Positions 1 to 64,000 of a stretch of 64,000 nt of DNA are shown piece by piece. The position numbers and the translations under genes are program-made. The notes beneath the pieces were generated by a model. It did not search any database, was not told the DNA's origin, and saw only the letters and a list, made by a program, of their open reading frames with translations. Source of the DNA: a virus; the IMG/VR virus record IMGVR_UViG_3300032246_001533, positions 6,580-70,579 of that record. The stretch is one strand, 5' to 3'. Each line of letters starts with the position of its first letter. Positions within the stretch are counted from its first letter, which is position 1.

Positions 1-184
1 CACGATAAAATATTTTTGTGTAGCATTTACCCGAAGGCGTGTAGAGATTTACAGTAGAATATTTATCTGCAAATCCCCAGTCAATAAACTTTGCAAACTC
101 TTTGTGTGCTTGCAATTCATCTGCATATTGAAAAGAAAAATCAGGTGATTTATTTTCATCATAGGTTACAGTTATTTTATACAT
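1..184 (-). CDS. Hypothetical early protein, 3'-truncated by the window edge (MYKITVTYDENKSPDFSFQYADELQAHKEFAKFIDWGFADKYSTVNLYTPSGKCYTKIFYR...)
   Basis: Hand translation; ATG at 184 lies immediately after the upstream stop (186-188); frame is open to the window edge. Confidence 0.75.
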   Translation of the reverse strand, partial: MYKITVTYDENKSPDFSFQYADELQAHKEFAKFIDWGFADKYSTVNLYTPSGKCYTKIFYR

Positions 185-185
185 A

Positions 186-320
186 TTAGTTATTCCAATC
201 TAGTGTAACACACTCGCATTTTGTTATTGTTATGGTGTTACCATTGCTACTTACAGTAGCAATAGTATCGCACCCATCGCATAAGAATACATTTGATAAA
301 TTATCTAGCAGGTTTCCCAT
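186..320 (-). CDS. 44-aa Cys-containing micro-protein (CDGC...CEC)
   Basis: Hand translation MGNLLDNLSNVFLCDGCDTIATVSSNGNTITITKCECVTLDWNN; AGGTGAG RBS-like sequence upstream; packed tightly between its neighbours. Confidence 0.7.
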   Translation of the reverse strand: MGNLLDNLSNVFLCDGCDTIATVSSNGNTITITKCECVTLDWNN

Positions 321-321
321 A

Positions 322-537
322 TTATTCACTCACCTTTACGGCTACTGTGCGATAAGTTTTGCGACCCCAAGTATTGCTTCCGCTATTAGGTGCAATTTCT
401 ACAAGATAGGTTTCGCAACCTTCATACCAAATTGGTTGTGGGTGCTTTTCTGCACTGATAATTTCACCTCGCATTGTGCGGGAAATATAAGGCTTTCCTA
501 CAAGTAGGTTTTCGATTGAGTATACATTGGCTGACAT
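322..537 (-). CDS. 71-aa hypothetical protein, possibly a small beta-barrel
   Basis: ORF track; GAAGGTGG RBS; start overlaps the upstream stop (TAATG). Confidence 0.8.
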   Translation of the reverse strand: MSANVYSIENLLVGKPYISRTMRGEIISAEKHPQPIWYEGCETYLVEIAPNSGSNTWGRKTYRTVAVKVSE

Positions 538-656
538 TAGTTGCCACCTTCCTTTTCTTTATTGTTAGATATTGTAGCAGATAGCACTGACATTGCTTTT
601 TCTGCATTTGCTTTACGTGTTGCAAGGACGTGTGCCTTGTATTCATCTAGGTTCAT
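537..656 (-). CDS. 39-aa hypothetical protein (MNLDEYKAHVLATRKANAEKAMSVLSATISNNKEKEGGN)
   Basis: Start reassigned to ATG 656 (AGAAGG RBS, promoter at 687-708) from the track start at 845. Confidence 0.65.
   Translation of the reverse strand: MNLDEYKAHVLATRKANAEKAMSVLSATISNNKEKEGGN
571..592 (-). promoter_or_regulatory. Phage promoter motif TGTCAG-N10-TACAAT
   Basis: Minus strand reads TGTCAGTGCTATCTGCTACAAT; same spacing as five other copies. Confidence 0.65.
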
Positions 657-686
657 TTCTGACCTTCTTTCTCTTGATATGCCGTA

Positions 687-708
687 AGTATAACAGAACG
701 CACTGACA
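687..708 (-). promoter_or_regulatory. Phage promoter motif TGTCAG-N10-TATACT
   Basis: Minus strand reads TGTCAGTGCGTTCTGTTATACT; about 30 nt upstream of ATG 656. Confidence 0.75.
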
Positions 709-755
709 TTTTCCAGTTCTGCAAGGGTTTGTCTCAATATATGGAGCGTGGCAAA

Positions 756-771
756 TGTGATAAAACTCACG
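756..771. promoter_or_regulatory. CRP-family operator-like site
   Basis: TGTGA-TAAAAC-TCACG, one mismatch to TGTGA-N6-TCACA. Confidence 0.6.
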
Positions 772-779
772 TAAAATAC

Positions 780-806
780 GGCGTGTCGTACTTGACACGA
801 CACGCC
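780..806. repeat. Perfect 10-bp inverted repeat containing GACAC/GTGTC (WhiA-like) pentamers
   Basis: GGCGTGTCGT-ACTTGAC-ACGACACGCC. Confidence 0.6.
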
Positions 807-823
807 CGAACGGGGCGACAAAA

Positions 824-847
824 ATTTGCAGCTTGTCAACTGCAAAT
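824..847. terminator. Hairpin with A/T tracts on both sides; likely terminator of the upstream minus-strand unit
   Basis: ATTTGCAG-N8-CTGCAAAT, 9 nt beyond the stop at 857. Confidence 0.55.
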
Positions 848-856
848 CTTTTTTAT

Positions 857-958
857 TTATTTTATTTTATCTAAAATCTTTTCTAATTCTTTTAATTGTT
901 CAAGATTAAGATGATCCAAATTTATTGCATCAGCAAAACCAAAAATATCTTTTTCCAT
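857..958 (-). CDS. 33-aa micro-protein (MEKDIFGFADAINLDHLNLEQLKELEKILDKIK)
   Basis: Hand translation; TAATG coupling with the upstream gene; GAGG RBS. Confidence 0.7.
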   Translation of the reverse strand: MEKDIFGFADAINLDHLNLEQLKELEKILDKIK

Positions 959-1098
959 TATTCGACCTCTTTCCATTCAAAACAATAAGAATCTTTTACA
1001 AAAGAATTTTTAACTACAGAATCAAAAAGAGAAATTGCTTGGTCTTCATCTTCTGCATTAATATCTAACCAAACGCCAAATGTATATTTTTTAGTCAA
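958..1098 (-). CDS. 46-aa micro-protein (MTKKYTFGVWLDINAEDEDQAISLFDSVVKNSFVKDSYCFEWKEVE)
   Basis: Hand translation; TTG start with GGAGG RBS inside the upstream gene. Confidence 0.7.
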   Translation of the reverse strand: MTKKYTFGVWLDINAEDEDQAISLFDSVVKNSFVKDSYCFEWKEVE

Positions 1099-1303
1099 GG
1101 TAAATACCTCCCTTTACATTTTTATGATTAACACACACATTTCCACGGGGAATCGGTGTATGACATTTGAAGCATTGCATTTGAACACTAGCGTTATTTG
1201 CTATTGCCCATTCCAAATCTATCTTAGTAGATGGAGAAGCATTTTCTAATGATACCCAGCCAGCACCATTTTCATTCATTTCAAAAATTTCTAAGTTAGC
1301 CAT
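1091..1303 (-). CDS. 70-aa protein with a C-terminal CxxC...CxxH putative zinc site
   Basis: ORF track; CFKC...CVNH; AGGAG RBS. Confidence 0.75.
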   Translation of the reverse strand: MANLEIFEMNENGAGWVSLENASPSTKIDLEWAIANNASVQMQCFKCHTPIPRGNVCVNHKNVKGGIYLD

Positions 1304-1436
1304 TTACTAGAACTCCTAACTCCATTTTTACATACTTACCGCTTTTGCGGTCTGAGCAGACTGGGCAGAACCAATCTTGAGTTTCGCATGTCTGATACTG
1401 ACATGTCTTGCATTTATTTACCATATATTGAGTCAT
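1296..1436 (-). CDS. 46-aa zinc-ribbon micro-protein (CKTC...CPVC)
   Basis: Hand translation MTQYMVNKCKTCQYQTCETQDWFCPVCSDRKSGKYVKMELGVLVNG; AAGGAG RBS; promoter at 1485-1506. Confidence 0.75.
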   Translation of the reverse strand: MTQYMVNKCKTCQYQTCETQDWFCPVCSDRKSGKYVKMELGVLVNG

Positions 1437-1484
1437 TTTGACTCCTTTCTTTTGCTAACCTTTAGCAACTTTCTTTATAATGGA

Positions 1485-1506
1485 ATTATAGCAGGGGGGT
1501 CTGACA
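1485..1506 (-). promoter_or_regulatory. Phage promoter motif TGTCAG-N10-TATAAT (extended -10)
   Basis: Minus strand reads TGTCAGACCCCCCTGCTATAAT. Confidence 0.8.
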
Positions 1507-1543
1507 TCTACTCGCGGGTAATGTGTACAAATTGGACATTTGC

Positions 1544-1613
1544 AAATGTGACTTATATCATGTGGATAACTTACGCTCAAATTTAAATGTGATGTGCATC
1601 ATGTGGATAACTT
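1544..1613. repeat. Two copies of a composite element: CRP-like site overlapping a perfect DnaA box
   Basis: AAATGTGA-N5-ATCATGTGGATAACTT at 1544-1572 and 1585-1613; TGTGGATAA is the reverse complement of TTATCCACA (1561-1569, 1602-1610). Confidence 0.75.
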
Positions 1614-1624
1614 GTCGGCAAAAA

Positions 1625-1640
1625 TCGAACAAATGTTTGA
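1625..1640. promoter_or_regulatory. Actinobacterial-type LexA (SOS) box
   Basis: TCGAAC-AAAT-GTTTGA, one mismatch to TCGAAC-N4-GTTCGA. Confidence 0.65.
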
Positions 1641-1674
1641 ATTATATTTATTCATGATCTTGCATAAATATGCG
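1641..1674. promoter_or_regulatory. Tandem ARG-box-like (ArgR) sites
   Basis: ATTAT-ATTT-ATTCA and TGCAT-AAAT-ATGCG versus the TGNAT-W4-ATNCA core, at 20-bp periodicity. Confidence 0.45.
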
Positions 1675-1700
1675 GGCAGTTTCTAGAGTTGCCCAGCTCT
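1673..1700 (-). ncRNA. Candidate compact H-type pseudoknot, copy 2
   Basis: AGAG-C-UGGGC-AA-CUCU-AGAAACU-GCCCG, starting just after the stop at 1706. Confidence 0.5.
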
Positions 1701-1705
1701 TTTTT

Positions 1706-1891
1706 TTATTCTTCTACCGCAAGATTTCTCATGCACTCTTCCCAAAATCGGTCAGAGTCAAAACGTTCATTGTCTGTAATAAACATTTCAGAAAAATCAT
1801 TTACTAAATCTTCATACACGTCAATTTTAATTTCTGATGCATATGAGTTTAAGATTTCCGCAGTTGCTACATAGTCTTTGCGAGTCATCAT
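1706..1891 (-). CDS. 61-aa acidic helical hypothetical protein (MTRKDYVATAEIL...)
   Basis: ORF track; AAGGA RBS. Confidence 0.8.
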   Translation of the reverse strand: MMTRKDYVATAEILNSYASEIKIDVYEDLVNDFSEMFITDNERFDSDRFWEECMRNLAVEE

Positions 1892-1918
1892 TTTAGTTCG
1901 TGTCCTTTTCTCTATTTG

Positions 1919-2089
1919 TTACTTGCTTGTCTTTACCATAGCAAAACGGCGTGAACCATTTGCTAAGATTAAATTAACACGGGTTACTTTGTTAGAGATT
2001 GGAGAGAAGCCAGCAATTCGACCTGTTACACCTGTTTTGCTTGTGGTGAATAGGTCTCCGATTTGGTAAGTGTATCCGCTTAGTGTCAT
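1919..2089 (-). CDS. 56-aa small beta-barrel-like (SH3/KOW-like) protein, paralog B
   Basis: Hand translation MTLSGYTYQIGDLFTTSKTGVTGRIAGFSPISNKVTRVNLILANGSRRFAMVKTSK; AAGGA RBS. Confidence 0.8.
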   Translation of the reverse strand: MTLSGYTYQIGDLFTTSKTGVTGRIAGFSPISNKVTRVNLILANGSRRFAMVKTSK

Positions 2090-2128
2090 TTTAGTTTTCC
2101 TTTTCTTTTTTTCTTTGTTGGGTTTGGT

Positions 2129-2157
2129 TGAGCCTTTTTATATCTTGCTCAGGATAT
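2129..2157 (-). ncRNA. Candidate compact H-type pseudoknot, copy 1
   Basis: AUAUC-C-UGAGC-AA-GAUAU-AAAAAG-GCUCA, preceded by the hairpin UUUAGC-AAAUC-GCUAAA (2157-2173). Confidence 0.55.
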
Positions 2158-2174
2158 TTAGCGATTTGCTAAAC

Positions 2175-2342
2175 TTACTTGATTGTAACTGTTGTCCAGC
2201 GATAATCGCCGTTTTCAAGTGACAACTTTACGCGGGTGCGTGTTTCTGTGACGGGGATAATCTCTGTGATTGTTCCTGTTACATTAGAACGCTGTGTAGT
2301 GAATAAATCACCGATTTGATATGTCTTTCCTTTTACTGTCAT
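2175..2342 (-). CDS. 55-aa small beta-barrel-like protein, paralog A
   Basis: Hand translation MTVKGKTYQIGDLFTTQRSNVTGTITEIIPVTETRTRVKLSLENGDYRWTTVTIK; AAGGA RBS. Confidence 0.8.
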   Translation of the reverse strand: MTVKGKTYQIGDLFTTQRSNVTGTITEIIPVTETRTRVKLSLENGDYRWTTVTIK

Positions 2343-2376
2343 TTCTTTGTCCTTTTCTTTAGGTGGTTATTTCCCT

Positions 2377-2398
2377 AGTGTATCACTAGGGTCTGACA
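2377..2398 (-). promoter_or_regulatory. Phage promoter motif TGTCAG-N10-TACACT with its -10 inside an 8-bp inverted repeat
   Basis: Minus strand reads TGTCAGACCCTAGTGATACACT; CCCTAGTG-TAT-CACTAGGG at 2373-2391; TTGACA at 2402-2407 with a 19-nt spacer. Confidence 0.75.
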
Positions 2399-2409
2399 TC
2401 TTGTCAAAT

Positions 2410-2562
2410 TTAGAGGATTTCGTCTGGGTCAAAATCTGGTGTATCTGGTAAGTTAAACTCTGATTCTTCAGGGTTCTCATCTTCCCAAATATCGTTTTGC
2501 TCTTGCATGAAATCGAGGGGGGATAGAGTAGAGGTTCTCTCCCATGAATATACATATGACAT
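2410..2562 (-). CDS. 50-aa highly acidic micro-protein
   Basis: MSYVYSWERTSTLSPLDFMQEQNDIWEDENPEESEFNLPDTPDFDPDEIL; start reassigned to ATG 2562 (TAATG coupling). Confidence 0.7.
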   Translation of the reverse strand: MSYVYSWERTSTLSPLDFMQEQNDIWEDENPEESEFNLPDTPDFDPDEIL

Positions 2563-2666
2563 TAGTTTAGTCCATTCTTCTTGAGGTCTTGATAGATAGC
2601 ATAGCATAGGGGTATGACAACAGATAGCAAGCCTATCTGCACTAGGCTAGTTAGTAGGCGATTCAC
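2562..2666 (-). CDS. 34-aa single-pass membrane micro-protein
   Basis: Hand translation MNRLLTSLVQIGLLSVVIPLCYAIYQDLKKNGLN; GTGA coupling; GAGG RBS. Confidence 0.65.
   Translation of the reverse strand: MNRLLTSLVQIGLLSVVIPLCYAIYQDLKKNGLN
2598..2619 (-). promoter_or_regulatory. Variant promoter motif TGTCAT-N10-TATGCT (intragenic)
   Basis: Minus strand reads TGTCATACCCCTATGCTATGCT. Confidence 0.45.
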
Positions 2667-2830
2667 TTGTTTACCTCTACCTTCATTACATTAGCTGAAA
2701 ACTTTACTTTACTAGCGAGGTTACTTGCATTGAGTGTATCTATTAAGTGGTCAATAGCCTTAACCTCATGCGCTATGTTATTAACGCTTAGTAGTGTAGA
2801 GCCTTGCCATATTGAGTAAGTGATAGTCAT
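2663..2830 (-). CDS. 55-aa hypothetical micro-protein (MTITYSIWQGSTLLSVNN...)
   Basis: Hand translation; follows the promoter at 2867-2888. Confidence 0.75.
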   Translation of the reverse strand: MTITYSIWQGSTLLSVNNIAHEVKAIDHLIDTLNASNLASKVKFSANVMKVEVNK

Positions 2831-2866
2831 TATCTGTTCTTCTTTCTTTAGTTTGTTATAGTTGGA

Positions 2867-2888
2867 ATTATAGGGGATAGGTCTGACA
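2867..2888 (-). promoter_or_regulatory. Phage promoter motif TGTCAG-N10-TATAAT
   Basis: Minus strand reads TGTCAGACCTATCCCCTATAAT. Confidence 0.8.
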
Positions 2889-2917
2889 AATAGGGGGATA
2901 TAGAGGGGGTGTGTCTA

Positions 2918-2933
2918 TGTGATTTACATCACA
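2918..2933. promoter_or_regulatory. Perfect CRP-family consensus site
   Basis: TGTGA-TTTACA-TCACA. Confidence 0.75.
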
Positions 2934-3089
2934 TTAGATGCACTCTATACACTCGCATCCTTTAGAGCGGATAAGGTAGGCTAGTACCTCTTTGCGTGTA
3001 TAAGCATCTAGTCCATAAGATGACTTAACGCCTCCATTATGGAAGTCATGCACGATAGTGCTAAATAGTGTTTCTGTTAGTGTAGTCAT
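2934..3089 (-). CDS. 51-aa micro-protein with C-terminal CxCxxC
   Basis: Hand translation MTTLTETLFSTIVHDFHNGGVKSSYGLDAYTRKEVLAYLIRSKGCECIECI; AAGGTAGG RBS. Confidence 0.75.
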   Translation of the reverse strand: MTTLTETLFSTIVHDFHNGGVKSSYGLDAYTRKEVLAYLIRSKGCECIECI

Positions 3090-3143
3090 TTACTGACCTA
3101 CCTTTCTTTATCAAGAACCTTTCTTGATTTTCTTTATAGTAGA

Positions 3144-3172
3144 ATACTAGCACACAATATCGAGAAAATCAA
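3144..3172 (-). promoter_or_regulatory. Canonical sigma70/SigA-type promoter
   Basis: TTGATT-N17-TAGTAT with an extended TG. Confidence 0.65.
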
Positions 3173-3203
3173 GCACCAACACGGACATATCGGACATATT
3201 TTA

Positions 3204-3219
3204 TGTGTTTTACATCACA
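3204..3219. promoter_or_regulatory. CRP-family operator-like site
   Basis: TGTGT-TTTACA-TCACA; same spacer as the 2918 site. Confidence 0.6.
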
Positions 3220-3336
3220 TTTGAGCCTTGATATGCATACAAATCGGACATTACGGGCGGACTATTAATTTTTTAGTTTTTTTTCTAAAACGTGATTCAT
3301 ACAAAAAAAATGGCCATTAACATTTTGACCAAATAT

Positions 3337-3352
3337 GGTTTCACATGAAACA
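3337..3352. promoter_or_regulatory. parS-like palindrome
   Basis: GGTTTCACATGAAACA, 14/16 to TGTTTCACGTGAAACA. Confidence 0.6.
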
Positions 3353-3364
3353 TTGGGCGGGAAT

Positions 3365-3682
3365 TTAAAGATCTTTTACTTCATATTGGGGATAAGTATG
3401 TTCCATATGGCAATTAGCACATACAATTCGACATTTTTCGATCTCTTTTAGGATAGTTTTAACACTATATCGTGATTTTTCCTTAGAATCTAGCCCAGAA
3501 GCTGCTGTCATTTGAGCAATACCTACAATTTTTCCTTTTTTATCACGATATTTTGTTGATGGATCAATATGATCGAAGTGTAAAACAGCTGTATTTTTTT
3601 TATAACCACATACAACACAACCTGTAGACAATTTTATAGAATTTATATACTGTCTAACCTCTAAAGCAGACATATTTTTCAA
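3365..3682 (-). CDS. HNH endonuclease family protein
   Basis: CVVCG...LHFDHIDP...KCRIVCANCH motif. Confidence 0.8.
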   Translation of the reverse strand: MKNMSALEVRQYINSIKLSTGCVVCGYKKNTAVLHFDHIDPSTKYRDKKGKIVGIAQMTAASGLDSKEKSRYSVKTILKEIEKCRIVCANCHMEHTYPQYEVKDL

Positions 3683-4173
3683 GATTTTACCAAAGAAATT
3701 GTAAAAAAATAGCGGGTACCTCTAGTAACTGGTAAAACACCATGGATTGGCTCAGATGACATATAAACTAGATCGTATTTTTTAGGTTTATAGATAAAAT
3801 CATCTCCGACAGCAAGTTCTCCACCTTCATAATCGTCATTTAAATAAAATAAAGCTCCCATTTCAGGAAAAGGCTGGGAGTCAGAATGCATATTCATACC
3901 TACACCTTCTCTATAAATAGTCATAACACTTCCAGATACTTTATTAAAACCATCATTAAAATAAGCAGCAACCTTGTCACGATATTTATCTATGAACTGA
4001 ATGGTGTATCTATTCTCTAAATCAACGACACCTATACGTCCATCTCCTCTATCTTGCATTAAGCCTTCTTCTTCAAGATGATCCATATACTCAATTAAAT
4101 TTTCAGCATCATCCTTATCAAAAAAATTAGGAATTATTTTTACATCATTTCTCATCTTCATTTTCACTTTCAA
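3679..4173 (-). CDS. 2OG-Fe(II) oxygenase (prolyl-hydroxylase-like); true start may be ATG 4155
   Basis: HSD...YLNDDYEGGEL...HGVLPVTRGTRY. Confidence 0.85.
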   Translation of the reverse strand: MKVKMKMRNDVKIIPNFFDKDDAENLIEYMDHLEEEGLMQDRGDGRIGVVDLENRYTIQFIDKYRDKVAAYFNDGFNKVSGSVMTIYREGVGMNMHSDSQPFPEMGALFYLNDDYEGGELAVGDDFIYKPKKYDLVYMSSEPIHGVLPVTRGTRYFFTISLVKS

Positions 4174-4366
4174 ATATAAAGGACGGGGCGGGAGCTAGAA
4201 TTTTTCCAGATTCGTGTAAAGAATACAATCCCTTAGCATCAGCACCTAGTTTATCTGCAATAATGGACAACATATCATAATTTCGTTGTTCCTGGATAAA
4301 AATAGCTCCTAGGAGTTCACGAATATTTTGGACAGTATCCTCAAAATTATTTTTTTCTTCTGTCAT
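4145..4366 (-). CDS. Hypothetical protein
   Basis: ORF track; operon-like packing. Confidence 0.7.
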   Translation of the reverse strand: MTEEKNNFEDTVQNIRELLGAIFIQEQRNYDMLSIIADKLGADAKGLYSLHESGKILAPAPSFIFESENEDEK

Positions 4367-4442
4367 ATCTCAATACTTCTACAATACCCCATATAAAGCC
4401 TATAACAGCCAATACAGACAATATTACGTTAATCTTGTTCAC
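4347..4442 (-). CDS. 31-aa single-pass membrane micro-protein (MNKINVILSVLAVIGFIWGIVEVLRYDRRKK)
   Basis: Hand translation; GTG start with AAGGAG RBS; fills the gap between two genes. Confidence 0.6.
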   Translation of the reverse strand: MNKINVILSVLAVIGFIWGIVEVLRYDRRKK

Positions 4443-4680
4443 CTAGTATCTCCTTAAGTATATGTTCCCATTTATTGCTTTCCATGCCCGCCGAATTATT
4501 TATCATTAAATCATCATTTTTTGCGGTAGATAAGTGAATCCAAGCAATATCATGGGTAAGCTCAACTTTTCCTGCATATATATGTTCATTGCCCTGTTTT
4601 ATATGTATCAGAATTTGTTTGAGTTCTTCTTCTTTTTCGAACGGCTCAATGTAAGCCCGCTCTATATGTATTTTTGCCAT
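4429..4680 (-). CDS. Hypothetical protein
   Basis: ORF track. Confidence 0.7.
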   Translation of the reverse strand: MAKIHIERAYIEPFEKEEELKQILIHIKQGNEHIYAGKVELTHDIAWIHLSTAKNDDLMINNSAGMESNKWEHILKEILGEQD

Positions 4681-4699
4681 ATTAAATTATATTAAATTA

Positions 4700-4960
4700 C
4701 TAATCCCTTTTTTTCGGCTCAATGTTTTCCGAATTTTTTGCATTTTTAATTTTTTCTAAAATGCTATTGTAAAAATCTATTCCTACTTTTTTCTTGTATC
4801 CACATGCAAAACAGTCTAACACAATTTCTTCTTCAGGCGTTAAACGGTGGATTAATTGATAGGTAATTTCGGGATCTTCTTGATGCATAGGACAGGCGAG
4901 GAAGTTTGCCTTCCCCGCCTGTGCTAATTGTAAATATTCTGAAAAAACTTGTATCAGCAT
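4700..4960 (-). CDS. Small putative zinc-binding protein
   Basis: CPMH...CFAC; TAATG coupling with the upstream gene. Confidence 0.7.
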   Translation of the reverse strand: MLIQVFSEYLQLAQAGKANFLACPMHQEDPEITYQLIHRLTPEEEIVLDCFACGYKKKVGIDFYNSILEKIKNAKNSENIEPKKRD

Positions 4961-5670
4961 TATGCGGAAACCAAGTTTGCCTTATCAAATACAGAATTTA
5001 CATAATGTGCAACTGTAGGATTTCCAAAAATTGGTTTATTCCATGTTTTTGGATTTCCTGCTCTGCTTGGCATTAAATGACTTGCAACCACTTTTTCCCA
5101 ATCACCGTACTTTTTGTAGTTATATTCAAGTTCATGAATAATCCTAGCATCTTGTACCCATTCTGGAGCGTCGCAGGCTGATTTATAGCCCATATAGTTA
5201 TCCCATGTAGAAGGCATGTATTGGTAGGCACCACATGCACTGCTGGAATAAGACTTTCGATGGTATGCCGTAGCACCGCCAGTTTCCACTGACTTAATTC
5301 CATTGGCAAGTCTTGATATTACAACCCGATGATCTACTCTGTCATTTTTTATATTTAGCTTTTTGCTATATTCGGGCATTAAAAAAGTTGTTCTAGAATG
5401 TAAATCATTAATAAAATAAAGATGCTTTACTGCTTTTTCTTTATTATTATTATTAATATAATCTATATATATAATATCTTTAATATTAACTAAGTTATTA
5501 TATTTATTAATATATAATATATTTTTATTATACACTATAACTTCTTTCATTTGAGCTTGTGCTGAATTATTTGTGGTAAATAATGCTGTGATAATCATCA
5601 CATTAATCATAAACCAAACTGTTTTTATCAGCATTTTACTTTCTATCCTTATTTTGTTCTCATTATTCAT
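4960..5670 (-). CDS. Lytic transglycosylase (SLT/lysozyme-like) with an N-terminal hydrophobic segment
   Basis: IKSVETGG...SSACGAYQYMPSTW motif; GGAGG RBS. Confidence 0.8.
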   Translation of the reverse strand: MNNENKIRIESKMLIKTVWFMINVMIITALFTTNNSAQAQMKEVIVYNKNILYINKYNNLVNIKDIIYIDYINNNNKEKAVKHLYFINDLHSRTTFLMPEYSKKLNIKNDRVDHRVVISRLANGIKSVETGGATAYHRKSYSSSACGAYQYMPSTWDNYMGYKSACDAPEWVQDARIIHELEYNYKKYGDWEKVVASHLMPSRAGNPKTWNKPIFGNPTVAHYVNSVFDKANLVSA

Positions 5671-5743
5671 TTTGAACCTCCTGGGGAAAGAGTAGCAATA
5701 TCAATACTATCATGATACAATTGGAAAAACAAGTCGGGAGCGT

Positions 5744-6745
5744 ATGAAAGTCTCATTTACTGGTGCCCCAGAATACATGGATCGCAATGTAGGCTACGGT
5801 GAAGCATCATTTCATATATTTAAAGAATTTAAAAAAAATGATATTGAGTGTGTAATTGGTGATCCTTTTGCAAATATAGGTATATCTTTTATTCAACCAA
5901 ATCTTTATTCATTTGGAAAAAAACAATATAAAATAGGATATACTCCATGGGAGTCAACAGATGTTTTTTTTCAATGGAAAAAACCATTAATGGAAAATAT
6001 TGATGAACTTTGGACAACATCTACTTGGTGTGCAAATATTTTTAAACAGCATACCAATAAACCAATTTTTGTTTACCCACATGGTGTAAATCAAGATTGG
6101 GTTCCAGTTAAAAGAAATATTAATAAAGACAGACCATTTAGATTTTTACATATTGGAGACCCAGCATTTAGAAAAGATGCTCAAATGGTTGTTGATGCAT
6201 TTATATCTTTATATGGAGATGATCCAAATTATGAATTAATATTAAAATGTAGTGGAATGTCAATTGTAAAAGTTTATGATCCTATTACTGGAAGCATACT
6301 TGGAACCCCCTCAACTTTTTATAAAAATATAAAAATTATTGAAAGCATGCTTTCTACAGAACAAATAAACGGATTATATGATCTTTGTGATGTATTTGTT
6401 TATCCCTCTTGGGGAGAAGGATTTGGATTTAACCCACTTCAAGCTATGTCTAAAGGTATACCAACTATATGCACTGCAGACTGGGCCATGTATAAAGATT
6501 ATATAACCGCACCGCTAGATTCTGTTTGGTATCCGTCACCTTGGCAAACAACTCATCCAGGATTAATGTTAAAACCAGATTATTCACAATTAAAATTTTA
6601 CTTAAAAGATATTGTAGAAAATTATAAATCTTATAGTGCAATTGCCTATAAAAATGCTTTCTTAATACATGGAGAGTACAATTGGAAAAAAGTTTCAAAA
6701 CCAGCTATAGAAAGATTAAAAGAAATTCAAAAATCTAATTTTTGA
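5744..6745 (+). CDS. GT4-family (GT-B) glycosyltransferase
   Basis: YTPWES; DVFVYPSWGEGFGFNPLQAMSKG (E-x7-E-like motif with Q in the second position). Confidence 0.85.
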   Translation: MKVSFTGAPEYMDRNVGYGEASFHIFKEFKKNDIECVIGDPFANIGISFIQPNLYSFGKKQYKIGYTPWESTDVFFQWKKPLMENIDELWTTSTWCANIFKQHTNKPIFVYPHGVNQDWVPVKRNINKDRPFRFLHIGDPAFRKDAQMVVDAFISLYGDDPNYELILKCSGMSIVKVYDPITGSILGTPSTFYKNIKIIESMLSTEQINGLYDLCDVFVYPSWGEGFGFNPLQAMSKGIPTICTADWAMYKDYITAPLDSVWYPSPWQTTHPGLMLKPDYSQLKFYLKDIVENYKSYSAIAYKNAFLIHGEYNWKKVSKPAIERLKEIQKSNF

Positions 6746-6798
6746 AAAAAATATATGATACACTTAAGTTCTTAATAATTTAAATCTCAGGAGATAAC

Positions 6799-8730
6799 AT
6801 GTCTAACACAATTAAAAACCCATATGAAAACTTTATCGCTCTTTCACGTTACGCCCGTTGGCTTGAATCAGAAAATCGCAGAGAAACATGGGGTGAAACT
6901 GTAGACCGTTACTTTAAGTTTATGGTTATTCAGTTGCGTGAAAAACATGGATATTTTCCAGATGATAAAGTTATTGCAGAACTTCGTGATGCAGTATTTA
7001 ATAGAAACGTAATGCCATCAATGCGCTCCGTGATGACTGCGGGACCAGCGTTAGAAAGAGAAAATATTTCTGGATACAATTGCGCTTTTATTCCAGTAGA
7101 TAATCCTAAATCATTTGATGAAGCAATGTATATTTTAATGTGCGGTACGGGTGTTGGTTTTTCAGTAGAGTATAAATACATTAATAAATTGCCAATTTTA
7201 CCAGAGACATTAGAAAAAAGTAATACAGTTGTAATTGTTTCAGATTCAAAAGAAGGTTGGGCAAAAGCTTATCGTGAATTTCTTTCATTGCTTTGGGCGG
7301 GCCAAATTCCACAAATTGATATTAGTAAAGTAAGACCTGCGGGAGCAAGACTTAAAACAATGGGTGGTAGATCATCTGGGCCACAACCGCTTGTTAATCT
7401 TTTTGACTTTACAATTAAAATTTTTAAGGGAGCGCTTGGTCGCCAACTTAAGCCAATCGAAGCACATGACATTATGTGCAAAGTTGGAGAAGTAGTTGTT
7501 GTTGGAGGGGTTCGTCGTTCAGCATTAATTTCTCTTTCTAATATTAATGATATTGAAATGGCAGCAGCAAAAGCTGGCAATTGGTGGGAATCAAACGCTC
7601 AACGTGCCCTAGCCAATAATTCTGTTGCATATTCTCGCAAGCCAGAAATGGCACAATTTATTGCAGAGTGGAAATCATTATATGATTCAAAATCAGGCGA
7701 ACGAGGTATTTATAACGTTGCAGCAGCACAAGCTCAAGCAGCAAAGTATGGAAGACGCAGTGAAGATATTCACTACGGCACTAATCCGTGTTCAGAAATT
7801 ATTTTACGCCCTTATCAATTTTGTAATCTTTCAGAAGTTGTACTTCGTGAAAAAGACACAATTGAAGATGTAAAAAATAAAGTTAAACTTGCAACAATCC
7901 TTGGAACCTGGCAATCAACTCTTACAGACTTTAAATATATTCGTAAAATTTGGAAAGATAACACAGAAGAAGAACGATTGCTAGGAGTTTCTCTTACAGG
8001 TCAATTTGGACATAAGTTCTTTTCTGGACAAGAAGGCTCTGAAAAACTTGCTAAGGTATTAGATGATTTTCGTGAGTATTCAGTAACAATTAACGTGGCA
8101 GAGGCAGAGAAAATTGGGATTCCAGCTTCAGCAGCAATTACATGCGTAAAGCCATCAGGAACAGTTTCTCAATTGGTCGGGGTGAGCTCGGGAATGCATC
8201 CATGGCATTCAGAGTACTATATTAGAACAGTTCGTGGAGATAAAAAAGATCCTATTACACAATTTCTTATTGATTCAGGAATTCCAGCAGAAGATGATGT
8301 AATGAAACCACAAGATACAGTTGTTTTTTCATTTCCAGTAAAAGCTCCAGAATATGCAATTACTCGTGATAAGGTTAATGCAATTCAACAACTTGAAATT
8401 TGGCTTACATATCAACGCCATTGGTGCGAGCATAAGCCTTCTGTAACAATTACAGTTAAAGAAGATGAATGGATGGAAGTTGGTGCTTGGGTTTATAAGC
8501 ACTTTGATGAATGTTCGGGAATTTCATTTTTGCCATATTCAGACCATACATACGTACAAGCTCCATATCAAGAAATTGATAAAAAAGCATACGACACCCT
8601 TTTAGAAAAAATGCCTAAAGATATAAATTGGACAGCTTTATCACTTTATGAGCTTGAAGATTCTACTACTGGCTCCCAGGCCCTAGCGTGTGTTTCTGGT
8701 GAATGTGAAATTGTAGATATTAACAAATAA
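6799..8730 (+). CDS. nrdJ: Class II (adenosylcobalamin-dependent) ribonucleotide reductase
   Basis: YNCAF, GGVRRSA, TNPCSEI, VKPSGT motifs and a C-terminal CVSGEC pair; no beta-subunit gene nearby. Confidence 0.9.
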   Translation: MSNTIKNPYENFIALSRYARWLESENRRETWGETVDRYFKFMVIQLREKHGYFPDDKVIAELRDAVFNRNVMPSMRSVMTAGPALERENISGYNCAFIPVDNPKSFDEAMYILMCGTGVGFSVEYKYINKLPILPETLEKSNTVVIVSDSKEGWAKAYREFLSLLWAGQIPQIDISKVRPAGARLKTMGGRSSGPQPLVNLFDFTIKIFKGALGRQLKPIEAHDIMCKVGEVVVVGGVRRSALISLSNINDIEMAAAKAGNWWESNAQRALANNSVAYSRKPEMAQFIAEWKSLYDSKSGERGIYNVAAAQAQAAKYGRRSEDIHYGTNPCSEIILRPYQFCNLSEVVLREKDTIEDVKNKVKLATILGTWQSTLTDFKYIRKIWKDNTEEERLLGVSLTGQFGHKFFSGQEGSEKLAKVLDDFREYSVTINVAEAEKIGIPASAAITCVKPSGTVSQLVGVSSGMHPWHSEYYIRTVRGDKKDPITQFLIDSGIPAEDDVMKPQDTVVFSFPVKAPEYAITRDKVNAIQQLEIWLTYQRHWCEHKPSVTITVKEDEWMEVGAWVYKHFDECSGISFLPYSDHTYVQAPYQEIDKKAYDTLLEKMPKDINWTALSLYELEDSTTGSQALACVSGECEIVDINK

Positions 8731-8790
8731 TCTATGATTTATATTTACAAAATGCTATAATCATATTAAATAATTTGTTTTGGGGGCATA

Positions 8791-9141
8791 ATGGCTGTAG
8801 ACTCAGATAATCCTGTAAACTTTAGAGTTACTCAAGGTGAAACTTTTTCATTGCAGTTAGAATATCAAGACCCAACAGAAAATCCAATAAATATATCTGA
8901 TTATACTATTGTTTTTACTGCTAAAAATAAACCCCAAGGAAAAACAACTTGTGCAACTTGCACAATAGGCGATGGAGTAGATATGTCTCGTGCAAATCAA
9001 GGCATAATTAACTTAACTGTATCTTCAAGCAAAACATCTCTTTTTGTTTATCCAAGAACACATTATCAAATTAAAGCCAGAGATCCATATTCATCAGACT
9101 TTGTTCTTTTGCAAGGATGGTTTGAGGTAACAGCGGGGTAA
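8791..9141 (+). CDS. Ig-like virion attachment protein (BppU-N-like)
   Basis: QGETFSLQLEYQD...PINISDYT beta-sandwich pattern; first gene after the promoter at 8753-8761. Confidence 0.55.
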   Translation: MAVDSDNPVNFRVTQGETFSLQLEYQDPTENPINISDYTIVFTAKNKPQGKTTCATCTIGDGVDMSRANQGIINLTVSSSKTSLFVYPRTHYQIKARDPYSSDFVLLQGWFEVTAG

Positions 9142-9142
9142 A

Positions 9143-9421
9143 ATGACAAATATAATTGTAGTAAGAGCTTTAGGAGCAAGAGGACCACAAGGACCATCAG
9201 GTGCCACAAGTGGCTTCAATACATCTTTAGTCTCATATAAATTTGAACAACAATCTGCAGTAAATATTTGGAATATTACTCACAATTTAAATTTTAATCC
9301 AAATATTACAGTTTTGGATTATAGCGGAAATACTATAGAATGTGATATAAGTCACGTTAGTGCTAACCAAGTTAGACTAACATTTTCTAGCGTGGTTTCT
9401 GGTTATGCGTATTTATCATAA
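9143..9421 (+). CDS. Small fibre connector: short GxY stretch plus a C-terminal THNL beta domain
   Basis: GARGPQGPSG; WNITHNLNFNPNITV. Confidence 0.65.
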   Translation: MTNIIVVRALGARGPQGPSGATSGFNTSLVSYKFEQQSAVNIWNITHNLNFNPNITVLDYSGNTIECDISHVSANQVRLTFSSVVSGYAYLS

Positions 9422-9456
9422 CAAAAAAATAAAAATATAAGGGGTGTTTAAACACA

Positions 9457-10938
9457 ATGGCAAAAAAGTTTTTAGTAAATATAGATCTAGCAGGTAATCA
9501 ATTACTCAATGCAGTAATTCAACCTCAAAGCACAGCCCCAGCTAATCCCGTTACAGGTCAAATTTATTTTGACACCGCGTTAGGATACTTACGCACATGG
9601 ACAGGATCTGCATGGGTTAATACAAGCCAAGGCGCACAAGGTACAACTGGCGCACAAGGTACACAAGGCGTTCAAGGAACACAGGGTATTCAAGGTACTC
9701 AAGGTATTACAGGTTCCCAAGGAACAACTGGTACACAAGGTATTACAGGTTCCCAAGGAACTACAGGCGCTCAGGGAACAACTGGAACTACGGGTAGCCA
9801 AGGTACAACTGGCGCACAAGGTACACAAGGCGTTCAAGGAACACAGGGTATTCAAGGTACTCAAGGTACACAGGGTATCCAAGGAACAACTGGTGCTCAA
9901 GGTACTACTGGTACCCAAGGTACAACTGGTACAACTGGTTCCCAAGGAACAACTGGTGCTCAAGGTATTACAGGTACCCAAGGTATAACTGGTACACAAG
10001 GTATTACAGGTTCCCAAGGAACACAAGGTATTCAAGGTACGCAAGGTACACAGGGTATCCAAGGAACAACTGGTGCTCAAGGTATTCAAGGAACTACAGG
10101 TTCACAGGGTACAACTGGTACTCAAGGAATCCAAGGCGTTCAAGGTATTCAAGGACAAAATGCTGGTATTACATCAGTTGGTTCAGGCTTAACTTTAACT
10201 ACAGGTACTCTTTCAGTTGATACAACAACTATTGCAACAAGAGCATACGTAGATGCAACTGCAACTGGACTAGATGTTAAGGCATCAGTTCGTGCAGCAA
10301 CTACTGCTAATGGAACTCTTGCTACAGCCTTTGCTAACGGTCAAGTTATTGACGGTGTAACACTTGCAACTGGCGATAGAATCCTTCTTAAGAATCAAAC
10401 AACTGGTGCTGATAATGGTATCTACACTGTTAACGCTTCAGGCGCACCAACCCGTGCAGAAGATGCAAATACAAGTGCAGAAGTTACAGCAGGATTATTT
10501 ACCTTTGTATCAGAAGGTACAGTTAACGGTAATGCGGGATTTGTATTAACAACAGATGACACCATTACTCTTGGAACAACAGCGCTAGTATTTACACAGT
10601 TCTCTGGCGCTGGAGCGTACACAGCAGGTGCTGGTCTTACACAGTCTGGTACAACATTTAATGTTGGTGCTGGAACAGGTATAACTGTAAACGCTGATGA
10701 TGTAGCAATTAATACATCAGTTGTTGTACGTAAGTCCTCAACAACAGTTGGAAATGGCTCAAGTTTAACATTTGCAGTAACACACAATTTTAACTCTGAT
10801 GTTGAAGTTGCAGTTTATGAAACAGCAACAGGCATAAAAGTTGAAACAGATGTTACTTTAACAAGTTCAAATGTTGCAACAGTTGGTTTTGCAACAGCTC
10901 CAACTAGCAATCAATATACAGTTGTAATTCAAGGATAA
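9457..10938 (+). CDS. Collagen-like fibre protein with C-terminal globular domains
   Basis: Long uninterrupted G-X-Y run (GTQ/GTT/GIQ); DGVTLATGDRILLKNQ domain; terminal VTHNF domain. Confidence 0.85.
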   Translation: MAKKFLVNIDLAGNQLLNAVIQPQSTAPANPVTGQIYFDTALGYLRTWTGSAWVNTSQGAQGTTGAQGTQGVQGTQGIQGTQGITGSQGTTGTQGITGSQGTTGAQGTTGTTGSQGTTGAQGTQGVQGTQGIQGTQGTQGIQGTTGAQGTTGTQGTTGTTGSQGTTGAQGITGTQGITGTQGITGSQGTQGIQGTQGTQGIQGTTGAQGIQGTTGSQGTTGTQGIQGVQGIQGQNAGITSVGSGLTLTTGTLSVDTTTIATRAYVDATATGLDVKASVRAATTANGTLATAFANGQVIDGVTLATGDRILLKNQTTGADNGIYTVNASGAPTRAEDANTSAEVTAGLFTFVSEGTVNGNAGFVLTTDDTITLGTTALVFTQFSGAGAYTAGAGLTQSGTTFNVGAGTGITVNADDVAINTSVVVRKSSTTVGNGSSLTFAVTHNFNSDVEVAVYETATGIKVETDVTLTSSNVATVGFATAPTSNQYTVVIQG

Positions 10939-10951
10939 TAATAAATTGTAA

Positions 10952-10977
10952 GGCGGGGAGTTTAAAAGCTCCCCGCC
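10952..10977 (+). terminator. GC-rich hairpin between fibre genes (no U-tract)
   Basis: GGCGGGGAG-TTTAAAAG-CTCCCCGCC. Confidence 0.6.
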
Positions 10978-10993
10978 CCAATAAGGAGATAAG

Positions 10994-11686
10994 ATGGCTA
11001 AATTTTTAACACCAATTCTTTATCCTATATTATCTTCAACACCTACATCAACAATAGGTGCAACTTATTACGATACAAGATATAAAGCAGTAATGCTTTA
11101 TGATGGAACAGATTGGAATCCTCTACAAGGCGTACAAGGCGCAACTGGTTCAAATGGCGTACAAGGAACTACAGGTTTACAAGGCACAACAGGTTCTCAA
11201 GGAATTCAGGGAATAATTGGTTCTCAAGGCATTACGGGTACAACGGGTGTCCAAGGTGCGACAGGAACTCAAGGTGTTCAAGGTGTTATTGGCGATGATG
11301 GGTTTGTCTCTCAACCAACTGCGCCAACAAATACAAGTTTATTATGGCTTGACACAGCTTCTCCAGCTGATACAACAATTCTTTCGTTTAATGCACAGGT
11401 TGGAACAGCCTATACACTTGGTAGCGGTGATGTTGGTAATCTTGTTACAGCATCAAACGCAAGTGCTATAACTATTACGGTTCCCCCTAGCGTTTTTTCA
11501 ACTGGACAAATAGTAAACGTTCAACAAACAAACACAGGACAAGTTACATTTGCTCAAGGAGTTGGTGTAACTATAACTTCTACTGGCGCAACATCTAGTG
11601 CGCCAAAAATACGTACACAGTATTCAGCAGTTACAGTTATATGTACTGGTACTAATACTTTTACAATTATAGGAGACACAGTCTAA
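10994..11686 (+). CDS. Short collagen-like fibre protein
   Basis: G-X-Y block and C-terminal beta domain; AAGGAG RBS. Confidence 0.85.
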   Translation: MAKFLTPILYPILSSTPTSTIGATYYDTRYKAVMLYDGTDWNPLQGVQGATGSNGVQGTTGLQGTTGSQGIQGIIGSQGITGTTGVQGATGTQGVQGVIGDDGFVSQPTAPTNTSLLWLDTASPADTTILSFNAQVGTAYTLGSGDVGNLVTASNASAITITVPPSVFSTGQIVNVQQTNTGQVTFAQGVGVTITSTGATSSAPKIRTQYSAVTVICTGTNTFTIIGDTV

Positions 11687-12522
11687 TGCCTATAAATAAA
11701 CCATTGCTTGGAACTTTTGCATATAAAAAAGCTGCCACAGTAACAGGTGGTACCTTAACCTCTGATGCAACTTATTATTACAGAACTTTTACAACAACTG
11801 GAACTTTTACAGTATCAACTAGTTCACTAACAGCAGATATTTTGGTAGTAGCTGGCGGTGGCGGTGGAGGTCGTTCTGACCGAGGTGGGGGCGGTGGTGG
11901 AGCTGGTGGTCTTTTGTACTTTTCAAATCAAACACTTACCCCAACTGGTTATGGAATTACAGTAGGTACTGGAGGCCCAGCTGCAACAGCAAGCGTAACT
12001 ACAGGTACTAGTGGAACTAACTCACAGTTTGGTTCTTTTACTGCAGCTATTGGTGGAGGTGGTGGAGGTAGAGATAATACGACTGCATTAACAGGCGGTT
12101 CAGGTGGTGGTCAAGGACATCAAGGACAAAGTACTAACGCTGCAGGAACTGCGGGTCAAGGAAACCAAGGTGGAAGAGGTATAGATGGCGGAGCAAGCTT
12201 ATGGTACAACGGTGGAGGTGGTGGTGGTGCAGGAGGCGCGGGAGGTAATGCAACCTCAACCGCAGCTGGTGCTGGAGGAATTGGACTTGCTTACTTTGGA
12301 ACCACTTACGCAATTGGCGGTGGCGGAGGGGCACAAATAGGTACCTCTACTGGTACTGGCACTGCTGGATTAGGTGGAGGTTCTGCAACTGTTGCTGGAG
12401 CAGCAAATAGAGGTTGTGGGGGTGGCGGTGGTACTGGCACAAATGCTGGAAACGTAGCTGCTGGAGCTGGCAGTGGAGGCGTAGTAGTAGTTCGCTACAC
12501 AAGAGCACAGGTGGGTGGATAA
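11686..12522 (+). CDS. Glycine-rich (polyglycine-II-type) fibre tip / adhesin-like protein
   Basis: [11 protein letters not shown]...GGGGGAGG...[10 protein letters not shown]. Confidence 0.8.
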
Positions 12523-14867
12523 TGCCTCAACTTAAATACTGGAACGGTTCTGCTTGGGTTAATGCCGTCATTGGCGCACAAGGTGTATCTGGAAGCACTG
12601 GTACTCAAGGTACACAAGGCACTACTGGTATTCAAGGTATTCAGGGAACACAAGGAGTACAAGGTACTACTGGCATCCAAGGCATAACAGGTACTCAAGG
12701 TACTCAAGGCCTTACAGGTTTGCAGGGTACTCAAGGAACAACAGGTTCACAAGGAATCACTGGTTCTCAAGGTACTACAGGTACTACAGGTTCTCAAGGA
12801 ATTCAGGGAATAATTGGCTCTCAAGGCATTACGGGTACAACGGGTGTCCAAGGTACCACTGGTTCTCAAGGAACTACTGGTACAACTGGTAGCCAAGGTA
12901 CCACTGGAACCCAGGGAACTACGGGCACAACTGGAAATCAGGGAACTCAAGGAATTACTGGTAGCCAAGGTACTACAGGAACTCAAGGTACTACAGGAAC
13001 TCAAGGTACTACAGGACAAAACGGTAACTTTGGTGGAGCAACTTTTGACTACACTTACAGCACAACTACAACAGCAGCAGATCCTGGCACAGGGAATGTT
13101 AGATTTAACAATGCAACTTTAGCGTCAGCAACTGCAGTATACTTAGATGCAAGCAATGATGCTTCAACTGATATATCATCTTTCCTTAACACTATTGGAA
13201 CTTCGACTTCTACACTAAAGGGTCACTTCCGTATGTCAAAGAAATTTGACGCTAATACATTTGCACTTTTTACAATTTCTTCAGTAACAAACAACACGGG
13301 TTGGTTTACTGTAAATGCATCGTATGTATCTGGTAGCGGAACATTTACAAACTCAGATGATATTATTATCACTTTTGCTCGCACAGGTGATAAGGGTGAC
13401 ACTGGTGCACAAGGAACAACAGGCGCTCAAGGCGCAACAGGTTCCCAAGGAACACAAGGAATTCAGGGAACTAACGGAACACAGGGTACACAAGGCACAC
13501 AGGGCATTCAAGGACGCTCACACCTTAACGTAACTTCTACAACATCTACAACAATTGGAACAGGCTCTAAAGTATTTGGGGTTACAAACTCTGGTGATTT
13601 CCAAACTGGTGAGTATGTAATTGTTACAAATACAGGTACCCCTACCAACTTTATGTTTGGTCAAGTAACTGCAGTATCTTTAGATAGCACTATTACTGTA
13701 AACGTCACTTTGACAGGTGGTTCAGGAACACTTGCTGCTTGGACATTTGCATCCAGCGGTCTACAAGGTACAACAGGTACAACAGGCGCACAAGGTACAA
13801 CAGGTACAACAGGCGCACAAGGTACAACAGGTACAACAGGCGCACAAGGTACAACAGGTACAACAGGCGCACAAGGTACAACAGGCGCAATAGGTGCACA
13901 GGGCGCAATTGGTTCAACTGGATCACAAGGCACCACAGGTTCAACGGGCGCACAAGGCACCACAGGTTCAACGGGCGCACAAGGCACGACTGGTTTAACA
14001 GGCTCTCAAGGAACCATTGGTTCACAGGGTTCAACGGGCGCACAAGGAACTCAAGGTGTTCAAGGAACACAAGGTACAACAGGTGCCACAGGATCACAAG
14101 GTACAACAGGTACTACGGGTGCTCAAGGTACAATTGGCTCAACTGGTACACAAGGAGCAATTGGTACAACTGGTTCTCAAGGTACAAATGGTACACAAGG
14201 TACAACTGGTTCTCAAGGCACAACAGGTTTACAAGGTGTTCAAGGAACAGCAAGCGATAGATATGCTACTACATCAACTACATCTTTTGCTCTTTCTGGC
14301 ACGGGATCAACAACAATAACAGTAGGAATAAACTTAAACTACTCTATTGGACAAAACATTGTTGCAGCAGCAGATGCTACACATATTGTTTATGGAACAG
14401 TAACAGCATATACACCAGGAACTGGATCTTTAACATTTACAAATGATAGAGCTGTTGGAACTGGAACATTTGCAGCTTGGACAGTTAACCTAGATGGAGC
14501 AGTTGGTATTCAAGGTCAACAAGGTCCTCAAGGTGTTCAAGGTGTTCAAGGTACAACAGGAATTCAGGGTACACAAGGTACAAATGGTACACAAGGTGCA
14601 ATTGGTTCAACTGGTGCACAAGGTGCAATTGGTGCAACAGGATCACAAGGTGTACAAGGAACAACTGGTATTCAAGGATTTACTGGCACAACAGGTGCAC
14701 AAGGCACAACTGGTTCTCAAGGTACAACGGGTGCTGGTACACAAGGATTAACTGGTACACAAGGAAGCACGGGAACACAAGGTATTCAAGGCCCACTTCC
14801 TTCTGGTTATGCAACAGCAGTAAACTTAAGTAACTTAGAAATTTTAACTTTAATGTCAGCAAGATAA
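12522..14867 (+). CDS. Long collagen-like fibre with three inserted globular domains
   Basis: Start reassigned to ATG 12522 (TAATG coupling, [12 protein letters not shown]); four G-X-Y blocks. Confidence 0.85.
13764..13885 (+). repeat. Perfect 27-bp tandem repeat, four copies plus a partial (QGTTGTTGA)
   Basis: CAAGGTACAACAGGTACAACAGGCGCA repeated. Confidence 0.9.
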
Positions 14868-14922
14868 TGTGTCTTTATAAAAAGATATGTTATAATTTAA
14901 TCTATATAGGGGGTAGTAACTA

Positions 14923-15225
14923 ATGGCTACAACATCTAAACAAATGTTTATTGGGGCAGCAAGCCTTACAGACACAACGCTTTACACAGTTCCATCTTCA
15001 ACAACTTCAGTAGTAACAGAAATAGTTGTTGCAAATACAGCGGGGACAGCAGCAACATTTACAATTAATCTTAAAGGAACAGCTATGGCTGGAACTACAG
15101 CAATTGCAGCAAACTCAACAACTGTAATTGATATTAAGCAAGTTCTAAATACAACAGAAACAATTACAGGCTCTGCATCTGCAACAACTGTTAAATTCTT
15201 TATTTCAGGAGTGGAGATCGCATAA
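14923..15225 (+). CDS. 100-aa beta-rich fibre accessory/adaptor protein
   Basis: TTLYTVPSSTT...FISGVEIA; own promoter at 14888-14896. Confidence 0.7.
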   Translation: MATTSKQMFIGAASLTDTTLYTVPSSTTSVVTEIVVANTAGTAATFTINLKGTAMAGTTAIAANSTTVIDIKQVLNTTETITGSASATTVKFFISGVEIA

Positions 15226-16799
15226 TGTCACCAATCAGTCAATTTCCCGCAGCAAGCACAGGTAGTGAAGCGGTAACATATACATCTGGAACAACCGCAC
15301 AACGTGCAGCATCTCCAACAGCAGGTTCAACATATTATAATACCACACTTGGTGAATTACAAATATTTCAAAATGGTATTTGGACAGCTCTTCAAATGCC
15401 AGCATTATCTAAAATTCCAACAATTGTAAGTGTAACAGATAACGGCTCGGGAATTGCATATGGTTCAAATTCTTCTGTAACAATTGTTTATACTCAAAAT
15501 CAAGAAGGTGGATTTGCTCCAAACTATACTGCAGTTTCAACTCCAGGCAGTATTACTCAAACTACAGCAATTTCAAACCCGTCAACTTCAAATAGCATAA
15601 CTGTAAATGGATTAACATCAAATACAAGCTATACCTTTACATTAACTGGTACAAATTCTTCTGGAGCAGGTGCTTCAGCAACAACAAATTCAATTTTAGC
15701 AACTTCTGTTCCACAAGCTCCACAATCTACTTCTTACACTTCAATTACAGCAAATTCATTAACATTAAATTGGACAGCTGGAAATACAGGCGGTAAAGCA
15801 GTAACATATAGAATTAGAAATATGTCAACAAGTACAGATGTTACAACATCAAACACAACTTATAATTTTACAGGCCTATCTGGTGCTGTATATTTTAATA
15901 TTTATGCAGTAAATGCAAATGGTGATTCTCTGCCACTTACAACAGAAACTCTTGTAATGGGTCCCTATACATTGCTGTCAACTGTAACTTCATCAACAAC
16001 TTACACAGTCCCGTCTGGTAAAACACAACTTTCATTTTCAGCAATAGGATCGGGAGCAAATGGTTCTGCTGGAAATACAACTTCTGGAGGAGCAGGTGGC
16101 CGTGGCGGTGGTGCAGCAATTGTTTATAATTTTGCAGTCACACCTGGAGATCAATTTGTAATATCAATTCCAGGTTCGGGTGGCGGTACAACAACAGTAA
16201 CTAAATCTGGTCAAGCAACGCTAATATCAGCTGGAGCAACAGTTTCAGTAGACAGCGCACAAACTTCAGGAAATCACGCAACCGCAAATCCTGGAACAGC
16301 TGGAACAGCTGGAAACAATGGTAATGGCCCAACAACAGGAACTGCTGGTGGTGCTGGTAATTCATTAACATATCCAACAACAATAACAAATATTTCAGGG
16401 AACCAAGCTGTAAACACAGGTTCAGGCGGTGGTGGCGGTGGTGGCGGAGGAGCATTTAACGAAGCACAAGTAACTGTAGTTAATGGCCCTTACACAGGAT
16501 ATGCTAGATATTATTCTTATCAATACTATACAACAAGTTACTATTTCTTAGCCTCATCTCTTAGCAATCCTTCATCAGGTGGAGCAGCAGGTGGAACAAA
16601 TGCAGGAGCAGGTGGCGCAGGCGGAACAGGAATGTTTGTATCTGCAGGATCAATTGTTTCAGATACAGTTCAAGGCTCTAATGGAACAAACTATGGTGGT
16701 GGCGGAGGCGGATCTGGCGGTATTTCCTCTGGAAAAACTTCTACAAATGCTGTAGGTGGAACAGGATCACAAGGGGTGGTGTATATTTATGGTAAATAA
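15225..16799 (+). CDS. FN3-domain plus glycine-rich fibre tip protein
   Basis: GLTSNTSYTFTLTG and LNWTAG...IYAVNANG FN3 patterns; GGGGGG blocks ending GSQGVVYIY. Confidence 0.8.
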   Translation: MSPISQFPAASTGSEAVTYTSGTTAQRAASPTAGSTYYNTTLGELQIFQNGIWTALQMPALSKIPTIVSVTDNGSGIAYGSNSSVTIVYTQNQEGGFAPNYTAVSTPGSITQTTAISNPSTSNSITVNGLTSNTSYTFTLTGTNSSGAGASATTNSILATSVPQAPQSTSYTSITANSLTLNWTAGNTGGKAVTYRIRNMSTSTDVTTSNTTYNFTGLSGAVYFNIYAVNANGDSLPLTTETLVMGPYTLLSTVTSSTTYTVPSGKTQLSFSAIGSGANGSAGNTTSGGAGGRGGGAAIVYNFAVTPGDQFVISIPGSGGGTTTVTKSGQATLISAGATVSVDSAQTSGNHATANPGTAGTAGNNGNGPTTGTAGGAGNSLTYPTTITNISGNQAVNTGSGGGGGGGGGAFNEAQVTVVNGPYTGYARYYSYQYYTTSYYFLASSLSNPSSGGAAGGTNAGAGGAGGTGMFVSAGSIVSDTVQGSNGTNYGGGGGGSGGISSGKTSTNAVGGTGSQGVVYIYGK

Positions 16800-17223
16800 T
16801 TTAACAAAAGAGAACGGACATTTTGAAAATCATCCTTATGTTTTTTTAAATGAAAATAACGAAGTAATTTCTGTTTATTTGTTTGAAGAATGTGAGAGTC
16901 AAGATTTAATAAATCATGTATCAGAACTCCTAGAGACAACAAATATAATTTCTTTATGTGAAAATTCTTCATATGATGGATCTTATACAGTTAGTCCAGG
17001 AATGAAATATGAAAATGAAATGTTTTATGATGTAGCTCCATACCCATCATGGAAGAAATCTACAGAAGCGCCAGTTTGGGAAGCACCTATTGAAATTCCA
17101 TCTGAAAACCACGATGAAGACGGAAACGAAATAGAATGGCTTTGGGATGAAGAACACAAATGCTGGTCACGAGGCATATACATAGAAAATCCAAATAAAA
17201 ACAATGGAGATAACAATGAATGA
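16789..17223 (+). CDS. Acidic Trp/Pro-containing protein, possible fibre assembly chaperone
   Basis: PYPSW...WEAPIEIP...WLWDEE; start reassigned to ATG 16789. Confidence 0.65.
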   Translation: MVNNLTKENGHFENHPYVFLNENNEVISVYLFEECESQDLINHVSELLETTNIISLCENSSYDGSYTVSPGMKYENEMFYDVAPYPSWKKSTEAPVWEAPIEIPSENHDEDGNEIEWLWDEEHKCWSRGIYIENPNKNNGDNNE

Positions 17224-17821
17224 GATTATAGTTAATTCAATATCAAAAACACAAGCGATTGCACTTAAACATTTTTTATCTAATGTTTATAACAATGTTA
17301 ATATTTCTTTAAAGGTTAATAAAAATGTTAGATTTTCTGAATTAGAAAATAACATAGGTGTTATTGTTATAGTAAGAAACCCTCTAGATACAATTACAGA
17401 CCAATATTATGGTCTGCTTGAAACTGCTACTTCAACAAGCAATAAACCAGATTTAGACTTCCTTTTAGAAAATTATATTGACTCTGTAAACAAACAAAAC
17501 GCTCATAAAGAAATAGTTTTATTTTTAACATATGATTTTGTAAAAAATATTTCAAAAGAAAATTCAAATTATGAAGAAAATAAAGCAAAATTAAAAGAAG
17601 CTATTGAAGAAAAATTTAATCTTAATACAACAAAAGATTTTAATATTATGGAATCAAGAAAAGTTGAAACAGAACAGTTTAAAGATGAAATTGGTAATTT
17701 AAGAAGTTTTTCAGTAAATGAAAGTGTTATAAATTCTATTAAATCTAAAATTGTTGAAAATGCATTGTATTTAGATGCAATGATTGCTTATAATGAAGCA
17801 ATCTCTTTATCAAAAATATAG
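17216..17821 (+). CDS. Divergent sulfotransferase-fold-like protein
   Basis: VIVIVRNPLDTI resembles the 3'-phosphate-binding motif; 5'-PSB loop is degenerate. Confidence 0.5.
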   Translation: MNEIIVNSISKTQAIALKHFLSNVYNNVNISLKVNKNVRFSELENNIGVIVIVRNPLDTITDQYYGLLETATSTSNKPDLDFLLENYIDSVNKQNAHKEIVLFLTYDFVKNISKENSNYEENKAKLKEAIEEKFNLNTTKDFNIMESRKVETEQFKDEIGNLRSFSVNESVINSIKSKIVENALYLDAMIAYNEAISLSKI

Positions 17822-17833
17822 AAAAGAAATAAA

Positions 17834-18592
17834 ATGATTATACAAATAATAGGCCTGCCAGGTTCTGGTAAGACAACTCTTTCTATTGCCCTTAAAGATA
17901 GAATTAATGCCGTACATATTAATGCCGACCAGGTTAGATCAACTATAAATTCAGATCTTGGCTTTGCAATAGAAGACCGCATTGAACACTCCCGACGAAT
18001 GGGTGCCATGGCTAGAATGTTATCTGGACAGGGCTTAAATGTTGTGGTAGACTTTGTATGCCCTACAAAAGAAACAAGAGAAGCATTTGGAAAACCAGAT
18101 ATTCTTGTATGGATGAAAACAATTGAAGAAGGAAGATTTGAAGATACAAACAAGATGTTTGTAAGTCCCGAAGAATTTGATATTATATTTGATTCTCATC
18201 AAATGGATGAATATCAAAAATCAACTTGGATTATTCAAAAATTTAATTTACACGATTGGTCTGCACCTACAACTTTGATGTTAGGCAGATATCAACCATG
18301 GCATGAAGGTCATCACGTTCTATATGAAGAAGCGGGAAAGAGAACAAGTCAAGTTATGCTAGGTGTTAGAAATACATTTAACACAAGCCCTAAAGATCCA
18401 CTTACATTTGATCAAGTAAAAGAATACATTGCAAAAGATGAATTTATGGATGGCTCAATGGTAGTTAAAATGCCTAACATTACTAATATTGTTTATGGAC
18501 GTGATGTAGGCTATAAAATTGAACAGGTTAAACTTGGCGATGAAATTGAGGCTATATCTGCTACTCAAAAACGAAAAGAAATGGGGATTTAA
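17834..18592 (+). CDS. cysC: Adenylyl-sulfate (APS) kinase fused to a HIGH-superfamily nucleotidyltransferase domain
   Basis: GLPGSGKTT P-loop, NADQVR, DLGFAIEDRIEHSRR; C-terminal LGRYQPWHEGH. Confidence 0.8.
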   Translation: MIIQIIGLPGSGKTTLSIALKDRINAVHINADQVRSTINSDLGFAIEDRIEHSRRMGAMARMLSGQGLNVVVDFVCPTKETREAFGKPDILVWMKTIEEGRFEDTNKMFVSPEEFDIIFDSHQMDEYQKSTWIIQKFNLHDWSAPTTLMLGRYQPWHEGHHVLYEEAGKRTSQVMLGVRNTFNTSPKDPLTFDQVKEYIAKDEFMDGSMVVKMPNITNIVYGRDVGYKIEQVKLGDEIEAISATQKRKEMGI

Positions 18593-18795
18593 TGAAAGTA
18601 ACTAAATCACGTTCGTTTACAAAATCTTTAACTTATAGGGTTTTTGGCACAGTATCTTCTTGGGCTGTTGTGTATGCTATTACTGGAAAAGGATCTCTAG
18701 CTACCCTAGTAGCATTTTGGGAAACAGTAGTAAAAGTTGCTATTTATTATATACATGAACGTGTATGGAATGGTATTAATTGGGGTAGAAAATGA
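18592..18795 (+). CDS. DUF2061-like small membrane protein
   Basis: RSFTKSLTYRV...YYIHERVWNGINWG. Confidence 0.8.
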   Translation: MKVTKSRSFTKSLTYRVFGTVSSWAVVYAITGKGSLATLVAFWETVVKVAIYYIHERVWNGINWGRK

Positions 18796-19454
18796 TTTAT
18801 TCTCCCGACCACAATTTTTTACTTTTAAAAAATAGAAAAGTCGGGGGATCTTCATTAGAAGTTGAGCTTTCAAAAGTCCTACCTAGTAACGCAATAATAA
18901 CTCCAATCAATGGAGAAACAAATATTTGGGATACAAAACCAAAAGACCATAATGAAAGAAATTATGGCAAAAATTTTTTTAATCATATAAAATACAATCA
19001 AATTGAAAAAATATTGGATTTATCAAATGTTAAGACATATGTTTTTGTAAGACATCCGTATAACTCTGTACTATCTCATTTTTTTCAACATATTTGGTTT
19101 TTTCACCAAGATATAGTTTGGGATAAACTTTTAGAAAATGAAAAAAATGATTTAATTAAAAAATATTTTAATGATGAATTTTTTAAATGGTTTAGAGGAG
19201 ATAAATATCTTTATTTAGATAAAAATACAAACACTGTATTAGTAGATAAAATATTGTATTATGAAAATGGTATAGAAAATGAAATTAATCCAATTTTAAA
19301 ATTACATAACATACCTAAAATACAATTAAATTCATTTGAAAAAGCTCACAGACCAAAAGAAATAAATGTCAAAGATGTTTTTAAAGAAGAGCACCTAGAA
19401 AAAATAAGAAAGGAATGGTGGTGGGAGTTTGAAAATTTAAACTACCAACCTTAA
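18792..19454 (+). CDS. Sulfotransferase (Sulfotransfer_2-like)
   Basis: FLLLKNRKVGGSSLE (5'-PSB) and FVRHPYNSVLSHF (3'-PB). Confidence 0.75.
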   Translation: MIYSPDHNFLLLKNRKVGGSSLEVELSKVLPSNAIITPINGETNIWDTKPKDHNERNYGKNFFNHIKYNQIEKILDLSNVKTYVFVRHPYNSVLSHFFQHIWFFHQDIVWDKLLENEKNDLIKKYFNDEFFKWFRGDKYLYLDKNTNTVLVDKILYYENGIENEINPILKLHNIPKIQLNSFEKAHRPKEINVKDVFKEEHLEKIRKEWWWEFENLNYQP

Positions 19455-19455
19455 T

Positions 19456-20196
19456 ATGAAAAAAATATTAGTTATAATGCCAGTGTATAATCAAGAAAGG
19501 CTTTTAAAAAGATCAATATATAGTGTGCTTGAACAAACACATACAAATTTTACACTTGTGATTATAAATGATGGTTCAACAGACAATACTGGTGCAGAAG
19601 CTGATAAATTTTTATATGATCGAAGGGTAAAAGTAATTCACAATAAAGAAAATTATGGATGTTATTATTCAAGAAATTTAGGTTTAAACTTTATGAAAAC
19701 AGATGAATATGATTTTTTTACAATACAAGATTCTGATGATTTTTCTCAACCAGATAGATTTGAAAAAATTTTAAATGTTTTTGAATCTGATAATAATTTT
19801 ATATCTGTTTATAATTATTATTTAAGATTTGGAAAAGAAGCTCCAAAATGGCACAACAAACCCTTTGAAGCTATTCCCGATTTAGCTCATGCTTTTTTTA
19901 CAAAAAATGTTTTTAAAAAATTAGGTTATTTTGATAATATAGATTTTGCTGCAGATCAAGAATACTGGGAAAGAGCAAGAGCACTTTGTCATATAAATCC
20001 GTCTCATATTTATTTAATAAATGAAGTTTTATATTATGCAGAAATGACGGGTAATAATATGATTCTAAAATATGACAATGATATGAGAGAAAAATATAGG
20101 CAAAAATGGAGACCTGAAGTAAAAAAAATGGAAATTAATCAAAATTTTTATAGACCATTTTTTGAAATAAAAGATATTGTAAAATGGAAACCATAA
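19456..20196 (+). CDS. GT2-family glycosyltransferase
   Basis: VIMPVYNQE...INDGSTD...SRNLG...QDSDD. Confidence 0.9.
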   Translation: MKKILVIMPVYNQERLLKRSIYSVLEQTHTNFTLVIINDGSTDNTGAEADKFLYDRRVKVIHNKENYGCYYSRNLGLNFMKTDEYDFFTIQDSDDFSQPDRFEKILNVFESDNNFISVYNYYLRFGKEAPKWHNKPFEAIPDLAHAFFTKNVFKKLGYFDNIDFAADQEYWERARALCHINPSHIYLINEVLYYAEMTGNNMILKYDNDMREKYRQKWRPEVKKMEINQNFYRPFFEIKDIVKWKP

Positions 20197-20384
20197 CTCA
20201 ACTTTTTGTGGGAGGAACAGGAAGAAGCGGTACAACAATATTGCTTGAATACCTAAACCAAAGCTTTCTAGTAAATGCATCAAAATGGCAAAATATAGAT
20301 GATTTTAAAAAGTTTAATAAAATGTATAACAAAATATTAAATGATTTAAAAGATAATAATATATATATTGAGAAATATTATTAA
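20184..20384 (+). pseudogene. Internally deleted sulfotransferase remnant
   Basis: LFVGGTGRSGTTILLEYL 5'-PSB loop in a 66-aa ORF lacking the rest of the fold. Confidence 0.6.
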
Positions 20385-20385
20385 A

Positions 20386-21054
20386 ATGATTCCTAAAATA
20401 ATTTGGCAAACATATGAGTTAGAACACAAAAACCTTCCAAAAAAAGCAAAAAATTTTTCTTCATCCTGGCAGCATTTAAACCCAGACTGGGATTACGTAT
20501 ATGTTTCGGAAAAAAATAGGTTAAATTTTGTTAAAGAATATTTTGGAGAAGAGTGGTATACTATATATAAATCTTACAAGATTAATGTCATGAGGGCAGA
20601 TTTATGGAGATATATGTGTTTATATATTAAAGGTGGCCTGTACTCCGATCTAGACATTGTTTGTAAAAAACCAATAGAAAGCTGGTTAAATCTAGATACT
20701 GGATTTATGTTTTCTGAAGAACCAAACAACCCAGGCTACACACAAATGATTTTTGCATCAGAACCTAAAAATGTTTTTTTAAAAAATATATTAGATGCAA
20801 TTAAAGAACAATATTATAAAAAAAATATATATAGCAATTTAATAGATGCAGAATCTAAAGAAGTAGGATATATTGTTTTTACAAATTCTATATTAAAAAC
20901 AATTAATTCAGGTGAAAAAAATTTTATAGCATTTTTGGGTAAAGATGCAGAGCAAATACACTATAATTGCATTAAACATTACAGAGCAGGAAACACAGAA
21001 GTCTTTGGAAAAAAATATAAACAATGGCAAAAGGAAATGGAGCAATATGTTTAA
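20386..21054 (+). CDS. GT32-family (DXD, OCH1-like) glycosyltransferase
   Basis: MIPKIIWQT...RADLWRY...GGLYSDLD. Confidence 0.9.
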   Translation: MIPKIIWQTYELEHKNLPKKAKNFSSSWQHLNPDWDYVYVSEKNRLNFVKEYFGEEWYTIYKSYKINVMRADLWRYMCLYIKGGLYSDLDIVCKKPIESWLNLDTGFMFSEEPNNPGYTQMIFASEPKNVFLKNILDAIKEQYYKKNIYSNLIDAESKEVGYIVFTNSILKTINSGEKNFIAFLGKDAEQIHYNCIKHYRAGNTEVFGKKYKQWQKEMEQYV

Positions 21055-21745
21055 GAAAAAACAAGAAGTTTTAAAAATAGAATATGAAAATAAATTTTTA
21101 TGGATGCCACCAATATCTCCAGCAAAATCCGTTGTGCCAGATTGGTATAAAAGCATATTACCAGTAAGCAATGATATAAAACAGTTACCAATTGCTCCAA
21201 ATGTAAAATCATGCATCCCATTTTTAGATTCTTTAACAATTGGCTACGTTGTTCCATTGCCAATGGATATTGCTGTAAGAATAGATGAAGAGGGTTTTCC
21301 AATAATTAGTTGGGAAATGAATGATCATAAAATAGTTGGTGCAAGAACTGGAGATGAAGCTCCAATACCAACACCAGCTGGTTTTGATGATACGCATTTT
21401 GTTTGGTCAACAATATCTGCATTCCAATTACCAAAAGGATATAGTGCAGTAATAACGCACCCATTAAATAGACATGATCTACCATTTATGACACTTTCTG
21501 GAGTAGTAGATGCAGATGCAATTATGCATGAAGGAAGTATTCCTTTTTATATTAAAAAGGGTTTTGAGGGTTTAATAAAAATGGGAACACCAATGTTTCA
21601 AGTAATTCCATTTAAAAGAGAAGATTGGCAAATTGAAGAGAAAAAAGGTTTATTTGAAATTGGATCAGCTAATGGCGCCAGAAATAAATTCTACACACTT
21701 GGAGGGTATAAAAAGTTTCAATGGAAGAGAAAGAGTTATAATTGA
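21047..21745 (+). CDS. Phage hypothetical protein (PDWYK...KSCIPFLD; possibly a dUTPase-like beta fold)
   Basis: Start reassigned to ATG 21047 (GGAG RBS); GTPMFQVIPFKREDW. Confidence 0.7.
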   Translation: MFKKKQEVLKIEYENKFLWMPPISPAKSVVPDWYKSILPVSNDIKQLPIAPNVKSCIPFLDSLTIGYVVPLPMDIAVRIDEEGFPIISWEMNDHKIVGARTGDEAPIPTPAGFDDTHFVWSTISAFQLPKGYSAVITHPLNRHDLPFMTLSGVVDADAIMHEGSIPFYIKKGFEGLIKMGTPMFQVIPFKREDWQIEEKKGLFEIGSANGARNKFYTLGGYKKFQWKRKSYN

Positions 21746-22740
21746 ACCTAGTTGAAAAAGCAGTTAAAAATGGTGGAAAGCTTGTTCCATTAACAATATC
21801 TACAGGTGGTACGGGTTTAATGAATCCCGCTGTTTTTGTAGATGATAATGATGAAATTTTAGTTAATCTAAGACACGTAAACTATACGCTATATCATTCT
21901 GAAAGAGATCAAATGTTTCCTAGCCCTTGGGGCCCTTTAGCGTATTTACATCCAGAAAAAGATATGAAGTTAAAAACAACAAATTACCTTATGAGATTAA
22001 ATGAAGATTTAAGTGTTAAAAATTCATGTTTAATAAATACTAAAGATTTAGATATAGAGCCAAAGTGGGAATTTCATGGATTAGAAGATGCTCGTCTTGT
22101 AAAATGGGAAAATAAATATTATATAACTGGTGTAAGAAGAGATACAACAGATCACGGACAAGGAAGAATGGAGTTGTCTGAGATTGAAATTGATAAAGAA
22201 AATTGGTCTGCAAAAGAAATATCAAGATTAAGAATTCCAGCTCCAGGAGCAGATTCATCATATTGTGAAAAAAATTGGATGCCAGTTTTAGACATGCCAT
22301 ATCATTATATTAAATGGAGTTCTCCAACAGAACTTGTTAAAACATATCCAGAATTACCTGCAAGATGTGAACAAGTTAAATTAAAAGAAAGTTTAAAATC
22401 ACCGACTGATTTAAGAGGCGGGTCCCATGTTGTGCCCTGGAAAGATTATTATATTGCTATTACTCATGAAGTTGATTTATATAAAAACTATCTTAATCAA
22501 AAAGACGGAACCTATAGACATAGACTCTGCGTATGGGATAAAGATTTTAACTTGGTTGCTATAACACCAGAAAACTTTTCTTTCCTAGATGCTAGAATTG
22601 AATTTGTGGCAGGAGCAGCAATACACAAAGGAGATTTGTTGATTTCTTTTGGATTTCAAGATAATGCAGCATTTGTTTTAAAAGTTCCAAATACAGTAGT
22701 TGAAGAAATGATTCAGAAAGCAATTGCTTATGCTACATGA
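21742..22740 (+). CDS. Five-bladed beta-propeller glycosidase/phosphorylase-like protein (GH130/GH43-like)
   Basis: MNPAV, GLEDARLV, EKNWMP and LISFGFQD motifs. Confidence 0.7.
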   Translation: MNLVEKAVKNGGKLVPLTISTGGTGLMNPAVFVDDNDEILVNLRHVNYTLYHSERDQMFPSPWGPLAYLHPEKDMKLKTTNYLMRLNEDLSVKNSCLINTKDLDIEPKWEFHGLEDARLVKWENKYYITGVRRDTTDHGQGRMELSEIEIDKENWSAKEISRLRIPAPGADSSYCEKNWMPVLDMPYHYIKWSSPTELVKTYPELPARCEQVKLKESLKSPTDLRGGSHVVPWKDYYIAITHEVDLYKNYLNQKDGTYRHRLCVWDKDFNLVAITPENFSFLDARIEFVAGAAIHKGDLLISFGFQDNAAFVLKVPNTVVEEMIQKAIAYAT

Positions 22741-23452
22741 CCCATTCTTTCCACAACATACCGAATTACAAATATCAGATAACCCTATAGGAACTTTTTT
22801 TTTACCATCAGATGCTCCTAATGATGAAATACTTAATGCTATAAAAAATGGAAATGTTTATCAAGAAGATATTATAAGTGAATTTGTTTTTTATGTAAAG
22901 CCAGAATCTACTGCTATTGATTTAGGTTCAAATATTGGACAAATGACAATAGCTCTATCAAAATTAGTTGGAAAAAATGGTAAAGTAATTTCTGTTGAAC
23001 CAGATCCATTTTTATTTTATATTTTAAATAAAAATATAATAAAAAATAAATGTTTTAACTGTAATGCATATTCTATGTGTGCATGGGATTCTTCAGAAAT
23101 AAATTTGCCATATCCAGATCCAAATTTATCAAGATTTGAAAGCCTTGGTTCTTATGGGGTGTCTTTTAACAAACAAACAAATAGGATGTTGCCCGCAGTT
23201 GCTTTAGATGATTTAAATTTAAAAAATGTAAGTTTTATAAAAATAGATATACAAGGATCAGAATTACACGCTTTGCGTGGATTAAAACAAACAATATTAA
23301 AATTTAAACCAACAATATTAGTTGAATATGAACCAATTTTTAATTCTGATTTTAAAATATCTTGGGACGACTATGAAAATTTTATAAATGAAATAAATTA
23401 CAAAATAGTAAAATGGATAGATAATTGGAATTTTATAATGGAGAGTAATTAA
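22724..23452 (+). CDS. FkbM-family SAM-dependent methyltransferase
   Basis: IDLGSNIG, VEPDP, FIKIDIQGSELHALRG. Confidence 0.9.
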   Translation: MLMLHDPFFPQHTELQISDNPIGTFFLPSDAPNDEILNAIKNGNVYQEDIISEFVFYVKPESTAIDLGSNIGQMTIALSKLVGKNGKVISVEPDPFLFYILNKNIIKNKCFNCNAYSMCAWDSSEINLPYPDPNLSRFESLGSYGVSFNKQTNRMLPAVALDDLNLKNVSFIKIDIQGSELHALRGLKQTILKFKPTILVEYEPIFNSDFKISWDDYENFINEINYKIVKWIDNWNFIMESN

Positions 23453-24043
23453 ATGAATAAAAATCTGCAAACAGATTCAATTGAAGAATTAATTGAAAAT
23501 GCATCTCACGACATGTTTAATCCAATTTTAAACTTTAATATTGCACAAAAATATCATGAGTCTGATCAAACAGCATCTGCAGTTTCATTTTATTTAAGAA
23601 CAGCAGAGTATGGATATGATAAAAATCCATTATATACCTACACTTCTTTATTAAAAATTTCAGAGTGCTTAAGCCATCAAACAGGTAGAGAAAATAGTGT
23701 AAAAAATTCTTTACTACAAGCAATTCAATATTTGCCAAAAAGACCAGAAGCTTATTTCTTTTTATCAAGATACTATGAACAACAGCAAGAGTGGCAACAA
23801 TCATACACTTTTGCTCAGCTAGGACTAGTTTATTCAAATGGAAATGAACCCTTGCCAATTGAGACAGACTACCTAGGCGAATTTGTTTTATTATTTGAAA
23901 AAGCAGTAAGCGGTTGGTGGATTGGCAGAAGAGAAGAATCTATGTCTATATTTCGAGATCTTTTAAAAATCAAAATTCCAAGCAATTATCGTGCTTCAAT
24001 TCAATACAATATGTCAAAAATAGATCCAAATATTAAGTTTTAA
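23453..24043 (+). CDS. TPR-repeat protein
   Basis: AIQYLPKRPEAYFFLSRYYE helical repeat pattern. Confidence 0.7.
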   Translation: MNKNLQTDSIEELIENASHDMFNPILNFNIAQKYHESDQTASAVSFYLRTAEYGYDKNPLYTYTSLLKISECLSHQTGRENSVKNSLLQAIQYLPKRPEAYFFLSRYYEQQQEWQQSYTFAQLGLVYSNGNEPLPIETDYLGEFVLLFEKAVSGWWIGRREESMSIFRDLLKIKIPSNYRASIQYNMSKIDPNIKF

Positions 24044-24091
24044 GGGGCAAAATAAATGCTTTTATTATTTGTTTTGGTATACTTATAGCAT

Positions 24092-25300
24092 ATGAGCCTG
24101 CAAACTACAAAGGGTTTTCCTTACCCACAATATACTGACACTCCCGACGTACCCAGAGATATGCTTAATCTGGCTACGCAGATTGACTCATATCTTACAA
24201 CCAACAGGGGTCCACAAGGCGTTCAAGGAACAACGGGAACTCAAGGTTTTTATGGAACTCAAGGTTTAATTGGAAATCAAGGAATACAGGGAACAGTAGG
24301 AATTGCTGGATCTTCAACAAATTATCATCAATACAAAGCAGACACAACAAGCCAGCTAGACTTGCCACCAACAGCTGGATATTTAAGATGGAATAATTCA
24401 GATCAAAAAAACTCTACTTTTATTTATGTAAGCCACTTAACAAACGAAAATTTAGATATTGATGTTATTTTAGATGTTTTAAAAAAAGATGACACAATAA
24501 TTATTCAAGAAACAAGTAATTCCAATAATTATCAAACATTTGCCTTAACAAGCGATGCAATTGTTGTTCAAAATAGCTATATAAAAATTCCAGTTACATT
24601 AGCAATATCTAACGGTTCTGGAACATCTGGTTTTTCCAACAATCAAGTTATTTCGTTGATTACCTTTTCTACAGGTATTCAAGGAGCAACAGGTACACAA
24701 GGAATTCAAGGATTAATTGGTTTACAAGGTTTACAAGGCAATCAAGGCACTCAAGGCTCTCAAGGTGTTCAGGGAACACAAGGTGTACAGGGACTACAAG
24801 GCACTCAGGGTATGCAAGGCACTCAAGGTACGCAAGGTACTCAGGGCTTACAAGGCACACAAGGTTTACAAGGCACACAGGGTTTACAAGGTTTTGGCTA
24901 TCAACAACTTCAAGGAGTTCAAGGACACATAGGTACAGGAATTGAATTACTTGGAACTTATGAAAGCTTGCAAAGTTTGCAATCAGCGCATCCATCAGGA
25001 TCAAATGGCGACACTTACATAATTAATGGTTCTTTATATGTTTGGCAAAATGGACAATATGTAGATGCAGGAGCTGTTCGTGGTATTCAGGGATTACAAG
25101 GTACTCAAGGAACCCAAGGGGTACAAGGGGTACAAGGTACTCAAGGTACTCAAGGAACCCAGGGGGTACAAGGTACTCAAGGAACCCAGGGGGTACAAGG
25201 TACTCAAGGTTTGCAGGGAATTCAAGGAGTACAGGGAGTTCAAGGACCATTGCCAACAAGCTATGTTGATATAAATATGGCTGTAATGGGCGCATTTTAA
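24092..25300 (+). CDS. Collagen-like fibre protein
   Basis: N-terminal GFPYP..D.PDVPRD anchor-like motif; three G-X-Y blocks. Confidence 0.85.
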
Positions 25301-25311
25301 GGGGTGTGTAA

Positions 25312-27288
25312 ATGTCATATAAACAAGCAGTCCTTAGAGATGATCCAATTGCTTATTGGCCCTTAACTGGAACTGTAAATTTAAGAACTTATGCAACTTT
25401 GCTTGAAGAATACGCAACATATCAAGAATTTTTACTTTCAGAAGATACTTACGGATATCAACCAGGGTCTTTTTATTTTGAAGATTTATCTATAAACTCA
25501 AATCATGCTGCCGTGTCATTTGGAACACAGCTACCAATATTTCAAGATGTTTTAACATTAAATTCAAGATCTTTTAATGACAAAAATATAAATGGTTGTA
25601 AAATTACAGATACATCTATTGTAAGCATTTATGATATTTATAGTTTTTTTGATAAAAATCAAGAAAATAAAATTTTTGGAGCAGAGTTTTGGGTTTTTTT
25701 TAATGACAACCCATCAACAAATGTAAATCTTTTATCAGTATATGATAGTTTATCTCAAATAAATGTTTTTGAAGTTTATGCTTATAATAATGCAATATAT
25801 CTAACCGTTAGAAATTCTACAGAATCATACACAACAAAAAAAGAAATATTTTCATGGGACAAAAAAATGAATATTTTTGTTTCATATTCTGAAAGAAATA
25901 TAGAAATTATGGTTAATGGAATTGCTGATGAAACAGTTTTGATACCAAATACATTTAAATTTATTGGAAACGATTATCCATATCTTAAGTATAAAATTGG
26001 TCCAGCAGAAACAGGCAAAAACTTTATTATTAATGACCTTGCTTTTTATACAAGAAAATTATCTGTAAATGAAATAAGAAACCACATGGTTTGGGCAAAT
26101 ATTAACTCTGACCCTGAATTTGCTGCTTTACAAGGAAGTGCATATCACTTTAATATTAAAGAACGTAATGAAATGATACATTTACAAAAAATATTTACAA
26201 AGCCAGAAGACTATAACCTAGGTGTTTATTCAAATCTTATACCAGACAAAAATGGATTAAAAATACAACAAACATCTGCAGCGGGATCGCAAACGGGGTA
26301 TTGGCAGTACAACTTCCCAATAGTACAATACACAAATTTTGCTGGAGTAGACATATCTTGGGACTCAGGATTTACTCCAAATTCTTCTATTGCAAATATG
26401 GAATATGTAAAAGTTTATTCATCATATGATAACGGTCAAACATGGAATCAGGTTTACAGCAATAAAATAGTTCCTTATTTTTTATCCAGAGCATCCAACG
26501 CATCGGCAGCACAACTACTTGTAAAAGTTATAATGAATTCAACAAATACTTCAGACGAGCTCCAACCCAGATTGGATAACCTTAGAATTACTATTTATAA
26601 AAACCTTAACTTGCCTTCAGATTCTGGTGAATTTATTTTATCACCCGTTGCAAGTCAAACTTACATGATAAGACAAAATGAAGATACATTAATATCAAGA
26701 GATAGAAATTTTGGCATACATTTTGTTAATCAAAATCCGAACTCTGGATACCCAGGAACAGCATTAATTAATTCAGTAAATAATGCAGAATATAAAACTA
26801 TTGAATTTTGGTTTAAATATGAAGGTTGTCAAAATAACACTCTGGGGGCTGTTTTAGACACAGCAACAGTAAATGGGGTTGATCTATACGTTAACCCGTC
26901 TACAAGCGTTCTAACAAGCAACCTAGGCTCAAATGGCACACTGTATGTAAATGGATTAGCTCAAAACAACGGATACACAATTGTACCTGGAGAAACTTAT
27001 CATATAACTTTAACTTATAATCAATCTACGTCTAATCAAATATACATTAATGGAAGCACTGATGGACTTTCTACTCCATTACAGGCCATGTATGGGTTTA
27101 TAACATTATTTCCAAACAAATTATCTTCTTCAGAGATACAATCAAGATATTTATCGTATATCACAATCAAATCAACTGTTGTTTACGATAGCACAACAAG
27201 TCTGGGTAGTGTGGTTGAGTACTCAGGATCAGAACCAACCAGCATAAATGGCGGTTTACCTGTCATTTCACATGATCATACATACTAA
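25312..27288 (+). CDS. LamG/concanavalin-A-like virion protein
   Basis: SYKQAVLRDDPIAYWPL; DLAFYTRKLS..EI..H; TIEFWF. Confidence 0.75.
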   Translation: MSYKQAVLRDDPIAYWPLTGTVNLRTYATLLEEYATYQEFLLSEDTYGYQPGSFYFEDLSINSNHAAVSFGTQLPIFQDVLTLNSRSFNDKNINGCKITDTSIVSIYDIYSFFDKNQENKIFGAEFWVFFNDNPSTNVNLLSVYDSLSQINVFEVYAYNNAIYLTVRNSTESYTTKKEIFSWDKKMNIFVSYSERNIEIMVNGIADETVLIPNTFKFIGNDYPYLKYKIGPAETGKNFIINDLAFYTRKLSVNEIRNHMVWANINSDPEFAALQGSAYHFNIKERNEMIHLQKIFTKPEDYNLGVYSNLIPDKNGLKIQQTSAAGSQTGYWQYNFPIVQYTNFAGVDISWDSGFTPNSSIANMEYVKVYSSYDNGQTWNQVYSNKIVPYFLSRASNASAAQLLVKVIMNSTNTSDELQPRLDNLRITIYKNLNLPSDSGEFILSPVASQTYMIRQNEDTLISRDRNFGIHFVNQNPNSGYPGTALINSVNNAEYKTIEFWFKYEGCQNNTLGAVLDTATVNGVDLYVNPSTSVLTSNLGSNGTLYVNGLAQNNGYTIVPGETYHITLTYNQSTSNQIYINGSTDGLSTPLQAMYGFITLFPNKLSSSEIQSRYLSYITIKSTVVYDSTTSLGSVVEYSGSEPTSINGGLPVISHDHTY

Positions 27289-27339
27289 AAGTGGCATTGG
27301 TATGTTCTATTTTAATGAATTAGGTGGTATTATTGGCAT

Positions 27340-27678
27340 ATGGGAAAAATGAAGATTACTCCAATAGATGAAGTAAATTGGGGATTATATGGATGGCAAA
27401 TGCCAGACGGAACTCTTGTTACTAATGAAGAAGGAGCTTATTTAAGCATACCATCTTTAAAAGGTGACATAAGACAAATTAAAAAATTAAAAGATGCTGC
27501 AAAGCATTATGGGCTTGAAGAAGGAAAACCTATATTTTTTTCAGGGCATAGGCCAGTGACAGACGAAGAGCTTGCAGAACAAAGACAAAGGTTAGAGCTA
27601 GGCTTAGTTCCAGATGTTGAAGACACACCCGCAATGATGGATTATATTAAAGAAGTGAGGGACATGAAGATTGGCTAA
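27340..27678 (+). CDS. Hypothetical protein preceding the portal gene (likely leaderless)
   Basis: ORF track; TGGTATTAT ends 6 nt before the ATG. Confidence 0.75.
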   Translation: MGKMKITPIDEVNWGLYGWQMPDGTLVTNEEGAYLSIPSLKGDIRQIKKLKDAAKHYGLEEGKPIFFSGHRPVTDEELAEQRQRLELGLVPDVEDTPAMMDYIKEVRDMKIG

Positions 27679-29254
27679 TTTAAGTATTGCTGACGATGAT
27701 AATGATGAAAATGTAATGATTAGATCAAATCTAGATTACAAATCTATGGTTCAACCAGAAGAAATTTTTGATGACCCATTTAATAACAACTGGGAACAAA
27801 TTAAAAAATCTGAAGGCCTAAGTCCTAATTTTCGTCGTCAAGTAAACAGATTAGAAAAGTCTTTTATGGGACACGATGATTCAAAATCAAAAAAGTTAGA
27901 CCCCCTAGACCTTACTGGATATTCTTTATTTCAAATTGTTCAACCACCCTATAATATTTTATATTTGGCACAACTTTATGATGTGTCTCCATATCATCAC
28001 TCAGCAGTAAATGCTAAAGCTGCAAACGTAGTTGGACTTGGATATAAGTTTGAAGAAACATGGAGAACTAAGCAAAAAGTTGAATCTGTTTTAGATAATC
28101 CTAAAAAACTTGATAAAATTCGTGCAAAACTTGAACAATCAAAAGAAGAGTTAAGAGATTATTTAGAATCAATGAATTCTGAAGATTCATTTATTGAAAA
28201 TATGAAAAAAGTTTTTGTTGATTTAGAATCAACAGGAAATGCTTATCTTGAAGTTGGAAGAACCTCAACTGGTAAAATTGGTTACTTGGGTCACATACCA
28301 ACACAAACCATGAGAATACGTCGTCACAGAGATGGTTTTGTTCAAGTAGTTTATAACCGATACACATTTTTTAGAAACTTTGGAGATACTGAAACTCCAG
28401 ATCAAATTGGAACAGATCCCAACCCTAACGAAGTTATTCACTTTAAAGTATTTACTCCTTCTAACACATACTATGGAGTACCAGACGTTTTATCTGCAAA
28501 GAATGCAGTTGCTGGTGATGAATTTGCACAAAGATTTAACCTTGACTACTTTGAAAATAAAGCGGTTCCAAGATACATTATTACAGTAAAAGGCGCAAAG
28601 TTAACTGCTGATTCAGAAAGAAAACTTCTTGAATTTTTTCAAACAGGTTTGCGTGGAAGAAATCATAGAACACTCTACATCCCACTTCCTTCAGATGGAG
28701 ATCAAGGAAGAGTTGAATTTAAAATGGATCCAATTGAAGCTGGGGTACAAGACTCATCGTTTAAGAATTATGCAGTAGAAAATAGAGACCGCATTCTTCT
28801 TTCGCATAGAGTTCCAGTATCAAAACTTGGAATGCCAGCAAACGTATCCTTGGCAAACGCCAAAGATGCCGATAAAACATTTAAAGAGCAAGTTTGTCGT
28901 CCAAGGCAAGAAGAACTTGAGTTTAAAATTAATAAGATTATTTCTGAGTTTACAGACGCATTTACGCTAAGATTTAACGAACTTGCACTTACAGATGAAG
29001 AAACTCAATCAAGAATTGATGATCGCTACCTTAAAGATCAAGTTTTACTTCCAAATGAAGTACGTGCACGTAAGGGCCTTGCCCCTATTTCTACTGGTGA
29101 TACAGTCCTAGTATTAAACCCAAAACAAGCAACTGATGCAATATCTGATGCCAGCGGGAATAAAACTAGAGACCAAAATAGAACAATTAATGCTCCAGAT
29201 AAAATGGGAACTGGAAGAAATCCTAAAGGCGAAGGCTCGCAAGAAGGAAATTAA
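27671..29254 (+). CDS. Portal protein
   Basis: GNAYLEV, NEVIHFK...YYGVP, YFENKAVP, PNEVRARKGLAP. Confidence 0.9.
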   Translation: MANLSIADDDNDENVMIRSNLDYKSMVQPEEIFDDPFNNNWEQIKKSEGLSPNFRRQVNRLEKSFMGHDDSKSKKLDPLDLTGYSLFQIVQPPYNILYLAQLYDVSPYHHSAVNAKAANVVGLGYKFEETWRTKQKVESVLDNPKKLDKIRAKLEQSKEELRDYLESMNSEDSFIENMKKVFVDLESTGNAYLEVGRTSTGKIGYLGHIPTQTMRIRRHRDGFVQVVYNRYTFFRNFGDTETPDQIGTDPNPNEVIHFKVFTPSNTYYGVPDVLSAKNAVAGDEFAQRFNLDYFENKAVPRYIITVKGAKLTADSERKLLEFFQTGLRGRNHRTLYIPLPSDGDQGRVEFKMDPIEAGVQDSSFKNYAVENRDRILLSHRVPVSKLGMPANVSLANAKDADKTFKEQVCRPRQEELEFKINKIISEFTDAFTLRFNELALTDEETQSRIDDRYLKDQVLLPNEVRARKGLAPISTGDTVLVLNPKQATDAISDASGNKTRDQNRTINAPDKMGTGRNPKGEGSQEGN

Positions 29255-29325
29255 TTCAAATATTATAGCAATATATTTATCAAAATTATGAGTTATTTAT
29301 AAACTTTGCTATTATTTATTTACAT

Positions 29326-30756
29326 ATGGACATTCAAAAAACTTACTGGAAAAATAGCGAGTCTTCAATGGCTCTTGCTTTTCCTATTTCTAAAGTAAAT
29401 AGAGAGAAAAGAACAGTCTCTGGATTCGCATCGTTGGATAATATTGATCGTCATGGTGATATTGTTAAGTCAGATGCAAGCAAAAAAGCTTTTGAAACAT
29501 TCAGAGGAAATATTCGTGAAATGCACGGGCCAACTGCTGTTGGCAAAATGGTTGATTTTAAAGAAGATAATTTTTTTGATCCAGAAACTAATAAAAAATA
29601 TAACGGTATATACGTAACAGCTTATATTTCAAAAGGTGCACAAGATGCTTGGGAAAAAGTTTTAGACGGAACTTACTCAGGTTTTTCTATTGGTGGAAAC
29701 ATTAAAGATGCAAAAATGGAAAAAGCTGATGATGGTTCAAATGAAACTCGTCGTGTTATTTATGATTACGAACTACATGAATTAAGTCTTGTTGATTCTC
29801 CAGCAAACCAACTAGCAAATTTTATGTCAATTCAAAAAAATCAAGATGGAAGCCTTTTTGTTAAAGGTATGGTTTCAGAAGTAACTTTGGAAAATGTTTT
29901 TTGGTGCAAGCAAGATGAAATTGCTTCAACTTCAGAATCTACAAAAAAAGATTGTGTAGTTTGTGATGCTCCAATGACAAATATTGGCTGGGTAGAACAA
30001 ACAGATTCAGAAAAATTTGAAGCAATTGAAAAAGTAATTGATTCTTATTTTAAGAAAGATGATGCTCCAGATAGCACACACTCAGCAACAACACATGATT
30101 CAGATTCACAAAATGTGATCAGTTCGGATCAAACAATTAATTTATATCCAGATCAAAATGAAAAAACAAAAGTTTTGTTCCATGATGGAACAAAAGTAAA
30201 CAAGAGTGATAATCAAATTTCGCTCAACGAAGGAGGTAAACAAATGACAGAAGATACAAATACAACAACAGAAAATGCGGTTGATGTAGAGGCTCCAGTC
30301 GAAGAAGTTTCAACTGTTTCAGAAACAACAGAAGATGCAAGCATTGAAAAAGCTGCAAATATATCTGAGGTTGAAGACACACTTGATTTAGAAAAGATGG
30401 TTAAGGACCTTTCAACCTTCTTTGGTGAGTCTATTGAAAAAAACTATGCAACACACGCTGCAACTATAGCTGACATGTTAAACATTGTTAATGCTACAAG
30501 AGCAGAAATGGCTCGTTTGTCAAAAAATTATGAGGATATTCAAAAAGCAAACGAAGATATTAATGCAAAGTACGAAACCTTGAGTAAGTCAGTAGAGGAT
30601 ATGCTCGGAAAGATTGAGTATGTAGATAATAGTCTCAAAAATTTTGAGTCAGCTACTGCAGTTCAGAAGTCCATTGGGGTTGAAGCTCCGATGGGTCAAA
30701 CAAAACCAAAACAAAGTATATGGCAAGGACACTTCCTCGGTGTTGATAACCTATAA
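29326..30756 (+). CDS. Prohead protease with a C-terminal acidic/coiled-coil scaffold region
   Basis: IREMH, GFSIGG, ELSLVDSPAN (HK97-type protease motifs). Confidence 0.85.
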   Translation: MDIQKTYWKNSESSMALAFPISKVNREKRTVSGFASLDNIDRHGDIVKSDASKKAFETFRGNIREMHGPTAVGKMVDFKEDNFFDPETNKKYNGIYVTAYISKGAQDAWEKVLDGTYSGFSIGGNIKDAKMEKADDGSNETRRVIYDYELHELSLVDSPANQLANFMSIQKNQDGSLFVKGMVSEVTLENVFWCKQDEIASTSESTKKDCVVCDAPMTNIGWVEQTDSEKFEAIEKVIDSYFKKDDAPDSTHSATTHDSDSQNVISSDQTINLYPDQNEKTKVLFHDGTKVNKSDNQISLNEGGKQMTEDTNTTTENAVDVEAPVEEVSTVSETTEDASIEKAANISEVEDTLDLEKMVKDLSTFFGESIEKNYATHAATIADMLNIVNATRAEMARLSKNYEDIQKANEDINAKYETLSKSVEDMLGKIEYVDNSLKNFESATAVQKSIGVEAPMGQTKPKQSIWQGHFLGVDNL

Positions 30757-30792
30757 CAAAAAAATAAAAGAAATAAAGGTGGTGAAATAAAA

Positions 30793-31941
30793 ATGAGTAA
30801 TGAACTTCTACAAAAAGTAATTGATACAACGAACCTCGGTTCTTCAGCAGTAAATGCATCAGGAGATTCTTCTAACCTTTCAGGTAACGGACTTCTATAT
30901 CCAGATCAAGCTAATCGCTTCTTGGATTACATGTGGGATGCAACAATTCTTGCTAAAGCAGCTAGAACAATTCGTATGCGTTCAAACACAACCGAAATTG
31001 ATCGTGTTGCAGTTGGACAACGTATCATGACAGTTGCACAAGAAGACAGCCCTCGTGATTATGTAGGCGCATCTGGTACATATACCAATGCAAACTCTTC
31101 TACATTTACAGCACAAGGAGCAACCTTTAACAAGGTGTCTCTTACAACACGTAAACTCCGTCTTGATTGGGAGCTTTCATCAGAATCTCTAGAAGATAAC
31201 GTTGAAGGTCCAGATCTTGAGGATCACATTGCACGTCTTATGGCTACCCAAGCTGGTAACGATATTGAGGATACCCTTATTAACGGTACTGGAACTGGTA
31301 GCGGTTTGATGTCAGCATTTAAAGGCTTCCGCCAATTAGCACTTGACAACGCACACGTTGTTGATGCACAAGGCGTAGGACTTGACAAGTCTGTATTTAA
31401 CCTAGCAATTAAAACATTGCCTCGTAAGTACAAGCAACGTCGTAACCAACTAAGATTCTTCACAGGATCAAACTTGGTACAAGACTATCTATTCAATTTA
31501 ACAGCTAACGCTGGCTCAGTAAATCCATTTGATATCGCTTCAGGTATCATTCGTGGTGATGTTGCAGCTAACGATGGTGGTCCAGGTGCTACAACGCCAT
31601 TCGCGTTTGGTATCCCAGTGATTAACGTTCCATTGATGGATGAGACAAAGGCAGGAACATATTCTAGCCCTTCAGGTCTTCACGGAGACGTACACTTGAC
31701 TTTCCCACAGAACTTCATCATTGGCATTAAGCGTGACGTAACAGTCTATCGTCTTTTCCAACCAAAGAAAGACACAATTGAATACACACTATTCATCCGT
31801 GTTGGTTGCGTAATGGAAAACTACGATGCACACGTCATTGTAACAAATGTCAAGATTGCTGGTTCTGTTGCATCAGGAGCATTCGGTTCTGTAACACACG
31901 GAGCAAATGTAACTGGCGGACAAAACGGAAATACATACTAA
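30793..31941 (+). CDS. Major capsid protein (HK97 fold)
   Basis: Position after the protease; ELSSESLEDN, DTLING; strong codon bias; terminator downstream. Confidence 0.9.
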   Translation: MSNELLQKVIDTTNLGSSAVNASGDSSNLSGNGLLYPDQANRFLDYMWDATILAKAARTIRMRSNTTEIDRVAVGQRIMTVAQEDSPRDYVGASGTYTNANSSTFTAQGATFNKVSLTTRKLRLDWELSSESLEDNVEGPDLEDHIARLMATQAGNDIEDTLINGTGTGSGLMSAFKGFRQLALDNAHVVDAQGVGLDKSVFNLAIKTLPRKYKQRRNQLRFFTGSNLVQDYLFNLTANAGSVNPFDIASGIIRGDVAANDGGPGATTPFAFGIPVINVPLMDETKAGTYSSPSGLHGDVHLTFPQNFIIGIKRDVTVYRLFQPKKDTIEYTLFIRVGCVMENYDAHVIVTNVKIAGSVASGAFGSVTHGANVTGGQNGNTY

Positions 31942-31957
31942 TATTTATTAGTTGCAA

Positions 31958-31994
31958 GATTAGGGGGGCAGTAGAAATACTGCCTCCCTTAATC
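31958..31994 (+). terminator. Hairpin after the major capsid gene
   Basis: GATTAGGGGGGCAGTA-GAAA-TACTGCCTCCCTTAATC. Confidence 0.75.
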
Positions 31995-32031
31995 ATTATC
32001 TGATATAATAAGTTATGACGAAAGGGTACAA

Positions 32032-32430
32032 ATGTCATTTTCAGATCTAAAAATAACAGAGTTAAGAAAAGCTGCAGACTCATTTGGAGTAGATACGGCA
32101 GAAGCTAAAACTAAACAAGAAATCATTGCAATTCTTGAAGAAGAAGGTATAAACTATCAAATGTATGCTAAGTTTACTAATGTTGAAAAAGCAGAGATAG
32201 AAATACCAGAAATAGAAAAGAAAAACAGAGAGAGAAAAATTATGAAAACAACTAATTCAGTACTTGTTAAAATGGAAAGAACAAACCATTCATTTCAAAC
32301 ACATGGACATACATTTACAACAGAACATCCATTTGTAGCAATGCCAGAATCAGATGCTCAAAGAATTTTTGATACTATGCCAGGTTTCCGCCTAGCAACT
32401 CCTAGAGAAGCTCAAGAATACTATAACTAA
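32032..32430 (+). CDS. Head-associated protein with a Rho-N/HeH-like N-terminus
   Basis: LKITELRKAADSFGV...TKQEIIAIL. Confidence 0.65.
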   Translation: MSFSDLKITELRKAADSFGVDTAEAKTKQEIIAILEEEGINYQMYAKFTNVEKAEIEIPEIEKKNRERKIMKTTNSVLVKMERTNHSFQTHGHTFTTEHPFVAMPESDAQRIFDTMPGFRLATPREAQEYYN

Positions 32431-32443
32431 GGGGGTGTTTTGA

Positions 32444-33421
32444 TTGCAAACAATCAACACCAATAGTCAAGAAAAAATTTATTTAAATGTCTATAATGAT
32501 GGCATATTAACTCAGGCTACCGCAACGCCTAGAGTAACTATATATGATGCTGATTCAAGTACATATGCTGCAAATGGTGTTCAAAGCAACACACCTTTAT
32601 CTGGTTTTAATAATTTAATAGCACATGATGAAGATGCAGATGGCTCTTATTCATTTTTATTAACTCCAGCAATAACCTCAATAAATAGAGTATTAGAGGT
32701 TAGATGGAGCTATTCAATAAATGGAATTGCAGTAGTTCAAACAGATTTTTATCAAATTGAAACTCCATATGCAACAGTTGCTGAAGTAAATGATTTTTTA
32801 AATTTTGATCCAATTCCCTCAGACCTTAATTACATAGATCCTGTATTAATATCAAACGCTGAAAAGGTGGCAAGAACTATTATTGAAGGATATACAGGGG
32901 TAAAATTTTATAAATATTATGGCGGACAAGAAATTTATGGAATTGGTGCAAATACAATTCAATTAACAGAAAGAATGATTTCGTTAGATAAAATTTTTGA
33001 AAATGAGGTTCTTGTTTATGATAGAACATCAAATCCAGTTTATAATACATTTGGATATAATACAGCAATAAGCCCTTCTGGATATCAAATAAGAGTGTGG
33101 CAACCAGATTTTGGAAATACTTGGAACAACGAATTAGATCCAATACATTACATGACTGGAAGATTTAGAGATAATTCACTTTATAGATTTGTGGGTCAAA
33201 TTGGATATAAATATGTTCCAGAAGATATTAAAACTGCATGTATGCTTTTAATTCAAGATATAATATCAAATGACTATAATTGGAGAAACAAATATTTGTC
33301 AAAGGTTAACCTAAAAGAAATTTCATTTGAAATGGCAAAGGGTGCCTTTAATGGTACAGGAAATATTACAGTAGACAATATTCTTGATCAATACCGCAAA
33401 ACAAATATTGTTATAATATAA
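32444..33421 (+). CDS. Head-to-tail adaptor
   Basis: PYATVAEV, ARTIIEGYTG, GYKYVPEDIKTA; synteny. Confidence 0.75.
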   Translation: MQTINTNSQEKIYLNVYNDGILTQATATPRVTIYDADSSTYAANGVQSNTPLSGFNNLIAHDEDADGSYSFLLTPAITSINRVLEVRWSYSINGIAVVQTDFYQIETPYATVAEVNDFLNFDPIPSDLNYIDPVLISNAEKVARTIIEGYTGVKFYKYYGGQEIYGIGANTIQLTERMISLDKIFENEVLVYDRTSNPVYNTFGYNTAISPSGYQIRVWQPDFGNTWNNELDPIHYMTGRFRDNSLYRFVGQIGYKYVPEDIKTACMLLIQDIISNDYNWRNKYLSKVNLKEISFEMAKGAFNGTGNITVDNILDQYRKTNIVII

Positions 33422-33867
33422 TGTTTAACGCATCTTTTGTTGGCTCAATAATGAATATGAAAGCTGATATTTATACTCAGCAAAACACACAAGACCCCAA
33501 CACTGGACAAATAACAAGGCAATGGCAGTATGAATCAACAATTTCATGCAAAATAGAACCAATAAGTTCTTCAGGAACATATGGAACATCACATAATAAA
33601 AGTTTTTCTAACGGACAAAATTTAGCTTATACTGAAAAAATGCAGCTAATTGTTTATTCAAAAAAGCTTATGAGTAAACGTTGGCGCATACAAAATATAA
33701 GAAGTAATGATAATAAACAAGTTTTTGTTGAAATTGACAAGTATGATGCACCAGATACAATTTTTGAAGTAATATCTTCACATGGAGTTTTAGACCCTTT
33801 TGGAAAAATTTCACATTATGTATCTAATCTATTAAGAACCGAGTTACAAGATGACAGTCAGTCTTGA
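33421..33867 (+). CDS. Head-to-tail stopper / closure protein
   Basis: Synteny and size. Confidence 0.65.
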   Translation: MFNASFVGSIMNMKADIYTQQNTQDPNTGQITRQWQYESTISCKIEPISSSGTYGTSHNKSFSNGQNLAYTEKMQLIVYSKKLMSKRWRIQNIRSNDNKQVFVEIDKYDAPDTIFEVISSHGVLDPFGKISHYVSNLLRTELQDDSQS

Positions 33868-34570
33868 GGTAGATACAAAGCAACTTGTAAATGAATTGGA
33901 TGAATTTGTTAATGGAATAAAAGAATTAACAAAACCTAAAGTTCTTGACAATATATCTAAAGCTGTTTTTACTATAACGGGCAAAAGATTTATGATTGAC
34001 ATTGATAATTATTCAAGAAAAAATCCTAAAAAAATGCATCATATTTATGAATGGGGAAAAGTAGGTAATTCAAGCGCAAGACTTTTTGTTCTAGAAAGAT
34101 CATCAATGATTAATGGTAATCTTACAATAAACACAAATTTTTTACAATCAAGAATGCCTGTCCCAATTGATCCTAAATTGTTATCTCCAGGAAAAACTGG
34201 AAAGAGAGTTTCATCAAGAAGTGTTTTTAGGAATAAAGCAAATATCATGGAATCTGGAACTCCAGTTTCTTTTCAAGCAAAAAGAGTTCTTGCTTTTATG
34301 GGAAACAATGAAATAGCATTTGTTGCACCTGGCACACAGATTAATATTCTTCATCCAGGTGGAATTCAAACAAAAAATGCTTTTGCCTCATATATGGTTG
34401 AATGGTATTCAAGAAATGGACATGCAGTTATGGATTCTTCTGGGTTTTATGAGAAAATATCTAATGCGGTTGCAAAAGCACTAAATACTAAAAAGGGCGG
34501 TGCAGCTCAAGTAAGATCTGCAGTATTTGAAGTTACAAATTCAATAGATAGTGGGGTAATAATTAAATGA
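33851..34570 (+). CDS. Neck / tail-completion protein
   Basis: Synteny; HHIYEWG motif. Confidence 0.55.
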   Translation: MTVSLEVDTKQLVNELDEFVNGIKELTKPKVLDNISKAVFTITGKRFMIDIDNYSRKNPKKMHHIYEWGKVGNSSARLFVLERSSMINGNLTINTNFLQSRMPVPIDPKLLSPGKTGKRVSSRSVFRNKANIMESGTPVSFQAKRVLAFMGNNEIAFVAPGTQINILHPGGIQTKNAFASYMVEWYSRNGHAVMDSSGFYEKISNAVAKALNTKKGGAAQVRSAVFEVTNSIDSGVIIK

Positions 34571-35094
34571 CAGCTAACTACTCATATTTTGCTGTAACAG
34601 ATGTTCGTAATTTAATATGGGAAGAATTAAAGAATTATGGAATCTTAGATGAGCAAGATTACTATGCTGATGGATTTTCATACCCATTAATACCAATTAT
34701 TCCATCTCAACAGGTTCCAGAATTTAATAATTTACTACCAGGTAAAACCTATATTACATATGATGTTGTACAAAAAAACTATGGTGTTCAATGGTGGATT
34801 TCCCAAGAAGACATGATTATGCAGATTATATCAAGAAACAATTCACAGATTATGACAATATCTAATTTTTTGACCGACCTATTTAGAAGATATGAAAAAA
34901 CGGCAGTAGATATCAATGCCCAAATACCAGACTCTAGCCCATTTAAATTTTTGTATTTTAGGCTTGAATCAGCCAACCCAATTCAACCTTTTGAAGATGA
35001 AGGTGGATTTATGAGCGGGGATTTTGTAATTAACTATTCCTATACTCGTCAAGTAGATGAAGGAACAGTAGCCAATACAGGCAGATTTTTGTAA
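34567..35094 (+). CDS. Tail terminator
   Basis: Position directly before the tail tube gene; size. Confidence 0.6.
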   Translation: MTANYSYFAVTDVRNLIWEELKNYGILDEQDYYADGFSYPLIPIIPSQQVPEFNNLLPGKTYITYDVVQKNYGVQWWISQEDMIMQIISRNNSQIMTISNFLTDLFRRYEKTAVDINAQIPDSSPFKFLYFRLESANPIQPFEDEGGFMSGDFVINYSYTRQVDEGTVANTGRFL

Positions 35095-35191
35095 ATTTGA
35101 TTTATTTAGCTTTAATGCTATGCTTTTACATGAGGAAGTAACTAGTTTTAATCTTTGTTTTAATTAAATAAAATAAGGTGGTGAAATAAAA

Positions 35192-35977
35192 ATGGCTTTA
35201 AATACAAAAAATGTAATAGTTGGCGCAGCAGACTTATTCATATCAGTTGGCAACAGCGGAAACGCAGCAGGTCGCCCAGCTACTAACAAAGCAGCTCTGA
35301 CTACTTTGTTAGGAACAAATACATCAGCACGTACTGGCTTGTTATCAAGCGCAGCTTACCGTGAAGTTGGATTTACAAATACAGGACTTGAAGTTTCATA
35401 TGAGCCTTCATACGGCGAAGTAATGGTTGATCAACTTCTTGATGCAGCCCGTCTATTTAAGCAAACACTTAAAGTTATGCTAAAGACAGAGCTTACAGAA
35501 GCAACTCTTGAAAACATGCAGTTCTCATGGGGACAGCTAGATAACGTTTATGTAACAGATTCAGCAGGAACATCTATTGTTAACGTTCCAACACTTGTTA
35601 ACAATGATTCTGCTGTTAACACTACACCAGATACACCAGCAGCTGTATTAAATATGGCAGCAGGCGCACTTGGTGATGCACCAGTAGAGCGTGTTATCAT
35701 TGCAGTAGGACAAGCTCCTGCTCAAATTGGAACATCAGCAAACATTGGAAACCCAGGTGGATCAACTGGCGTTGGAACTACAACATCAGTTAACCGTCAA
35801 AAAGAACGTGTTTATGTAGCACGTCGTGTTGTTTCTATTGATACAACTGCACACTCTCTAAAGCGTGATTCAGCAACAGTATTCCCAATTAGTTTCCGTT
35901 GCTTACCAGATTCAGACCCACAATACGCGGGTTCAGAGTACGGTGTAGTAATTGATCGTGTTTACGGAACAGTCTAA
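35192..35977 (+). CDS. Major tail (tube) protein
   Basis: NVIVGAA, VGFTNTGLEVSYEP, VDQLLD, LTEATLEN; codon bias; hairpin downstream. Confidence 0.85.
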   Translation: MALNTKNVIVGAADLFISVGNSGNAAGRPATNKAALTTLLGTNTSARTGLLSSAAYREVGFTNTGLEVSYEPSYGEVMVDQLLDAARLFKQTLKVMLKTELTEATLENMQFSWGQLDNVYVTDSAGTSIVNVPTLVNNDSAVNTTPDTPAAVLNMAAGALGDAPVERVIIAVGQAPAQIGTSANIGNPGGSTGVGTTTSVNRQKERVYVARRVVSIDTTAHSLKRDSATVFPISFRCLPDSDPQYAGSEYGVVIDRVYGTV

Positions 35978-36007
35978 CAATTAAATAACAACTTAATAAA
36001 ATTTGAA

Positions 36008-36031
36008 GCCCCCTTCAGCAATGGAGGGGGC
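36008..36031 (+). terminator. Hairpin with a GCAA tetraloop after the tail tube gene
   Basis: GCCCCCTTCA-GCAA-TGGAGGGGGC. Confidence 0.75.
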
Positions 36032-36092
36032 CTTGAATTTGTCTATACCCACAATATTGGTATAATTTAACTAACTAACAGAGGAGCTACAA

Positions 36093-36428
36093 TTGGCAAC
36101 AACAGTATATGACATAGTAGAAATTCAATTATCAGATGGTTCAACTTTATCTTTGAAACCGCTTCCATTGAAGCATTTAAAAAAGTTTATGACCGTAATA
36201 AGATCTATTGATTCTAACCCAGATGCAACAGAAGATGATGCAATGGATATCTTTATTAAAGCAGCAATGGTTTGCCTTGAAGTATTTAAGCCAGAGCTTT
36301 CAACAGACCTAGAAAAATTTGAAAGCGTTATAGAGGTACCTACAATGATGAAAATTCTTGAAGTTTGTGGTGGCTTAAAGCTAACAGACTCAAACCTGCT
36401 CGGAGCGGGACTAGTTGGGACGAACTAG
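36093..36428 (+). CDS. Tail assembly chaperone (gpG-like)
   Basis: Lies between the tube and tape measure genes; GAGGAG RBS; TTG start. Confidence 0.8.
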   Translation: MATTVYDIVEIQLSDGSTLSLKPLPLKHLKKFMTVIRSIDSNPDATEDDAMDIFIKAAMVCLEVFKPELSTDLEKFESVIEVPTMMKILEVCGGLKLTDSNLLGAGLVGTN

Positions 36429-36712
36429 ACCTACGCTCTCTAGAGTCCGAGGTATTTTTAACTGGTCACTGGAAAAACTTTGATGAATTAGAAAGTAGTC
36501 TTTCTCTTGAAGAATTAATGGCAATCATTGAAGCTATCAGGAATAAAGACAATAATGATAAAAAGTTTTTAGCAGCAGTAAATGGCGTGGATTTAGAAGA
36601 AGAAAAAGAATCTGGAAACGTAGAAGATTTAAATGATAAAAAATCTGCTGCAGAAGAAGGATTTGGAATTAACGAAGGTCTAGATTTTATGCAAATGGAG
36701 GTGGATGAATAA
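36365..36712 (+). CDS. Tail assembly chaperone extension (gpT-like), probably reached by -1 frameshift
   Basis: Overlaps gpG in the -1 frame; no convincing RBS or start of its own. Confidence 0.65.
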   Translation: MWWLKANRLKPARSGTSWDELDLRSLESEVFLTGHWKNFDELESSLSLEELMAIIEAIRNKDNNDKKFLAAVNGVDLEEEKESGNVEDLNDKKSAAEEGFGINEGLDFMQMEVDE

Positions 36713-39700
36713 TGGCAAGAATAGAGCTAAATATAGTAGCACTTGGAGATTTTTCTTCAGTAGATGCTCAGATAAAAGCTCTTCAAGCCCAAGTCGTCGC
36801 CTTAAATAAAAATATTGCTGGAGTGGGATTAAGTAGCAATTTAACAAAAGAACTTAATTCTGCATCAGCAGCATTTTCAAATACTCTATTATCAACAGGT
36901 CAGTTTACAAAATCAACAGTACAACTTACAACAGAAACTCAAAAATTTGGTCAAGCCCTAGAAAAAGGAAAACTTTCTTTAAAACAATATTATGATATTG
37001 TTAGCAAAAACTCTGGTTCAGCAACAAATAGTGTTAAGCAACTTGCAATAGAACAAACTAAACTTCAAAACTCTGTTATTATGTCAGATCCTTCAAAAAA
37101 AGGATTTTATTCAGTATTTACTCCAACAACAATTAATCAAATTGCAGATGCAACAAAGATTGCTGCAAATCAACAAAATATTTATAATATTGCAGTAAAC
37201 AAAGGAACGCAAGAATTAATTAACTGGGGTAAAAATACTCAATGGGCAGGACGTCAGTTAACAGTTGGCTTATCTGTTCCACTTATGATATTTGGAAACC
37301 AAGCTGCAACAACATTTAAAGAATTAAATGAGCAACTTGTTAGGTTGCAAAAAGTTTATGGAAATGGAATTGTAGCTCCTTCAAAAACAGAAATTGATTC
37401 AATTTCAAAAGATGTAACAAATCTTGCAAAGACCTTAGCTTCATCAATGGGCATTGCAGTTAAAGACACAGCAGCAATGGCAGCGGATCTGGCAGCAACT
37501 GGAAAAACTGGAAACGATTTAGTTGTTGCAACAAGAGAAGCAATGCGTTTGTCTAAGTTGGGTGAGCTTGATACACAAGCTGCAATGCAAGCAACAGTTT
37601 CTTTACAAAATGTTTATAAATTAAGTACAGAAGATTTAACAAAATCAATTAATTTTCTTAACGCAGTAGAAAACCAAACATCAACAAGTTTACAAGATTT
37701 AGTTGATGGAATTCCTCGTGTGGGTCCAATTGTACAACAATTAGGTGGATCATTTAAAGATACTGCAGTAATGATGGTTGCAATGAAAGAAGCTGGTGTT
37801 CCAGCAGCACAATCTGCAAACGCAATTAAATCAGCATTAGCCTCACTTATAAATCCAACTAAAGCAGCTCGTGACGCATTTGGAGAATACAATATTAACT
37901 TAGCTGGTATTGCAAAAGTAACAAATGGAAATCCAGTTCAAATGTTTCTTCTATTACAAAAAGCATTAAAAGATATTGAGCCACTAGCGCAATCACAGTT
38001 AATTGAAAAGTTATTTGGTAAATTTCAACAGGCAAGAATTCAAGCTCTTGTAACAAATTTGGGTGCAGCAACAAGTCAAACAAAAACTGCCTTTGATTTG
38101 ATGAGTGCAAATAGTCAACAACTCTCCACCCTAGCAGAAAAAGAAATGAAAACCGCCACAGAATCAGTAAGTGGAAAATATAAAATAGCTCTTGAAACTT
38201 TTAGGGCAAATCTTATACCAGTAGGCGAAAAAATTGTTGAAATTACAACATCTTTACTTAATTTTGGAAATTCGGTAGCAGATGTTTTTGGTAAACTGCC
38301 AGGACCAATGAAATCAATTCTTGGAATAGCAGCAATTGGAACAGTTTTTGCTGGTCCAATAATCATGTTAACTGGCTTAATGGCAAACTTTATTGGATAC
38401 ATAACAAAAGCAGTATTTAATTTAAAACAATTAGCAACAGGTGGCAAAACTCTTGGACAACTTTTAACGCCAGAAATAATTGCATCTCAACAAGCAGCAC
38501 AATTATTTGGAACTGGAATTTTAAATGATGTTGAAGCAGTTAGCTTATTAAATCAAGCTATTAAAAACTTAACAGTAACAATGCAGGGATTAGTTGGGAC
38601 AATGGAGGCATCTGCAGGGCTTTCAGCTGTTGCAGGAGCAGCAGCTACTCGTGGAGTACCAAATAACCTTAGAAACCCATTTAGACCACCAGGCATGGCA
38701 GCAGGAGGGTATGTACCAGGAACTGGCAATACTGATTCATTCCCAGCACTTCTTATGCCAGGTGAAGCAGTTATTCCAAAAGGACCTGCACAACAATATC
38801 AATCATTTATTTCTTCAATGATAGATGGAAAATTGCCAAAATTTGAAGAAGGCACACCATATGCTAAAAGGTTTGGCAATATATTTGGTCCAAATGCAAA
38901 ACAATTTGAAAGCAAAACTTATCTAGGTGGTGGCTCTACAAATGAAGGTTATTTGTCAAACGTAACAGGCACACATAATTTAATTATGCAACAAATTGCA
39001 GAAAGAAAAGCAGAAGCAGAAGCATTAAAAAATATAGAAACAGCAGGATCCGCACCTCTTAGATTTTATGGTGGAACAAGAAATGGTCAACCAACTACAG
39101 AAAGACCAGCAGAACTTCAAGGCGCAGCTCAAATGTCACTTGAAATGCATGGCTTACCAGGTGAAAGAGATAAGCTCCAAGCAATAGTAGAAGCAGCAAT
39201 TGCTAAATATGATTTAACAGGATCTCAAGCATCTAATATTTCTGGGGATCATTTATTAAACCTTGGGCACGTTCAAGGTGCAGAATATGAAGAGTATAAA
39301 GGTGCAAAAAGAAAAGTTTGGGAAGCATCAAACTTAAGAACAACATCAGGAGCCGAGAATAAAGGTTTTGAATATTTAAATCGTTCTGGCCCGCTTGGAG
39401 ATTCATTCCGATCAGCACTTGGAAATACTTTTGGAGCAAAAGAACCAGGTGGCGCAGAGGCAGCAGCAGCTATTGCAGCAGGAAGACAACCTTTAACAAA
39501 ACTTGAACAATCAATTTTTATACAAGCAATTAATGCGCTTGAGCACCAAGTTTCAAGAGGAGCGTTAAAAAATTATCCAGCTTTAAAAACAGCATACGTT
39601 GCAAGAGATGTTATGCAAGCAAGAGTAAATGGAAATCAAGGTTTAACGCAAGATTTATCTACGCTTATAATTAGCGACAAAGTTATTGCTCAAGCAACTG

Positions 39701-41709
39701 TAAAAAATAAAGCTGCAGGAAAGAAAATTGGAGCAGCAGTAGAACAAGGCGTTAAGGAACAGCTTGGAATTAGAAGTCCATCAACAAAAGGAATCTTAAT
39801 TGGAGAAAGCATTGATCAAGGAATAAAAATAGGACTTGAAAAGGGTGCGCCACAAGTTTATGCTGAAGCAGAAAAAATTGGTGCATCAACTTATGAATCA
39901 ATGGCAAAAGAATCAACTGGAAATGGAAGATTTTCTAGATTAAGAAGTCTTGCTATGAAGCCAAATGGCGGAATGAACATGCTTGGAAGATTTGGTACTG
40001 GAAGCGCAATGATGATGGCAGCACCTATGTTAACATCAATGCTTCCTCAAAATGCAGCAACAAATGCGATATCAACTACATCAAGTTTTGCTGGAATGGG
40101 CATGATGTTTGGTGGATATGGTGCAGCAGCAGGAGCTGCAATAGGTCTTGCAACAAGTGGTATAAAGCTTTTAATTGAAATGGAAAAACAGCATAAAGCA
40201 GAAGCAACAGCAACATTTACTGCAAGTGCATCAGCTGTAAAAATGTTTGGCGGAGCCGTTGCTGGAGCAACAACTCCAACTGGAAATCTAGACTCAGTAC
40301 TAGATTCATTACTTCCTAAAACTCAAAAAACAGTAGATGCAGTACAAAGCTTTGTTACTGAAATTAATAAACTTAAAAAAGATGACCCTATGTCAATTAT
40401 ACTTAAAAAAGTAAAAGATGCATCAGACTCAGACAGCGCTGGAAAAATTGCTAGAGCTTTTGCTACAACACAAATGGCAATTAATGGAATGAATCCAGAA
40501 CAAGCACAAAAAATGATTGATCTTTATATGGCAGCAGCAGGATATAGTGGCGCTTCTGTACAAGCTCCAACAACCGAATCTGCAACAAAGAAATTTTTGG
40601 ATAATGCAAATAAAGAAACTTATAAGCTTATACCAACAAGAGGTGGCGTAGCAAGAATAGCAACGGGACAAGAAGTTGATGCTAAAGCAGTTAAAGACTT
40701 AGTAAACGTAGTGACAACTGCATCTCCAAATTTTGCACAATATAAGAGTCAGCTTGATGGAATTGCAGCAAGTAAAAACAATACAGTTCAAGCAACACAA
40801 AAATATGCTTCTGCCATTAGAAAAGAAAATCCAGAACTAGCAACAAATATTGTTTCTCTTGCAAAAATGAAATTAAATCTTTCTGAAATTACTCCAGTTC
40901 TTACTTTAATGTCTAAAAATCCAAAATCTCCATTGCTTACTCAAGTATTAGAAGCAGCACAAAAAGGTGATACTGCTGGTCTTGCAAAAGGACTGGGTTT
41001 AGTAAACACAGAACTAGAAAAATTATTTAAGTTAAATCCAAGCGGTGTTCCTGGCACACCAGATGTTCCAACGGGCTACACTGATCCATCTGCAAAAGTT
41101 ACAGCAAAGTATAAAGATTTAATTAACTTTGAAAATAAAAGAATATCTTTGCTTGAAAAAACAAACACATTGATGAATCAACAAAATCAAGCAGCACAAG
41201 ACGCAATTGATTTAGCAACAAAACAAACAGATTTACAAGGACAGATTAGAAAAGCAATTGCAGGTGGAGATTATTTACAGGCAAATATGCTAAGACAACA
41301 GATGGCTGGAAATGTTGATGCTTATAATCAAAAAATAGTTGCAAATAAAAATGATAATACTATATCAACTTTAAGACAACAACTTGCAGATTTTCAAGAT
41401 CAACTTGCACAAGGTAAAGATCCAGGTAAGAAAGCTGCAGCTCAATTAAAGGCTAATACACTGGCTGCATCAATAGAAAAATATCAAGTTGGCTCAGTTA
41501 CAATGCCTTCAGCGGTGTCCTATGGCCCTACAACACAGCTAGGAAGTTCATCAAATAATGTACCAGCAATAAATGTTGTAGTAAATGCAAATGGTTTAAG
41601 CCCAGATCAAGCTACAATAGTTGCAAGAAATGCAATAGAAAAAGCATTAAGCGATGCGGGAATTAAAGCAAGCGCATCAGCTAGAAAAACATCTGTAGGA
41701 GGCAAATAA
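36712..41709 (+). CDS. Tape measure protein (1665 aa)
   Basis: Ala-rich helical sequence; NTQWAGRQL, AGGYVPGTGNTDSFPALLMPGEAV and LGIRSPS motifs. Confidence 0.92.
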   Translation: MARIELNIVALGDFSSVDAQIKALQAQVVALNKNIAGVGLSSNLTKELNSASAAFSNTLLSTGQFTKSTVQLTTETQKFGQALEKGKLSLKQYYDIVSKNSGSATNSVKQLAIEQTKLQNSVIMSDPSKKGFYSVFTPTTINQIADATKIAANQQNIYNIAVNKGTQELINWGKNTQWAGRQLTVGLSVPLMIFGNQAATTFKELNEQLVRLQKVYGNGIVAPSKTEIDSISKDVTNLAKTLASSMGIAVKDTAAMAADLAATGKTGNDLVVATREAMRLSKLGELDTQAAMQATVSLQNVYKLSTEDLTKSINFLNAVENQTSTSLQDLVDGIPRVGPIVQQLGGSFKDTAVMMVAMKEAGVPAAQSANAIKSALASLINPTKAARDAFGEYNINLAGIAKVTNGNPVQMFLLLQKALKDIEPLAQSQLIEKLFGKFQQARIQALVTNLGAATSQTKTAFDLMSANSQQLSTLAEKEMKTATESVSGKYKIALETFRANLIPVGEKIVEITTSLLNFGNSVADVFGKLPGPMKSILGIAAIGTVFAGPIIMLTGLMANFIGYITKAVFNLKQLATGGKTLGQLLTPEIIASQQAAQLFGTGILNDVEAVSLLNQAIKNLTVTMQGLVGTMEASAGLSAVAGAAATRGVPNNLRNPFRPPGMAAGGYVPGTGNTDSFPALLMPGEAVIPKGPAQQYQSFISSMIDGKLPKFEEGTPYAKRFGNIFGPNAKQFESKTYLGGGSTNEGYLSNVTGTHNLIMQQIAERKAEAEALKNIETAGSAPLRFYGGTRNGQPTTERPAELQGAAQMSLEMHGLPGERDKLQAIVEAAIAKYDLTGSQASNISGDHLLNLGHVQGAEYEEYKGAKRKVWEASNLRTTSGAENKGFEYLNRSGPLGDSFRSALGNTFGAKEPGGAEAAAAIAAGRQPLTKLEQSIFIQAINALEHQVSRGALKNYPALKTAYVARDVMQARVNGNQGLTQDLSTLIISDKVIAQATVKNKAAGKKIGAAVEQGVKEQLGIRSPSTKGILIGESIDQGIKIGLEKGAPQVYAEAEKIGASTYESMAKESTGNGRFSRLRSLAMKPNGGMNMLGRFGTGSAMMMAAPMLTSMLPQNAATNAISTTSSFAGMGMMFGGYGAAAGAAIGLATSGIKLLIEMEKQHKAEATATFTASASAVKMFGGAVAGATTPTGNLDSVLDSLLPKTQKTVDAVQSFVTEINKLKKDDPMSIILKKVKDASDSDSAGKIARAFATTQMAINGMNPEQAQKMIDLYMAAAGYSGASVQAPTTESATKKFLDNANKETYKLIPTRGGVARIATGQEVDAKAVKDLVNVVTTASPNFAQYKSQLDGIAASKNNTVQATQKYASAIRKENPELATNIVSLAKMKLNLSEITPVLTLMSKNPKSPLLTQVLEAAQKGDTAGLAKGLGLVNTELEKLFKLNPSGVPGTPDVPTGYTDPSAKVTAKYKDLINFENKRISLLEKTNTLMNQQNQAAQDAIDLATKQTDLQGQIRKAIAGGDYLQANMLRQQMAGNVDAYNQKIVANKNDNTISTLRQQLADFQDQLAQGKDPGKKAAAQLKANTLAASIEKYQVGSVTMPSAVSYGPTTQLGSSSNNVPAINVVVNANGLSPDQATIVARNAIEKALSDAGIKASASARKTSVGGK

Positions 41710-42224
41710 TGCAAATACAATCAGGCATACAAGTTTCACTAGATGGCACAACATGGTATAAACTAACAGACCACAATCGTGAGCCCTTTAAAATTGGATA
41801 TGAAGTTATTGATAAAACAAGCCGTATGGCAGATGGAACCTTAAGAAGATATGTTATTGCAAGAAAACATAAAGTTACAGCATCTTGGAAAATGACAACA
41901 ACTTTAGATTCTGATGCAATTGATTATGTTTCTACAGATTCAACATCAGGAAAAGCAGGAGCATGGATGAAATCTTTTTATGAAACAAATGTGTTTTTTC
42001 CAGTATACTTAAAATTAATAAATGCAGCAACAGATCTTAATACACCAGGCTCATATCCAGATGGCACTACATATTATTCTTCAAAAGATGCTTCTTCAGA
42101 AGCTATTATATATCAAACATATATAACTGGCTTTGACTATGAAGTTGTAAAAAGAAGCGTGGGTGGAAATCAAAATAACGGTAGAGACTTAGTAAATATA
42201 AGTATAGAATTTACGGAGGTATAA
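41709..42224 (+). CDS. Distal tail (Dit-like) protein
   Basis: Follows the tape measure gene; RMADGTLRRY; ends ISIEFTEV. Confidence 0.7.
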   Translation: MQIQSGIQVSLDGTTWYKLTDHNREPFKIGYEVIDKTSRMADGTLRRYVIARKHKVTASWKMTTTLDSDAIDYVSTDSTSGKAGAWMKSFYETNVFFPVYLKLINAATDLNTPGSYPDGTTYYSSKDASSEAIIYQTYITGFDYEVVKRSVGGNQNNGRDLVNISIEFTEV

Positions 42225-45200
42225 TGAAAGGCACCTCAGTAGTAAAACAATACTTTTCATCAGGATCAAGACATTATGTAACTCCTTCTGTTTCTGCAGA
42301 ATGGAATTATAATCTTTTTTATGCACCATACGCAACATTTTCTGGAAATGGAAATGCAATAACAACAAATTGGACAAATCCATCAAGTTGGAATAAATCT
42401 GGATGTACGGCAACATACGATACAGCAAAAGGAAGAACTTCAACTTCATATACAGACACATCATGTTTAAAGCTTACAACTTATGGGCAAAATGGATCAG
42501 CTTCCATAGTAATAAATCCAACAGGCTATGCAACAAATAATACATATAAAGTAATTTTTTATGCCAAACTTGTAGAAAATGCTCAAGTTACCCTTACAGC
42601 TTTAAATTATGTTGATAGCCAAAGATCTTCTTCTGCATCAGAAGTAATTGATAGTGCCGTTTGGACTAAATTTGAAGTATATGTTAGTTCATTGCCAACA
42701 GAAAATCCTTACACAACATTTACATTTACTTTAGATTTTACTTCACTTGACACAACAATTGGATCACAAACTCAACAGCCAATAAGTAGTTATAATATTT
42801 TAATTGATCAATTTGAAGTTTTTCAAACAACAGATCAAGATTATCAATATGGAAATTTATGGAAAACATTAGCACCGTTTGGATTTTTTAGACCAGGAGA
42901 AAGTTACATTCCATCAGGCAATTCATTAACTCCATTGCCAACAGATTTTAGAAAAATTAATACATCTTTTCAGCAAACACTTTTTAATGGACAAGTAATG
43001 CCAGTAAGTCCTGTTACATATCATCCAACCGTGCTTGGTTCTGCAAAATCAAATCCATTGTTTAAAAATGGTATATTGTCAGATTATACAACTTATAAAT
43101 ATTTTGTATCTGACGGAATAACAAACTCGTTAGGCGCACTATATGATAAAGTGCTTGCAACAAATAAAATTGTTATTAAATTAAATATTAATTATGCTGA
43201 ACCAACAAGCTTAACCATAAATTTATATAATACTGTAAATAATTATAGCTACACTAAATCTTTAACAAGTTCTGATATTTCTGATGCTGGAGTAATTATT
43301 CTTTACCACCAAGCCGATGGTTCATGGACTACAACACCATGGACTGTAATGCCAATGTTTAATACTGAAGGACAAATTACTAATTATCAAAATATTAATA
43401 AAATTGTTGTTACTCAAAATTCTGCAAATATAAATCCTGCATATCAATCTCCATCAAGTGATATTACAAATAACACAATGGATGGCGTCTCATATCCAAA
43501 TAGATACTCAAATTATCAAAAAGACATGAAAAGACTTCACGTTGTTGAAATTTCTCCAAGAATAGAAATAGATTTAACTAATTATTTGGTTAGTGTAAAT
43601 ACTAAAGAGGAGCTAGATAATAAAGAATACCCACTTCCAATATCAGGAATATCTGCTAATTCTGCAAAAATAACACTTTCAAACATTCCATTTAAACTTA
43701 CTGATAACATATTAAGTCTTTTTTCAAATAACTCCAGCACTTCTCCATTAAATGGCTTATTTAAAAATAACGTAAAGTTTTATATCAATTATATTATTCA
43801 GGATGCATTAAGTGGAGCAAGCGGGGCCGACAAAGTTATCTCTGGTGGAGTTTATTATGCAGAAGAATGGATAGGAAAAGATTTACAGCAAACAGAAATT
43901 ATAGCTTATGATATAAGTAAGTACCTTCAGCTTCTTTCTCCAACAGATTATGTTTCTCAATCACAAGATGTTTTTAATGTAATATCAAACATAATGGACT
44001 TTGCTGGCTTTACAGATTATGACTATGATAGTTTAAAGAAAGTTACATCTTCAAGAGTGCCATTAACAGATGGATCAACATCAATAAACACTTCACCTAT
44101 AAAATCATCTTATTTCTATTGCGATGGGCTACAACAAAAAGTTTTTGATGTTTTAAGAGAATTATTTGAGGTATATCAAATAGGAGCATATATAAATTCT
44201 TATGGAGTTATGAAGTTTTTAGACTTAGAAAATATACTATCTAATGTAAAACCAAACATATTGTTGCATGATAGCAAAACCCCAATTACTATATCTACAC
44301 CAACATACACAGATAATTTAACCATAACAAGTAATATTACAGAAAACACATATACTGAAAAAATTGGCACCAAGCTTGGAAAAGCAACAATGAAATTTAA
44401 AATTCCACAAATAAATAAAACATTTGGAATTGAAGGCACCTCTAACACCCAATCACTAGAAACAAAAATTATTGACAAGAATGATATTCTTTGGCAACTT
44501 GAAAAAGAATCAGTTGTTACATTTAATTTTTTAAATCAATCAATAGATAGTTATTCGCAAAATTATTTTTATCTTGATCCATATGATTTAACTAAAACTT
44601 TTAGATCATTTAATATTGATCAAGAAGGATATGCAATTATAGAGGGCGAAATTGTTAGCTTTAAAGATAAAGAATTTTTATTTACAGTCACAGACCCTGT
44701 AGATAATTCTGCTACACCATCAAACATAATTTCAGATTATAGAGTAGTTGTTTCAAATGGAGCAGATTTACAAGCAGCAATATCAGATTACTCTGCTAAA
44801 TCAGGGTATGGAGGATCAGTTTCCTATAGGCCAACTGGTAAAATATGCAATATAGAAAGAGGATTATTTAACACACCAGTTAGAGTACATAAAATTATTG
44901 ATAATGTTTCAACTCTTTTAACAAGAACAAGTGTAATTAGTGGTTTACAGCCATCTGTATCAAGCAATCAAATTATAATGAATGCTTCTCAACAAGGTGT
45001 AAAAAGCATACTTTCTCCAACAGACAATACAAGCTCAAGCACTACGCCATATCAAACTTTTTCAACAAAGATGAGAATTGGTCCATCATCGGATTCAAAA
45101 TTTCAAGCTGGAGTCGGAGGGGGCTTAGTATTTAATATTGAAGGAACACCAACATACGTTGAAATAAGGCAGGTAGAATCTGGTGGGAAATATGTAGGTT

Positions 45201-46384
45201 CAATGTTTGTCCCAGATAAATCATACATGCTCTATGTATACCAAGGAAATTCCCCAACATCATCTACCACTTTGCTGGGCTCAGAAAAAAATCCAGTTGT
45301 AGGGGTAAGCATTAATAAAAACATATTAGACGAATCGGACATATACCCAGTCGGATCACCGTTTGAAGAATTTGGTAAAACAGTTAATTTAAAATTTGTT
45401 AAAATACAAAATCCATCAAGTTGGGTTGACCCAAAAACAAAACAAACAGTTTATGGGCCATCTTTTGAAATATATATAAACAAAAAGAAGTTAAGTTTAA
45501 ATACAAAAAAAGTCAATTTAAATACATCTGGTAGATACGGTATTTTTACTCAAACAGTAAACGCACAAGCTGGAACAACAGGAAGCATTGGTTTTACAGA
45601 AATATATGCTACCCAGACTCCGCTAGATAGATCAGACTTATACTATCATTGGCAACTAAATAGTTTTGCAAACACGCTTGCAGGAAAGCATAAAGTGTTT
45701 GAAGTAAATTATATGCTTCAGGTAAGACCAGAAGTTATTGGAATTAATTATTATGATATTCAATACCAAACAGCTCCAGCATTAAATGCTTATTCTGTGC
45801 CATCCCCATACGATTGGTTTTATTTTACTGAAGATAAAGCTAAAGCAAATAATGCCACAAATGGAAATAATCAAAACTTAAAGCTAAACGTAGTTTCGGT
45901 TGGGGAAGATGCATTAACTTACTCCAACATATACAATTCTGGATTTAGAGGTAGATTTGCTATTATTAATGGATCACCTTCTATGATATGGCTTAAAAAA
46001 ACACCAGATTCTAAAAATCCAGTAGATGTAACATATCTTGTAAATACAAACGACCTTGTTTCTTTAAGTACTGAAATTTCTATTGAAAAAATATTTGATC
46101 CAGCTAATATATCTGAAAGCATAGAAATAAACTCTAACTGGGTACAATCAAAAAGCGCAGCAATTGGTATTTTAAAAAATATTTTTAAAGCTGTAGACGG
46201 TTTTAGTCGAGATACTAGAGTTTCTGTTTATGGAAATCCTTTGTTTGAAGTTGGCGATGTTCTTCAAGTTAATTATAGTCAAAAAAGTATAATTAATAAA
46301 AAATATTTTGTTCAAGGTGTTGAACAACTACATACATATGGCCTTGAAACTGTATTAACTTTAAATGAATTGACAAACAGTTAA
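42224..46384 (+). CDS. Large tail-tip / hub protein
   Basis: 1386 aa after Dit; C-terminal GNPLFEVGDVLQV hub motif. Confidence 0.75.
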   Translation: MKGTSVVKQYFSSGSRHYVTPSVSAEWNYNLFYAPYATFSGNGNAITTNWTNPSSWNKSGCTATYDTAKGRTSTSYTDTSCLKLTTYGQNGSASIVINPTGYATNNTYKVIFYAKLVENAQVTLTALNYVDSQRSSSASEVIDSAVWTKFEVYVSSLPTENPYTTFTFTLDFTSLDTTIGSQTQQPISSYNILIDQFEVFQTTDQDYQYGNLWKTLAPFGFFRPGESYIPSGNSLTPLPTDFRKINTSFQQTLFNGQVMPVSPVTYHPTVLGSAKSNPLFKNGILSDYTTYKYFVSDGITNSLGALYDKVLATNKIVIKLNINYAEPTSLTINLYNTVNNYSYTKSLTSSDISDAGVIILYHQADGSWTTTPWTVMPMFNTEGQITNYQNINKIVVTQNSANINPAYQSPSSDITNNTMDGVSYPNRYSNYQKDMKRLHVVEISPRIEIDLTNYLVSVNTKEELDNKEYPLPISGISANSAKITLSNIPFKLTDNILSLFSNNSSTSPLNGLFKNNVKFYINYIIQDALSGASGADKVISGGVYYAEEWIGKDLQQTEIIAYDISKYLQLLSPTDYVSQSQDVFNVISNIMDFAGFTDYDYDSLKKVTSSRVPLTDGSTSINTSPIKSSYFYCDGLQQKVFDVLRELFEVYQIGAYINSYGVMKFLDLENILSNVKPNILLHDSKTPITISTPTYTDNLTITSNITENTYTEKIGTKLGKATMKFKIPQINKTFGIEGTSNTQSLETKIIDKNDILWQLEKESVVTFNFLNQSIDSYSQNYFYLDPYDLTKTFRSFNIDQEGYAIIEGEIVSFKDKEFLFTVTDPVDNSATPSNIISDYRVVVSNGADLQAAISDYSAKSGYGGSVSYRPTGKICNIERGLFNTPVRVHKIIDNVSTLLTRTSVISGLQPSVSSNQIIMNASQQGVKSILSPTDNTSSSTTPYQTFSTKMRIGPSSDSKFQAGVGGGLVFNIEGTPTYVEIRQVESGGKYVGSMFVPDKSYMLYVYQGNSPTSSTTLLGSEKNPVVGVSINKNILDESDIYPVGSPFEEFGKTVNLKFVKIQNPSSWVDPKTKQTVYGPSFEIYINKKKLSLNTKKVNLNTSGRYGIFTQTVNAQAGTTGSIGFTEIYATQTPLDRSDLYYHWQLNSFANTLAGKHKVFEVNYMLQVRPEVIGINYYDIQYQTAPALNAYSVPSPYDWFYFTEDKAKANNATNGNNQNLKLNVVSVGEDALTYSNIYNSGFRGRFAIINGSPSMIWLKKTPDSKNPVDVTYLVNTNDLVSLSTEISIEKIFDPANISESIEINSNWVQSKSAAIGILKNIFKAVDGFSRDTRVSVYGNPLFEVGDVLQVNYSQKSIINKKYFVQGVEQLHTYGLETVLTLNELTNS

Positions 46385-46411
46385 AACTGGTATAATGGAT
46401 TAGGTGAAAAA

Positions 46412-47221
46412 ATGACTCAGATATCAAGAAGTACTAGGCAGGCAACAACAGTACCAGGTGGGGTACAAAAAAGACGTACCCTTATAATATCTGATAGAGA
46501 CCCAAGAAACAATCCATCCTATATAGCTAACTATATTGGAGAAATTAAAATTTTGCCTTATGAAAAATATATACAGTATATTAAAACTTCTTTTTATTCA
46601 GATGTAGATGAATTAACTCAGGAATCAGAAAATGTTGTTGCTGGACTCCGCCCGCCAACAAATTTATATTGGGATCCAACAAATGCTTCTTCCTCAGAAA
46701 TAATACCATCAGGATTAACACACACAATCAATCTATATTTAACTTTTGATCCATCTGTAGATGAAATTGCAGATAATGGTGATGTTACATATGAGGTTCG
46801 AGCTATTGCAACAGGTCCAGCAATTACACAAGCAGTAATAGACAATGGTGGTGGTATCTCAACTGGACTTTCTGGCTCAACAATCACTCCTTCTGGAACA
46901 AGTCAATTTACGCCAATTACAAGATCAACAATAGTTGTAGTTATAAAAACATCTTCTCAAATTAAATTAAAATGGAAAGGTGTACCAGGTGCAAGTGGGT
47001 ATGATGTTGTAGTAACGGGAAGAAATCAACTTGCAGCTGTAGGCAAAACTTCAAAAGCTTATTCAAGCGGAAATGGTGTAAATACTGACGGATATCATTA
47101 TCTTACAATAGTTCCACAAAGCGGATACACATTTAGCGGTTCTTATAATTTTAGCATTAAGGTAAAATATAATCAAGGAGTTTCAAAGGCGGTGACATAC
47201 AATGGACAAGTTAACATTTAA
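46412..47221 (+). CDS. Minor tail protein, FN3-like
   Basis: PPTNL; LKWKGVPGASGYDV. Confidence 0.65.
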   Translation: MTQISRSTRQATTVPGGVQKRRTLIISDRDPRNNPSYIANYIGEIKILPYEKYIQYIKTSFYSDVDELTQESENVVAGLRPPTNLYWDPTNASSSEIIPSGLTHTINLYLTFDPSVDEIADNGDVTYEVRAIATGPAITQAVIDNGGGISTGLSGSTITPSGTSQFTPITRSTIVVVIKTSSQIKLKWKGVPGASGYDVVVTGRNQLAAVGKTSKAYSSGNGVNTDGYHYLTIVPQSGYTFSGSYNFSIKVKYNQGVSKAVTYNGQVNI

Positions 47222-48134
47222 AGGTACATATGTTTTTAAACAAAACAGTGTAGAAATAGGTAGATCAGAAAACTTAATAACTACAAATGGTAGAAAAGTT
47301 TTACTTCAGTACCTTGTTGGAACAAGAACAAATTGGGCTGCAGATATGGCAATAGGAGCAATAAATAATTCTGTAAGCGTATCAGATGTTGAATTAAATT
47401 TTGAAACAGGAAGATATCCAGTTTCATTAAAAACATACATATCCGCAAATCAAACAAATCCAGACTTAATTGTTGTTAGGGCAACTTTGCCTTCAAGTCT
47501 ATACGCCAATATATATGAAATTGGTTTATACCCAGATACAAGAATTACAAATGTTGCTAATAGAAACGATAAAATATTAACAGATTTTTCTGATCTAACT
47601 AACTGGGTTACAAGTATTGCTAATGAAAGCTTAAACGTAACAAATCAAGGAAATACTTATATTACTGGATTTTCTCCACAAGGAACTGCTTCCCCAAGAA
47701 TTGGTGGGTTTTCTGTAGATCTTGAGCCTAACACAAAGTATGAAAATAATTCTTTTGCTTTTAGTTTAGAAGGATATACAGATTTAGATACATTACAAAT
47801 TTTAGCATATAATACAGCAAGCGGTGTTGTTACTGTAAAAATGAAAGATGTTTTAGAAAATGAATATTCTTTTAATTATACCTTAAGTGCAAACGGCTCT
47901 TATCAAATTTTAAGCGTACCATTTCCAGCAAACATTAATTTTGCAGATACAATCAATTCTGTTTCTATAACAACAGATTCAACAGCTTCATTAACGATTG
48001 ATGCAATAAAAACATCTGTGACTAACGAGCTTACAAATGAAGATTATATTATAAGTAAATCAATTCTTACAACCCCAATAGCAAAAGTTTACGGGACACC
48101 CTTGGATATTGAATATTACGTACAGGTATTGTAG
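47202..48134 (+). CDS. Minor tail protein
   Basis: NLITTNGR...MAIG...IYEIGLY pattern. Confidence 0.7.
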   Translation: MDKLTFKGTYVFKQNSVEIGRSENLITTNGRKVLLQYLVGTRTNWAADMAIGAINNSVSVSDVELNFETGRYPVSLKTYISANQTNPDLIVVRATLPSSLYANIYEIGLYPDTRITNVANRNDKILTDFSDLTNWVTSIANESLNVTNQGNTYITGFSPQGTASPRIGGFSVDLEPNTKYENNSFAFSLEGYTDLDTLQILAYNTASGVVTVKMKDVLENEYSFNYTLSANGSYQILSVPFPANINFADTINSVSITTDSTASLTIDAIKTSVTNELTNEDYIISKSILTTPIAKVYGTPLDIEYYVQVL

Positions 48135-48144
48135 GGAGAAATAA

Positions 48145-50073
48145 ATGGCCGTTGGAACAATTGCAAAGGTAAGTGTGTCTGTTTATTCAACATACGTAAA
48201 TGTTCAATTTGCAAAACCAGCTAATACAACAAAATTTATTATACAGGTAACTGATTCTGCAGGATTTTACGTAACACCAATATACAATACTTTTACTTCC
48301 TCCGCAGCAACTGGAACAAATTTAACTTATAAAGTCTCTGGCCTAACTCCTGGTCATAAATATTATCTTGATGTTACACCATATAACGGATCTCAAGTTG
48401 GAACTGCAAGACCTTATTACAATAGCAACACAAATAATACATTTACAACTACAAAAACAACAACATCTTCAACGCCAACAACAACATTTAGTGCATCTTC
48501 CCCCACAACTGGAACTTCCTCTACTGGACCAGTAAGTACTTCAAATAAAACAGGAACAACAGCAAATGGCGGTACAACAAATAAGTCTTCAGCAGCTTCA
48601 TCAAATACCCCCAATCCTGGCTCTGTAGAAGCAACACCACCGTATGATTTAAACGCTGCTGGAAGAATACAAGAAAAAATTGAAAAGCTTGACCCAAACA
48701 CCCCATACTCAATTGACGTTAGAGCCGTTTCTACAGATGCCGATGGCAAACCAATTTATTCTGAATGGTCAACAAAACTTAATTTAATTACACCAGGATA
48801 TGCTACTGACGGAAAAAATTTCCAATCTATAAATTCTAATACCGACATTCTTCTTACTGGAGGATCATTATATGCGGGAGAATTTACTGGGAGCACTGGT
48901 TCTGCCAATGTTGTAAATGATGAAATTTTTGGAACTGGCATCATATTAAATCAAAGTGGTCTTGCAGGAATTAATAATGGAGAAAAACAATTCTATATAG
49001 ATGCAAGTACAGGTGATGCATATTTTGCAGGCACTGTAGCTGCAACAATTATTCAAAGCACTAGTTATTCAGGTGTAACAGATGGAACTGCTTTTTCAAG
49101 CAATGGAATGGCTATTAATTTAAATAATGGATCCATAACATCAGAACAATTTAGAATTGATACTCAAGGAAATGCATATTTTGGCGGAGATGTTTCTGGC
49201 TCTTTGTATGGAGTCCAGACACTGGGAAATTATATATCTGCTACAGCACAAGCTTCTGCAAGCGGTAAAAACACTATTTATTATAGAATAGGAACAACAG
49301 CAACATCAAGTAGGGCGCCAGATGGAAATATTTATTCTATTACAGAAGGAAGCGGAACAACTGGTCCTTCATCAGCATTTCCAGTAGGCCCGATAACTGG
49401 ACAAACTGCAATTGATGGAGATACATGGTTTGCATACAATGTAAATAAACGTGTGATCGCACAATACACATATAGTGCTTCAAGCGGTGGCTGGATTCAA
49501 ACAAAAGTTGACGGTTTAGTAATTGCAAATATTGATGCAGGAGCAATAACATCAGGAACAATTTCTGCTTCAATTGAAATAAGATCTCCAAATATTGTTG
49601 GTGGACTTATTATTGGAGGAAGGTTTCAAACTTCAAATAATGCAGGTCATATTGAAATAGGAAATACCAACTATCAAGATACTATTGTTTTTAAAAATTA
49701 CAACGGAGCAGTTGGCGCTACGTTGGCTCCTTTTGTTGATGAAAGCGGTACTGACGGATTAATAATACACTCGGGATCAAGCCCAACTACAAATACTGAA
49801 GGGTCAACAAATGGTGTTGCTATGCAGTGGGTAGGCAGAGATTATTGGACAGTTCAATATAAGAACAATCTCCCATTGATAGATATACAATTTAATTCAC
49901 TTCGTACAAGAAATCATTTTGGATATGCCTATACAGTTAACAATTCTAATACACCTTCATATGGTCCATCAGACGTAAGAATGAGAAATATTGGATACGG
50001 AAATACTGGAACAACAAGCCCCGCCAGCAGCACTGTATATGCTGGCAACGGGGACATATATTTGGGATATTAA
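48145..50073 (+). CDS. Tail fibre / minor tail protein with FN3 domains and a Ser/Thr linker
   Basis: GLTPGHKYY and LDPNTPYSIDVRAV FN3 motifs; IDAGAITSGTI repeats. Confidence 0.75.
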   Translation: MAVGTIAKVSVSVYSTYVNVQFAKPANTTKFIIQVTDSAGFYVTPIYNTFTSSAATGTNLTYKVSGLTPGHKYYLDVTPYNGSQVGTARPYYNSNTNNTFTTTKTTTSSTPTTTFSASSPTTGTSSTGPVSTSNKTGTTANGGTTNKSSAASSNTPNPGSVEATPPYDLNAAGRIQEKIEKLDPNTPYSIDVRAVSTDADGKPIYSEWSTKLNLITPGYATDGKNFQSINSNTDILLTGGSLYAGEFTGSTGSANVVNDEIFGTGIILNQSGLAGINNGEKQFYIDASTGDAYFAGTVAATIIQSTSYSGVTDGTAFSSNGMAINLNNGSITSEQFRIDTQGNAYFGGDVSGSLYGVQTLGNYISATAQASASGKNTIYYRIGTTATSSRAPDGNIYSITEGSGTTGPSSAFPVGPITGQTAIDGDTWFAYNVNKRVIAQYTYSASSGGWIQTKVDGLVIANIDAGAITSGTISASIEIRSPNIVGGLIIGGRFQTSNNAGHIEIGNTNYQDTIVFKNYNGAVGATLAPFVDESGTDGLIIHSGSSPTTNTEGSTNGVAMQWVGRDYWTVQYKNNLPLIDIQFNSLRTRNHFGYAYTVNNSNTPSYGPSDVRMRNIGYGNTGTTSPASSTVYAGNGDIYLGY

Positions 50074-51687
50074 ATGGCTGGATTTGTTTACAATGGAAGC
50101 TGGAGAAATCTAAAAAGCATCTTTGTTTATAATGGCGCTTGGCGTTCAGTAAAATCTGGGTGGGTTTATAATGGAGCTTGGAGAAGATTTTTTTTAGCAG
50201 GATCTTCTATAGAATCAGAAGTTACAATTTCTAAATCTTTAAATTCAACCGACCTTGTAGTTTTAACAGGAAGAAACTACCACTGGAACCCAACACCAAC
50301 TTCATTGTCATATTCATTTCAGTGGTCTTCAAACGGTGGCTCATCTTGGTCAGACATAGACAATGGAACAGCAACTAACCCGTCCTCTGGATCAAGTAAT
50401 ACATATTCGTATACAGTTGCAAAGAATGAAGTTGCAAAAGGTGGAGTAGATAATCTTTATAGGTTTGTGGTTAATGCTACAATAGACGGTGATTCTGTAA
50501 GCAGCACATCAAGCACAACTACAATAAGTAGTCCCTATGACATAGGCGTTTATGAAGATACTCGTGGAATAACAAGTGTAAGAATATACTGGGATGCATC
50601 TGTAAATGCAAATAGATATATTGTTTATTATCAAGATATATTTACAGGTACATTTTATTATGCAGTAAATGGAGCAGGAGGAAAAACAGGAACTTCAGCT
50701 ACAATAACTAACCTAACATCAAATAGAAATTATAGGTTCTATGTTCTTCCAATAACGGGAACAGCTGGGTCAACATTATTAAATTATTATGGATACGCAG
50801 GTAACAGTGCCTATGTAGACATAAAAACAGATAGACCCACTACACCAGATGTGCCAACAGGCTTAACAGTCACTCCCCGTGGATCAAGATATTACACGTT
50901 ATCCTGGGATTATGATTCAGATTATACATATGATATTTATTGGGGATCACTAAATCAACAATATGCAGGAGATTATGCTGACGCATATAACATTGGTTCA
51001 TCGCCATTTGAATACTCATATCAATTCCCAGCAGGGTCTACTTGGTATTTTTCAATAAGAGCAGTTTTAAATGGCGCTAAAGGCGATTGGTCAGCACCAG
51101 TTGGAGCAAAGCTACCAGGCAAACCTACGGGAGGCGCAATTGAGCTGTCAGGTTCTGGAGCAGCTGGAAGTACATTGACGGCTACAACTACTGGGTGGAC
51201 AGATTCTCCAACAACCTATAGTGTAGAAATCTGGGCGGGAACGACAGCTGGAAGCTACAACATATTAAAAGCATATAATTCACCATCAACATCAAATACA
51301 GTTTCTTATACTATTACAACTAATGACGCTTCACCACCACCATATATATTTATTGCATATGCTTATGGCATAAATTCATATGGAACTTCAGATAGAGCAA
51401 CTTCAAGCACTATTACTTCATACATACCTACACCAACCCCTACACCAACCCCTACACCAACCCCTACACCAACCCCTACACCGACTGGGATCACTTATTA
51501 TGTTGGCACATCTACATGTGATTTCCAACTTGGCGAATATGTTTCTGGTCCTTCTGTTAGTGGACCATTTACTGCTGAAAGTATGCCATCCGATACATCG
51601 GTACTTGGAGCAAGAACTCTTAGACTTACTGCTTATAGAAGCACATCTGACGCTGCTTTAGCTGCTGTATCAGGTTCATGCGGATAA
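50074..51687 (+). CDS. Ig/FN3-repeat receptor-binding-like protein with a (PT)10 linker
   Basis: Three N-terminal VYNG(S/A)WR repeats; NLTSNRNYRFYV; PTPTPT. Confidence 0.75.
   Translation: MAGFVYNGSWRNLKSIFVYNGAWRSVKSGWVYNGAWRRFFLAGSSIESEVTISKSLNSTDLVVLTGRNYHWNPTPTSLSYSFQWSSNGGSSWSDIDNGTATNPSSGSSNTYSYTVAKNEVAKGGVDNLYRFVVNATIDGDSVSSTSSTTTISSPYDIGVYEDTRGITSVRIYWDASVNANRYIVYYQDIFTGTFYYAVNGAGGKTGTSATITNLTSNRNYRFYVLPITGTAGSTLLNYYGYAGNSAYVDIKTDRPTTPDVPTGLTVTPRGSRYYTLSWDYDSDYTYDIYWGSLNQQYAGDYADAYNIGSSPFEYSYQFPAGSTWYFSIRAVLNGAKGDWSAPVGAKLPGKPTGGAIELSGSGAAGSTLTATTTGWTDSPTTYSVEIWAGTTAGSYNILKAYNSPSTSNTVSYTITTNDASPPPYIFIAYAYGINSYGTSDRATSSTITSYIPTPTPTPTPTPTPTPTPTPTGITYYVGTSTCDFQLGEYVSGPSVSGPFTAESMPSDTSVLGARTLRLTAYRSTSDAALAAVSGSCG
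51427..51486 (+). repeat. 12-bp tandem repeat, five copies, encoding (PT)10
   Basis: CCTACACCAACC four times plus CCTACACCGACT. Confidence 0.9.
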
Positions 51688-51737
51688 AATAAAAGCAAAA
51701 ATATGATATACTGATAAATCAAGTCGCTAGGAAAAAT

Positions 51738-51935
51738 ATGGATGATGCAAAAGTTTGGGATTTATTAAATCCAAATATTAAATGGGCAGACGAACATAAA
51801 ACAAATTTAAGATACAGTATTTGTAAATCTTGCCCCGAGTTAATTAAATTAACTAAACAATGTAAAAAGTGTAGTTGTTTAATGCAATTTAAAACAAAAA
51901 TTGAAAAAGCATCCTGTCCGATTGGAAAATGGTAA
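51738..51935 (+). CDS. Small Cys-rich protein
   Basis: CKSC...CKKCSC...CPIGKW; promoter at 51704-51712. Confidence 0.75.
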   Translation: MDDAKVWDLLNPNIKWADEHKTNLRYSICKSCPELIKLTKQCKKCSCLMQFKTKIEKASCPIGKW

Positions 51936-52468
51936 TGAAAATTAAAGAGCCTGAAATAATTAAAACAATACTTCCCCCAGAAGAATTAAAAAAAATACAA
52001 CAATATGCAATGAAAATGTGGGCAACAAATCCAAATTATGATTTTTCTTTTGGCAGACATCAATGGGCTAATACTCCAGAGCTAAAAGAGTTTCATGAAA
52101 TGCTTACAGAAATAGCTAAAGATCATTTTGAGTCTAATACACTAAAACCTTCATGGTGCCTTATGTCAATTTATGAAGGAAAAGAAGCAAAACTATGGAA
52201 ACATAAAGATGATAATGCTTGCACATATCATATAAATTTTTGTGTATTTCAAAAAACACCGTGGGAACTTTGGGTAGAAGGAAAGCCTTATCTTTTAGAA
52301 GAAAATGACGCTCTTATGACATATGGTAATGATCAAGAACACTGGAGAGAACAATTTCCAGATCCAGAAAAAAACCTTGTTTGTAATGTATTTTTCTTTT
52401 ATTGTGAGCCAGATCACTGGTATTTTACAGAAGGTCCAGATTATCTTTATACACATATCAGAAAATAA
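51929..52468 (+). CDS. 2OG-Fe(II) oxygenase-like protein
   Basis: HKD...C and EHWRE motifs. Confidence 0.75.
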   Translation: MVMKIKEPEIIKTILPPEELKKIQQYAMKMWATNPNYDFSFGRHQWANTPELKEFHEMLTEIAKDHFESNTLKPSWCLMSIYEGKEAKLWKHKDDNACTYHINFCVFQKTPWELWVEGKPYLLEENDALMTYGNDQEHWREQFPDPEKNLVCNVFFFYCEPDHWYFTEGPDYLYTHIRK

Positions 52469-52499
52469 GCGTTTATGCTATAATTAATAAGGAGGAATT

Positions 52500-52718
52500 A
52501 TGACATATCAATTAACAAATGAAGAAAAAAGATCTATTATTAATCAACATTTAAAAAATCTTGAGTTCAACAGGTACAATCTAGAAATAAGTTTGATTGA
52601 AGTAAATGCAGCGGGAGAATCATCAAAAGAATCTGCCGAAGATATTCAAGCTCAGATAAATTTAATAATTTCTAAACAAACATCTTTAAATGCAGAACTT
52701 GCATCTTTAACAGAATAG
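52500..52718 (+). CDS. Small coiled-coil protein
   Basis: AGGAGG RBS; promoter at 52476-52484. Confidence 0.75.
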   Translation: MTYQLTNEEKRSIINQHLKNLEFNRYNLEISLIEVNAAGESSKESAEDIQAQINLIISKQTSLNAELASLTE

Positions 52719-52724
52719 GTAAAA

Positions 52725-52901
52725 ATGGAAAAAGCAGAGTTAATAATTACTGCTCTACAGCAACGTATTGGCGAAATTGTTTCTGATTATGAAACACGCA
52801 TTGCCGTGCTCAGAGCTGATTTAACGCAATTAATGGATAAAGAGAAAGCTAAGGAAGAATATGCTGAATCTCTTCAAGAAAAAACTAGTCAAAGAAACTA
52901 A
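52725..52901 (+). CDS. 58-aa coiled-coil protein missed by the ORF track
   Basis: Hand translation MEKAELIITALQQRIGEIVSDYETRIAVLRADLTQLMDKEKAKEEYAESLQEKTSQRN. Confidence 0.7.
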   Translation: MEKAELIITALQQRIGEIVSDYETRIAVLRADLTQLMDKEKAKEEYAESLQEKTSQRN

Positions 52902-53256
52902 AATAGCGTCGTTTGTACCAAGCGGTTTAATTGGATTAAACGCTGGCTCTTTTTATTACGTAAAGGGAAACAAAAGATTTAAATTTGTTTCAGAAAGAGC
53001 TATGAAATCTTGGTGCCTTCCTATTTTAAAAATTGATGCTGCATTTTTAAACCGTTTAATTTCAGGTGGAACCCTGGGATTTAGAGACGGTTCTTTGGTC
53101 CAAGACATATCAGATGGTAAAATATATCTTATAAGCAATTCAAAAAAACGACACATTTTAAACCCAGATGTGCTAGAATGGTTTGAAGCAGATATAATTA
53201 AAGCTTCACAAAAAGAAATATTAATACATACAGAGGGGGAGCCAATAGATGAGTAA
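52861..53256 (+). CDS. Hypothetical protein with an internal duplication (YYVKGNKRFKF / YLISNSKKRHI)
   Basis: ORF track. Confidence 0.7.
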   Translation: MLNLFKKKLVKETKIASFVPSGLIGLNAGSFYYVKGNKRFKFVSERAMKSWCLPILKIDAAFLNRLISGGTLGFRDGSLVQDISDGKIYLISNSKKRHILNPDVLEWFEADIIKASQKEILIHTEGEPIDE

Positions 53257-53662
53257 CAAAATAATTCAATCCGATAATGCTGTAATTGATTACACAACTA
53301 TCTCTGTAATGATTGATACTTTAAACAAACAGCAAAAAGCTATTGAAGATTTACAAGCAACTGTAAATGGAACAGTAACAACAGTTGATCTTATTTCAGG
53401 AAAAGTAACAGAAACAACTGGATCAAAAAAAGCAATTGGTAGTGCGGTTCAGATTACGGGAAAAACAGTCAAGGTAGATTTTGGTTCAAATTTTACACAA
53501 AAACCAAGTTCTGTAGTTGGAACAGTTTTATCAAATACTGGAACTCCAGCATATGCTTTTGTAAGCTCTACTGTTACAAGTACACAGGCTATATTTACAA
53601 TAGTGACAAGCTCAACAACCTATAAAGGCATGTACCTTTATTGGATGGCATACGGAATTTAA
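53249..53662 (+). CDS. Coiled coil plus gp53-like/H-type-lectin-like C-terminal domain
   Basis: VDFGSNFTQKPSSVV...LYWMAYG. Confidence 0.65.
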   Translation: MSNKIIQSDNAVIDYTTISVMIDTLNKQQKAIEDLQATVNGTVTTVDLISGKVTETTGSKKAIGSAVQITGKTVKVDFGSNFTQKPSSVVGTVLSNTGTPAYAFVSSTVTSTQAIFTIVTSSTTYKGMYLYWMAYGI

Positions 53663-53922
53663 TGTACAAGCCTATCAAGTTTTGGAATAAACAAGATAGT
53701 AAAATTAGTAAAGAAGGTTACGTTTTGGTAAAAGCTCCAGAGCATCCTAAAAATTTTAAAGGTTGGTATTATGAGCACCGACTTATTATGGAAAAAGAAA
53801 TTGGTAGAGTTTTGCAAGATTGGGAAACAATTCACCATATAAATGAAAATAAGTTAGATAATAGATTAATTAATCTATTTTTATGCTCAAGAATAGAGCA
53901 TAATAAAGCACACGTTGCTTGA
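53662..53922 (+). CDS. HNH endonuclease (HNH_3-like)
   Basis: EHRLIME...IHHINENKLDNRLINL; start reassigned to ATG 53662. Confidence 0.85.
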   Translation: MYKPIKFWNKQDSKISKEGYVLVKAPEHPKNFKGWYYEHRLIMEKEIGRVLQDWETIHHINENKLDNRLINLFLCSRIEHNKAHVA

Positions 53923-53948
53923 CAAAAAACAATAAATTACGCTACAAT
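53919..53948 (+). promoter_or_regulatory. Canonical -35/-10 promoter opening the phosphoesterase/replication block
   Basis: TTGACA-N18-TACAAT. Confidence 0.7.
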
Positions 53949-53973
53949 TAACTAAACCTAAACAAAGGACTAT

Positions 53974-54735
53974 ATGACTAATGATTTAAAATGGATGATG
54001 GTATCGGATATTCACTTCCCCCGCCATGATCCAAGAAAAGTAGAACTATTCATGAATGTTATGAAGTGGTTTAAACCAGACTCTGTTGATTTGCTAGGCG
54101 ACATTGATGATGCAGATTCAACATCACGATGGGCTGCAGAATATCCTGCAGAGTTTTCAATTCCAGTAAGCGATGGTGGTGTTACAGGGACAAGAGATTT
54201 TCTTGCGGACCTTCGTAAAATTGCTGGAACAAATGCAGATTTACATTTTCATGACGGTAATCACGGCTGGACAAGACATGGTGATTATTTAGCAAAAAAA
54301 GCTCCAGCATTTCTAGAATTCATTACACCAGATTCACTCTATGAATATAAAAAACACGGCATTAACTGGCACGAATATAACGAGCCACCTGTTAAACGCT
54401 TTGGTGATATGTATGGTCATCATGGTGAGTCCATTTCAAAACACTCTGGAGAATCAGTTCGTAATGACGTAAACAACTGGGGAGTATCCTTAGTTCGTGG
54501 ACACTCTCATCGCATGGGTGCCTATTATCAAACATACAATATTACGGGGCAAGAGCTTCGTGGATATGAAATAGGACATCTTTGCGATGAAACTAAAATG
54601 GATTATTCCATTCAAAAAAACTGGCAGGCGGGATTTGCAATAGCACACGTTGTTAATGATTATCCGCATATGCAGTTAATTCAAATTACACGAGATTATA
54701 CTTGTGTAGTTGACGGTAAAACATTTACCGCATAA
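53974..54735 (+). CDS. Calcineurin-like metallophosphoesterase
   Basis: SDIH, GDIDD, GNH, HG and GHSH motifs. Confidence 0.9.
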   Translation: MTNDLKWMMVSDIHFPRHDPRKVELFMNVMKWFKPDSVDLLGDIDDADSTSRWAAEYPAEFSIPVSDGGVTGTRDFLADLRKIAGTNADLHFHDGNHGWTRHGDYLAKKAPAFLEFITPDSLYEYKKHGINWHEYNEPPVKRFGDMYGHHGESISKHSGESVRNDVNNWGVSLVRGHSHRMGAYYQTYNITGQELRGYEIGHLCDETKMDYSIQKNWQAGFAIAHVVNDYPHMQLIQITRDYTCVVDGKTFTA

Positions 54736-54756
54736 TATAAATAGGAGAAATAAAAT

Positions 54757-55023
54757 ATGAAGATTAATCAAGCAATGATTGAATCTTATGCACGTAACTT
54801 GCTGGGCCAACTTATTGGTGCAGCAACAATTGTTTCAGCAGCAACAAATGTTTCTATTCAAAATTTTGGTGGACACGAAGTATTGCTAGTTGCAAACGCA
54901 CTTTGGGCATCACTTGTCCCAGTAGTAATTAGATACGTTAATAAGAAAGATCCAGCATTTGGACTTATCGCAGAAGTAGCTACAGCTAAAGTAACAAAAA
55001 AGTTGGGTAAAGCTGCTAAGTAA
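54757..55023 (+). CDS. Holin-like two-TM membrane protein
   Basis: Two hydrophobic segments; RYVNKKDPAFG; basic tail. Confidence 0.6.
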   Translation: MKINQAMIESYARNLLGQLIGAATIVSAATNVSIQNFGGHEVLLVANALWASLVPVVIRYVNKKDPAFGLIAEVATAKVTKKLGKAAK

Positions 55024-55043
55024 TTAACAGCCAAAACTAAATA

Positions 55044-55229
55044 ATGTTAACGTGTAAAAGATGCAAAGGACGAGTATTTGTTGATAGAGTTTATTCCCAG
55101 AACCTTCGGATCGAATTGTATTGCATCATGTGTGGGAAAAGATGGATGATCAGAAAAGATAATAGGTTCGCATCATGGGCAACAAAACAAGAAGAGATAC
55201 TTCATCACGCCTACGGTATTTTTACCTAA
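55044..55229 (+). CDS. Zinc-ribbon protein
   Basis: CKRCKG...CIMCG. Confidence 0.75.
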   Translation: MLTCKRCKGRVFVDRVYSQNLRIELYCIMCGKRWMIRKDNRFASWATKQEEILHHAYGIFT

Positions 55230-55690
55230 ATGGTAAATTACACAAGGCTATACGTCGTTCCCGTCCCGAAGACCTAATTATTGCTTGGGATTATCAGTTG
55301 GAGAAGCGTGTTGCTTATAATTTAACAGATGTTATTAAAAATAAACAACACGCCTATCCAATTAAAGAAGTTGTTAAAATAATTGGAAAACATGAAGATA
55401 CAATTAAGTTGCATTTATATAAAGGAGATTTAAAATTTCCACAAAGAATTTATTCTTTAAATGGAAATAGAACTCCAGGAAAATATTTTTGGAGTGAAGA
55501 CGATATTAGACAAATGCATGATTTTTTTAAAACAGTACACAGGGGTAGGCCAAGAAACGATGGCGGTATAACTCCAGGAGATATGCCAAGCAGAGCAGAA
55601 TTAGAAGCAATGATTAAACAAGAAAACATTTTATATATTAAAAATAACGACGGGGAATTTGTCCCAGTTTGGAAGCAGCCTGAATGGTAA
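55175..55690 (+). CDS. MerR/excisionase-like HTH DNA-binding protein
   Basis: YPIKEVVKIIGKHEDTIK...WSEDDI; RGRPR AT-hook-like motif. Confidence 0.7.
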   Translation: MGNKTRRDTSSRLRYFYLNGKLHKAIRRSRPEDLIIAWDYQLEKRVAYNLTDVIKNKQHAYPIKEVVKIIGKHEDTIKLHLYKGDLKFPQRIYSLNGNRTPGKYFWSEDDIRQMHDFFKTVHRGRPRNDGGITPGDMPSRAELEAMIKQENILYIKNNDGEFVPVWKQPEW

Positions 55691-55914
55691 ATGAAAAATT
55701 AAGTAAAGAAGCAAAGCACACACTAGATCAATCATTAAAAGTTTTAGAGTATGCTATGGAATTAGCTTTACAAAAAGATGACCTAGATGCTATGATAGCA
55801 ATATCAGATAGATTGATGATGTTGTATCAACATCTAGCGGACAAAAACCCTAGAAAATTTAAACCAGGTTTTGCATTAGTTGAAAAGGAAGAAAAAAATG
55901 AGCAGCCAGAGTAA
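55684..55914 (+). CDS. Hypothetical protein
   Basis: ORF track; overlapping operon arrangement. Confidence 0.7.
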   Translation: MVNEKLSKEAKHTLDQSLKVLEYAMELALQKDDLDAMIAISDRLMMLYQHLADKNPRKFKPGFALVEKEEKNEQPE

Positions 55915-56116
55915 TATAAAGGTTGACTTACAATTTACTCGCAATTTAGGCAATTATGAAAGCCTTAAGGTTGGTATTGGAATTGAAGATTTTCAACGTG
56001 CTGGAGAAACTATTGATGAAGCAACTAATCGGGTTTATGCTTTTGTTGAAAAAAAATTAATGGAAAAAGTTTCTGAAATAGAAGAAGAATTAAAAAGTAA
56101 TAAGGGAAGCAAATGA
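55898..56116 (+). CDS. Phage hypothetical protein (TRNLGNYESLK)
   Basis: Start reassigned to ATG 55898. Confidence 0.75.
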   Translation: MSSQSNIKVDLQFTRNLGNYESLKVGIGIEDFQRAGETIDEATNRVYAFVEKKLMEKVSEIEEELKSNKGSK

Positions 56117-56445
56117 CAAAAGATGAAGCAAAACTTGCCTACGGTTTAGTTTCACTTTATTGCACTATGTATAAAGAAAAATATGGAAAAGCTCCAGTTG
56201 TTAATAAGTACAGAGAAAAGTGGGCAATGCAAGATGTCATAGATAGTGTTGGTTATGACAGAGCAAAAGTATTACTTGATTATTATTTTAAAGTAACAAA
56301 TAGAGGACATGCTATATCTTGGTTTTTTTATAATTTTGAAAAATTAGATATAACATTGCAGCAAGCAGAAGAAGATAAAACAAGAAGAGAATTAATTAGA
56401 AGCAAGACTAGAGCTATGGTTGAAGAAAGAGACAATGAACACTGA
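56113..56445 (+). CDS. Hypothetical protein upstream of the helicase (possible loader or initiator partner)
   Basis: Overlaps the dnaB start; function inferred only from position. Confidence 0.65.
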   Translation: MTKDEAKLAYGLVSLYCTMYKEKYGKAPVVNKYREKWAMQDVIDSVGYDRAKVLLDYYFKVTNRGHAISWFFYNFEKLDITLQQAEEDKTRRELIRSKTRAMVEERDNEH

Positions 56446-57661
56446 ATCAGCAGTAATAACATCAGTTTGTAAAAATAAAGATATCTCTACTGTTCTTGCT
56501 GAAAATATTGATGAAGTTTTTACATCTCACAGAGATGTTTGGGAAGGACTTAAATCTTATTATTTAAAGTTTAAATCAGTTCCAGATGTTTCAGTACTTA
56601 CAGAAAAATTTAAAGATTTTGAACCAACAAATGTCAAAGGCGAGACTGCATATTATTTAGACCAACTTAAAAATGAATATCTTGCAAGTAGGTTGCGAAA
56701 TCTTCTTTTAAGTTCAGGCGCTAGTTTAAAAACAGAAGCATCAAGTCGAGTTATTCTTCAAATGCAATCAGAGCTTAATTCTCTAGGAAAGCTAACCTCT
56801 GCTGTTAGAGATGTTGATTTAACAGACTTTAAGCTTGCAGAAAAACACTTTGAGTCTGTCAAAAATCGTTCTGATGCAATGGGCGGAAGCCCAGGAATCA
56901 TGACAGGGTTTAAAGCTATAGACTACGCATATCCCACTGGAATGGCTCCAGGGCACCTAATTGTTATGATTGGTTGGCCAGGTAGGGGTAAGACTTGGAT
57001 GAGCTCCTATTTGGCTTGTAAGGCATGGGAACAAGGCTTTAAACCTATGATCATATCTCTTGAAATGACACCAGAAAATATGCGTGACCGCATATATACC
57101 ATGTTGGGCTCAGGTTTATTTAAAGCATCAGATTTTTCAAGAGGACAAGTAGACATAAGTTCATTTGATGATTGGGCTACAAAAAAGTTTAAAGATAAGA
57201 ATCAATTTATATTAGTATCTAATGAAGGAACTGGACAAGTAACTCCAAATACAGTTCAGGCCAAAATTGACCAGCATAAACCAGATCTTGTAATTCTTGA
57301 TTATCATCAATTATTTAATGACTCATCTGGAGCTAAATCAGAAGTAGAAAGAAATAGAAATATTTCTCGTGACTTTAAATTGCTTGCAGTAAGAAATAAT
57401 ATTCCAATTATTGATATTACCGCAGCAACTATGGATGACATTTCAGATCAAGATTCCCCGCCATTATTGTCACAGGTAGCATGGTCAAAGGCAATTGAAT
57501 ACGATGCTGATATGGCAATGGCAGTTCATAGAACCCCAGATACCAATATTATTGAAGTAGTATCAAGAAAGAATCGTCATGGGACTGAATTTGATTTTTA
57601 CCTTGACTGGGATTTAAATCGGGGAATTATTCAAGAGTTGTATGACAACCCAATAACATAA
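56435..57661 (+). CDS. dnaB: DnaB-like replicative helicase
   Basis: GWPGRGKT Walker A, SLEM, ILDYHQL, IEYDAD, KNRHG. Confidence 0.92.
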   Translation: MNTESAVITSVCKNKDISTVLAENIDEVFTSHRDVWEGLKSYYLKFKSVPDVSVLTEKFKDFEPTNVKGETAYYLDQLKNEYLASRLRNLLLSSGASLKTEASSRVILQMQSELNSLGKLTSAVRDVDLTDFKLAEKHFESVKNRSDAMGGSPGIMTGFKAIDYAYPTGMAPGHLIVMIGWPGRGKTWMSSYLACKAWEQGFKPMIISLEMTPENMRDRIYTMLGSGLFKASDFSRGQVDISSFDDWATKKFKDKNQFILVSNEGTGQVTPNTVQAKIDQHKPDLVILDYHQLFNDSSGAKSEVERNRNISRDFKLLAVRNNIPIIDITAATMDDISDQDSPPLLSQVAWSKAIEYDADMAMAVHRTPDTNIIEVVSRKNRHGTEFDFYLDWDLNRGIIQELYDNPIT

Positions 57662-57713
57662 TTTATGTAATCAATCTTTAAGTTGATATAATTATCAAGA
57701 AAGATTGGTGATC

Positions 57714-57995
57714 ATGTACCCACGAAAGATACATGACTTTTGGATGAATGGAATTATTAAAGATGATTCTAAATTCCAAAGCTCAAGGGAGAATTATGAA
57801 AGACTTTTGGTTCAGCAAATGCGAAGCAAAGGCTATGTTCCTGTACTTGACATGCAACCACAATTTAATGTAAAATATAATAATGAAAAAGATCACTACA
57901 CTTTCAATCTTGTAATGTACGGCATGTATATTGGAAAAGCCAAATCATTAAAATACGAAGGTTTCTCTGGTCAGAGCTTAATACCTAAAGGATAA
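57714..57995 (+). CDS. Hypothetical protein
   Basis: ORF track; promoter TGATATAAT at 57684-57692. Confidence 0.7.
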   Translation: MYPRKIHDFWMNGIIKDDSKFQSSRENYERLLVQQMRSKGYVPVLDMQPQFNVKYNNEKDHYTFNLVMYGMYIGKAKSLKYEGFSGQSLIPKG

Positions 57996-57998
57996 AAA

Positions 57999-58958
57999 AT
58001 GTTAGATGCATATACAAAAGCGGATCTCCGCTCTATTTTGCGTTCTTGCAATATAAGCGTTGTTTCAGAAACAGGAACTGATTTTTTATGCTTATGCCCG
58101 TTTCATCACAATGTTGATTCACCAGCATTTGCAGTAAGTTATTCAAAAGGGCTTTACATCTGTTACAACCAAAACTGTAACTCATCTGGAACGGTTCTTG
58201 ATTTAGTAAAGCTACTTACGGGAAGAAATGATTTTGAAGCATTAAGGTTTATTTCTCAAAATAAGCAAACAGAAGAAGAAGCATTTGAAGATGGACTCAA
58301 AGATTTACTTGATGAAAAACCAGAGTTTACTGTGTTCCCAGAAGAAACTCTTACAAAATTGTATGAAGAGCTTTTGATAAATGCAGAAGCAAAAGAATAT
58401 TTTAAATCAAGAAATATTAATTTATCATCAGTAGAGCATTTTAAGCTTGGGTATTCTTCTAACATGGGCATGGTTACAGTACCACTTCATTCCCCAGACG
58501 GTCAACCTGTTGGAATTATTGGTAGATCAATTACTGATAAAAGATTTAAAAATAGTGTAAATTTACCACGCAATAAAACTATGTTTAATTTGCACAGGGC
58601 AAAGCGTGAGGGTGGTACAATCATTGTTGTTGAATCAAGCTTTGATGCAATTCGTTTGTGGCAAGCGGGTTATCCAAATGCAGTTGCAACACTTGGTGGA
58701 AGCATATCTGATATTAATGTGCAAAATTTAAATAAATATGCATCAACAATTATTGTAATGACAGACAATGATACGGCTGGAAGAGCATTGGGTAAAACAA
58801 TAGCAAGCAAGTTAAAAAATAAAAATGTTTTGTGGTCTCAGTATGACCACAATACAGTGTATCCTCATTTTGCTAAAGATGTGGGCGATATGACTGATGA
58901 AGAAATAAAGCAGTGTATAAAAAATGCAATTCCGCATTTTGAGTACGCAAATATGTGA
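57999..58958 (+). CDS. dnaG: DNA primase (CHC2 zinc finger plus TOPRIM)
   Basis: CPFH...CYNQNC; VVESSFD; DNDTAG. Confidence 0.92.
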   Translation: MLDAYTKADLRSILRSCNISVVSETGTDFLCLCPFHHNVDSPAFAVSYSKGLYICYNQNCNSSGTVLDLVKLLTGRNDFEALRFISQNKQTEEEAFEDGLKDLLDEKPEFTVFPEETLTKLYEELLINAEAKEYFKSRNINLSSVEHFKLGYSSNMGMVTVPLHSPDGQPVGIIGRSITDKRFKNSVNLPRNKTMFNLHRAKREGGTIIVVESSFDAIRLWQAGYPNAVATLGGSISDINVQNLNKYASTIIVMTDNDTAGRALGKTIASKLKNKNVLWSQYDHNTVYPHFAKDVGDMTDEEIKQCIKNAIPHFEYANM

Positions 58959-59011
58959 TATAATAAAAAAACAGGGCATACTACAGCCCCTTTACACAAG
59001 GAGAATATAAT

Positions 59012-59689
59012 ATGGGAATAGTTAAAGGCTTAAACGCTTTAAACAAGCAAATGGAAAGACCAGCTTCGTCTGGTGATTCACAAAAAGGTAGATGGCTACA
59101 GCTTAAAGATGGCCAATCATTAAAAATCCGCTTCATGCAAGAAATTGATCCAGACTCGTCTTCATATATTGAAAAAGCAGGTTTGGCATTTATTGCAGTT
59201 GAGCACACAAATCCAAAAGATTACAAGCGCAAAGCACTTTGCACAATTGAAGACTTAGGCCGTTGCTTTGGTTGCGAACAACACCGACGTGATCCAAAGT
59301 CTGGTTGGAAAGGTCGTTCACGCTTTTATGCTAATGTTCTTGTTGACGATGGTCAAGAAGAACCATATGTTGCAATTTTTTCACAAGGTGCTGGTCCAAA
59401 ATCAGCAACTCCAGAAATCATTAACTATGCAGGAGAGACTGGAAGCATCTCTAATCTTAACTGGAAGTTAAAGCGCACAGGTACAGCAACGGATACTAAT
59501 TATTCAATTATTCCTTTGCCAACCGCAGATGTAAAACCAATTGATTTAGAAAAGTACGAATTATTTGATTTAGAAAAATCAGCAGTTCGCAATGTTTCTT
59601 ACGAAGAGCAAGAAGCATTTTATTTTGGCATTACATCAGATTCTTCAGAAGAATCACTTCAATCAGCATCATCAGCAGTAGAATGGTAA
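59012..59689 (+). CDS. ssb: Single-stranded DNA-binding protein (gp32-like)
   Basis: His/Cys zinc-like site; KRTGTATDTNY; acidic tail ending in W; lies between primase and polymerase. Confidence 0.75.
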   Translation: MGIVKGLNALNKQMERPASSGDSQKGRWLQLKDGQSLKIRFMQEIDPDSSSYIEKAGLAFIAVEHTNPKDYKRKALCTIEDLGRCFGCEQHRRDPKSGWKGRSRFYANVLVDDGQEEPYVAIFSQGAGPKSATPEIINYAGETGSISNLNWKLKRTGTATDTNYSIIPLPTADVKPIDLEKYELFDLEKSAVRNVSYEEQEAFYFGITSDSSEESLQSASSAVEW

Positions 59690-59700
59690 TTCGCTAAATA

Positions 59701-62700
59701 ATGAAATTTGCCCACCTTCACGTTCATTCGCATTATTCGCTTATGGATGGTTTAAACACACCTTATGAGCTTCTTAAAGCTGCACAGAAGGCTGGGCAAG
59801 TTTCGTTAGCAATTACAGATCACGGAACTCTATCATCACATAGAGACATGCAAATTGCTGCAAAAGAACTTGGGATGAAGCCAATACTTGGGCTTGAGGC
59901 ATATCTTTCAGAAACAGATCGTTTTGACAAAAGAGCAGTAGCAAAAAGAGAAGATAATACTTCTTTATACTCGCACATCATTCTATTAGCAAAAAATGAT
60001 TTAGGTTTAAAAAATCTTCAAAAGCTTTCTCAAATTGCTTGGACAGAAGGTTATTATCATAAGCCACGAATTGATATGGAAGTTCTTTTTGAGTTTGGTG
60101 ACGGTATAATTGTATTGTCTGGTTGCATGGGTGGAATTATTTCTAAGGCTATAGAGCGTGGAGATAATGAAAAGGCAAGAGAATATACTAAAATATTTAA
60201 AGATCGTTTTGGTGAAGATTTTTACATTGAAGTTCAAGCACACAATCCAGACAGTTTAAATACTGCTTTACTTGCATTGGCAGATGAATTTAAGGTAAAG
60301 CCAGTAGCAACGGGGGATTGTCATTTTGCAGTCAAAGAAGAACGGGACTTGGAAGAACTATTACTTATTCTATCTACCAAGCCAACACAAAATAAAGAAG
60401 CAGACTATACAAGTAGTCGTAAATTCACTAGTATTATTGATAGGTTTGATTATATTTATCCCAATCGCCCTATTAGTTTCGCTGACATTAACGTTTATAT
60501 TCAATCCTATGATGAAATTTTATTGGATTTTGAAAAAGCGGGCATTAAAAGAAAAGATATATACGAATCATCAGTAGAGATATCAAATAAAATTGAAGAA
60601 TATGATTTTCATGAAAACCTTGACTTATTGCCAGTACCAAAAAAGAATGCATTAAAAACTCTTAAAGAGATGTGTGATAAATCCTTATTAGATATGGAAT
60701 TAAAAAATGAAATTTATAAAGAAAGACTTGAAGAAGAGCTTAAAGTCATCAAAGAAAAAAACTTTGCTAGTTATTTTCTTGTTGTTAGTGATATGGTTAA
60801 TTGGGCAAAACAGAATGAAATTCTTGTTGGGCCAGGACGTGGATCCGCAGCGGGATCGTTAGTATGTTATCTTTTAGGTATTACAGATGTAGATCCAATA
60901 AAATTTGACCTACTATTTTTTAGATTTATTAATCCAGAACGTAACGATTTTCCAGATATTGATACAGATTTTATGGATAGACGTCGTGGCGAAGTTAAAG
61001 AATATTTGCGTAAAAAATTTAAACACGTTGCATCTATTTCTACATATCAGTATTTTAAAGATAAAGGCGTTGTAAGAGATGTTGCCAGAGCTTTCTTAGT
61101 ACCACTTGGAGAAGTAAATAAAGCCTTAAAAGGCGTTGAAACATTTGAAGAATATGAATCAAGCCCAAGTACCGAAGAGTTTAGAAAAAAATATCCAGAG
61201 GTTACAAAATATGCTTCTATGTTGCGTGGAAAAATTCGTGGTAATGGAATGCATGCAGCAGGTGTTGTTGTTGCAAAAGATGATATTAGCAAATATGTTC
61301 CAATTGAAACAAGAAAAGATCCTAATGAATCTGTTTCGGGCAGAATTCCAGTTGTAGCATATGATATGGAGCAGACAGCAGATTTAGGATTGATTAAACT
61401 TGACGTATTAGGACTAAAAACACTTTCTGTTATTTATGACACATTAAAAACAATTGAGCATATTAAAAAGAAAAAAATTAACTTAAAAGAAATAAAGCTT
61501 GATGATCCAAAAGTTTTTGAGATGTTATCCAGTGGTTTTACAAAAGGTGTTTTTCAAGCAGAAGCAACTCCATATACAAACCTTCTCATTAAGATGGGTG
61601 TAGACAATTTTGAAGATCTTGCAGCATCAAATGCTTTGGTTCGCCCAGGCGCTATGAACACTGTGGGTGGCTCATATATCAGACGTAAACATGGTGAAGA
61701 AATTGTTACATATGCTCACCCAACCATGCAAGAGTTTACTGCAAGAACATACGGAGTTATTATTTATCAGGAGCAGGTTATGCAGGCTTGCGTTCATTTA
61801 GGTGGAATGTCTTGGGCCGATGCTGACAAGGTTAGAAAAATTATTGGAAAGAAGAAGGATGCAAAAGAGTTTGATATATATAAAGACCAGTTTATCGCAG
61901 GCGCTTCAAATCATATTACGTCCGAAGATGCAGCAAAGTTATGGCACGATTTCGAAGCTCACGCTGGCTATTCTTTTAACCGTTCTCATGCCATTGCGTA
62001 TTCTATGCTTAGCTATTATACTGCTTGGCTTAAATTTTATTACCCTCTTGAGTTTATGTTTGCCATTCTCAAGAACGAAAAAGATAAAGATGCTAGAACA
62101 GATTATTTACTCGAAGCCAAGCGTTTGGGCATTAAGGTATTGCTCCCACATATCAATGAGTCTGATCTCGATTTTAGCATTCAGGGAAACTCAATAAGAT
62201 TTGGTTTATCAAACATTAAATATATTTCTGATAATATTGGTAGTAAGATTACGGCATTGAGACCTTTTAAAACATATACAGAGTTTATGGATAAGGCTAA
62301 GGAAAAGGGCAGTGGTATTAATTCAAGAGCTTTAGAATCTCTTAATATGATTGGTGCCTCTGCTTTTCCTGATAATCCACGCAAAGGTAACGAAAATGAA
62401 AACCTTTATGAATACCTTGGAATTCCAAAGTTTGATACAGGAAAGATAAGCCCATCAATTAAAGCACAGGTTAACCCGTTAGAAGAGTTTCTTGAAGAAG
62501 GATGTTTTGTTCTTTTGGCAATGGTTAAATCAATTAAAAAAGGACCAACTTGGTCTCGAATTGAGTTGGTAGATGATACAGGTTCAGTAGGAATTTTTCA
62601 TTCTGTCAATACAGAAATTGAAGCTGGCATGATGTATTTTTTCCTTGTTGGAGATAATAGAATACATCAATATGTAACTATTGATGAAGTTGTAAATAAA

Positions 62701-62973
62701 ACAAACGAACCTTTTGTTCAATGGCTCTATAAAGATAAACTTAAAATTGAAAATGGGAAAATGCTTGTTCTTGATTTTACAAATTACAAAACAAAAGCAA
62801 ACAAAATGATGGCTCATATAATTTTGTCTGATGCAGATAAAAAGTTAGAGAGAGTTATAGCTTTTCCTAAAATTTATAGTAAAGCTTTAGGAAAGATGAA
62901 GCCAGGAACTATTTGCGACCCAGCAATAGCTAAACTGGAAGATGGAACACTATATGTAAAGGAGGTAAGTTAA
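59701..62973 (+). CDS. dnaE: DNA polymerase III alpha subunit (C-family)
   Basis: HLHVHSHYSLMDG PHP domain; GRGSAAGS; PDIDTD; KLDVLGL; YSFNRSH. Confidence 0.95.
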   Translation: MKFAHLHVHSHYSLMDGLNTPYELLKAAQKAGQVSLAITDHGTLSSHRDMQIAAKELGMKPILGLEAYLSETDRFDKRAVAKREDNTSLYSHIILLAKNDLGLKNLQKLSQIAWTEGYYHKPRIDMEVLFEFGDGIIVLSGCMGGIISKAIERGDNEKAREYTKIFKDRFGEDFYIEVQAHNPDSLNTALLALADEFKVKPVATGDCHFAVKEERDLEELLLILSTKPTQNKEADYTSSRKFTSIIDRFDYIYPNRPISFADINVYIQSYDEILLDFEKAGIKRKDIYESSVEISNKIEEYDFHENLDLLPVPKKNALKTLKEMCDKSLLDMELKNEIYKERLEEELKVIKEKNFASYFLVVSDMVNWAKQNEILVGPGRGSAAGSLVCYLLGITDVDPIKFDLLFFRFINPERNDFPDIDTDFMDRRRGEVKEYLRKKFKHVASISTYQYFKDKGVVRDVARAFLVPLGEVNKALKGVETFEEYESSPSTEEFRKKYPEVTKYASMLRGKIRGNGMHAAGVVVAKDDISKYVPIETRKDPNESVSGRIPVVAYDMEQTADLGLIKLDVLGLKTLSVIYDTLKTIEHIKKKKINLKEIKLDDPKVFEMLSSGFTKGVFQAEATPYTNLLIKMGVDNFEDLAASNALVRPGAMNTVGGSYIRRKHGEEIVTYAHPTMQEFTARTYGVIIYQEQVMQACVHLGGMSWADADKVRKIIGKKKDAKEFDIYKDQFIAGASNHITSEDAAKLWHDFEAHAGYSFNRSHAIAYSMLSYYTAWLKFYYPLEFMFAILKNEKDKDARTDYLLEAKRLGIKVLLPHINESDLDFSIQGNSIRFGLSNIKYISDNIGSKITALRPFKTYTEFMDKAKEKGSGINSRALESLNMIGASAFPDNPRKGNENENLYEYLGIPKFDTGKISPSIKAQVNPLEEFLEEGCFVLLAMVKSIKKGPTWSRIELVDDTGSVGIFHSVNTEIEAGMMYFFLVGDNRIHQYVTIDEVVNKTNEPFVQWLYKDKLKIENGKMLVLDFTNYKTKANKMMAHIILSDADKKLERVIAFPKIYSKALGKMKPGTICDPAIAKLEDGTLYVKEVS

Positions 62974-63164
62974 TGTCAGAAAATAATATAAATTTAGGAC
63001 TTGAACAAATTGCTGCAGCAATCATTGCTAAATTTGGTAAAGTTAATATTTCTATGGAATCGCTTTTATCAGATTACTCAGCAAAAAGCATTTCTGTTAC
63101 GCAAGATTTAGACACACAGGATTTAGTCCTAGAGTTAATTGATAAGCCAACAGAGACAGAGTAA
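62973..63164 (+). CDS. Hypothetical protein
   Basis: AGGAGG RBS; TAATG coupling. Confidence 0.75.
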   Translation: MSENNINLGLEQIAAAIIAKFGKVNISMESLLSDYSAKSISVTQDLDTQDLVLELIDKPTETE

Positions 63165-63184
63165 ATAGTGTATAATATAAGTAT

Positions 63185-63439
63185 ATGGCTCAGTCCTATA
63201 TACTTAAAGGTACGGAAAACGAGTTCTTGCTTGTTATTAGAGCAGAGGATGAAAAAACAGTCTATAGCATAATAGATTTGTTGTCAACAAGTCGTAACGA
63301 ACAGATTAAAAATCTGTCAATAGAATTAGAAAAGAGTTTACATGATAACGGAAGAAATCCTAGCAAAGCTGGATCCCAAAACAAGAGCAAGAGTACAAAT
63401 AGCAACAACAATAGACGTAGAAAAACAAAAAACACCTAG
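63185..63439 (+). CDS. Hypothetical protein (likely leaderless) whose tail overlaps recA
   Basis: TATAAT at 63171-63176, 8 nt before the ATG. Confidence 0.6.
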   Translation: MAQSYILKGTENEFLLVIRAEDEKTVYSIIDLLSTSRNEQIKNLSIELEKSLHDNGRNPSKAGSQNKSKSTNSNNNRRRKTKNT

Positions 63440-64000
63440 CATTGGTTTAAACATGGCTCTAAAAGGTGGGTTTGGCTATGGTCGTCAAATTCTTGTATGG
63501 GGAAATAAATCAGCAGGTAAATCTTCTTTTTGTCTGCAAATGATTGCTGATGCACAAAAAAATGGAAAAAATTGTGCATGGATAGACGCAGAAGCTTCAT
63601 ATTCTGCAGAGTGGGCAAGTAAATTAGGTGTAGATTCAGAAAAATTAATTTATTCACCAGCAAAAACAATTAATGATATGGTTGATGTTGCTACACAATT
63701 AATGGATGCAGGCGTTGATTTAATTGTTGTAGACTCAATCTCTGCTTTGTTACCAGCAATTTACTTTGAAAAAGATAGTTCGGATTTAAAAAAATTAGAA
63801 GACACCAAACAAATTGGTGCAGAAGCAAAGGATATGACACATGCAGTCAAAATGCTTAACTACGCAAACAAAAACACATTACTTGTTCTCATCTCACAAC
63901 AACGAAATCAGTTTGGATCTATGCATGCTAGTCACATCCCCACAGGTGGCATGGCAGTCAAGTTCTTTTCTTCCACTGTCATTAAGCTCTGGTCGTCTGA
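63342..64000 (+). CDS. recA: RecA-family recombinase, 3'-truncated by the window edge
   Basis: Hand translation: GNKSAGKS Walker A, WIDAE, LIVVDSISAL, TGGMAVKFFSS; absent from the ORF track. Confidence 0.92.
   Translation, partial: MITEEILAKLDPKTRARVQIATTIDVEKQKTPSIGLNMALKGGFGYGRQILVWGNKSAGKSSFCLQMIADAQKNGKNCAWIDAEASYSAEWASKLGVDSEKLIYSPAKTINDMVDVATQLMDAGVDLIVVDSISALLPAIYFEKDSSDLKKLEDTKQIGAEAKDMTHAVKMLNYANKNTLLVLISQQRNQFGSMHASHIPTGGMAVKFFSSTVIKLWSS

Follow-up and report, generated by a model that had tools for sequence, protein, structure and literature searches.

The middle promoters of phage T4 combine a MotA box at -30 with a sigma-70 -10 element and are used through AsiA/MotA sigma appropriation. 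Phages may also carry sites for regulators of the host, such as the LexA boxes on prophage antirepressor genes and the NtcA or PhoB boxes in cyanophages; to our knowledge, each such case described so far concerns a single regulator that acts on one gene or a few. In the stoperators of Cluster A mycobacteriophages, one word is repeated and is recognised by a repressor that the phage itself encodes, and datA-type loci and parS load or titrate DnaA and ParB in bacteria. Among host promoters, those of the PafBC type are described in PMC8635444 as lacking a -35 and carrying, besides a canonical -10, a -26 element that spans -23 to -28, with a conserved GTC triplet, and the RecA-NDp consensus is given in a passage of PMC5656591 as 'tTGTCRgtg - 8 nt - TannnT'.

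The locus described here is a 168-bp non-coding stretch (1507-1674) of an IMG/VR virus record, a contig of 70,579 bp that represents a partial genome, about 66% complete. Coordinates refer to the window, the whole 64,000-nucleotide stretch of this contig that was analysed. At least 15 early promoters lie on the minus strand, and the spacer forms the control region upstream of one of them; it can be compared with each of the systems above. Like T4 middle promoters, the phage promoters are hybrids with an element near -26 to -30 in place of a -35; in T4 the factor is lodged between the DNA and sigma region 4, and PMC8635444 itself compares this arrangement with that of PafBC. T4 brings its own factors and uses them at middle genes, whereas the present phage shows no recognisable factor and its promoters serve what are seemingly the earliest genes; the factor would therefore be the host's. 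As in the described cases of host-regulator sites, a phage gene would stand under a host regulator and its expression would follow host state, but here several host-type operators are stacked before one promoter, with a grammar that extends across the early region and through hundreds of related phages. The repetition of short words, specific in strand and position, recalls the stoperators of Cluster A mycobacteriophages and iteron or operator arrays in general; unlike stoperators, the phage vocabulary comprises ten or more different words, and several of these are identical to host consensus operators. Perfect DnaA boxes in clusters, together with a parS-type palindrome, are features in common with datA-type DnaA titration loci and chromosomal parS, although the phage sites are mostly tied to promoters at set distances, and titration is putative.

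The early promoter and its surroundings

The promoter adjoining the spacer, TGTCAGAC-N8-TATAAT (1485-1506, minus strand), has an extended -10 (TGc) and lacks a -35. A promoter had been claimed here by the first-pass annotation, and it is real; what that annotation missed is its PafBC (RecA-NDp) type. It is one of 15 copies on the minus strand, at genome positions 294 to 9467, of the pattern TGTCRG(TG)-N8-TAnnnT, with an extended -10 and without a -35. TGTCAG is present in all 15 and TGTCAGTG in nine. In the early loci of related phages the pattern is found 911 times on the early strand and once on the other, and their structural loci contain 8 and 7 copies by strand. Among 3153 matches to TGnTAnnnT in which the upstream hexamer was unforced, TGTCAG occupies the -26 position 678 times and TGTCGG 63 times, a variation that reproduces the R of the host motif, and 678 of the 681 copies of TGTCAG near TGnTAnnnT have a 7-nt spacer to TGn. 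Over 723 distinct promoters there is no -35 signal (no more than 0.25 bit at positions 15 through 3 nt ahead of the element), and only the two positions directly before the element are A-rich.

The promoter thus has the GTC element, the 8-nt gap to TAnnnT and no -35, and it matches the actinobacterial PafBC-dependent RecA-NDp type in letters, spacing, absent -35 and an element at -23 to -28. A LexA box accompanies the promoter of mycobacterial recA, according to PMC8223512, as it does in the phage. Unlike host PafBC promoters, the phage copies number 8-17 per phage, are AT-rich, precede early genes of no known function, and add an extended -10 (TGn) and AA just upstream. PafBC dependence of the phage promoters is predicted, and the host pafBC is itself putative.

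The promoter type is absent from the Streptomyces phages Wakanda and Annadreamy, each of which has one chance-level match. These two phages were dropped as an experimental system, the promoter type not being common to them, and there is therefore no cultured system at hand.

Upstream of the spacer is a 61-aa ORF (1706-1891, minus strand) whose stop codon adjoins it; this ORF has no Pfam family, and relatives have homologues of 55-63 aa ahead of the equivalent spacer. A hairpin, GGGCA...TGCCC (1674-1705), is flanked by an A-run and, at the opposite side, by a T-rich stretch, and makes a terminator-like end of the upstream transcription unit. It is listed on the plus strand at 1674-1694 with a block identity of 0.78 across relatives, and the equivalent hairpin of relative L082 has a T-run after it on the early strand. 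The first gene of the promoter is a 46-aa Cys-rich ORF (1296-1436, minus strand), also without a Pfam family, past which small ORFs continue down to about 857. From the terminator hairpin toward the promoter, the order is an ARG-like pair, a LexA box, two DnaA boxes, ATGTCCAAT, and TTAC-N6-GTAG.

Words in the spacer and in related phages

The first-pass annotation had read the spacer as tiled with operators of several host regulators, and had suggested comparing motif density with dinucleotide-shuffled sequence and motif conservation with that of the bases between. All of the sites that it listed are present where it placed them, although not alike in weight, as it had taken them to be: the DnaA and LexA sites are strong, the two CRP-like sites are degenerate and the ARG pair is weak. 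The spacer contains six matches in four motif classes, a density above that of the shuffles, none of 5000 of which reaches six matches or at least three classes. By motif, the observed count is reached in no shuffle for DnaA or LexA, in 84 for CRP and in 788 for ARG. Two or more motif classes are found in none of 1157 same-size segments of the late region. Across the genome, 7 of the 11 CRP-type sites (at most one mismatch), all three perfect DnaA boxes and the sole LexA-type site lie in the early spacers, which make up 2,066 bp of the 70,579 bp.

In the orthologous spacers of relatives the motifs are kept and the linkers are not, with identities of 0.28-0.47 for linkers versus 0.83-0.89 for the DnaA boxes and 0.84 for the promoter block. 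The words recur in hundreds of related IMG/VR phages, only upstream of early promoters; GGCGTGTCG, for example, has 493 copies in the early loci of relatives and none in their structural loci. That the matches simply reflect chance in AT-rich DNA is thus very improbable, in spite of the individual weakness of the ARG-like and CRP-like matches, given the shuffle totals and the conservation of words but not linkers. Our early expectation that the LexA and ARG matches were due to chance changed because relatives carry both. Word classes keep preferred distances from the promoter in the early regions of relatives, although these distances are partly inherited among related phages, an effect that clustering of the promoters reduces and does not remove. 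By comparison with its relatives, the control region is a combination of short words drawn from a fixed vocabulary and set at preferred distances.

Among the strong components are two perfect copies of TTATCCACA, the 9-mer consensus of the DnaA box, which usually occurs in clusters. Box 1 (1602-1610) and box 2 (1561-1569), both on the minus strand, have block identities of 0.89 and 0.83 in relatives, are separated by 41 bp, and are each fused to a degenerate CRP-like half-site. TTATCCACA is found 263 times in early loci of relatives versus 13 times in structural loci, and the relatives have boxes in tandem and inverted forms; in many of them the promoter of the DUF932 gene has boxes at distances of about 97 and 74 nt upstream, and clusters of three to six boxes are present beyond the last early promoter. 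Elsewhere in the window, the parS-like site noted in the first-pass annotation is present (3333-3348) but departs at two positions, one of them in the central CG, from the 16-bp palindrome TGTTTCACGTGAAACA, the parS consensus. In relatives, parS-type sites (exact or with one mismatch) are found 12 times in early loci and never in structural loci, and two of the relatives, L104 and L108, have a perfect 14-bp parS core in the same flanking sequence.

These sites raise the question of whether the spacer constitutes all or part of an origin of replication within a maintenance module, in which host DnaA would load phage DnaB and host ParB would act at the parS-like site to segregate the phage DNA during a carrier state. 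Two perfect DnaA boxes do lie beside an AT-rich stretch (1641-1674), the phage encodes DnaB, DnaG and Pol III alpha and lacks DnaA, and the relatives combine early-region parS-type sites with the absence of a ParB_N domain. However, DnaA boxes at set distances before several promoters suit promoter control better than a single origin, relatives have larger box clusters at other places that seem better candidates for an origin, and a DnaA-trio-like pattern was not seen by eye in the spacer. We regard an origin here as quite improbable.

The LexA (SOS) box, TCGAACAAATGTTTGA (1625-1640), has one mismatch to the actinobacterial consensus TCGAAC-N4-GTTCGA (PMC3381160), and is the single LexA-type site with at most one mismatch in the 70.6-kb contig. 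It is perfect at the orthologous place in L081, L082 and L088, and perfect boxes are also found in L084 and L085; LexA boxes with up to one mismatch account for 11 entries among relatives, all in early loci, which represent nine distinct contexts, six of them exact. The box is centered about 126 nt upstream of the PafBC-type promoter and not over it. A TATAAT lies directly beside it here and is not conserved in relatives, across which no consistent -10 element is found beside the LexA box. A role as the classic operator of a sigma-70 -35/-10 promoter was considered and dropped: a consensus scan gave 13 promoter-like sites versus 10.1 expected, and the hexamers next to the LexA box are not conserved in relatives.

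A less certain relationship is seen with the ARG-like pair. ArgR operators consist of two adjacent palindromic boxes at about 20 bp with the core TGCAT/TGAAT-N4-ATGCA/ATTCA (PMC5839063), and 14-bp cores were scored here against TG(C/A)AT-N4-AT(G/T)CA. Box A, cGCATATTTATGCA (1661-1674, minus strand), has one mismatch to TGCAT-N4-ATGCA; box B, TGAATAAATATAAT (1641-1654, minus strand), has three, and is placed directly next to the LexA box, at a distance of 20 bp from box A. The orthologue of box B in L081 and L082, TGAATAAATATGCA, has none. In the early loci of relatives there are 33 good tandem pairs of ARG-like boxes, all with a 20-bp period, and in the structural loci there are none. The ARG-like call is not significant alone because so many shuffles (788 of 5000) reach the count, and E. 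coli-type ARG boxes are not enriched in the present genome.

The two CRP-like palindromes of the spacer, at 1588-1603 and 1547-1562, each have two mismatches to TGTGA-N6-TCACA and overlap DnaA boxes 1 and 2 respectively. Their centers are 89 and 48 nt from the first T of the promoter, off the phasing of the family, and they could be no more than components of a repeat unit of 41 bp that includes a DnaA box. The perfect CRP site that had been reported in another early spacer is confirmed as TGTGATTTACATCACA (2918-2933), with its center 37 nt upstream of the promoter at 2888-2867, and perfect or one-mismatch CRP-type sites are found in the other spacers of the window at 2918, 756 and 3204. TGTGA-N6-TCACA, the palindrome of CRP/GlxR-type sites, is found 375 times in early loci of relatives and never in structural loci, and 380 sites give the logo TGTGAtnTwwATCACA. 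Readings of these sites as Rex-type (TGTGAA-N4-TTCACA) or FNR-type were rejected, position 6 being T in 52% and A in 4% of the 380 sites. When 779 promoters are clustered into 329 groups, 54 of 74 entries have the perfect CRP-type site at 35-37, 45-47 or 55-57 nt, a 10-bp phasing. Placement on one helix face (class I-like) is thus found for the family and not for the sites at 48 and 89 nt, and the phasing of the perfect sites argues for regulation in cis over a pure decoy.

The same geometry bears on the other reading offered by the first-pass annotation, that the sites act as a sponge, soaking up PafBC, DnaA, LexA, CRP, ArgR and ParB during replication and so blunting the DNA-damage or anti-phage response and blocking initiation of host replication, which would be compatible with regulation in cis. 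The phage has 15 PafBC-type promoters and many operator-like words within about 10 kb, and the DnaA-box clusters beyond the last early promoter in relatives would fit such a role. The mycobacterial PafBC regulon is put at about 150 genes in the abstract of PMC8635444, from which it may be estimated that a replicating phage pool could outnumber the PafBC sites of the host. Titration as such would not require any set spacing. The words nevertheless keep their distances from promoters, CRP-type sites recur in 10-bp phase, and regions other than those of early promoters lack the words. We therefore think it improbable that titration accounts for these sites.

Other words have no assigned binder. 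ATGTCCAAT (1531-1539, minus strand) is a near copy, with one mismatch, of the family word ATGTCCGAT, and stands 29 nt from the promoter, the main position in the family; ATGTCCGAT is found 149 times in early loci of relatives versus once in structural loci. The first-pass annotation described a 20-mer at 1521-1540 as recurring at 3233, and a repeat is indeed found (3233-3252), with a match of 17 of 20 positions. It also described a palindrome, TACTCGCGGGTA, at 1509-1520, which is present but imperfect (10 of 12). This forms part of TTACCCGCGAGTAG (1508-1521, minus strand), a near copy of the family palindrome TTAC-N6-GTAA; the form TTACT-N4-AGTAA is seen 18 times against 2.3 expected. GGCGTGTCG contains GACAC, which is the WhiA motif (PMC10243135), and provides a lead as a WhiA/WhiB site.

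The predicted host and its regulators

The source is predicted to be an uncultured freshwater actinobacterial phage. An actinobacterial host is indicated because WhiB, by its Pfam model, is present in five of five relatives, and among 14 control genomes only in the actinobacterium, and because the portal protein resembles those of Streptomyces phages (52-53% identity). The Pfam model finds no WhiB in the present 66%-complete contig, and a regular expression for WhiB (the Cys pattern plus G[VILA]WGG) has no match in the genome or in the 166 loci of relatives, L001-L166. The WhiB genes of the relatives sit in parts of their records outside these loci. No match to window positions 1-6000 was found by DNA search of the phage collection in either near or distant mode. 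A contig scan with the phage RecA for host recA loci returned four loci, none of which is an actinobacterial host locus; three are phage contigs binned in Bacteroidia or cyanobacterial MAGs. We note that window positions 1-4200 are held by four DNA runs from one study, with no RNA runs listed, and that a tRNA was spotted by eye in the part of the genome outside the window.

None of the domains WYL, HTH_Crp_2, LexA_DNA_bind, Bac_DnaA_C, Arg_repressor, ParB_N or Sigma70_r2 is found in any of the five relatives, four of which are at least 90% complete. Likewise, none of these regulators is recognised among the 60 proteins of the present contig, in which, at 66% completeness, small unrecognised phage DNA-binding proteins may exist. 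With no CRP, LexA, DnaA, ArgR, ParB or WYL gene in the relatives, a binder of the corresponding words must therefore be the host's.

The words might nevertheless be operators of small or unrecognised phage-encoded proteins, or of ones encoded in the missing third of the contig, with a likeness to host sites that is convergent or due to chance. The incompleteness of the contig leaves room for such proteins, most early proteins have no Pfam family, and the most enriched words include several with no nameable host regulator, namely ATGTCCGAT, TTAC-N6-GTAA, GAGCGTCTCA and ATTACGAG repeats. Nonetheless, four or five independent words equal a well-known host consensus letter for letter, three of these consensus sequences being taken from published work, and the degeneracy between TGTCAG and TGTCGG is that of the host motif. 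Moreover, early promoters must fire before any phage protein exists, and near-complete relatives show no recognisable regulator other than WhiB. Phage-encoded binders are thus an unlikely explanation for the vocabulary as a whole.

Early expression and the state of the host

A plausible scenario, to which we assign a probability of roughly 0.55, is that the spacer belongs to a host-read PafBC-type promoter gated in cis by host regulators on the upstream words. The host RNA polymerase would recognise the promoter through sigma A, with the host's PafBC, activated by ssDNA, as the adapting factor. Words equal to host operator consensus sequences (DnaA, LexA, CRP-type and perhaps ArgR) would be bound by the host regulators, which, acting in cis, would adjust early transcription upward or downward in step with DNA damage, the replication status and nutrition. 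Words without a known binder may serve phage proteins. Since several regulators of the host have binding sites that the words match, the early phage genes are probably coupled to host state through them. The first-pass annotation had offered a host-state sensor as one of its readings, and this gains support, from sequence alone, in the confinement of the words, their distances and phasing, and the lack of recognisable phage regulators.

A broader and more tentative possibility, which we hold to be somewhat doubtful, is that the DNA-damage switch of the host drives the early programme throughout a lineage of abundant freshwater actinobacterial phages. Every early promoter would be of the PafBC type, triggered by ssDNA of incoming or processed phage DNA, with several host sensors stacked on it as a gate: DnaA for replication, CRP for cAMP, LexA for the SOS response, ArgR for arginine, perhaps WhiA together with phage WhiB, and ParB at parS. 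Such a phage could proceed, wait, or persist as a carrier in slow-growing oligotrophic hosts, and its replicating genome would also draw PafBC and DnaA away from host defence and replication.

If the PafBC-type reading is true, this would be the first known phage early regulon on host PafBC sigma-adaptation promoters, so far as our literature search (supplements aside) reaches, and the phage would exploit the ssDNA alarm of the cell rather than a factor of its own as T4 does. The words would also provide a sequence-defined set of operators for the regulators of uncultured Actinobacteria, which could be tried out in vitro and in laboratory actinobacteria. Several host signals would then be read at once by a phage that looks lytic and infects the most abundant freshwater bacteria, and this would bear on how phages live in slow-growing, streamlined hosts and on pseudolysogeny in lakes.

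Early region of the contig

The window, bases 6580-70579 of a virus contig of 70,579 bp (completeness 66% by CheckV), carries structural genes (portal protein, protease, capsid protein and collagen-like fibres) and replication and nucleotide genes (ribonucleotide reductase, DnaB, DnaG, Pol III alpha and RecA). Both ends of the contig cut through genes of opposite sense, RecA on the right (window 63342-63998) and an early gene on the left (genome 1-247, in whole-contig coordinates), which marks it as a fragment and not as a closed circle. Relatives measure 96-120 kb. In a block of very low GC (0.29; window 16756-24043) lie genes for an APS-kinase-like protein, two glycosyltransferases and an FkbM-type methyltransferase, and an additional GT4 glycosyltransferase is encoded at window 5744-6745. 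The portal is 52-53% identical to Streptomyces phage portals, and no DNA-level match was found in the phage collection. IMG/VR yielded 597 confirmed portal matches, of which 80 with 80-86% identity were kept; for the early DUF932 protein, 80 of 168 matches were kept. WhiB is encoded in all five relatives examined (four of them at least 90% complete), its family matches only Corynebacterium glutamicum among 14 control genomes, and whiB is described as an actinophage marker in PMC10202952; we infer from its presence in the five relatives that the host is a freshwater actinobacterium.

Left of about window 5670 the genes lie on the minus strand as short units, each preceded by the same 22-bp promoter, TGTCAG-N10-TAnnnT, of which there are 15 minus-strand copies (genome 294-9467) and one stray plus-strand match. 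One copy is at 1485-1506 (minus), and the stretch 1507-1705 separates it from the stop codon of a 61-aa ORF (1706-1891); indels among orthologous spacers are not multiples of three, so this stretch is non-coding. The promoters and all of the words (short operator-like motifs upstream of them) are grouped in a single early region of 8-9 kb in two relatives with complete genomes.

Among other features, neighbouring minus-strand genes at window 1919-2089 and 2175-2342 encode paralogous small early proteins (56 and 55 aa) that share YQIGDLFTT, both without a Pfam family. In the hairpins at the ends of early units (window 1674-1694 and 824-847) the stem is flanked by an A-run in front and a T-run behind; since they are scored as plus-strand terminators too, they may also stop antisense transcription. 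Of two spacers left of the window (genome 1849-1988 and 3819-4060), one has four direct repeats of ATTACGAG and the other a tRNA-like gene, perhaps for tRNA-Asp, recognised by eye; an ARAGORN run on the window found no tRNA there.

A PafBC-type early promoter

The logo of 723 distinct promoters reads aaTGTCAG(T)(g/c)(c/g)-nnnn-TGn-TAnAAT and has no information at the -35 position. When TGnTAnnnT was counted on the early strand with the upstream hexamer left unconstrained, TGTCAG occupied the upstream place in 678 and TGTCGG in 63 of 3153 matches, always with a 7-nt spacer; nothing comparable is seen on the other strand. For mycobacteria and other Actinobacteria, PMC5656591 gives the RecA-independent promoter as tTGTCRgtg - 8 nt - TannnT. 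PafBC, triggered by ssDNA (PMC11804915), activates by insertion between sigma A region 4 and DNA, and its targets are hybrid promoters lacking a -35, with a canonical -10 and a -26 element at -23 to -28 containing a conserved GTC (PMC8635444). Judged by sequence, the phage early promoter is an actinobacterial RecA-independent (PafBC-type) promoter. Its pairing with an SOS box in the phage spacer resembles mycobacterial recA, one of some genes in which both elements occur together (PMC8223512). No publication tying a PafBC-type promoter to any phage was found in the literature searched. A 2025 paper reportedly deals with pafBC and mycobacteriophage resistance.

Operator-like words in the spacer and in relatives

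The first-pass annotation described 1507-1674 as tiled with CRP, DnaA, LexA and ArgR sites, and every motif is present where it was placed. None of 5000 dinucleotide shuffles reaches the observed 6 hits, or as many as 3 motif classes. By element, 0 shuffles match the DnaA pair, 0 the LexA box, 84 the CRP-like pair and 788 the ARG-like hit. No late-region window (0/1157) has two motif classes. The 2,066 bp of early spacers contain 7 of the 11 CRP-type sites genome-wide (at most 1 mismatch), every perfect DnaA box (3 of 3) and the only LexA-type site; E. coli-type ARG boxes show no genome-wide enrichment. The CRP-like and ARG-like sites of this spacer are the weakest of their classes. Its CRP-like sites (48 and 89 nt from the promoter) are degenerate, off phase and part of a 41-bp direct repeat (25/30 identical by direct reading), in which the DnaA box forms the conserved core; of 179 distinct box contexts, only 6 show a DnaA box joined to TGA-N6-TCACA. 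Distances from the promoter are 29 nt for ATGTCCAAT and 58.5 and 99.5 nt for the two DnaA boxes; the LexA box lies far from it.

The observation is right, and the pattern extends well beyond this spacer. In 80 DUF932 loci (1.364 Mb, early genes on the plus strand) compared with 0.973 Mb of portal loci, counts being non-independent because the phages are related, the promoter occurs 911 times on the early strand and once on the opposite strand; for portal loci the figures are 8 and 7. Early versus portal counts are 375 and 0 for TGTGA-N6-TCACA, 263 and 13 for TTATCCACA, 149 and 1 for ATGTCCGAT, 493 and 0 for GGCGTGTCG, 24 and 1 for exact TGCAT-N4-ATGCA, 28 and 0 for exact TGAAT-N4-ATTCA, 33 and 0 for tandem ARG-like pairs (summed mismatches at most 2; those listed all of 20-bp period), and 12 and 0 for parS-type sites (at most 2 mismatches). 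LexA boxes (at most 1 mismatch) occur in early loci only (11 rows, 9 distinct contexts, 6 exact), among them the orthologous place in the relatives' loci L081/82 and L088 and unrelated contexts in L106 and L123/126. In orthologous spacers of four lineages the DnaA boxes, promoter and hairpin are kept and the linkers are not: mean pairwise identity is 0.83-0.89 for DnaA boxes, 0.84 for the promoter and 0.78 for the hairpin, but 0.28-0.47 for linkers.

The most enriched promoter-upstream word is (A)CGGCGTGTCG with its inverse CGACACGCC (493 versus 0), present at window 780-806, genome 5165-5407 and 6303-6401 and in relatives' early loci, often at a promoter distance of 13.5 or 21.5 nt and in some cases as a 10-bp inverted repeat. 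(A)CGGCGTGTCG includes GACAC, the WhiA motif; relatives encode WhiB.

The DnaA and parS sites may instead have an origin or partition role. L104 and L108 carry perfect-core orthologues of the parS-like site at window 3333-3348. In this phage group each early region has one or two copies of the host-type parS palindrome (also seen in L081, L084, L091, L094, L102 and L107); the relatives' copies are exact or differ at 1 position, and the copy at window 3333-3348 differs at 2. Directly past the last early promoter, relatives carry groups of 3-6 perfect DnaA boxes in tandem and inverted arrangement (L089 15395-15460; L098 10633-10699; L125 16594-16662; and 40541-40629 of G005, a relative's record); these are candidate replication origins, the corresponding part being missing from this contig.

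Putative host regulators and word geometry

WYL, HTH_Crp_2, LexA_DNA_bind, Bac_DnaA_C, Arg_repressor, ParB_N and Sigma70_r2 were found neither in five relatives nor among 60 proteins of this contig. The words may be bound by phage-encoded proteins; if they are bound by CRP-, LexA-, DnaA-, ArgR- or ParB-type regulators, these would be the host's, because no phage gene for them was found. The mycobacterial LexA consensus is TCGAAC(N4)GTTCGA (PMC3381160), and Streptomyces ArgR sites typically consist of two 20-nt boxes placed side by side, those tabulated including CTTTGCATGGTCATGCGTAA (PMC5839063). The logo of 380 CRP-type sites, TGTGAtnTwwATCACA, fits CRP, for which the mycobacterial recognition sequence is TGTGA-N6-TCACA (PMC13720381). 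A Rex reading of the palindrome does not fit this logo.

Counted from the first T of TGTCAG in 778 non-identical promoters, GGCGTGTCG lies preferentially at 13.5 nt (inverted, 21.5), TTAC-N6-GTAA at 15-16, ATGTCCGA at 29, GAGCGTCTCA at 38, perfect CRP-type sites at 36, 41, 46 and 56, and DnaA boxes at about 65, 86 and 92.5 nt (inverted, 69.5). For CRP-type phasing, 779 promoters were collapsed into 329 sequence clusters; 69 have a perfect site, and 54 of 74 entries are at 35-37, 45-47 or 55-57 nt. If TGTCAG spans -28 to -23, the centres fall at about -64.5, -74.5 and -84.5, and would occupy a single helical face upstream of the presumed PafBC position.

Of the two roles first proposed, host-state sensor or sponge, regulation in cis is favoured because the geometry of word and promoter is fixed. 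The sites may have a decoy effect on host regulators, but a pure decoy is less favoured by words held at fixed positions relative to the promoter. The best reading of the spacer is a cis-regulatory module that would place a PafBC-type early promoter under several host regulators.
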